Part shown: positions 1-32,000 of the stretch, in pieces
Position numbering within the stretch: the first letter of the stretch is position 1
How the letters are laid out: the number at the start of each line of letters is the position of its first letter
Source of the DNA: Edaphobacter aggregans
Lineage (GTDB): Bacteria; Acidobacteriota; Terriglobia; Terriglobales; Acidobacteriaceae
Reading direction: 5' to 3'
Assembly: GCF_003945235.1 (NCBI RefSeq)
Contig: NZ_RSDW01000001.1
Span: 1,530,001-1,562,000, forward strand
DNA length: 32,000 nt
Made by a program: the position numbers and the translations under genes
Notes under the pieces: model-generated
Database searches by the model: none
Told to the model about the DNA's origin: nothing
The model's input: only the letters and a program-made list of their open reading frames with translations

Positions 1-1
1 C

Positions 2-1078
2 CTCGCCTTCCCCGGCCAAAACATCCTCGTAGCCACGCCCAACACCGCCGCACCGCAGCTCTCCTCCGGAAGCCCCCTCCGCCTGCTCCCCTACACCGCG
101 ACAGCACCCACCGCCAACCCCTGGGTCCTCACACCCGACGACTACCGCAACACATTCCTCCTCGCCGATCAGAACAACGCCACCACCTGTCTCCTCCTCG
201 GTGCCGAAGCCCAGACCCTTCACCCCGAAGCCATCCGCTCCCTGGCCACCGCCGCCCGCACCGCCGACCTCACCGTCGCCCACTACCGACTCGGTCCCCA
301 CGAAGGCCTCGTCAACTCCGCAATTCTCTACCCCGTCACCCGAGCTCTCTTCTGCACTGAGCCCCGCTTCCCCCTCGCCAACGATCTCGGCTTCTCCCTC
401 CGTATGGCCGAACGCCTCGCCGCCGCAGCCGACCGTTTCGTCGCCATCGGCCAACCCGACGCCGTCATCTGGCCAGTCTCCGAAGCCGCCACCTCTCTCT
501 TCACCATCGCCGAAGCCGACGCCGGCGTCCGCACCTTTCCCCTACCCGACTCCATTGACTTCAACACTCTCTTCTCCCAGATCACCGGCTCCCTTTTCGC
601 TGACATCGACGCCAAAGCCTCCTTCTGGCAGCGTGGCCGAGCCCTCCCACCCCTCCGCACCTTCTCGCACCACCCCGCTCCCCCCGACAGCCGCACCGAC
701 ATCACCCCAATGCTCGAGGCCTTCCACCTCGCCTACACCAACCTCCACGAGATCTGGTCCCTCGTCCTCCCGCCAAACGCCCTCCTCGGCCTCAAAAAGC
801 TCTCCCTCCTGGCGCCCGACTCCTTCCGCATGCCCGACTCCCTCTGGGCGCGCATCGTCTACGACTTCATCCTTGCCTATCGCCTCCGCACCATCAATCG
901 CGGCCACCTCCTCGGAGCCCTCACCCCGCTCTATCTAGCTTGGGTCGCCTCTCATCTCACCCTCGTCGCCCAGGGCACCGTTCCCGAACGACACATCGAA
1001 GACCTGGCCTCCACCTTCGAAAGCGACAAACCCTACTTCGTCTCACGCTGGCGCTGGCCCGACCGCTTCAATCCATGA
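2..1078 (+). CDS. Conserved hypothetical protein, 5'-truncated by the window edge (C-terminal 358 aa)
   Basis: I translated frame 2 by hand and it is open from nt 2 to the stop at 1076-1078. The listed ORF 404..1078 is only its tail. C-ending codons dominate, as in the other + strand genes here. It ends ...FVSRWRWPDRFNP. I cannot name a family motif with confidence. Confidence 0.6.
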   Translation, partial: LAFPGQNILVATPNTAAPQLSSGSPLRLLPYTATAPTANPWVLTPDDYRNTFLLADQNNATTCLLLGAEAQTLHPEAIRSLATAARTADLTVAHYRLGPHEGLVNSAILYPVTRALFCTEPRFPLANDLGFSLRMAERLAAAADRFVAIGQPDAVIWPVSEAATSLFTIAEADAGVRTFPLPDSIDFNTLFSQITGSLFADIDAKASFWQRGRALPPLRTFSHHPAPPDSRTDITPMLEAFHLAYTNLHEIWSLVLPPNALLGLKKLSLLAPDSFRMPDSLWARIVYDFILAYRLRTINRGHLLGALTPLYLAWVASHLTLVAQGTVPERHIEDLASTFESDKPYFVSRWRWPDRFNP

Positions 1079-1094
1079 AGCCCTTAGAATCTTT

Positions 1095-1185
1095 CGCTGC
1101 TCCACTGATCCGCTGCCTCACTAGTTCGCTGACTCGCTGCCTTGCTGATCCACTGACTCGCTGCCGTACTAACCGCTGACGCGTC
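1095..1185. repeat. Imperfect 24-bp-period tandem repeat. The 13-mer CTGAYYCGCTGCC starts at 1105, 1129 and 1153, with half-sites CGCTGC at 1095 and CTGAC at 1176
   Basis: Read directly: ctgatccgctgcc (1105-1117), ctgactcgctgcc (1129-1141), ctgactcgctgcc (1153-1165). It lies in the 133-bp gap between the stop at 1078 and the ATG at 1212. Confidence 0.7.
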
Positions 1186-1211
1186 AATCAGCATCTAAGG
1201 AGAACGACCCT

Positions 1212-1937
1212 ATGTGGCAACAAGTCGAACTCGCACTTAGCCAATCCGCTCACCGAGCCCTCGTCACCCTCGCCAACTTCCTCCCCGGTGTGCTTGCCCT
1301 GCTCCTCGCCGTTCTCCTCCTCACCGCCATCGGAGCCGGCATCGCCGCCCTCCTTCGTCGTATGCTCGTAGCCGCCCGCTTCGACGAGCGCCTGGCCCGC
1401 ACCCCCGGCCTCCCCATCTCTGAGTGGACTTCATCCCATAGCCCCACCTCGCTCGTCGCCCGAGCCGCCTTCTGGGGATGCGTCGTCCTCGGCTTCCTCA
1501 TCGGCATTACCGCCTTCGACGCCGCTTACGAAGGCAACTCGCAAATGGCAACCCTCCTGCTCCCCTACCTCACTCACTCCGTGGGAGCCATCCTTCTCCT
1601 CATCGCCGGCAATATCATCGCTCGATTCCTCGCCCGTTCCGTTCTCATCGGAGCCGTCAACGCCCGCCTCCAGTACGCCCGCTTCCTCTCACTAGGCGTC
1701 AAATGGCTGGTGCTCGTCCTCACCGCCGCCATGGTCCTCGACCACCTCCAAATCGGCGGAACCATAGTCGCGCTAGCCTTCGGCATCCTCTTCGGAGGCA
1801 TCGTCTTAACCCTCTCCCTCGCCGTAGGTCTAGGCTCCCGCGACATAGTAAGCCGCTCCCTGGAAAAAAACACCCTGGACACCTTCCCCGGAGACCCCGA
1901 CTACAAACCCCACACCGAAACCCTCCGCCACTTCTAA
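1212..1937 (+). CDS. Integral membrane protein with repeated TM helices (MscS-N-terminal 'conserved TM helix'-like); function unknown
   Basis: The ATG is preceded by AAGGAGA at 1197-1203. The 241-aa product has about 5-6 long hydrophobic segments (LVTLANFLPGVLALLLAVLLLTAIGAGIAALL, AAFWGCVVLGFLIGITAF, VGAILLLIAGNIIARF, VKWLVLVLTAAMVL, IVALAFGILFGGIVLTLSLAVGLG). Codon usage is host-like. Confidence 0.75.
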   Translation: MWQQVELALSQSAHRALVTLANFLPGVLALLLAVLLLTAIGAGIAALLRRMLVAARFDERLARTPGLPISEWTSSHSPTSLVARAAFWGCVVLGFLIGITAFDAAYEGNSQMATLLLPYLTHSVGAILLLIAGNIIARFLARSVLIGAVNARLQYARFLSLGVKWLVLVLTAAMVLDHLQIGGTIVALAFGILFGGIVLTLSLAVGLGSRDIVSRSLEKNTLDTFPGDPDYKPHTETLRHF

Positions 1938-1954
1938 CCCATCCATCTATTTTG

Positions 1955-2030
1955 TTCGTCATTCTGACCCTGAGCGAAGCCTAAGGGGAAGAATCCCTGT
2001 ATTTCGTCTTTGCTGTTGCCGTTGCGTTTC
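1955..2030. repeat. Interspersed intergenic repeat, copy A (core GTCATTCTGA..GAGCGAAGC..GAAGAATCC..ATTTCG, followed by a TGCTGTTGC-rich tail)
   Basis: It shares GTCATTCTGA, GAGCGAAGC, GAAGAAYCC, ATTTCG and a TGCTGTTGC tract with 14397-14490. It sits between a stop (1937) and the next start (2115). Confidence 0.7.
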
Positions 2031-2114
2031 CATCGATGGGCCAACTTTCACCCCCGCACACAACATTTCATTCCCAAAAGCCAATCCACCCCCACATGAG
2101 CTATCATTCCGCCC

Positions 2115-3473
2115 ATGCGCTCCTTGCTCGCCCTGGCCCTCCTGCTCCCCCTCGCCGCTCCCACACAAACCCCCGCCGCCAAATTCGCCCAGAAACCCTA
2201 CATGGGCTGGAGCACCTGGTCCTTCCTGCGCAGCAAACCCACCGAAGAAAAAGTCAAAGCCCAGGTCGACTCCCTCTTCGCCGCGCACCTCCCCGACTAC
2301 GGCTACCGCTACATCAACCTCGACGCCGGATGGACCGACGGCTACGACGACCACGGCGTCCCCAAGCCCAACCTCACCACCTTCCCCAGCGGCATGGACG
2401 GCTTCGGCCAATATCTCCACTCCCGCGGCCTTCTCTTCGGCGTCTATCTCAACCCCGGTGTCGACCAGAAGCTCTACGACCTCAACCCCATCATCGAAGG
2501 CACCACCGCCCACATCCACGACATCACCGACACCACCCAGCCCGGCAGCACCCACAAAGGCTCCTACCGCATCGACTTCACCAAACCCGCCGCCCGCGCC
2601 TACATCAACTCCATCGTCCAGCAGTTCGCCCGCTGGAAGGTCGACTTCGTCAAACTCGACTTCGTAGGCCCCGGCGGCGGCAACCTTCCCGCCGACAACC
2701 GCGAAGAGCTCCGCCAATGGCACGCCGCCATCCAGCGCTCCAAGCGCCCCATCTGGCTTGAGCTCTCCAACTGGCTCTCCATCGATCAAGCCCCCCTCTG
2801 GCGAGCAACCTCCAACGGCTGGCGCATCGAAAACGATATCGAGTGCTACCCCTGCGGCCGCAGCACCGACCCCGCCATCAAAGGCAACCTCACCATCTGG
2901 TCCAAAGTCTCCGAGCGCTTCGCCGACGTCCGCCCCTGGATTCGCTATGCAGGCCCCGCAGGCAACGGCGGCGAAGGCGGCTGGAACGACTTCGACTCCC
3001 TCGAGCTAGGCAACGGCGACAAAGACGGCATCACCCCCGCCGAACGCCAAACCATGTTCACCCTCTGGGCCATCTCCTGCGCCCCGCTCTACCTCGGCAC
3101 CGACCTCACCCACATGGACTCCGCCGACCTCACCATCATCACCAATCGCAACCTCATCGCCATCAATCAAGCAGGCATCCCCGCCACCCCGCTCGACATC
3201 CAGAGCCTCCGCAACCAGATCCAGCAAGCCTGGATCACCCTCAACCCCGACGGCTCCGCAGTCCTCTCGCTCTTCAACCTCGGCCCCGACACTGCCACCC
3301 TCAAATTCAACTGGCGCGAGATCGACGCCCTCCGCGACACCCACTTCGCCGCCCACCCACCCAAACTCACCGACCTAATCACCAACGAAGCCGTCCCCAC
3401 CCCACCCGAAGAAATCAACGTCACCCTCGACTCCCACGCCTCCCGGATCTTCCGCCTAACCCCAACCCACTGA
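2115..3473 (+). CDS. Secreted glycoside hydrolase, GH27-like (alpha-galactosidase / related)
   Basis: Signal peptide MRSLLALALLLPLAAPTQTPA. YMGWSTWSF, YINLDAGW, KVDFVKLDFV and WRIENDI parallel the GH27 motifs MGWNSW, DDCW, YLKYDNC (nucleophile Asp) and WRTTGDI (acid/base Asp). 452 aa. Confidence 0.8.
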   Translation: MRSLLALALLLPLAAPTQTPAAKFAQKPYMGWSTWSFLRSKPTEEKVKAQVDSLFAAHLPDYGYRYINLDAGWTDGYDDHGVPKPNLTTFPSGMDGFGQYLHSRGLLFGVYLNPGVDQKLYDLNPIIEGTTAHIHDITDTTQPGSTHKGSYRIDFTKPAARAYINSIVQQFARWKVDFVKLDFVGPGGGNLPADNREELRQWHAAIQRSKRPIWLELSNWLSIDQAPLWRATSNGWRIENDIECYPCGRSTDPAIKGNLTIWSKVSERFADVRPWIRYAGPAGNGGEGGWNDFDSLELGNGDKDGITPAERQTMFTLWAISCAPLYLGTDLTHMDSADLTIITNRNLIAINQAGIPATPLDIQSLRNQIQQAWITLNPDGSAVLSLFNLGPDTATLKFNWREIDALRDTHFAAHPPKLTDLITNEAVPTPPEEINVTLDSHASRIFRLTPTH

Positions 3474-3480
3474 GCCTCGC

Positions 3481-3513
3481 GTCCACTCATGCAATCTCAT
3501 CGCATGAGTGGAC
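3481..3513. terminator. Perfect 12-bp stem / 9-nt loop hairpin between convergent genes (likely bidirectional terminator)
   Basis: GTCCACTCATGC (3481-3492), loop AATCTCATC, GCATGAGTGGAC (3502-3513). It lies between the GH27 stop (3473) and the multicopper oxidase stop (3557). There is no clear U-tract on either side. Confidence 0.55.
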
Positions 3514-3556
3514 CTCCATCTTCCTCTACAAAACCCGCAAGCGATCGCCATTGTCC

Positions 3557-5068
3557 TCAGGACTCACGAGCATAATCAAACAGCGACATAAAACCAAAAT
3601 CCATGTGCAGTTGCTGATGACAATGAAAGAGCGTCGGCCCCGGATTATTCGCAACAAAGTCGATCTCAACCTCCTGATATCCGCCAACCATAACCACATC
3701 TTTCATCAAGCCACTCGTAACCTGACCGCCAACCCGCGTCACCTCAAACGTATGCCTGTGCAGATGCACGGGATGAATATCATCGCTTGCATTGCGCATG
3801 CGCAATCTGTATCGTTTGCCCTCACGCAGATGAAAGGAAGCCGGCGTCATCATCTGATCACGCGGATACGCAATGCCATTAATCGTCCACTCATTGAATC
3901 CATCCAAAGCCGCGTTCTTCTTCTCAAAGAGCATCTCAAAGCTCTCATCAGGTTCAGCAGCGCTCACACCCATGCGCCCGAACCGCGCATAGTTCCAGCG
4001 AAATGGCCTGGGAGCGATCCACTGCGCCTTCCCCTTCACTCCCGCATACTCAATCACGATCCCCATGCCGTGACCGCGATCATCATCCGCAAGATCGCCC
4101 ATCACCCACACGCCCGGATGATTCATCGTCACTATTGCGGAAATACGTTCCGCCGTGCCCAGCCACAGCACAGGCACGCTCACCGGCCTGGACAGCAGAT
4201 TGCCGTCCATCGCAACAATCGTGAATGTATGTCCCGGCAGTGCAAGGCTCCGTATCTCTCCTGCACTTCCATTCAGCACATGAAAGAGAACACGCTCCCC
4301 CTGCTTCACCCGAATCGGCTCTCCATGGCCTAGCATCTTGCCATTGATCGTGAAAGAGTCGTATCCCACCTCAAAGCCGTGCGGCACCCCCTTGGCCAAT
4401 GAGGCCCGCATCGCGCTCTCTCCCTTGTCCCTAAGACCCTTTACCGTTGCCGCCGGAGCAAGAAAATCCATCGCCATGTCTCCGCCACGACTAAAGATAG
4501 GCTCGAACTCCTTCATCGTGAGAAAGACCTCACGGTCATACGCGCCAGCATGATCCTTCGGTTCGACGTACACTGGCCCAACAAGACCGCCATACTGTCC
4601 AGCGCTCAGATTGGCCTCCGCCCGAACGTGTGTGTGATAGAACCGAAACCCGGCAGGACGCGGCATAAACACAATCCGACGCGTGCCATGGGGTGGGATA
4701 AACGGTGTGCCTTCCTCAGCCGCCCCATCCACATCAGCCGGAATCATCTGCCCATGCCAGTGAAGTTGCTCCGGCGTGTCGGTGTCATTACGCACATCGA
4801 TCACCGCCTGCTTACCCTCCTTGAAGCGAAGCAGCGGCCCCGGAAACTGCCCGTTGTAGGTTGTAATCGACACGATGCGCTTAGGAGCAATCTCAACCGG
4901 CTTCGTCGCAATCGTAAGCGTGTAGTCAGCCGCTCCCTCAGCCTGTAACTCGAGCCCCACACCAACTCGCGCTGCCCGCGCATGCAGCGCAGACCCCACC
5001 AGAAAGCCACCCGTGAGCGCACCTGCCGCACCAAGAAAGGTTCGGCGCGAGAGCTGAGAAGGATTCAT
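3557..5068 (-). CDS. Tat-exported multicopper oxidase (three-domain laccase/CueO-like)
   Basis: Twin-arginine signal SRRTFLGAAGALTG. All four copper-ligand motifs are present: HWHG, YHTH, HPVHLHRH, HCHQQLHMDFGFM. I set the start at the ATG giving MNPSQLSRRTFL. The ORF-track start at 5095 is the alternative. Confidence 0.9.
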   Translation of the reverse strand: MNPSQLSRRTFLGAAGALTGGFLVGSALHARAARVGVGLELQAEGAADYTLTIATKPVEIAPKRIVSITTYNGQFPGPLLRFKEGKQAVIDVRNDTDTPEQLHWHGQMIPADVDGAAEEGTPFIPPHGTRRIVFMPRPAGFRFYHTHVRAEANLSAGQYGGLVGPVYVEPKDHAGAYDREVFLTMKEFEPIFSRGGDMAMDFLAPAATVKGLRDKGESAMRASLAKGVPHGFEVGYDSFTINGKMLGHGEPIRVKQGERVLFHVLNGSAGEIRSLALPGHTFTIVAMDGNLLSRPVSVPVLWLGTAERISAIVTMNHPGVWVMGDLADDDRGHGMGIVIEYAGVKGKAQWIAPRPFRWNYARFGRMGVSAAEPDESFEMLFEKKNAALDGFNEWTINGIAYPRDQMMTPASFHLREGKRYRLRMRNASDDIHPVHLHRHTFEVTRVGGQVTSGLMKDVVMVGGYQEVEIDFVANNPGPTLFHCHQQLHMDFGFMSLFDYARES

Positions 5069-5174
5069 ATGACTCCAGCCTGGCGTTCGCCACACGCCGA
5101 CCTCGAAGTATATCCAACTTCACCTTCTCAGAATCCCGCACCCTGCGCCAGCCGAAAAGACCTCCTTCTGGCAA

Positions 5175-6503
5175 CTAATAAGCCGGCCCCGAGAGCAGTG
5201 TCCGCTGCGTCGACTGGTAGAACCCATACAGCGCAACCCCAACGAATCCAGCCAACGGAACAACATACCCTAGCGCCAGGCTTCCCGTGTGCTTGGCAAT
5301 CAGCCCCAGCACCGGAGGAAAGATAGCCCCGCCCACAATCGCCATCACCAGCAGCGACCCAGCGATCTTCGTATTCCGTCCGAGCCCCTTCAGCCCCAGC
5401 GCAAAGATCGTCGGAAACATGATCGACAGAAAGAACCCGCTAGCCACCACCGCCCAGGCCCCAATCAACCCCGGCCGTAGCACCGCCACCAGCATCAGCA
5501 AAGCATTCATCACTCCATACACCCCCAGCATCAAGCTAGGCCGCACAAACCGCATCAACGGAGTCGAAACAAACCGCCCCGCGGCCAGCGCAATCAGCGT
5601 ACCCAGCAGATAAAGCGCCGCCGTCCGCTCACTCACCGCCGTGTACTGCTTCATATAAGGAATCAAGCTGCTCCACGAAGAGATCTGCGCTCCCACATTG
5701 CAGAAGTTCGCCGCCACAGCAATCCAGATCGCCGGAATCTTCAACAACTCCCCAAAGCTCCCATGATCCTCACCCGCGCCCTCATGCTCCGACTGGATCA
5801 CCGGAAACTTCGTCCGCGAAAGGATGAACGCACAAAGCAGCACCACCGCACCAAATGTCAAATACGTCGGCACCACCCGCATAATCTCGCCATGCAGATA
5901 CGCATGGTACGTCCCCGCCACCTTCATCGCCTCAATCTGAGCCGCATTCGGCTCCACGCCCGAGAAGATGAAGTACGTCCCAATCAACACCCCCGTAATC
6001 GTCCCCGGAGGATTGAACGACTGCGAAAAATTCAACCGCTGCTCCGAAGTCACCGGATCGCCAAACTGCGCAATAAACGGATTCGCCGCCGTCTCCAGAA
6101 TCGAAGCGCCGCTGCCCACCGTGAACAGAGCAATCAGAAACATCGCATACTGCCCATTCACCGCCGCCGGCCAGAACAGCACCATGCCGGTCCCAAACAG
6201 CAGCAGCCCGGTCACCATCCCGGCTTTATAGCCCCACTTACGCATCAGCAGAGCGGCCGGAATTGCCATGCAGAAGTAGCCAAAAAAATTCGCCGTTTGC
6301 ACCAACTGAGCACCAAACTGCGACAACTCAAACGACTTCCTGAACTGCTGCACCAAAATATCCGTCAGGTTGTTCGACATCCCCCAAAGAAAGAACAGCA
6401 CCGTCACCAGCACAAACGGCAACATCTGTCCCACCGGAAACACAGGATGCTTCTTTCCCGCTTCAGCCTTCACACTTCCGCCAGCCGACGTCGAAACCTG
6501 CAT
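5175..6503 (-). CDS. MFS sugar:H+ symporter of the fucose/glucose/galactose (FucP/GluP, FHS) family
   Basis: 442 aa with about 12 TM segments. The N-terminal LPFVLVTVLFFLWGMSNNLTDILVQQFRKSFELS is typical of FucP/GluP-type permeases. Confidence 0.85.
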   Translation of the reverse strand: MQVSTSAGGSVKAEAGKKHPVFPVGQMLPFVLVTVLFFLWGMSNNLTDILVQQFRKSFELSQFGAQLVQTANFFGYFCMAIPAALLMRKWGYKAGMVTGLLLFGTGMVLFWPAAVNGQYAMFLIALFTVGSGASILETAANPFIAQFGDPVTSEQRLNFSQSFNPPGTITGVLIGTYFIFSGVEPNAAQIEAMKVAGTYHAYLHGEIMRVVPTYLTFGAVVLLCAFILSRTKFPVIQSEHEGAGEDHGSFGELLKIPAIWIAVAANFCNVGAQISSWSSLIPYMKQYTAVSERTAALYLLGTLIALAAGRFVSTPLMRFVRPSLMLGVYGVMNALLMLVAVLRPGLIGAWAVVASGFFLSIMFPTIFALGLKGLGRNTKIAGSLLVMAIVGGAIFPPVLGLIAKHTGSLALGYVVPLAGFVGVALYGFYQSTQRTLLSGPAY

Positions 6504-6549
6504 GAACCCAACCTCTCTTCCAACAGATGGATAATCCTAACCGCTGACG

Positions 6550-7551
6550 CTAAACCTGCACCATGATCTTCGTAAACTTCTCCGGCGCCGCGCTCCACTC
6601 ACCCAATATCCCCGCTGCATCTTCCATCGAAACAACTGCGCTCACAGCATCCTCCACCGGAAACCGTCCAGCCTCCAGCATCCGAATCACCTCTCGAAAG
6701 TCCTCTGGCAGCGCATTCCGCGAGCCCATAATATCCAGCTCCTTCTGCACAAACAGTCGCGTCTCATAAGCCACCGGCTCCTTCGCATAGCCGATGTAAA
6801 CCACCCTTCCCGTAAACGCGACCTCCTCCACAGCCGCCCGAAACGTCTGTGGCAACCCAATCGCCTCGATCATCACATCCGGCCCCTGCCCACCCGTAAT
6901 CGCCTGCAACCGCTCATGCAAATCCTCGTTCTTCGAGTGGATCAAATGCCTCGCCCCCGCCTTCCTCGCGATCTCCAGCTTGGCATCGTCCATATCGATC
7001 GCAATGGTCTCCGCACCACGAAACGCCGCCGAAGCAATCGCCCCCAGCCCAACGCCGCCGCAACCAAAAACCGCAACCGAATCCTCCGCCGTGACCCGCC
7101 CACGCGCCGACGCATGAAAGCCCACTGTCAACGGCTCCACCAGACAAAGCTCCCTGATCGACAACTTCGCCGGATAGAGCTTCTCCGTCGGCACGCTGAT
7201 GTACTCCGTCATCGCGCCATCCCGCTGTACACCCATCGTCTCGTTGAACCGGCAAGCATTCGGTCGTCCCCTCCGGCACGAAGCGCAAACCCCGCAGCTC
7301 GTATACGGAGAAATCGTCACAGCAGTCCCCGCCGCCAGTTCCCCGCCACCCTCCACAACCTCAGCCGCCACCTCATGCCCCGGCACTCGCGGAAACACTA
7401 CCATCGCATTCCGCCCGCGGAACGTATTCAGATCCGTCCCGCACATCCCAACCATCTTTACCCGCAGCAGCGCCTCACCCTGGCCCACCACAGCATCCGG
7501 AACATCTACCACACCCGCCGCGCCCGCTCCCGTCATCTGAAAAGCCTTCAT
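6550..7551 (-). CDS. Zinc-dependent medium-chain dehydrogenase/reductase (sugar or polyol dehydrogenase-like)
   Basis: MCGTDLNTF and PGHEVAAEV (catalytic Zn ligands), CGVCASCRRGRPNAC (structural Zn Cys cluster), VFGCGGVGLG (Rossmann NAD(P) site). 333 aa. Confidence 0.85.
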   Translation of the reverse strand: MKAFQMTGAGAAGVVDVPDAVVGQGEALLRVKMVGMCGTDLNTFRGRNAMVVFPRVPGHEVAAEVVEGGGELAAGTAVTISPYTSCGVCASCRRGRPNACRFNETMGVQRDGAMTEYISVPTEKLYPAKLSIRELCLVEPLTVGFHASARGRVTAEDSVAVFGCGGVGLGAIASAAFRGAETIAIDMDDAKLEIARKAGARHLIHSKNEDLHERLQAITGGQGPDVMIEAIGLPQTFRAAVEEVAFTGRVVYIGYAKEPVAYETRLFVQKELDIMGSRNALPEDFREVIRMLEAGRFPVEDAVSAVVSMEDAAGILGEWSAAPEKFTKIMVQV

Positions 7552-7604
7552 GCATAACCCCGCTGTTACATTACTTTCAAATAGGAAAATAGTCTTTCAC
7601 AAAC

Positions 7605-8441
7605 TTACCCCAACTGATAGACCTCAGTCGCCGCTCCCCCAAACACCGCGTCCCGTTCCGTCTCGCTGAATCCCCTAAAATACTCGCGCAAAACCTCAAA
7701 CCACCGCCCATACTCACTCGCCACCAGGCACACCGGCCAATCCGACCCCGCCATCAGCCGCGTCACCCCAAACGCCTCCACCACCACATCCAGATAAGGC
7801 CGCAACCCCTCCGAGCTCCACGCCACCCAATCCGCCTCCGTCACCATCCCCGACACCTTGCACCACACATTCTCCCGCTTCCCCAACTCGCGCATCCGCG
7901 CCGCCCATGGCTCCATCAGGCCCTCACGAATCATCGGCTTGGCCACATGATCCAGCACAAACACCTGTTCCGGATGCCGATCCACAAACTCGATCGTCTG
8001 CGGCAGATGCCGTTCATAGATCAGAATGTCGTACACCAGCCCGCTCCCCAGCATTGCGCGAATCCCCGAGTTGAAGTCCTCCCGCAGAATGTAGTTCTCG
8101 TCCTTCTCCCCCTGAATCACATGCCGCAGCCCCTTCAGCTTCTCCCTGTCGGCAAACTCCTCCATCACCCCAGGAAAATCCTCCCCGGCAATCGGAGCCC
8201 AGCCCACCACACCACGAATCGCCGCACACTCATCCGCCAGCCCGAGCAGCCACCGAGTCTCCTCCAGAGTCTGCCGTGCCTGAACCGTCACCGCCCCATC
8301 CACCCCAGCCGACGCCATCACCGCCTCAAGATCCTTCGGCAAAAAATCCCGCTGCAACGCACTCATCGACTCATCAATCCACCCATACTCCGCCGCTGAA
8401 TACCGCCACAGATGATGATGCGCATCAATCCGCTCCGCCAA
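7605..8441 (-). CDS. Amidohydrolase-2 family protein (COG3618-type sugar lactonase-like, e.g. L-fucono-1,5-lactonase-like)
   Basis: The N-terminal IDAHHHLW metal-binding motif is typical of amidohydrolase-2. I place the start at TTG 8441 because a perfect AGGAGG (8447-8452 on the minus strand) lies 5 nt upstream. The ORF-track start at 8492 adds 17 residues with no such site. Confidence 0.8.
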   Translation of the reverse strand: MAERIDAHHHLWRYSAAEYGWIDESMSALQRDFLPKDLEAVMASAGVDGAVTVQARQTLEETRWLLGLADECAAIRGVVGWAPIAGEDFPGVMEEFADREKLKGLRHVIQGEKDENYILREDFNSGIRAMLGSGLVYDILIYERHLPQTIEFVDRHPEQVFVLDHVAKPMIREGLMEPWAARMRELGKRENVWCKVSGMVTEADWVAWSSEGLRPYLDVVVEAFGVTRLMAGSDWPVCLVASEYGRWFEVLREYFRGFSETERDAVFGGAATEVYQLG

Positions 8442-8660
8442 TTCTTCCTCCTGATTCCCGCCGCCCAGTCTATCGCACGCATCTGACCACAAACGTCGCG
8501 CGTTCTTTCAACTTCCTCTTTCATCCATACCCATTCGGGGATACTATTGGTGCGCGATGCTATCGATTGGCTACTAGCACTCAACTCAGCTTGAGCAGCT
8601 CATAACCGACAGCCTCTTTCGCCGGCCCCCTTCACAATTTCTCGTCCTTGGAGGACCCTC

Positions 8661-10385
8661 ATGGCGCCCAAAAAATCCACTCCTCGTTTTACCGCGCAGA
8701 GCCGCACCGTACTGCCCGGCAGCGAGAAAGCCCCCATCGCAAAAGCAGAAGGCGAAAAGCCCGCGCCGCCAGCCACCAAAATCACCGTGTCTGTCGTTGT
8801 CCGGCGTAAGAATCCCTTGAAGGCAGCGAACACCAGTGGCAAACAACGCCTCACCCGCGCCCAGTACCGCGCCAGCCACGCTGCCGACCCGGCCGCCGTC
8901 AAACTCGTCCGTGCCTTCGCCAAGGAGTTCGGCCTCACCGTCGAACCCGGCACACCCGCGCCCGGACACCGCAACGTCAAACTCACCGGCACCGTCGCCA
9001 ACATGCAGAAAGCCTTCGGTGTCTCTCTTATGCACAAGACCCTCGAGGGCGTAACCTACCGCGTCCGCGAAGGCAGCATCGATCTCCCAACCGAACTCGA
9101 AGGCTACGTCGTCGCCGTCCTCGGCCTCGACAACCGTCCGCAAGCCGTGCCCCACTTTCGCATCCTCGGCGAAGAGGGTGCCGTTACCGCTCGCGCAGCC
9201 CAGGGCGAAGGCTTCGCCAGCCCTCACGCAGGCGGCGCCGTCTCTTACACCCCGGTCCAGGTCGGCCAGCTCTACGGATTCCCGCAAGGCATCACCGCGG
9301 CCAACCAAACCATCGGCATCATCGAGCTCGGCGGCGGCTTCCGCCAAACCGACATCACCACCTACTTCAAAGCCCTCGGCCAAAAAACCCCAAAGGTAAT
9401 CGCCGTCTCCATCGACAAGGGAAAGAACAACCCCACCAACGCCAACAGCGCCGACGGTGAGGTCATGCTCGACATCGAAGTCGCCGCCGCCGTCGCCCAG
9501 GGAGCCCGCATCGTCGTCTACTTTGCTCCCAACACCGACCAGGGCTTCATCGACGCCATCGCTCACGCCGTCCACGACAGCACCTACAATCCCAGCGTCA
9601 TCTCCATCTCTTGGGGAGCCGCCGAAGTCAACTGGACAACCCAGGCCATGAACGCGCTCGACGCTGCCTGCCAGTCCGCTGCCGCCCTCGGCATCACCAT
9701 CACCGTAGCCTCCGGCGACAACGGCTCCTCCGACTCTGTCAACGATGGCAAAAACCACGTCGACTTCCCCGCTTCCAGCCCTCACGTCCTCGGCTGTGGC
9801 GGAACCAACCTCCAGGGAAGCGGCTCCACCATCACCGCCGAGACCGTCTGGAACGCCCAGCCTCAGGGCGGAGCGACCGGCGGCGGCGTCAGCAATTTCT
9901 TCCCCTTACCCTCCTGGCAGTCCGGCGCCGGAGTCCCCAAACCCACCAACTCAGCCGGAGGCCGTGGCGTTCCCGACGTAGCCGGTGACGCCGACCCTGC
10001 CAGCGGCTACAACGTCCGCGTCGATGGCCAAAACCTTGTCATCGGAGGCACCAGCGCCGTCGCTCCTCTCTGGGCAGGTCTCATCGCCATAGCCAACCAG
10101 CAGAACGGCAAATCCGCTGGCTTCATCCAACCCGCCATTTACGCCGCCAAAGGCAAAGTCGCCTTCCACGACATCACCCAGGGCAACAACGGCAGCTTCA
10201 AAGCTGGCCCGGGCTGGGACGCCTGCACCGGTCTCGGCTCCCCCGTCGCACCGAAACTCATCAGCACGGTCAAACCCGCGGGAGCACCGGCTGCAGCCGC
10301 CAAACCGAAGAAAGCCGCCAAGAAGAAGGCAGTAAAGGCTAAGAAGAAGTCCTCAAGAGCTCTCGTGGTCAACAAGTTAAGGTGA
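8661..10385 (+). CDS. S53 (sedolisin/kumamolisin-type) serine-carboxyl peptidase with pro-domain and Lys/Ala-rich C-terminal tail
   Basis: GGAGGA at 8650-8655 precedes the ATG. A pro-kumamolisin-like N-terminal region is present (VLPGSEK...ITVSVVVRRKN). Catalytic-region motifs: GEVMLDIEV (Glu/Asp), ASGDNGS (oxyanion Asp), GGTSAVAPLWAGL (Ser). The tail is KPAGAPAAAAKPKKAAKKKAVKAKKK. Confidence 0.9.
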   Translation: MAPKKSTPRFTAQSRTVLPGSEKAPIAKAEGEKPAPPATKITVSVVVRRKNPLKAANTSGKQRLTRAQYRASHAADPAAVKLVRAFAKEFGLTVEPGTPAPGHRNVKLTGTVANMQKAFGVSLMHKTLEGVTYRVREGSIDLPTELEGYVVAVLGLDNRPQAVPHFRILGEEGAVTARAAQGEGFASPHAGGAVSYTPVQVGQLYGFPQGITAANQTIGIIELGGGFRQTDITTYFKALGQKTPKVIAVSIDKGKNNPTNANSADGEVMLDIEVAAAVAQGARIVVYFAPNTDQGFIDAIAHAVHDSTYNPSVISISWGAAEVNWTTQAMNALDAACQSAAALGITITVASGDNGSSDSVNDGKNHVDFPASSPHVLGCGGTNLQGSGSTITAETVWNAQPQGGATGGGVSNFFPLPSWQSGAGVPKPTNSAGGRGVPDVAGDADPASGYNVRVDGQNLVIGGTSAVAPLWAGLIAIANQQNGKSAGFIQPAIYAAKGKVAFHDITQGNNGSFKAGPGWDACTGLGSPVAPKLISTVKPAGAPAAAAKPKKAAKKKAVKAKKKSSRALVVNKLR

Positions 10386-10434
10386 AACCCACCTGACCTG
10401 AAGCCAAATTCGTTCTATCCTTGTCCAACATCTA

Positions 10435-12738
10435 ATGACCAACCCTCATCAGATCGTTGGCCAATCCCCCCTACGCAAAGAGGGCGCGGCTAAAGTTCTG
10501 GGCCGCGCCCAGTACGTTGACGACATCACCCTCCCCGGCATGTGGTACGGAGCCACCGTCCGCAGCACCATCCCACGCGGCCGCATCTCCTCCATCAAAC
10601 TCGACCCATCCTTCCCCTGGCACGAATACACCATCGTCTCCGCCGCCGACATCCCCGGCGAGAACACCATTGTCCACCTCACCAAAGACCACCCCTGCCT
10701 CGCCACCACTCACGTCAACCACGACTCCGAACCCATCCTCCTCCTCGCCCACCCAGACAAAGCCGCACTCCCCCCCGCCGTAGCCGCCGTCCACATCGCC
10801 TACGAAGTGCTGCCGGCCATCTACACCATCGAAGAATCCGAGCAACAAAAAGAGATCATCTGGGGCGAAGACAACACTTTCAAGACGTACCTCATGCAGA
10901 AGGACCGGCAGCCCATCCCCGACGAGATCTGGCAACAAGCCGACTTCATCGTCGAAGGCGAGTACCGCACGGGGGCCCAAGAACAGCTCTACATAGAAAA
11001 TAACGGCGTCATAGCCGAGTATTCCGAAACCGAAGGCGTAACGGTAAGAGGCTCCATGCAGTGTCCCTTCTACCTCGTCCACGCCCTTACCCTCGTCTTC
11101 AACCTCCCACCTGAAAAGTGCCGCGTCATCCAGACCGAAACCGGCGGAGCCTTCGGCGGCAAAGAAGACTTCCCCTCCGTCATAGGCAGCCACGCCGCAC
11201 TGCTCGCCATGAAGTCCGGCCACCCCGTAAAAATCTGCTACGACCGCGCCGAGGACATGGCCGCTACCACTAAGCGCCACCCCTCCCGCACCCGCCACAG
11301 GACAGCAGTATCGAAAGACGGCAAACTCCTCGCCGGCGAGATCGACTTCGCCATCGACGGCGGAGCCTACGCTACCCTCTCCCCCGTCGTCCTCTCGCGC
11401 GGAACCATCCACGCCCCCGGCCCCTACCACTGGCCCCACCTCACCGTCCGCGCCAAAGCTATGGCCACCAACATCCCGCCCCACGGAGCCTTCCGCGGCT
11501 TCGGCGCTCCACAAAGCATCTTCGCCCTCGAGCGCCACATGGACAAGATCGCCAAAGTCGTAGGCCTCACCCCCGAAGAACTCCGCCGGCGCAATTTCCT
11601 CACCACCGGCGACCGCACGGCCACAGGCCAACTCCTCTCCGACCCCATAGACATGCAGCACCTCCTTACCCGAGCCCTCAAAGAATCCAACTACCACGCC
11701 AAACACGCCCAGTTCGAACGCGAAAACCCCACCAGCACCATCAAGCGAGGCATAGGCTTCGCCACCTTCTTCCACGGAGCGGGCTTCACCGGCTCAGGCG
11801 AACGCCGCCTAGCCTCCGAAGTCGCCATCGACATCACCCCCGAAGGCCGTCCCCGCCTCCTCGTCTCCTCCACCGAGTTCGGTCAGGGCACCAACACCAT
11901 CCTCTGCCAGGTAGCCGCCCAAACCCTCGCACTCCCCTACGAAGAAGTCCTCATCGCCCAACCCGACACCGCCCACGTCCCCAACTCCGGCCCCACAGTA
12001 GCCAGCCGAACCGCCATGATCGTCGGCAAACTAGTCGAGCGCGCCTCCATCCAACTCCTCGAAAAACTCCGCACCGAAGCCGCGCTCCCCACCCCGCACA
12101 CCGCCGCCAACTTCAAACAAGCCGCCCTCCGCTACACCCAACAAACAGGCAACCTCGAAGTCTGCGTCCGCTACGAAGCCCCCGGCGACATCTTCTGGGA
12201 CGACGACACCTACAGCGGCGACGCCTACCCCGCCTACGCCTGGGCCGTCTACGTAGCCGAGGTCGCCGTCGACACCACCACCTACACCGCCACCGTCACC
12301 GACTTCCACGCCCTGCAAGAAGTCGGCCGCGTCCTCCACCCCATCCTCGCCGCCGGACAGGTCGAAGGCGGCGTCGCGCAAGCCATCGGTTACGCCCTCT
12401 ACGAAAAGTGCATCTGGCAAAACGGCCACCTAGCCAACAACCAGATGACCAACTACATCATGCCCACCAGCGCCGACCTCCCACCCATCCACGTCCACTT
12501 CGAAGAAACCCCATGCCACCACGGCCCCGGCGGCGCTAAAGGCATCGGCGAGCTCCCCATGGACGGCCCCGCCCCCGCCATCCTAAACGCCATCGAGCAA
12601 GCCACCAACATAGCCTTCACCGAAATCCCCCTCCTCCCCGAAGACATCTTCGAGCGCATGACCCGCACCCCCGCCTCCGGCACCGAATCCCTCGACCCCA
12701 CCATAGCCGGCCCCATCTTCAGCGAGACCACCGCATGA
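10435..12738 (+). CDS. Xanthine dehydrogenase/aldehyde oxidase family, molybdopterin-binding large subunit
   Basis: 767 aa. The N-terminal GQSPLRKEGAAKVLGRAQYVDDI and the later GGAFGGKE, FRGFGAPQ and GIGELP-type motifs are characteristic of CoxL/XdhB/PaoC-type subunits. Confidence 0.9.
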   Translation: MTNPHQIVGQSPLRKEGAAKVLGRAQYVDDITLPGMWYGATVRSTIPRGRISSIKLDPSFPWHEYTIVSAADIPGENTIVHLTKDHPCLATTHVNHDSEPILLLAHPDKAALPPAVAAVHIAYEVLPAIYTIEESEQQKEIIWGEDNTFKTYLMQKDRQPIPDEIWQQADFIVEGEYRTGAQEQLYIENNGVIAEYSETEGVTVRGSMQCPFYLVHALTLVFNLPPEKCRVIQTETGGAFGGKEDFPSVIGSHAALLAMKSGHPVKICYDRAEDMAATTKRHPSRTRHRTAVSKDGKLLAGEIDFAIDGGAYATLSPVVLSRGTIHAPGPYHWPHLTVRAKAMATNIPPHGAFRGFGAPQSIFALERHMDKIAKVVGLTPEELRRRNFLTTGDRTATGQLLSDPIDMQHLLTRALKESNYHAKHAQFERENPTSTIKRGIGFATFFHGAGFTGSGERRLASEVAIDITPEGRPRLLVSSTEFGQGTNTILCQVAAQTLALPYEEVLIAQPDTAHVPNSGPTVASRTAMIVGKLVERASIQLLEKLRTEAALPTPHTAANFKQAALRYTQQTGNLEVCVRYEAPGDIFWDDDTYSGDAYPAYAWAVYVAEVAVDTTTYTATVTDFHALQEVGRVLHPILAAGQVEGGVAQAIGYALYEKCIWQNGHLANNQMTNYIMPTSADLPPIHVHFEETPCHHGPGGAKGIGELPMDGPAPAILNAIEQATNIAFTEIPLLPEDIFERMTRTPASGTESLDPTIAGPIFSETTA

Positions 12739-12753
12739 CCCAGGCAATTCAAT

Positions 12754-13023
12754 CTAGCTCGCTGGTCTTAAGAGCTTCGAAACACCAGCCACTACAAGTT
12801 CATACAACCCAGCGGCGATCAATGCCACGATTACACCACCTACGATGTTAGCCAATAAAGGCGTCGGATGAGCCATAAAGCGATCAAAACGCAAGCCCTC
12901 ATAATTTAGAAAGGCAGGTCGACCCAATCCGTTCCACTTCAAATAACCGCGGTGATTATAAAGACCGACTAAGACTCCAAAAAGTGCAGCGGTTCCAGCT
13001 CTAACAATTAGCTTTTTTTGCAT
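12754..13023 (-). CDS. Small (89 aa) two-TM membrane protein of unknown function, antisense between the xdh-family subunit genes
   Basis: ATG at 13023 gives MQKKLIVRAGTAALFGVLVGLY...LLANIVGGVIVALIAAGLYELVVAGV. The ORF-track start at 13101 would overlap the next gene. The ORF lies in a roughly 315-bp low-GC patch: hand counts gave 48% and 42% GC in two 60-nt samples, against about 60% or more in the flanks. T-ending codons are unlike the host pattern. No strong SD. Confidence 0.5.
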   Translation of the reverse strand: MQKKLIVRAGTAALFGVLVGLYNHRGYLKWNGLGRPAFLNYEGLRFDRFMAHPTPLLANIVGGVIVALIAAGLYELVVAGVSKLLRPAS

Positions 13024-13068
13024 ACGTAGCACTCTATCAGAGCACTTTCTCCAACAGCCGAGTTCATA

Positions 13069-13539
13069 ATGACCCAGATCCAACTCACCATCAACGGCCA
13101 CACAAAAACCATCGAAGCTCCACCGATGAAGCGCCTACTCGACGTCCTCCGCGAAGACCTCTACCTAACCGGAGCCAAAGAAGGCTGCGGAGAAGGCGAA
13201 TGCGGAGCCTGTGCCGTCCTCCTCAACGGAGACCTCGTGAACTCCTGCCTCATCCCCGTCCTCCAAGCCGAAGGCGCCGAAATCACCACCATCGAAGGCC
13301 TCGCAATCGACAAAAAACTCCACCCCATCCAACAATGCTTCCTCGAAAACGGTGGAGCCCAGTGCGGAATCTGCACCCCCGGGATGATTCTCGCCACACA
13401 CCATCTCCTCGACAAACATCCGCAACCGACACTGTTACAAATTCAGGAAGGCCTCTCCGGAAACCTCTGCCGCTGCACCGGTTACATGCGCATCTTCAAC
13501 GCAGTCGAGGCCGCAGCGCTCACTGGGGCCGCAAAATAA
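13069..13539 (+). CDS. Xanthine dehydrogenase family, [2Fe-2S]-binding small subunit
   Basis: CGEGECGACAV (plant-type ferredoxin cluster) and CGICTPGM...CRCTGY (second cluster). 156 aa. Confidence 0.92.
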   Translation: MTQIQLTINGHTKTIEAPPMKRLLDVLREDLYLTGAKEGCGEGECGACAVLLNGDLVNSCLIPVLQAEGAEITTIEGLAIDKKLHPIQQCFLENGGAQCGICTPGMILATHHLLDKHPQPTLLQIQEGLSGNLCRCTGYMRIFNAVEAAALTGAAK

Positions 13540-14396
13540 TGCGCTCTAACGTCACCGAATACGACCTCGTCGCCCCCGCCACCCTCGACGCGGCCCTACA
13601 GATCCTCGCCGACTCCCCCGCCCCCTACACCCCCATCGCCGGAGGCACCGAGCTCATGGTCGCCCTCGGAGCCGGCCGTCTCCAACCCCGCAAACTCATC
13701 TCCCTTTGGAACCTCGAAGAACTCCGCTTCATCGAGGTCTCCGGCGACGCCATCACCATCGGCGCCGGCAGCACCTTCACCGACATCCGCAATCACCCTG
13801 TCATTACTGAAGAATTCCCACTCCTCACACAAGCCGCAAGCTGGACCGGCAGCATCGCCAACCAAAACCGCGCCACCATCGGCGGCAACATCGTCAACGC
13901 CAGCCCCGCCGCCGACACCCCACCCGCCCTACTCGCCTACGACGCCGAACTAACCATCGTCTCCTCCAGCGAAGAACGCACCCTCCCCTACCGCGACTTC
14001 CACCTCTCCTACAAAAAGGTCGACCTCGCCCCCAACGAACTCCTCCAAAGCATCACAATATTACGTAACTTTGAAAGTTACAAAACTTACATCCGCAAAG
14101 TAGGAACCCGAAACGCACAAGCCATCTCAAAAGTAGCGATAGCCGCCCTGGCCCGCCTGAAGAAGGGTTCAATCGAAGACATTAGAATCGGCGCAGCCAG
14201 CCTGCGCGAAGTCCCCACCCGCCTCCCACTCACCGAGCAATCCCTCCTCAACAAACGCGTCACGCCCGAAACCATATCCGCTGCCCGCGCAGCCCTCATC
14301 AGCGAATCCAAACCCATCGACGACATCCGCAGCACCGCCAAATACCGCACAGCCATCGCCGCCAAGCTCCTCGAAGAGTTCCTTCAATCGCTGTAG
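13539..14396 (+). CDS. Xanthine dehydrogenase family, FAD-binding (CoxM/XdhA-middle-like) subunit
   Basis: The start ATG overlaps the small-subunit stop (TAATG at 13537-13541). The product begins MRSNVTEYDLVAPATLDAAL and contains IAGGTELM and ATIGGNIVNASPAADT FAD-binding motifs. The upstream part of ORF 13200..14396 is a shadow frame. Confidence 0.88.
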   Translation: MRSNVTEYDLVAPATLDAALQILADSPAPYTPIAGGTELMVALGAGRLQPRKLISLWNLEELRFIEVSGDAITIGAGSTFTDIRNHPVITEEFPLLTQAASWTGSIANQNRATIGGNIVNASPAADTPPALLAYDAELTIVSSSEERTLPYRDFHLSYKKVDLAPNELLQSITILRNFESYKTYIRKVGTRNAQAISKVAIAALARLKKGSIEDIRIGAASLREVPTRLPLTEQSLLNKRVTPETISAARAALISESKPIDDIRSTAKYRTAIAAKLLEEFLQSL

Positions 14397-14490
14397 CCGC
14401 TTCTTGCTTCTGTTGTTGTTGCTCTTGCTGTTGCTCTTGTTCTTGTCATTCTGAGCGAAGCGAAGAACCCCCGCATTTCGCTCGCAGCGC
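14397..14490. repeat. Interspersed intergenic repeat, copy B (TGCTGTTGC-rich tract, then GTCATTCTGAGCGAAGCGAAGAACCCCCGCATTTCGCTC)
   Basis: It has the same core words as copy A at 1955-2030. It contains a hairpin, GAGCGAA (14453-14459) / TTCGCTC (14477-14483). It lies between convergent stops at 14396 and 14500. Confidence 0.7.
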
Positions 14491-14499
14491 CACAAAACC

Positions 14500-15069
14500 T
14501 CAAGAAAGCCCGAGCATCTCCTTAGCCCGTTCCAAATCCCCCACCGTATCCACATCCAACTCCCCATCAGCCAACTCTTCACTTCGAGCCGTCACCAACA
14601 ACTCCCGAGCCCCCTTATCCCCCATCAAAGCCATCAACGCATCAAAATACGTCTTCGGGAAAAAAGCCGGAATCCCATTCCTCCCCGCATATCGTGAAGC
14701 CGTCACCTCAGCCCCCCCAATCAGCCGAGACAGATGCGCAGCCGTCACCGCAGGCATATCGCAAGTCATCACCACACACCCGTCCACACCCTGCAAAGCC
14801 CCAACCCCAACCCCAATCGATCCCCCCATCCCCGAAGCCCAATCCTCATTCACCACAACGCAAGCATCCCCAAGCTCACACTGCAAACGAATCAAATCCG
14901 CAGAAGCCCCTAGCACCACCACCACCGGCCCACACCCAGCCTCACGAGCCACCCTTACCGCCCGCTCCAGCAAATTCTCCGCCCCCAATCGAACCAGTTG
15001 TTTAGGCGAGCCAAGCCGCGAAGATCCCCCAGCAGCCAACACAACCGCCGCAACCTTCACAGAGCACAC
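14500..15069 (-). CDS. mocA: MobA-like NTP transferase (molybdenum cofactor cytidylyltransferase, MocA-like)
   Basis: The N-terminal AAVVLAAGGSSRLGSPKQL nucleotidyltransferase motif. The gene follows xdhC on the same strand. An in-frame GTG at 15060 forms a GTGA overlap with the xdhC stop and is an equally plausible start. Confidence 0.8.
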   Translation of the reverse strand: MCSVKVAAVVLAAGGSSRLGSPKQLVRLGAENLLERAVRVAREAGCGPVVVVLGASADLIRLQCELGDACVVVNEDWASGMGGSIGVGVGALQGVDGCVVMTCDMPAVTAAHLSRLIGGAEVTASRYAGRNGIPAFFPKTYFDALMALMGDKGARELLVTARSEELADGELDVDTVGDLERAKEMLGLS

Positions 15070-16154
15070 TGCGTCTGCAGATACCGCGCAACCCCACCCT
15101 CACTCACCTGCCGAGCCACATCCTCCGCCGTCAACCGCCGCGAAGCCCCCAGTTTCCCCATGCAAACCGCCTGAGCCTCGGCCATCATCGCCAGCGCAAT
15201 CGCCTCCGGACCATCTCCACCCAGATCCAGCCCCACCGGCGCATAGATCCTCTCGCAACACTCCTCAATCGTTCTTCCAATCATCGCCGCCGCTTCGCTC
15301 ACCAACAGCGCACTCCGATGTCGAGCACCCAACACCCCCAAATACCGCGGCCCCACCGGCAACAACGCAGCCAGCATCGCCCGATCCTGCTCATAACTAT
15401 GCGTCATCACCACCACAGCATCCGCACCGCGAATCCCCAACTCCGACACCCCCGAATCCCCCAAAGCAACCACCCGATCCGCATCAGGAAACCGCTCCAC
15501 TCGCGCCAAATGCCCGCGCCCATCCGCCACCGTAACGTCCCACCCCAACAGCGCAGCCATACTCACCACCGGCTTCGCATCATCCCCAGCGCCCAGCACA
15601 AACAATCGCTGCGGCCCTCGCATCTCCTCCACAAACCGTCCTTCATATTTCTCACCCGCGCGAAGCCCAGCCGCACAAGCCAGCTTCTTCTCCCCTAAAC
15701 CCTCACTCGCAAACACCACCACGCCATCGCGCAGCACCACCCGCCGCAAACCCTTCCCATCCCCAGGCAGATACGTCACCACCACCGAATCCCTCCCCGC
15801 AAGCGCCTCCTCCGTCGCATTCATCAGGGCCCTGCACTCCGGAGTATCCGCCGGCTCCAGCAGCAAATCCACCACACCACCACACCCAAGCCCAAACGGA
15901 ACCTCAGCCGTATCATCGAACATCGTCGAGTAGCGCTCCACCACAGCACCCTCCCTCACGATCCACCCGGCCTTGCGAATCACCTCAGCCTCGAGACACC
16001 CCCCACTGATCGTCCCCGCATAAGCCCCATCTGCACCCAACAACAACCGAGCCCCCGGCCGCCGATAACTCGATCCCTCAGCCCGCACCAGCGTCACCAG
16101 CACCGAGGCCCCACCCCGCCGCCAAAGCCGAACGATCTGCCGCCGCTCCATCAT
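15057..16154 (-). CDS. xdhC: XdhC/CoxI-family molybdoenzyme maturation protein
   Basis: 365 aa. The N-terminal XdhC_CoxI-like region (LVTLVRAEGSSYRRPGARLL, ISGGCLE) and C-terminal Rossmann-like region (LFVLGAGDDAKP) fit the family. It sits next to the xdh-family structural genes. Confidence 0.85.
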   Translation of the reverse strand: MMERRQIVRLWRRGGASVLVTLVRAEGSSYRRPGARLLLGADGAYAGTISGGCLEAEVIRKAGWIVREGAVVERYSTMFDDTAEVPFGLGCGGVVDLLLEPADTPECRALMNATEEALAGRDSVVVTYLPGDGKGLRRVVLRDGVVVFASEGLGEKKLACAAGLRAGEKYEGRFVEEMRGPQRLFVLGAGDDAKPVVSMAALLGWDVTVADGRGHLARVERFPDADRVVALGDSGVSELGIRGADAVVVMTHSYEQDRAMLAALLPVGPRYLGVLGARHRSALLVSEAAAMIGRTIEECCERIYAPVGLDLGGDGPEAIALAMMAEAQAVCMGKLGASRRLTAEDVARQVSEGGVARYLQTQCAL

Positions 16155-16206
16155 CCCCTAAGCCTAATCCTCCACCCCACCCCCATGTCGAGCAACGCGC
16201 AACAAA

Positions 16207-16234
16207 CCACACTTGCCACACTTGCCACACTTTT
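16207..16234. repeat. Tandem 9-mer CCACACTTG x2 plus an imperfect third copy
   Basis: ccacacttg (16207-16215), ccacacttg (16216-16224), ccacactttt (16225-16234). It is in the 116-bp gap between the cysH stop and the xdhC start. Confidence 0.6.
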
Positions 16235-16270
16235 CTCCGCTAACCAACCACCAAAAACCACACGCCAACA

Positions 16271-16966
16271 TCAACTTTTCTCAGAAAAAGTATGAATCCC
16301 ACACTCTAATTTTTTCCCACCCCAGCGCCCACTCCGAGGATCAGCCCCAGCCTCCGGAATCGCTGTGCAAGGCTCACACCCGATACTCGTATACCCCCGA
16401 TCGTAAAGCTCCAACCGAGGAATCCCCTCTGTTTCCGCATACTTAGTCACGCGAGCCCAATCCCAGTCCGCCAGCACGCTCACCTTCTTCATCTGCTTCC
16501 CCGTCGGAGTCCGGTGATCCTCCACCTTCTTCAACCCCGCCCGAGTAGGCGACTGCTCCCGCCGCAACCCCGTAAACCACCAGTCAAACGGCTCCAGCGA
16601 CCGCATCAGCGGCTCCACCTTCCTCACCCTGCAGCACTCCGTAGGCTGCACAATATGCAGCTTTCCAAACTGCCCCTCAAACTCCGCCACCGTAGTCGAA
16701 GGCATTGCATTCACAAGGTTTAGCCCCCACTCCTTCACCATCCGATCCCGATAAGCAATCAGCTCTTTGAAGTGATATCCCGTCTCCAAAAAAATCACCG
16801 GAACATCCCGCAAAAACCTCCTAAGTATATGCAAAACAACCATATCCTCCGTCTGAAAGCTGCTCGTCAAACACACACCCACACCACCCGAGTCGCTCAA
16901 AACCCGCGCCACCAGAGCCTCCGCGGTCATCGCCTCATAATCAACACCAGTCTCAAGCACACTCAC
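16271..16966 (-). CDS. cysH: Adenylylsulfate (APS)/PAPS reductase, thioredoxin-dependent, Fe-S-type
   Basis: PAPS_reduct fold with the C-terminal ECGIH catalytic motif. It has the CC...CxxC pattern (PTECCRVRK, SIGCEPCT) associated with [4Fe-4S] APS-reducing CysH enzymes. It overlaps the cysN stop by 4 nt. Confidence 0.9.
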   Translation of the reverse strand: MSVLETGVDYEAMTAEALVARVLSDSGGVGVCLTSSFQTEDMVVLHILRRFLRDVPVIFLETGYHFKELIAYRDRMVKEWGLNLVNAMPSTTVAEFEGQFGKLHIVQPTECCRVRKVEPLMRSLEPFDWWFTGLRREQSPTRAGLKKVEDHRTPTGKQMKKVSVLADWDWARVTKYAETEGIPRLELYDRGYTSIGCEPCTAIPEAGADPRSGRWGGKKLECGIHTFSEKS

Positions 16967-18591
16967 TCCGTCACCCCCGCCAACCGTAAAATTTCCTCAT
17001 CACCCAGCCCGTCCCCCACCACAAGTCCTTTATTAGCAAAGCCTTCCACCTGTACCAGCACCGATTCACTCAGCACCCGCGCCGACACCGCCACCACACC
17101 AGCCAACTGAAGCGCCCGGACCACACCCACCACTGCATCATCCGGAATCAGCGCATCATCAATCATCACAGCACGCTGACCCCGCGCACCCAGAGCATCC
17201 CTAACTCGTTCTGCCAGAGCGACTTTGCCCGGCACCAGCACAAGCACAGCTCGTTCCGCATCCTCACCTGAAGCCTCCACCGCCCCAAGAATCATCGCTG
17301 CTCCAACCGTGGCATTCGTCAAGCCATCGATCAGAATCAGCGCCCCCATACTCCGGTTCTCCGCATACGCGTCAAAAAAAAGCGGCAAATTAGTCTCAAA
17401 CTCCACCTCAGCGATTTCATTCATCGCCAGTCGCTCCGCAGCCACCTCATCGAGCGAGCCCACATCCACGCGATAGCGAATCGCCCTCACAGTAGCCCGT
17501 ACCGTCCGCGTCGTATGCTTCGCAATGTACGTCCGCCCCGCAATCAGCGGCTCTTCGTGCATCCATACCACCATCGCGCGAAACCGCCGACTAACCTCAG
17601 GCAGCGTATCACCAGCTTCAGGAGCAGCAACCAACATCTCCCCGCGGCTTAGGTCGATTTCGTCCTCCAACTCCACCGTCACGCTCTGGGGATACGCCGC
17701 TACCGGAAGATCACCGTCATAGGTAACGATCCGGCGCACAAATGTCTCCCGCCGTGATGGAAGCGCCATTACCCTCTGCCCAGCGCGCACCATCCCACGC
17801 GCAACCTGTCCCGCAAACCCGCGAAACTCCGCATCCGGCCGCAACACCAACTGCACCGGAAACCGCACCGGCCCATTCACTTCGCCCACCCGCAACGGCA
17901 CTGTCTCCAGATACTCAAGCAGCGTCGGCCCCTCGTACCAAGGCATCGCGTCGCTTGGCGTAACGACGTTATCCCCCTCCAACGCACTTACCGGAATCGC
18001 CGAAACGCTAGCCAGCCCAAGTCGTCCCGCCAGATCAAAAAACTCCCCACGAATCGCGGCGAAGGTCTCCTCCGAATACTCCACCAGGTCCATCTTGTTC
18101 ACCGCAGCCACGACATGCGGAATCCCCAGCAGAGAAGCAATATACGTATGCCTCTTCGACTGCGGCAGCAGCCCACCCTGCTTCAGAAACGCCTTAGCAT
18201 CAATCAGAACAATCGCCACATCCGCCGTCGAAGCACCAGTTGCCATATTCCGCGTGTACTGCTCATGCCCCGGAGTATCCGCAATGATGAACTTCCGCCG
18301 CGCCGTAGAAAAATAGCGGTAAGCCACATCGATCGTAATGCCCTGCTCTCGCTCCGCCTTTAAGCCGTCTGTTAACAATGAAAAGTCAACATGTCCATTT
18401 GCAGCTCGATTCACGCGGCTCTTCTTCACCGCCGTAAGCTGGTCTTCGTACACACTCTTCGTGTCATGCAGCAACCGCCCAATCAGCGTGCTCTTTCCAT
18501 CATCGACGCTGCCGGCTGTCGTAAACCGTAGCATCTCCTGCTCCAGATGAGCTTCAAGAAACTCCTCAAACCTGATCATTTCCTCAACCAT
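16963..18591 (-). CDS. cysN: Sulfate adenylyltransferase subunit 1 (GTPase) with about 105-aa C-terminal extension resembling a degenerate APS-kinase domain
   Basis: G-motifs GSVDDGKST, DTPGHEQY and NKMD are present. The EF-Tu-like domains II/III end around ...TNATVGAAMILG. The extra tail is AVLVLVPGKVALAERVRDALGARGQRAVMIDDALI... Confidence 0.9.
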   Translation of the reverse strand: MVEEMIRFEEFLEAHLEQEMLRFTTAGSVDDGKSTLIGRLLHDTKSVYEDQLTAVKKSRVNRAANGHVDFSLLTDGLKAEREQGITIDVAYRYFSTARRKFIIADTPGHEQYTRNMATGASTADVAIVLIDAKAFLKQGGLLPQSKRHTYIASLLGIPHVVAAVNKMDLVEYSEETFAAIRGEFFDLAGRLGLASVSAIPVSALEGDNVVTPSDAMPWYEGPTLLEYLETVPLRVGEVNGPVRFPVQLVLRPDAEFRGFAGQVARGMVRAGQRVMALPSRRETFVRRIVTYDGDLPVAAYPQSVTVELEDEIDLSRGEMLVAAPEAGDTLPEVSRRFRAMVVWMHEEPLIAGRTYIAKHTTRTVRATVRAIRYRVDVGSLDEVAAERLAMNEIAEVEFETNLPLFFDAYAENRSMGALILIDGLTNATVGAAMILGAVEASGEDAERAVLVLVPGKVALAERVRDALGARGQRAVMIDDALIPDDAVVGVVRALQLAGVVAVSARVLSESVLVQVEGFANKGLVVGDGLGDEEILRLAGVTE

Positions 18592-19544
18592 TAGAAGTAA
18601 CCCTCCCGCTTCTTCACTTCCATCGAGCCTTCTTCATCATGGTCGATCGCCCGGTTCTCCCGCTCACTTCGCCGAAACGTCATCAGCTCCTCGATGATCT
18701 TCGGTAGCGTGTCCGCCTCACTTCGCATCGCCCCCGTGCAAGGCAGGCAGCCCAGCGACCTCATCCGCACCTTCACCGTCTCCACCGTCTCACCCGGCAA
18801 CAACTTCATGCCATCGTGAACCAACGTCATAGCTCCACCCCGGACCACCAGCGGACGCTCCTTCGCAAAGTACAGCGGCACAATCGGAATCTTCTCCGCA
18901 TACAGATATAGCCAAATATCCAGTTCCGTCCAGTTCGACAGCGGAAACACCCGAATGCTCTCGCCCTTCCGCAGCCGCGAGTTGTACAAACTCCAAAGCT
19001 CGGGCCGCTGATTCTTCGGATCCCACTGCCCCGCCGCATCGCGGAAGCTGTACACCCGCTCTTTAGCCCGGCTCTTCTCCTCATCCCTTCGCGCCCCACC
19101 AAACGCCGCATCGAAGCCGCCCTCCGCCAGCGCATCCAGCAAACTCCGTGTCTTCAGCAACCCGCAGCAGTTCTGCGTCCCTAGCGTATAAGGATTCGCC
19201 CCTGCCGCAATCGCCTCCTCATTGCGATGCACAATCAGCTCTGCACCAATCTCCCGGGTGTATTCATCGCGAAATGCAATCATCTCCGGAAACTTGTAGC
19301 TCGTATCCACATGCAGCAGCGGAAACGGAATCTTCCCGGGATAGAACGCCTTCTGCGCCAGCCGCAGCATCACCGACGAGTCCTTGCCGATCGAGTACAG
19401 CATCACCGGTCGCGCGAACTCCGCTACCGCCTCTCGGAGAATTGCAATGCTCTCTGCCTCCAGCGCCTGCAGATGTGTCAGCCGAACCGGCTGGCTCGTT
19501 CCTGTCTGCTCCAATGCATTTGTCGTTTGATCCAAAGCAATCAT
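18591..19544 (-). CDS. cysD: Sulfate adenylyltransferase subunit 2
   Basis: The 317-aa PAPS_reduct-type ATP pyrophosphatase fold ([13 protein letters not shown]) and the C-terminal ...[10 protein letters not shown] are typical of CysD. Its stop overlaps the cysN start by 1 nt (TAATG). Confidence 0.92.
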
Positions 19545-19885
19545 TGAGGGTCTTTGTCTCCAGATGGGGCTATGACTCGGCCAAAGCTACGGAAGAGAAG
19601 GCCGCTAAGGTTTTAAGGCTGGTTATGTAGGAAGGGAGATGGTCCGTTAGCGGGGACAGCGCCGGAGCATATTCATCCGGCAACAACACGCACGCGTAAT
19701 CAGGAACACCATACCTTCCACTATAAAGTGCCCCAGATGCCACCGCAACTACCCAGTCGCACACCGAGCACGAACCCCCTCACATCTGCTAAACTAATTC
19801 AGTCGGTACAGCGATCCAGCAAGCCCACCCGGGCGCTTGAGCCTCGCGGAACGCTCTCCTCATCGGCATCTCACCGCAGCACATT

Positions 19886-19962
<77 letters not shown>

Positions 19963-20129
19963 TTCTTCCAAAACAGCTCTTTTGAATATCATGTCGAAGG
20001 GCTTTCTGTATGCAGGCGCTACATTTACGGCGTCTACAGAGCAGTCCGATAGCGCCGCTACCGGGGATAGGCCCTGGGCACTCAGAGGATTTTCGAATTG
20101 GTGAATACGGCATATTCACTGTATGTTTC

Positions 20130-20560
20130 GCAAGATTCGACCGAAAAGGCCAACTTGCTGAAAATGCTATCTTCCGTCAGGTTCACCTCGACCGCTGCAC
20201 AATCGATCTGACGAACACCAAAGAATGGTCGGCCCGAACCGTTCACCTGAACGCCGACTCTATTGCCGCGCTGGAATCCATCCGATTAAAGGGCAGAAGC
20301 CCAGCGATTCAGTCTTCCAGCCTGAAGGCTCACGTTTCGATACTCGTTCCTGGTTTTTGCCGTGCCTTGTTGACACCGGCATCGAAGGCTATGTGTGGCA
20401 CTCGAATCGACATACCTTTTGCTCATAGCTCCATGGCCGGAAGCCACCATCAAAGTAATCCAGGAGCTTGCCGGGCACAAACAATCACCATGTCTGCCCG
20501 CTACAACCACCTGTCACCCGAACACCGTTTGTCGGTAATTTATCGCATCGCGCGGCAGCC
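20130..20560 (+). pseudogene. Tyrosine recombinase (phage-type integrase) remnant: catalytic domain only, multiply frameshifted
   Basis: Integrase catalytic-domain segments are spread over three frames. Frame A: VHLDRCTIDLTNTKEWSARTVHLNADSIAALESI. Frame B: DSVFQPEGSRFDTRSWFLPCLVDTGIEGYVWHSNRHTFCS, then a stop. Frame C: ATIKVIQELAGHK. Back in frame A: TITMSARYNHLSPEH (HxxR and catalytic Tyr boxes). No N-terminal core-binding domain lies between it and the tRNA. Confidence 0.75.
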
Positions 20561-20662
20561 TCCGAGGAAACGAATGGTACGAAAAATTGAAACCAACAGC
20601 CACCAAATAAAAACGGCCACTTCGAATGAGCGGCCCTTTGTCCTGTAACTATTTTATTATCT

Positions 20663-20717
20663 TGGTGCCGGGAGGGGGGGTCGAACCCCCACGAGGTTGC
20701 CCTCGGCGGATTTTGAG
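20663..20717 (-). pseudogene. Orphan 3' half of a class II tRNA-Leu(CAA) gene (anticodon loop to CCA), att-like remnant
   Basis: The minus strand reads CTCAAAA-TCCGC-(CGAGG-GCAA-CCTCG)-TG-GGGGG-TTCGACC-CCCCC-TCCCGGC-A-CCA. That is a perfect variable arm, T arm and 3' acceptor. The sequence 5' of the anticodon loop (…TCTCGGGAAA) cannot form the anticodon stem (GCGGA needed), and no GCCGGGA acceptor 5' strand is present. Confidence 0.8.
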
Positions 20718-21007
20718 TTTCCCGAGAATACCGTATGTTTATGATAAATAAGCGTAATCGAGCGTAATTAGCGAACCAGCTAAACTCATTCCCACCTGTA
20801 ATTTAGCGTAGCTTGCCGCAATTAGGGCGAACTGACGTCTGTACCCGAACGTGTACCTGAAAAAACCCTGCACCTTGGCGAGCGCTGAAGTCGAAGTGTG
20901 CCTCTGGCGAATAGAGTCCAAGAAGGAGCGATGACCGAACTCAACTCCGAATTGCCTACCCGCTCAAATCCGTTTGGCACTCCAGGGTGAACCCTGATGC
21001 GGCTTCA

Positions 21008-22954
21008 TTATCTTTTCGTAAGGAAAGCAAGGAACTCAGATTCGCTTTTTGTGAGTCCTGGGAACGTGTCCGACACGGATCCGTCAACACTCAGAATCGC
21101 ATAGAAAGGCAGCGCAACTGTACCGAACGTCTTCTGCTGGAGGCTCTGTTGACGCTGAAAGATTTCACCATCGCCGTCGGTATAGAGACGCACGCAAATA
21201 TACCGTTTCAACTCCCGGCTGACCTCCGGCTTCGAGAACATGTTCGCCTCCATCCAACGACAGTTCGTGCATGTGTATCCGGTAAAGTCGATAAACACAG
21301 GCATGTTCTCTCGCTTCGCCCTGGCCAATGCACCCTCATAGTCATTGATCACCCAATGTACTTCAGCGTCCGAATTTGACCGTGGCCCTTCGATCGCACC
21401 CGAAGAAATTGCGCCCATCTCCGGCGGGAGGAATGCTTCCAACCCTCCGAGCTGCCTTCCGAACAAACCAGGGACCAACCATATGGTCGCAGCGAGAACG
21501 ACCATGGCGACGATCAGCCGCCCGGCACCTACACTCCCCCTTGCTTCTTCGTGCGCCATTCGCAAGTAGCCCAAAATATACAGGACCGTCAGAATGCCTA
21601 TTCCCACCCAGGTTGCCAGGACTACTTGCCGCGTGAAGATGCCCCAGCGCCACACGAGGTCGGCGTTCGAAAGAAATTTCATTGCTGCAGCAACTTCAAG
21701 GAAGCCCACAACAACCTTGACCGAGATCATCCAACCGCCGGACTTTGGCAACTGCGACAGAACTTGCGGGGCCAGAGCAAGAAAGAAGAACGGAACAGCG
21801 AAAACAGTCGAGAAAGCCAGCATGCCGGCCAGTGGCCACCGCCAATTCCCTTGTGTGGCCATTACTAACAACGTCCCCACAAATGGCGCGGTACATGTGA
21901 AGGATGTCAGCGTGAAGGTAGAACCCATCAATAAAGCGCCAACAACCCTGGTTCCCTCTTTGCTGCGGGTCAGCGAATCAAGCCTGTTTGTTAAAGCCGG
22001 CGGCACTTGAATGAAGTACGCCCCCAATAGCGAGAATGCAAATCCTAGAAAAATCGCAGTGATGAGAAGATTCACCCAGGGATTAGCAGCCAACTTGTTC
22101 ACCCCGCCAGCACCGAAGATGATCGCAAGCAGCAAACCTAGCGCGGTGAAGGTCAGGATGATTCCTAATCCGTATAGCAGCGCTGTGTTTACTGCACTTC
22201 GACGACCCGTGCCGGAGTGATTGACGAAGTACGACACTGTCATCGGAATCATCGGGAAGACGCAGGGCGTCAGAAGCGAAAGTCCACCCATCATTACAGC
22301 AAGCCAGAGGAATGAACCCATGGATTGCCTGGGAACGCTAAGACCCGCAACGGATATTTCCTTGGAATTCTTCTCAACGGCGGCGGAGGACGAAGAAGTA
22401 TCGGGCAGAGGGGCAGAGAAAACTACTTGCCCCTTCTGCTCAAGGGACTTACCTACCGGTGTTGCAGCAGCTTTTATCGCTTTGATGCTTACCGGAACCC
22501 TCAGATGTTCCGTAGTTGCTGGCATGCATGTTGTGTCGTTACATACCTGGAACCTGACATCGATGGCGAGCTTTTGATCGCCGGCAGGCGTGTTTGGAGA
22601 CACGGACACCGGAACAGCGAACTCGGGATGGTCTTCGTAAGTCTCCGTGTTCATCTCGAAATTTGCGTCATAAGCAGTGAGCGGTGGCGGCCCGCTGATC
22701 TGACCATCGAGTCTGAAGGGCTGCATCTTCGGAATACTTATAACAGTGGTTGTGGGCCCTCCGGACGGCTGGGTAATGGAATACATATGCCAGCCACTGC
22801 TGATCTTCGCAGACAGCTTCACCGAGAATTTCTCTCCTGGCTGGATCGCTTTGCCAGGGGCTGGTGCCGCACTCCACTGTGCGGGACGCTCCTGGCAAGG
22901 CGCTCCAATTGCCATCGTTATCAGCAGCAAAACCGTCCAACAACAATTCTTCAT
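21008..22954 (-). CDS. dsbD: Thiol:disulfide interchange protein DsbD (alpha, transmembrane beta, thioredoxin-like gamma domains)
   Basis: Signal peptide. N-terminal DsbD-alpha-like domain (SSGWHMYS, RFQVCNDTTCMPA). Central 8-TM DsbD/CcdA core with conserved cysteines (LLTPCVFPMIP, FTCTAPFVG). C-terminal thioredoxin fold (VFIDFTGYTCTNCRWME). 648 aa. Confidence 0.9.
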   Translation of the reverse strand: MKNCCWTVLLLITMAIGAPCQERPAQWSAAPAPGKAIQPGEKFSVKLSAKISSGWHMYSITQPSGGPTTTVISIPKMQPFRLDGQISGPPPLTAYDANFEMNTETYEDHPEFAVPVSVSPNTPAGDQKLAIDVRFQVCNDTTCMPATTEHLRVPVSIKAIKAAATPVGKSLEQKGQVVFSAPLPDTSSSSAAVEKNSKEISVAGLSVPRQSMGSFLWLAVMMGGLSLLTPCVFPMIPMTVSYFVNHSGTGRRSAVNTALLYGLGIILTFTALGLLLAIIFGAGGVNKLAANPWVNLLITAIFLGFAFSLLGAYFIQVPPALTNRLDSLTRSKEGTRVVGALLMGSTFTLTSFTCTAPFVGTLLVMATQGNWRWPLAGMLAFSTVFAVPFFFLALAPQVLSQLPKSGGWMISVKVVVGFLEVAAAMKFLSNADLVWRWGIFTRQVVLATWVGIGILTVLYILGYLRMAHEEARGSVGAGRLIVAMVVLAATIWLVPGLFGRQLGGLEAFLPPEMGAISSGAIEGPRSNSDAEVHWVINDYEGALARAKRENMPVFIDFTGYTCTNCRWMEANMFSKPEVSRELKRYICVRLYTDGDGEIFQRQQSLQQKTFGTVALPFYAILSVDGSVSDTFPGLTKSESEFLAFLTKR

Positions 22955-22983
22955 CGATCAAACAGCCTTTCGTCCGGAATTTC

Positions 22984-25746
22984 CTAGCTCTTGATCTTTG
23001 AGAAATCGCCTGCTTCGACCACGATCATCTTGCTGGGATCGATATACCGCCGCATCGCGCTCTTGATCTGTTCGGAGCTCAATGACTGGATGGCTCCCTC
23101 AAACTTATCGTCCCAATGCAGATCGCGATCGATATACAGGTGCGACAGCAGCGAGCCTGCGATGCTGCCATCGTCTGCGAATCGCATCTGGCGGCTTTGC
23201 AACATTCCTGCCTTCGCTGCTGCAAGTTCTTCTGCCGTGAAGCCATCCTGAAGCACATGGCCTAGCTCGTCCTGATACACCTTCTCCACCTTTGAAGCAT
23301 TTTGCGGCGCACAGATCGCCGAGAAGATGAACGAGCCGTTCTTGTCCATCGCATCCGCCTCGAGTTGCGACCCGACACTGTAGCTGAGTCCCTCGTTTTG
23401 GCGGATCTTAGTTGCAAGGCGTGAGTTGAGGAAGCCGCCTCCCAGCATATAGTTCCCCAGAACGAGAGCCGGATAGTCAGGATCGAATTCGCTGATCTCC
23501 AGCGTTCCAGCAGCCATGACAACCGCATTTGCTTTGTCCGGGGTCTCAAAAGACTCGTTCGTTCCTTGGATACCCTTATAGACAGAAGTGATCCGCTGAT
23601 AAGGCACCGGACTCTTCCAGTCACCAAACGTTTCATTAAGCACCGATGTGAGTTCCGCCTGATCAAAGGGGCCGACGAACGCACCTTCTCCGGAACCGAT
23701 TCCGTAGAAGTCATGATGGAATTTCTTCACATCAGCCAAAGTGGTAGAACTCAGTCTCGATAAGATCTCATCTGTCGTGGGCTCATAGCGAGAGTCTTCC
23801 GGCTTGTACGGAGACGTGTACCGTCGAATTGCTTTGGACGCGACTGCCTGGGGCTGATGGCGCGAATCCGTTACCGACATGGCCAGCATCTGCTTGATTT
23901 GATTAAACTGATCCTCCGGATAAGCAGGATTTCGCGCAATTTCAGCCGCAAGGCGCAATGCGGCGGCCAGATTTTCCTTCGGCACCTTGACCCGGATAGT
24001 GATGTGTTTGTCGTCACCACTCACACTCAGATCGGCTTTCAACCGGGTCATCTCGTCCTGAAGCTGAGTCATGTTGTACTTCTGGGTTCCGGTCATGAGC
24101 AGCGCGCCTGCGACGCTTCCAGCCGTCGTGCGCCCTCTGAGCGCAACTTCATTTCCGAAGTGGAACTGCAGAACGCCCGTTACAAGATCACCTCGTGTCT
24201 TTTTCTCAAGCAGAGCAAGTTTGATTCCGCCTACCGAGCTGCGCTTCGTGCGTGCTTCAATCGCAGCAGGAGTGGGATCGATCTGTTCACCAGCAGCGAT
24301 CGCAGCTCCACCCTTATAGTCCTTCAGCATTGCCGTTGTGTCCGGAGCATTCGGAATTTCTGCGCGCACAGGCTTCTCTTCCGGAATGAAAATGCCGACC
24401 GTTCTGTTGGATGGCACAAGATATTTCGCTGCGACTCGTTGGAGATCGGCGACAGTGATCTTCTTGATCTGATCTCGTTCCCAGAACAGCAGTCTCCAAT
24501 CTCCTTGCGAAATCGACTCGCTCAAGTAGAGCCCCACTCGATCCGCAGAGGTCAGAGCTCGGTCGATGCCGTTCAGCGCCTCCGCTCGCACACGATTGAG
24601 TTCAGCTTCAGTAATTGGCTCCGCGGCAATGCTCTCCGCAACATTGAGGAGCGCCGCCTTTGCCGCTTGCAGATTTCCGGCCTTTGGTAGCTCAGCGCTG
24701 AAGGAAACCAGGCCCGGATCATGCAATCCCATAAGGCTCGAGCCTGCACCTGTGGCAAGCTTCGTTTCAACCAGTCGCTTATAGAGACGGCCCGAAGGTT
24801 TCTGATTCAGGACATCCGTAAGAAGATCGAGTGCGGTTGCGTCGGGGTGCGAGGCAGATGGCGCGTGATACGCCGCCATAATGACTTGCGTCTGTCCAAC
24901 CCGATGGAGCGTAACTTCGCGCTCGCCATCCTGAACCGGTTCCGCGGTATAGAAATTCGGGAGCGAACGCGATGGCCTCGCAATCAGACCAAACTTCTCC
25001 TGGATGAGAGCGAGCGTCTTCGCCTCGTCGAATTTGCCGGCGACGACGAGCACCGCGTTATCCGGTTGGTAGTAAGTATGGTAAAACGCCTGCAGGCGGT
25101 CGATCGGCACATTCTCCACGTCTGCTCGTGCACCGATCGTTGGATGGCTGTAGTTATGCCATATGTATGCTGTCTCCAGCACTCGTTCCTGCAGAATTCG
25201 TGTCGGGCTGTTCTCCCCGTTCTCCATTTCATTACGGACGACAGTCATTTCCGTGTCGAGGTCTTTCTTGGCGATGAACGAATTCACCATCCTGTCGGCT
25301 TCCAGGCTCAATGCCCAATTCAGGTTCTCGTTACTCGCGGAAAAGATCTCGTAGTAATTCGTTCGGTCGGTAGTCGTCGACCCGTTCACCTTTGCGCCGT
25401 GCAAGCTTAGCTCGTCCGGGATATGTTGATGTGTCGGTGTGCCCTTGAACATCAGGTGCTCCAGTAGGTGTGCCATGCCTGTTTCCCCATAGCTCTCCTG
25501 TCTGGAACCGACAAGATACGTGATGTTTACATTGATGACAGGCTTTGACTGCTCCGGATAAAGAAGCACTCGGAGCCCGTTGGAGAGACGGTATTCCGTG
25601 ATTCCTTCGACCGAAGTAATACGCTGTGGTGCCTGCTCTGGTTTCAACGGCCCGGAAGTCGCTCCCTGCTGGACTTGACCAAGCAAGCTGGTTGTTAAGA
25701 CCGCGGCAGCTACGACGCTCGACAAACGACAAAAATGGAACCTCAT
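22984..25746 (-). CDS. Exported double M16 (pitrilysin-family) zinc peptidase: active N-terminal unit fused to an HxxEH-less second unit
   Basis: I set the start at ATG 25746 (MRFHFCRLSSVVAAAVLTTSLLGQ signal peptide), preceded by AGGAG. The inverted zincin motif HLLEHLMFKGT is in the first half. The second half (from about ...GNEVALRGRTTAGSVAGALLMTGTQKY) is M16-like but lacks HxxEH. 920 aa. Confidence 0.88.
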   Translation of the reverse strand: MRFHFCRLSSVVAAAVLTTSLLGQVQQGATSGPLKPEQAPQRITSVEGITEYRLSNGLRVLLYPEQSKPVINVNITYLVGSRQESYGETGMAHLLEHLMFKGTPTHQHIPDELSLHGAKVNGSTTTDRTNYYEIFSASNENLNWALSLEADRMVNSFIAKKDLDTEMTVVRNEMENGENSPTRILQERVLETAYIWHNYSHPTIGARADVENVPIDRLQAFYHTYYQPDNAVLVVAGKFDEAKTLALIQEKFGLIARPSRSLPNFYTAEPVQDGEREVTLHRVGQTQVIMAAYHAPSASHPDATALDLLTDVLNQKPSGRLYKRLVETKLATGAGSSLMGLHDPGLVSFSAELPKAGNLQAAKAALLNVAESIAAEPITEAELNRVRAEALNGIDRALTSADRVGLYLSESISQGDWRLLFWERDQIKKITVADLQRVAAKYLVPSNRTVGIFIPEEKPVRAEIPNAPDTTAMLKDYKGGAAIAAGEQIDPTPAAIEARTKRSSVGGIKLALLEKKTRGDLVTGVLQFHFGNEVALRGRTTAGSVAGALLMTGTQKYNMTQLQDEMTRLKADLSVSGDDKHITIRVKVPKENLAAALRLAAEIARNPAYPEDQFNQIKQMLAMSVTDSRHQPQAVASKAIRRYTSPYKPEDSRYEPTTDEILSRLSSTTLADVKKFHHDFYGIGSGEGAFVGPFDQAELTSVLNETFGDWKSPVPYQRITSVYKGIQGTNESFETPDKANAVVMAAGTLEISEFDPDYPALVLGNYMLGGGFLNSRLATKIRQNEGLSYSVGSQLEADAMDKNGSFIFSAICAPQNASKVEKVYQDELGHVLQDGFTAEELAAAKAGMLQSRQMRFADDGSIAGSLLSHLYIDRDLHWDDKFEGAIQSLSSEQIKSAMRRYIDPSKMIVVEAGDFSKIKS

Positions 25747-25832
25747 TCGACTTCTCCTAATGGTTTCGGCCACACGATTCGGCGCAATAAAGTTGGCGGT
25801 ATATCTGACTTCCACAATCAACCGAAAGAAAG

Positions 25833-26669
25833 CTAAAGCTTGTTATGTTCAATCTGTGTCAGGGAGACGTCCCAGTCGTACTCTTCCGCAAAGTTTTGCG
25901 GCTCCACTCGATAACGAATGTCCCAGTGCCGTGGCAGGGTCAATCCGTCCACCGGCTGAAAGTCTCCAAATCGCTCCTCTACAATCACAGTAGTTTGGTT
26001 AGGGTCGTAAATTGTCTGGCTTCCATGCAGCATGGTGAGCGTATAGACCGTTAGGACGTGATGATAAGTCTCCGGCTCGAAGTACAAACGAATCGACAGT
26101 TCTCCACTCTCAGAGCGCTTTTTAGGAACATAGGAGATCTCATGGAGTTGCTGACCGTTGATCTTTTTCAGCCTCTCATACTTCAGAGCCGGATTGGTGT
26201 TCTGGGTGTTCAGCAGTGGCCACGCCGTCGAAAGGATGCCGCCAAACAGCCCCTCTCGCAGGACTTCTTCTTGTAAAAAAAGAAAATTTCCTAGCCGTGA
26301 ACGACTTGTCTGGTCAACCATGGCCACCAAGTCCTGATTGCCATCGAAGACAAACTTTTCCCCGGGATATTGAGAGTTGCCAAACTGGAATTCACACTTG
26401 TGTTTTCGTTGCTGGGACAGCAAGGTCGCAGCCCCTTCCATATGAAGTGAGTGCCGGATGATCTCCGCAAATACGACCTTCCCCTGCGAAACTCTTGATA
26501 CCGCGGCGGCACGAGCGTCTGCACTACCAATCGAATCAAGGTGCCTGGAGATAATCGCATCACTCGTTAGCTTTGGCTCTTTTGCTGTGCACGGGATCAC
26601 TGCGACAAGAACCGACCCCACAATGATGGATGCCTGTCGTGCGACGTTCTTCGGTTTAATTATTTTCAT
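25833..26669 (-). CDS. Exported hypothetical protein (possibly LolA-like / lipoprotein-sorting-like beta fold)
   Basis: 278 aa with N-terminal signal/anchor IIVGSVLVAVIPCTA. Its start overlaps the upstream gene's stop by 14 nt (ATCAATGAAAATAATTAAACC). The fold guess is weak and based only on size and sequence texture. Confidence 0.65.
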   Translation of the reverse strand: MKIIKPKNVARQASIIVGSVLVAVIPCTAKEPKLTSDAIISRHLDSIGSADARAAAVSRVSQGKVVFAEIIRHSLHMEGAATLLSQQRKHKCEFQFGNSQYPGEKFVFDGNQDLVAMVDQTSRSRLGNFLFLQEEVLREGLFGGILSTAWPLLNTQNTNPALKYERLKKINGQQLHEISYVPKKRSESGELSIRLYFEPETYHHVLTVYTLTMLHGSQTIYDPNQTTVIVEERFGDFQPVDGLTLPRHWDIRYRVEPQNFAEEYDWDVSLTQIEHNKL

Positions 26670-28356
26670 TGATGGTCACCGGTACTTCGAACGAGGCTTT
26701 GGCAGCAGGCATACACTGCTGCACATCGCAGACTTGGAATTGGACATTGCCGTTGATCTTGGCCTTCGCAATGGCTGCGGTCGAATAGAACTGCCGGGTG
26801 AAGACAACATCTCCCCGATACTCCATCAACCCAGGAACATCACCGTTGTTCGCCAGGGGCGTCTGCCAGTCTTCGTTCCAGCGGAAGCCATCCGGCAATT
26901 GAGCATCGATCTTGATCGGCTTATACGAGACGTCCTGAGGGACTTGCGCGTAGACGTGCCATCCGTCGGCGACCTTCACGCGAACGACAAGCGTTACCAA
27001 TGCGCCCTTTTTAGAAAAAGTCCCTTCCTTGGAATGGAAGTAAGTCGCGGCAGTCGCGCCCACACTCACTGGGGCAACATCGGTCGGCTCAGTCACGCTC
27101 ATTGCATCGATTGCAGTTCTTACACTCACCGGTGTCGGTGCAGGACCTGCCGGCCCCGTAAAGAATCGGTAGTCATAAGAATCCGAGAAATAGAGTTTGC
27201 TTCGGTTCTGTTTCAGCCAGTCCTGCCATGCTGTCGCGTCCGTGAGAGACAAGCCGGTATAACGTTGCAGCAACCGTAATGCTTTGGGAGCTTCGCTGGG
27301 ATTGCTTAGTAGCCCGACGCATTTTTCCAGCAAGCGAGAATCATTATTGGCAATGCCGAGGCTTTTTGCATCCTCGTCAATCTCGAACCAGATCTCGCCA
27401 TGGGGCTGCCGCACGTATCCGAGATTAGGAGCGTAATATGCACGATACTTTTCAATACTGTCGCTATATTTGTCGATCAGGGATGGAAGAAAGTCATCGT
27501 AAGCCCTTTCAGCGCCGAGCATTCGCCTCAAGTCTTTCGTCGCGAGCATCATTTCTAACTCGCGGCGCCCGTGCAGGCCACGCCACACTGTCTGCTTCGC
27601 GCCATCGAACTGCTTCATGTACACAATCGTGTTCACAAATGCACGGCGAGCCTCTTCGGTCATAAGGCGCGGATTCGCTATCGGCCCCCACAGGAAAAGA
27701 TTCGCTTCACGAACCAGCGCCACACCGTGATCGCCCTTCATGTTGATTCCGCCGGCGATGATCTCAGAATCATCGGCATCAAGGAATTGCTCTACTGCAG
27801 CAACCAACCCAGGATCTTGCATTTTCTCTTGAACCTTCCACATGCCAACCGTCCTTCCCGTCACCGGGTCGGCTTCCTGGGTGAGGGTTGGCGTTACCGC
27901 AAGCGGTCCATGGAAGATCGGGTGATCGAGCCGAATCGTGTGCAATTTATCCCTCAGACATTCGCACAACAAGTCGATCTTTGTTCCAGTGCGGTCAATC
28001 CCATATAGGCCATTGCTTCCGACCAGCACCATCGGTTTGCGGAAATTCGGCGGCAACACAATCGGGATCCGAGCGTCTTTAACAATGACGTCGATATCTG
28101 TTGACATCTCGGGTTTGAAATCGGCACCTTTGGTTGTGGCGACCGAGATAAAGTGATTCTCGAGAAACTGCTTAAAATCGGCAGCGCGTTGGGGGCCCGG
28201 ACCACCCAGGACATCGGCATCACCACCGATATAAAGGATTCGTAGCGGTTGCTTGACCTCTACGGTCGCCGACTGCGCGGCCGAAAGCATTGCAACAAAG
28301 AGCGTGATGGCTAACAGGACGACCTTCTTCAAATCCAACCTCAATTTTGTATTCAT
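26656..28356 (-). CDS. Exported multidomain protein: unknown alpha/beta-like N-terminal and middle regions plus a C-terminal DsbD-alpha-like (DsbC/DsbD N-terminal family) domain
   Basis: I set the start at ATG 28356 (MNTKLRLDLKKVVLLAITLFVAMLSAAQS signal peptide); the ORF-track GTG at 28374 is the alternative. The C-terminal 140 aa carry ADGWHVYAQ and QFQVCDVQQCMPA, matching the DsbD N-terminal domain in this same operon. The N-terminal region (LRILYIGGDADV...) vaguely recalls ThuA/GATase-1-like folds, with low confidence. Confidence 0.8.
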   Translation of the reverse strand: MNTKLRLDLKKVVLLAITLFVAMLSAAQSATVEVKQPLRILYIGGDADVLGGPGPQRAADFKQFLENHFISVATTKGADFKPEMSTDIDVIVKDARIPIVLPPNFRKPMVLVGSNGLYGIDRTGTKIDLLCECLRDKLHTIRLDHPIFHGPLAVTPTLTQEADPVTGRTVGMWKVQEKMQDPGLVAAVEQFLDADDSEIIAGGINMKGDHGVALVREANLFLWGPIANPRLMTEEARRAFVNTIVYMKQFDGAKQTVWRGLHGRRELEMMLATKDLRRMLGAERAYDDFLPSLIDKYSDSIEKYRAYYAPNLGYVRQPHGEIWFEIDEDAKSLGIANNDSRLLEKCVGLLSNPSEAPKALRLLQRYTGLSLTDATAWQDWLKQNRSKLYFSDSYDYRFFTGPAGPAPTPVSVRTAIDAMSVTEPTDVAPVSVGATAATYFHSKEGTFSKKGALVTLVVRVKVADGWHVYAQVPQDVSYKPIKIDAQLPDGFRWNEDWQTPLANNGDVPGLMEYRGDVVFTRQFYSTAAIAKAKINGNVQFQVCDVQQCMPAAKASFEVPVTINENN

Positions 28357-28398
28357 GTTGTGATCTAACTCCACGTCGTCAATTTCTTACTCGGTCTA

Positions 28399-29733
28399 TC
28401 ACTGTGCCTTCGGCAACAGACTTCTCACTTCTGCGCGGAAGACCTCAGGCGTGTCGAGAGTGAACCCGACTTCGTTGAATCGAATCGTTCCTGATCCGTC
28501 GACGATTACCGTGTGCGGAATCGCGCCAATACCGTATGCGCGTTGAATCGTGTCATCCTTCAGCAAAACCCGAGCAGCAAAGCCGTACTTCTCTGCAAAC
28601 GGCCTCACTTTTGTGGTGTCTTCATCCAGGTTGATCATCAGCACTGTGAGACCCTGGTTCTTGAACTCATCTTGGATCTTCTGAAGGTGTGGGTACTCAG
28701 CGCGGCACGGTTTGCACGTTGTATCCCAGAAATTCAGAAGCACCACCTTGCCTCGCAGTTCAGACAATTTTGTTTTGCTACCAGAAACAGACGTCAGGCT
28801 GAAGTCAGGCGCGGGCTTATTGCTCTTCGCCTTGTTCATCGCATCCGCGATCAGCGCTTTGTCAAATGCGTCAAGTTTCTCATTCAGAAATTTTCCGAAA
28901 GGAGTCTGGCCGTCACGGGAACCATATACGGGGCGGGCTTCCTCTCTGATTCGCGTGACCAACGTTTGCTGTTCGGTCAATTCCTGCGTGAATCCAGCAG
29001 AAGCAGTCGGACCTACTACGTCAATGTGCTTCTGAGTTGCACTTACTCTGTGCGCTGCAAGACTGTACGCCTCGCCGAAGCTCTCGAGAGCATCGCCTTC
29101 CTTGCCTAAAGCTGCGTAACAACGAGCGATATTTCTGGCCGTGCTCGCAGAAGGATCCAGATGTCTGCTTCTTCGCAGTTCCTCGGATTCCTGCAGCGCT
29201 GCAAGCGCCTTCTGTGCAAATCCCATCTCCACAAGCGCTTCGCCCTGAATTGCCAACGCCGTAACGAGGCTCTGCTGAATCTTGCTCGTCGGTGCAGCTT
29301 TTGCATCAGACTTCAGGAGTGCAACCGTTGAATTCAACTGCTGCATGGCGGAGTCATACTGCTTTTTATTTAGGAAGGCAGTGGCTAGTCGCAGACGAGA
29401 GTCGGACTCCGTTACTGCTGGAACACTGGCCTTGGCCATTTCATCGACCGCCTTTGCCGCATCACTTAGGTCATCTACTCCGAGATACGCATCGATGAGA
29501 TTGGGATACAAAACGGAGTATTTGGATACCGGATCGCTGAATAAAGGCTCAGCCTCGCGGAACAAGCGCAGTTTTTGTGCCGGATCCTGCTGGCTCATTG
29601 CTTCGCGAAGCTTGTTGCCTGCAACACCAACCACAGGCGCCTGGCCATGCGAGACCCTTGGCGACATCGCCATAAATAGCAGAGCGAGAGCCGGTATTGG
29701 AAGACTGCAACGGTATTTCAAACTGAATTCCAT
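28399..29733 (-). CDS. Exported TPR-like helical repeat protein fused to a TlpA/ResA-type thioredoxin-fold thiol-disulfide oxidoreductase
   Basis: Signal peptide (LPIPALALLFMAMSPRVSHG). About 280 aa of helical, TPR-like repeats. The C-terminal region APDFSLTSVSGSKTKLSELRGKVVLLNFWDTTCKPCRAEYPHL carries a CxxC as CKPC. Confidence 0.88.
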   Translation of the reverse strand: MEFSLKYRCSLPIPALALLFMAMSPRVSHGQAPVVGVAGNKLREAMSQQDPAQKLRLFREAEPLFSDPVSKYSVLYPNLIDAYLGVDDLSDAAKAVDEMAKASVPAVTESDSRLRLATAFLNKKQYDSAMQQLNSTVALLKSDAKAAPTSKIQQSLVTALAIQGEALVEMGFAQKALAALQESEELRRSRHLDPSASTARNIARCYAALGKEGDALESFGEAYSLAAHRVSATQKHIDVVGPTASAGFTQELTEQQTLVTRIREEARPVYGSRDGQTPFGKFLNEKLDAFDKALIADAMNKAKSNKPAPDFSLTSVSGSKTKLSELRGKVVLLNFWDTTCKPCRAEYPHLQKIQDEFKNQGLTVLMINLDEDTTKVRPFAEKYGFAARVLLKDDTIQRAYGIGAIPHTVIVDGSGTIRFNEVGFTLDTPEVFRAEVRSLLPKAQ

Positions 29734-29742
29734 ACCTAATCC

Positions 29743-31809
29743 CTACTGCACCTTCGGCGCATTGCCTGTCAGTTCGTCTGCCAGTTCATTGGCGTTATAA
29801 ATCTTGCGTAGTCCTTCAAGGATGGCGCGTGAATCCACGCTCATCGCGCGCGCGCCTTCTTCGTCGTAAACATATCGTCCCGCCAGCAATGCTTTGTTAG
29901 CATCGAAAGCCACTCCTACAAGTTCGCCTTCAGTGTTTACAACCGGGCTTCCGGAATTGCCGCCAATGACATCCAGCGTTGATATTTCATTGAGCGGGAC
30001 ATTCGGGTCAATCTTGCCCCTCGCCTTCACCCAGCTCTCGGGCAATTGATACGGCGGTTTGTTTTCTTTTTCCTTCGCATATCCAAACGCGCCGCCCATC
30101 GTTGTAAATGGGAGATCAGCGCCGACCCCCTTCACGATTCCAAAGGTCAAACGAAGACTGCTGGTGGCGTCGGGAGATACCGCAAAGCCGTCAGCGGCGA
30201 ATGTCGCTTCTCCAATCGCGACTCGAATCCCCGTTAGGTCACCCGCGCCACGCCTGCCAGTCATGCGTTTTTTCTCCGAACGCGCCTCCTGATCAACAGA
30301 ACGCTGCACAATGATCAGGGGATCGGTACTCGCATCAATGGCGGCCTGACCGCCGGCCAGAAGTTCTTTGCGTACCTCCGGGTCATCAAGCTTAGTGTTT
30401 GCAATTAACTCGTGAGCTCGTTCTGCGGGTGTCTTCCCGCTCAGAACTTTCCGGACCAAAGGATCCTCTGATCCCAACTCATCCACGAGTTGCCCCAACG
30501 AATCCACCAACGCAATTTCATCAAGAGCCTTGTTGATCGAACTCTTGTTGGTGAGGTCGCGTTCTTGCATACGCCACGACGCATCACGAAATTCCGGGAG
30601 GCGCGCATCGTTTGGCTTGGATCGCTCTGCCGCTGCACGAACCAGGATTCGCGCATAAGACGCAAGGCGGCCACTCAAACCAACGGTCTCTGGATAATGT
30701 CGCTCCGAGTCGAACTTTCGCTGCTGCGCGATTGCTATGTCGAGCTCTCCCCAGGGATCTCCATACTCAGCTCTCAGTCTCGCATTGGCTGCAACCGTTT
30801 TCCGGAGCTTTTGTTCCTCCGCAGTCTTCTTGGCCATTAGATCCTTGTCGAGCAAGCCTGCCTGATATCCCCTGATCGCCTTCAGCCGGTTCTCCAAATC
30901 CCAAACCAGCGGCGCAACCATCGAAGCCTTCTCTGGTGACTTCTCGCTGAACTCTCTCAAAAGCTGGGCGCGTCGAGTGTACGACTTGATTTGCGCTGGG
31001 TAAACAACATCTCGAAGGTATTCCAATTGCGACAGCGTGCTCAGACGGGCTGTGGTCGATGGATTCCCTGCCGCAAACACGAGCGAGCCTTCTTTCGCCC
31101 CTGATGTCGAAACCTTCAGATAATTAGAGGTGTGAGCGGGCAACCCGTTTTCATAGGCACGAAAGAAAGCTATGTCGAGGTCGTATCTTGGAAATGTGTA
31201 ATTGTCCGCGTCTCCGCCGAAGAACGCACTTGTAACTTCGGGTGCAAATACCAGGCGAACATCGGAATATTTTTTGTAGCGATAGAGACGGTATACAGCC
31301 CCAGCATAGAGAGGAACTGTCTCACAGCTCAATCCCGTTTTCTTACACTCGTCTTCAATTCGCTGAAGCACAGCACGTCGCGCGTTTGCCGCTTCTGTAG
31401 ACTTTGCCGCTGGATTGGCCGCTGCAGACACGCTTGCAGTAATGTCTTCTATGTTCTGAAGCACTTCCACTTGCAGCCCCGCACATTTGACTTCCTCAGC
31501 GGAAGACTTAGCGTAAAACCCCGACTCCATGAAGTCTTTTTCTTTTGTCGAGGCGGCTATAATGCACTTTCTGCCTACGTGATGATTGGTGAGGATCAGG
31601 CCATTTGGCGAAACAAACGAGCCTGAGTCGCCCATTCGAACAGAGGAGAGGCGCAGGTGATCCAACCACGCCTGCGTAGGTTCGAAGCCGTACTTTGCCT
31701 TGATTCTCGCCATCGGCACATTGTCGAATGGCCACATCCCCTCGTCCGCCACTGCCCGTATCCCAAGGCAGAGCACAAGGAGGCCCGTCCATTGAAACCC
31801 TTTACGCAT
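29743..31809 (-). CDS. S46-family serine peptidase (dipeptidyl-peptidase 7/11-like), exported
   Basis: ADEGMWPF at the mature N-terminus, [17 protein letters not shown] (catalytic His region) and [11 protein letters not shown] (catalytic Ser). I set the start at ATG 31809 ([21 protein letters not shown] signal peptide). An upstream ATG at 31893 forms a TAATG overlap with the preceding gene but would bury the signal peptide. Confidence 0.88.
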
Positions 31810-31892
31810 CGAATTATTCCAATCTGACTGTTGTTCGTTATGAGACGGGCGACGACGATTCACCGCCGCCGCCCGTGTTGCCTGCGAAGACA

Positions 31893-32000
31893 TTAGAAGA
31901 CGAGCTTCAAGGCCATCTGAACGGAACGAGGACCGCCATTTGAGAAAATCGGAAGTATGCCCAGTAATCCGCCCTGTCCGCCGCTTCCCGCCATCGATGT
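31893..32000 (-). CDS. 3' end (35 codons) of an outer-membrane beta-barrel / TonB-dependent-receptor-like gene, truncated by the window edge
   Basis: My hand translation of the minus strand gives TSMAGSGGQGGLLGILPIFSNGGPRSVQMALKLVF, then a stop. The terminal aromatic (Phe) with an alternating hydrophobic pattern is the classic OMP C-terminal signature. The identity is tentative because only 35 aa are visible. Confidence 0.5.
   Translation of the reverse strand, partial: TSMAGSGGQGGLLGILPIFSNGGPRSVQMALKLVF

Follow-up and report, generated by a model that had tools for sequence, protein, structure and literature searches.

A receptor-linked cluster of peptidase and DsbD genes in Edaphobacter aggregans: a possible system for the uptake of disulfide-containing proteins

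Several described systems share parts with the locus reported here. In Porphyromonas, the S46 enzymes DPP7 and DPP11 make dipeptides in the periplasm downstream of RagAB, an oligopeptide-importing SusC-type transporter. Periplasmic reducing pathways branch from DsbD to CcmG, DsbC and DsbG, and from ScsB to ScsC and ScsD or to a TlpA-like peroxiredoxin. The chaperedoxin CnoX (YbbN), which is cytoplasmic and has no canonical CxxC in E. coli, joins a thioredoxin to TPR repeats. In protease-associated import systems (FusA/FusC of Pectobacterium and YddB/PqqL of E. coli), a protein is imported whole and cut by a periplasmic M16 peptidase (Grinter et al. 2019, PMC6793856). That paper covers Proteobacteria and makes no mention of thioredoxin, DsbD, disulfide, Acidobacteria or Bacteroidetes.

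We analyzed a 32,000-nucleotide stretch of Edaphobacter aggregans DNA (the window), in which the ORF listing revealed a minus-strand cluster of six exported-protein genes lying 3' of the end of a TonB-dependent-receptor-like gene (Table 1). In order, these encode an S46 peptidase, a TPR protein with a TlpA/ResA-like thioredoxin domain (CKPC), two proteins that we call D and C, an M16 peptidase (HLLEH) and DsbD. With the chosen starts, the intergenic gaps are 9, 42, -14, 86 and 29 nt. The layout, order, strand and spacing given in the original prediction were borne out by the ORF listing, Pfam and motif reading, and Pfam assigned the ORFs to the families that it had named, leaving C without a match. 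An N-terminal signal sequence could be read in every cluster product.

Table 1. Features of the cluster and its surroundings, in window positions
Feature	Position	Strand	Length	Remarks
TonB-dependent-receptor-like gene, 3' end	31893..32000	-		cut by window edge
S46 peptidase ORF	29743..31893	-	716 aa	likely real start M29 at 31809, giving 688 aa
TPR-thioredoxin ORF	28399..29733	-	444 aa	
Protein D ORF	26656..28374	-	572 aa from GTG; 566 aa from MNTKL at 28356	exported; family without a name
Protein C ORF	25833..26669	-	278 aa	exported; overlaps D by 14 nt
M16 zinc peptidase ORF	22984..25821	-	945 aa from TTG at 25821 (alternative start); 920 aa from MRFHF at 25746	exported; four-domain
DsbD ORF	21008..22954	-	648 aa	
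Terminator-like hairpin, then T run	20870..20885	-		123 nt past DsbD stop; consensus scan
Frameshifted tyrosine-integrase remnant	~20190-20560	+		3' of tRNA-Pro(CGG)
tRNA-Pro(CGG)	19886-19962	+		ARAGORN and Rfam

Consensus scans for transcription signals returned promoter-like sites (4 versus 7.3 expected) and terminator-like sites (13 versus 12.7 expected) at chance level, and none of either kind within the gaps between the locus genes. The hairpin past DsbD could be where the transcription unit ends, although this is weak evidence, such sites being at chance level overall. Where long ORFs run on the plus strand within the region (23857..24690 and 26458..27279, among others), the genes opposite them have strong family matches, and the plus-strand ORFs were taken as shadows.

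The translation of the cut receptor gene ends in ...GGPRSVQMALKLVF, and its C-terminus (...GGQGGLLGILPIFSNGGPRSVQMALKLVF, followed by the stop) is identical to those of the 1094-aa receptor of related locus L002 and the receptor of L008. As the L002 receptor matched OMP_b-brl_4 (E 2.8e-144), CarboxypepD_reg (4.9e-20) and Plug (2e-5) in Pfam, the upstream gene is predicted to be TonB-dependent-receptor-like, of the CarboxypepD_reg, Plug and OMP_b-brl_4 type seen in its orthologues. Its stop codon and the first ATG of the S46 ORF share bases (TAATG); if S46 begins at M29, a gap of 83 nt separates the two genes. That start is the likely one because it gives a signal peptide followed by DEGMWPF, the typical mature N-terminus of S46 enzymes.

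The S46 protein matched Peptidase_S46 (PF10459, E 1.2e-188) over residues 49-709, corresponding to profile positions 1-697 of 698, with the serine motif GNSGSP and the histidine motif TNHHV; against the NCBIfam Dpp7 equivalog it scored 176 bits, below the cut-off of 1200. The M16 protein has the features of its family: the HxxEH zinc motif (HLLEH at 93), a downstream glutamate (NEMENGE, about 75 residues further on) and four M16/M16_C domains, Peptidase_M16 (3.5e-27) and M16_C (5.6e-65) each matching in two stretches. Its best PDB sequence matches are ordinary M16B enzymes (1e-43 to 1e-49), ahead of PqqL (6ofs, 1e-23) and of the ~900-aa chains 6b03, 6brs and 6b05 (~1e-18), and the PqqL match and those of these chains cover the N-terminal ~340 residues only. 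The three chains, deposited as "Putative zinc protease", are what we take to be FusC. Over its full length the protein is 31% identical (E 1e-131) to the M16 peptidase of the Flavobacterium loci that contain D.

DsbD matched DsbD_N (1.3e-13), DsbD_TM (6.1e-31) and Thioredoxin_7 (1.7e-11) and has the expected cysteines: Cx4C at 138-143, transmembrane Cys231 and Cys354, and CTNC at 562-565. It is therefore predicted to be a complete electron transporter with alpha, beta and gamma domains. The architecture is kept, yet by its score against the curated NCBIfam NF001419 model (151.6 bits, cut-off 330) the protein falls outside the E. coli-type subfamily. It shares 57% identity with DsbD of related locus L003 and 32% with that of Flavobacterium locus L078 (E 3e-99, full length).

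The TPR-thioredoxin matched AhpC-TSA (4.2e-25), Redoxin (7.5e-22), TPR_12 (2.8e-6) and also Thioredoxin_8, with CKPC at 340-343 and an extra TPR region of ~250 aa. The original prediction depended on its not being a standard cytochrome-c or Cu maturation factor, and in this it held. Because the NCBIfam scores were far under the cut-offs (ResA 104.5 versus 170 bits, TlpA 74.1 versus 230, DsbE 62.3 versus 123) and no ccm, res, sco or cox genes were found in the window locus or in the loci of relatives, such a role can be rejected as far as sequence and gene neighborhood tell.

Protein D matched Pfam with DsbD_N alone, over its last ~110 residues (454-563). This C-terminal domain carries a Cx4C at 543-548 and can be aligned, cysteine pairs in register, with the alpha domain of DsbD from the same locus. 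In an AlphaFold2 model (pLDDT 88.6), the best Foldseek PDB matches of the full-length protein were the DsbD-alpha structures 6dnv, 1l6p and 1jzd. Sequence, structure prediction and alignment thus agree that the C-terminus has a redox-type DsbD-alpha fold. Residues 1-450 had no match in Pfam or NCBIfam, nor did Pfam match this part in any of 28 family members. Searched alone, the N-terminal model gave matches at E 4.5e-4 to 1.6e-3, among them Pdx2 (4.5e-4), the ThuA-like 4jqs (9.5e-4) and TrpG, with TM scores of 0.41-0.55 on the target (TrpG 0.55). These weakly suggest a class-I glutamine-amidotransferase/ThuA-like fold; in the model a helical region follows. The N-terminal part found 563 representative clusters among 1.84 billion proteins, and the invariant residues of the family include Cys131 and His145. 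Such residues could mean that D has an enzymatic activity of its own and that the pathway does no more than keep it reduced. At L003, D has lost the cysteine pair while an adjacent 295-aa paralogue retains CNKEQC; a neighbor that supplies the lost pair suggests that the unit needs a redox-active alpha-like domain.

Protein C had no match in Pfam or NCBIfam. It is 100% identical to E. aggregans EDE15_1284, whose UniRef name is outer-membrane lipoprotein-sorting protein, and four of 24 homologues gave weak DUF4292 matches. Distant homologues adjoin CarboxypepD_reg-type receptors or MacB_PCD/FtsX genes, the latter read as LolCE-like, and C is possibly LolA/LolB-like. On one relative's contig (P0110), C, DsbD and M16 form a trio without D or the thioredoxin.

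In relatives, the unit runs on upstream past the point where the window ends, to anti-sigma (zf-HC2 or FecR) and ECF sigma genes. The Acidobacteriaceae relatives carry a nine-gene unit (ECF sigma, anti-sigma, receptor, then the six) that is colinear at 70-92% identity of D, and in a 41%-identical relative the set is retained with its order shuffled and S46 absent. The word "complete" in the original prediction thus understates the unit, since sigma/anti-sigma control also sits upstream. ECF sigma factors with zf-HC2 or FecR anti-sigma partners are the usual regulators of transporter-linked uptake loci.

The receptor, TlpA-like thioredoxin, D, DsbD and M16 also occur together in Flavobacterium, Mucilaginibacter and Sphingobacteriaceae, there behind SusC/SusD. 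SusC and SusD genes stand side by side in the Bacteroidota relatives; in the Acidobacterial loci the receptor is of the CarboxypepD_reg type and SusD is missing. The Bacteroidota census covered 55 loci with a D homologue: a SusC-type receptor, usually accompanied by SusD, was present in 50, a TlpA-like thioredoxin in 42, M16 in 18, DsbD in 10, and SusC with all three in 9. Many of the loci come from Pedobacter and Mucilaginibacter, and this phylogenetic clustering makes the counts overstate independent events. The order in these loci is sigma, FecR-type anti-sigma, SusC, SusD, then D and thioredoxins; DUF4843 and PKD-like proteins, types found in SusC/SusD uptake loci, occur as well. D does not strictly need this context, because in 22 Planctomycetota loci it stands without a receptor, thioredoxin or peptidase nearby.

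The recurrence of the set in Acidobacteriaceae, in the shuffled 41% relative and in Bacteroidota supports a functional link between the cluster genes and a non-random adjacency. Random adjacency, the outcome that would have counted against the original prediction, was therefore not borne out, and five of the proposed members (receptor, thioredoxin, D, DsbD and M16) recur across phyla. S46 was found solely in the Acidobacteriaceae versions and is a lineage-specific add-on outside the conserved core. The peptidase varies with lineage: S46 in Acidobacteriaceae, BSP in Mucilaginibacter, a Trypsin_2 and PDZ (HtrA-like) protein in Pedobacter, and M16 in many. Such variation fits a protein or peptide substrate.

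The chance background for such co-occurrence is, however, raised by the great abundance of TlpA-like proteins and of SusC and CarboxypepD_reg receptors in the phyla concerned.

In this genome, tRNA-Pro is the insertion site of a variable segment to which the cluster belongs. Comparison with two close relatives shows homology ending at window positions 20016 and 19968, and the tRNA and the integrase remnant (Phage_integrase E 5.2e-7, 30 bits, cut-off 27.1, with pieces from three frames stitched together) mark the edge of the segment.

The reading that we prefer, with a probability of roughly 0.45, is that the cluster makes up the downstream genes of a nine-gene unit for nutrient uptake, under ECF sigma/anti-sigma control, that imports, reduces and digests a disulfide-containing protein or peptide. 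The TonB-dependent transporter would bring the substrate across the outer membrane into the periplasm. DsbD would move electrons from the cytoplasmic thioredoxin pool through the inner membrane, and its gamma and alpha domains would hand them to the TPR-TlpA-like thioredoxin and to the DsbD-alpha-like domain of D. The disulfides of the substrate would then be opened while the TPR domain, the large N-terminal part of D, or both, hold it. The clamshell M16 would cut the unfolded chain, S46 trimming it further to dipeptides in Acidobacteriaceae, and a LolA-like C may serve as periplasmic carrier. Gene content, motifs, export signals and the conserved co-location across phyla are observed, whereas we infer which way transport runs, how the electrons travel, what kind of substrate is handled and in which order the steps follow; import rather than export or signaling is assumed because of the receptor family. 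This reading is supported by domains and redox and catalytic motifs that are all intact, by a co-location that withstands divergence and reordering, by the varied peptidases, the uptake-type regulators and the signal sequences, by the neighbor that makes up for the cysteine pair of D at L003, and by the precedent of FusA/FusC and YddB/PqqL (PMC6793856). Against it count the lack of M16 and DsbD in most Bacteroidota D loci, the lineage specificity of S46, the occurrence of D by itself in Planctomycetota, the clustering of the census loci, the chance background, the weak fold match of D's N-terminal part and the possibility that D is an enzyme.

It could further be speculated, though we consider this rather unlikely, that the locus represents a cross-phylum, horizontally mobile module for reductive protein import, in which a dedicated DsbD and the adaptor family D unlock imported disulfide-stabilized proteins for periplasmic peptidases. 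If so, the DsbD pathway would have a new branch whose clients are foreign nutrients and not the cell's own proteins. Cytoplasmic reducing power would be spent on unlocking them, and D would be a previously unnamed adaptor family (amidotransferase-like plus DsbD-alpha).

Another possibility is envelope redox maintenance or quality control of the Scs or DsbD-DsbG type, where DsbD, the thioredoxin and D repair the oxidized cysteines of the cell's own envelope proteins and the peptidases remove proteins that are damaged; the receptor, sigma and anti-sigma would then act only as a stress sensor, or be neighbors for another reason. DsbD with TlpA-like acceptors is indeed the classic periplasmic reducing and repair layout (DsbD-CcmG/DsbC/DsbG, ScsB), ECF sigma factors often respond to envelope stress, D occurs without any receptor in Planctomycetota, and its invariant Cys131 might need protection. 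Nevertheless, this explanation is improbable: no partner of D is as strong or as widespread as the nutrient-type transporter SusC of the Bacteroidota loci, where DUF4843 and PKD-like proteins are also present; the loci examined contained neither a DsbA-, DsbC- or DsbG-like protein nor a peroxidase or Msr domain; and a processive dipeptidyl-peptidase with a clamshell M16 suits nutrition more than repair.

Somewhat more improbable is metal piracy on the Fus model, in which a cysteine-ligated metalloprotein (ferredoxin, a metallothionein-like or a zinc protein) would be imported and cut by M16 while the thiol pathway frees or handles its metal-binding cysteines. Control by sigma and FecR-type factors is typical of iron uptake, FecR domains are present in relatives' loci, and M16 has the PqqL and presumed FusC matches given above. 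To our knowledge, on the other hand, release of an Fe-S cluster needs no thiol-disulfide exchange. The receptor belongs to the CarboxypepD_reg/OMP_b-brl_4 or SusC class, not to the FusA/YddB-like one, and gave no PDB sequence match at E<=0.01; the cluster has no TonB homologue or ABC transporter, unlike Fus; and ordinary M16B enzymes are the closer PDB matches. A scan upstream of the sigma genes at six loci, with the E. coli consensus only, showed no Fur-box-like sites above chance, a weak argument in the same direction. In favor of metal piracy, the pairing of receptor and periplasmic M16 is the architecture of FusA/FusC and YddB/PqqL (PMC6793856).

Harvesting of sulfur or cysteine, where the imported sulfur source is either a peptide rich in cystine or an organic disulfide other than a protein, and reduction and proteolysis yield cysteine, is distinctly improbable as a separate explanation and overlaps the preferred one instead of excluding it. 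In Flavobacterium L078 a SufS-family cysteine-desulfurase-like gene (TIGR01979, E 4.8e-45) lies between DsbD and M16; four other Flavobacterium loci have the same ~1.8-kb gap, but the gene was confirmed in L078 alone. The window also has cysD and cysN 1.5 kb past DsbD, but on the chromosomal side of the tRNA-Pro boundary, where relatives carry other genes; this adjacency is not conserved. Very improbable is secretion, with the receptor exporting one of the peptidases, which the reducing pathway would keep unfolded or disulfide-free: Oar reportedly exports the protease PopC in Myxococcus and the CarboxypepD_reg plus OMP_b-brl_4 architecture of the Acidobacterial receptor is presumably of the Oar type, but the Bacteroidota equivalent is SusC with SusD, an import pair, and M16 and S46 have Sec signal peptides of the ordinary kind, their characterized relatives being periplasmic.

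The preferred reading, import with reduction and digestion, can be set against the described systems. With Fus-like systems the locus shares a TonB-dependent transporter encoded beside a ~900-aa periplasmic clamshell M16, the two genes clustering on one strand both in the window and in its relatives, and the idea of importing first and cutting afterwards. It differs in its receptor class (CarboxypepD_reg/OMP_b-brl_4, or SusC/SusD in Bacteroidota), in having no FusB-like TonB or FusD-like ABC transporter, in the addition of DsbD, one or two TlpA-like thioredoxins and D, and in its ECF sigma/anti-sigma control. The novelty suggested at the outset stands in part: literature searches found no described system of this composition and no paper in which a reductase module accompanies a protease-associated import system, whereas the association of receptor and periplasmic M16 was already described (PMC6793856).

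Like ECF-sigma-linked SusC/SusD loci, the Bacteroidota relatives hold D and thioredoxins behind sigma, FecR-type anti-sigma, SusC and SusD, and as with RagAB and DPP7/DPP11 an S46 peptidase here accompanies an outer-membrane importer-like receptor. Unlike those loci, no carbohydrate-active enzymes were seen and the window version has no SusD; literature searches found no described SusC/SusD-type uptake locus with a redox module. The TPR-thioredoxin resembles CnoX in its fusion of a thioredoxin fold to TPR, a pairing able to keep hold of unfolded clients and at the same time act on their cysteines, but it is exported, TlpA-like, has CKPC and shows the opposite domain order. Compared with ScsABCD, no locus gene has a DsbA-, DsbC- or DsbG-like domain, and only the TlpA-like element resembles ScsD. 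With the DsbD branches in general the locus shares a three-domain DsbD with six cysteines and a TlpA/ResA-like CxxC acceptor, to which D adds a further DsbD-alpha-fold domain with its cysteine pair in register. However, its acceptors bear new modules (TPR and the ~450-aa N-terminal part of D), its proteins score under the curated DsbD, ResA, TlpA and DsbE cut-offs, and the set lies in a transporter and peptidase locus without cytochrome-c, Cu or DsbC/G-type client genes. Because the same combination recurs in unrelated phyla, the cluster is probably an undescribed system for the uptake and dismantling of disulfide-locked proteins or peptides.

The gene list that the original prediction had read from the minus-strand cluster was borne out by ORF listing, Pfam and NCBIfam, and the intergenic gaps claimed for it (9, 42, -14, 86 and 29 nt) were the same on re-measurement. 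These short gaps suggest that the genes form one operon. Scans for consensus promoters and terminators returned site numbers at chance level and no site in the intergenic gaps of the locus. Every product carries an N-terminal signal sequence and the motifs are intact: HLLEH in the M16 peptidase, GNSGSP and TNHHV in the S46 peptidase, CKPC in the thioredoxin, Cx4C in the 566-aa exported protein D and, in DsbD, Cx4C, two membrane cysteines and CTNC. The S46 protein most likely starts at Met29, because the putative signal peptide would then be cleaved before DEGMWPF and the orthologue on a relative's contig, L008, starts equivalently. The gene cut by the window edge contributes 33 residues, a C-terminus identical to that of the relatives' 1094-aa receptor (CarboxypepD_reg, Plug and OMP_b-brl_4), for which we found no match among PDB sequences. 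The unit upstream of the window edge was read from the relatives' contigs. The 278-aa exported protein C and CysN are both 100% identical to proteins of Edaphobacter aggregans, the species from which the window comes.

Features of the locus and of the adjoining tRNA-Pro boundary, in window positions
Feature	Position	Strand
Outer-membrane receptor gene, 3' end, cut by the window edge	31893..32000	-
S46 dipeptidyl-peptidase	29743..31809	-
TPR + TlpA/ResA-like thioredoxin	28399..29733	-
D, 566 aa, final ~110 residues match DsbD_N	26656..28356	-
C, 278 aa, without family match	25833..26669	-
M16 peptidase, 920 aa, four-domain	22984..25746	-
DsbD, three-domain	21008..22954	-
ORF, 212 aa	20010..20648	
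tRNA-Pro(CGG) plus frameshifted tyrosine-integrase remnant	19886-20560	
tRNA-Pro(CGG)	19886-19962	

Whether these genes are co-inherited in relatives was a question raised with the original prediction, and the answer is yes: the set is kept in Acidobacteriaceae and across phyla. Contigs encoding D at 92%, 84% and 70% identity share a colinear nine-gene unit in the order ECF sigma, anti-sigma (~600 aa), receptor, S46, TPR-thioredoxin, D, C, M16 and DsbD, followed on the 3' side by unrelated genes or transposases. The anti-sigma matched zf-HC2 weakly, in one orthologue, and a Fur-box scan with the E. coli consensus upstream of six sigma genes gave nothing exceeding shuffled controls. Twelve more metagenome fragments, with C at least 63% identical, are all parts of the same nine-gene order.

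Compared to the window unit, the more distant contig L003 (D 41% identical) shares the set in a shuffled order and without S46: sigma, anti-sigma, receptor, a 295-aa DsbD_N protein, D, TPR-thioredoxin, DsbD, C and M16. Its D has no Cys pair, and the adjoining 295-aa paralogue, 55% identical to the C-terminal half of D, retains CNKEQC (L003 9052-9876 and 10001-11875). One further contig, lacking both D and thioredoxin, carries receptor, C, DsbD and M16, then sigma, anti-sigma and a second receptor. Chance adjacency can be rejected, because the gene set survives rearrangement and recurs in different phyla. Functional coupling of the locus genes, as originally proposed, is therefore well supported; however, S46 does not hold as a core member.

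D has few homologues: a word-indexed search gave 55. Against 1.84 billion proteins, the N-terminal part of D found 563 representative clusters. A scan with the D alignment that covered a single genome of each species returned 80 loci. We took these together with six metagenome loci as a census, searched six-frame ORFs with the window proteins by phmmer, and counted partners on the same strand as D and no more than 10 kb away. The census loci are phylogenetically clustered, and the phyla concerned are rich in SusC and TlpA-like genes; read with this in mind, 50 of the 55 Bacteroidota loci had a receptor (SusC), 42 a TlpA-like thioredoxin, 18 an M16, 10 a DsbD and 9 all four. The four Acidobacteriota-like loci each had all four partners. 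D was essentially alone in the 22 Planctomycetota loci, which yielded one TlpA-like thioredoxin, no receptor, no M16 and no DsbD, so that none had all four.

The layouts differ by lineage. Flavobacterium has ECF sigma, FecR anti-sigma, SusC, SusD, thioredoxin, D, thioredoxin, DsbD and M16; here D is divided over two genes, and a small separate DsbD_N gene follows in some loci. Its M16 (31% identity, E 1e-131) and DsbD (32% identity, E 3e-99) align with the window proteins over their full length. Mucilaginibacter has SusC, SusD, DUF4843, a PKD-like protein, a BSP peptidase, thioredoxin, D, thioredoxin and M16, and Pedobacter shares this front half, then has a Trypsin_2+PDZ protease. The Sphingobacteriaceae layout is DsbD, sigma, anti-sigma, SusC, SusD, thioredoxin, D and M16. 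One Flavobacterium locus, L078, also contains a SufS-family cysteine-desulfurase-like gene between DsbD and M16 (15946-17469; 508 aa, cytoplasmic, TIGR01979 E 4.8e-45), and an equal-sized DsbD-M16 gap of ~1.8 kb occurs in four more (L071, L076, L080 and L082). The SufS-like gene may point to cysteine as an end product.

The family to which D belongs has no name, and its structure is predicted with confidence. The AlphaFold2 model of the full-length protein, built on a 24-sequence alignment, had a pLDDT of 88.6 and a pTM of 0.84, and its best PDB matches in a fold search were the DsbD-alpha structures of E. coli and Neisseria, over the C-terminal domain only. When this C-terminus is aligned with the alpha domain of the DsbD encoded in the locus, the two Cys pairs fall in register. 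The N-terminal part had no match in Pfam (28 members searched) or NCBIfam, and a PDB profile search gave marginal DsbD-alpha matches only. Residues 32-434, modelled separately (pLDDT 86.4), weakly matched class-I glutamine-amidotransferase folds (Pdx2, TrpG, PuuD, ThuA-like; E 4.5e-4 to 6e-3). Many polar residues are invariant in the D alignment, including Cys131 and His145. Because DsbD alpha domains and thioredoxin folds pass electrons to each other, the alpha-like domain of D would most plausibly dock to DsbD-gamma or to the TPR-thioredoxin, judging from gene content.

The 278-aa exported protein C had no reliable family match, and a PDB profile search with it was empty. Its UniRef name, weak DUF4292 matches in 4 of 24 homologues in Pfam, and distant homologues beside MacB_PCD/FtsX genes, which on our reading are LolCE-like, are hints of a LolA/LolB-like carrier. 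The family is broad in Acidobacteria (363 protein-search matches; at least 518 confirmed stretches in a metagenome scan). Outside the locus, its members lie beside MacB_PCD/FtsX genes or directly 3' of CarboxypepD_reg-type TonB-dependent receptors (L087 10001-13546; L088, L128, L144, L156), and the family may serve such receptors generally as a periplasmic partner.

On its downstream side the locus approaches a tRNA-Pro(CGG) gene. Colinearity with two close relatives extends over window 1-20000, tRNA included, at nucleotide identities of 95-97.5% and ~90%; the homology ends 6-54 nt past the tRNA 3' end, with different genes beyond in each. The locus therefore occupies a variable, island-like segment at tRNA-Pro, a placement that agrees with the transposases beside the locus in other genomes and with its patchy cross-phylum distribution. 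Read in its own frame, the 212-aa ORF that starts 48 nt past the tRNA gave neither a Pfam nor a phage match. It can be explained as part of a frameshifted tyrosine integrase, because three frames stitched together match Phage_integrase (E 5.2e-7, over the Pfam cut-off). A tRNA-like fragment suspected by eye at ~20655-20730 was unsupported by Rfam and ARAGORN.

The chromosome on the other side of the boundary has an unusual composition. Window 1-19544 shows extreme strand bias independent of gene orientation, with a GC skew of -0.3 to -0.47, C at 0.35-0.45 versus G at 0.16-0.23 on the plus strand, and an AT skew of up to +0.3. At third codon positions, the minus-strand genes have G3 of 0.42-0.63 and C3 of 0.07-0.19, and the plus-strand MoCoBD gene has C3 of 0.70 and G3 of 0.11. 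The pattern looks like G+T enrichment of one strand at synonymous sites. Its edge is sharp at cysD, and it is kept in the two relatives at 90-97% nucleotide identity (L169 and L170, both 9000-21629); skew is near zero in the relatives' other flanks and in other Acidobacteriaceae contigs, and almost none is seen in the locus itself. The genes at 3557-16154 are ordinary metabolic ones (multicopper oxidase, MFS transporter, zinc alcohol dehydrogenase, amidohydrolase, MoCoBD xanthine-dehydrogenase-family molybdoenzyme and XdhC), and they match Pfam families strongly in spite of the extreme bias at their third codon positions.

What the loci conserve is a TonB-dependent transporter of the nutrient type, controlled by a sigma/anti-sigma pair; exported CxxC reductases, one or two in number, that carry client-binding modules; an additional DsbD-alpha domain; in many cases a dedicated DsbD; and a peptidase whose family varies with lineage. 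This gene content makes a reductive uptake mechanism plausible. A disulfide-containing protein or peptide would be taken up, electrons would pass from DsbD via thioredoxin and D, the disulfides of the substrate would be opened, and digestion would follow by M16 and then, in Acidobacteriaceae, by S46. We put the probability of this whole sequence of uptake, reduction and digestion at about 45%. Defensins, hydrophobins, cysteine-rich cell-wall and storage proteins, and mucin domains are disulfide-rich and protease-resistant. If the module imports and reduces such proteins, it would explain how they become available as nutrients to abundant soil and gut Acidobacteriota and Bacteroidota, extend the idea of protease-associated import past Proteobacteria, and add a new client class to the DsbD pathway. 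Edaphobacter, Flavobacterium, Pedobacter and Mucilaginibacter are among the cultured genera that carry the locus, so it can be tested.

Four other explanations were weighed. The strongest, though unlikely, is envelope repair or quality control, in which case the locus would be one more version of the known envelope redox systems, and modest in interest. Compared with known systems, the redox half of the locus resembles the DsbD-CcmG/TlpA and ScsB branches; however, its thioredoxin and DsbD fall under every curated NCBIfam cut-off, and cytochrome or copper maturation genes are absent from it. Slightly less probable is Fus-like metal piracy. The window M16 matches PqqL and three ~900-aa PDB chains, which we take to be FusC, though its matches to ordinary M16B enzymes are stronger; the receptor is of another class and the locus has no FusB or FusD equivalent. 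Sulfur harvesting we consider improbable. The sulfate-activation genes cysN (542 aa) and cysD (317 aa) lie at window 16963-19544, 1.5 kb from DsbD and just beyond the tRNA-Pro boundary. We rejected this adjacency as a functional link to sulfur, because cysDN are on the conserved chromosomal side and not beside the locus in relatives. A role in secretion is very unlikely.

Reductive uptake followed by digestion finds its nearest described concept in the protease-associated import systems FusA/FusC and YddB/PqqL (PMC6793856), an account in which thioredoxin, DsbD, Acidobacteria and Bacteroidetes are all unmentioned. Full-text literature searches combining DsbD, thioredoxin or thiol-disulfide oxidoreductase with SusC, TonB-dependent receptors or M16 returned nothing relevant, in a corpus of incomplete coverage where absence is no proof, and a DUF4369 lead was uninformative. 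Set against these systems, we rate the locus as a transporter-plus-protease uptake locus extended by a reductive module, itself conserved, and by an adaptor family that has no name.
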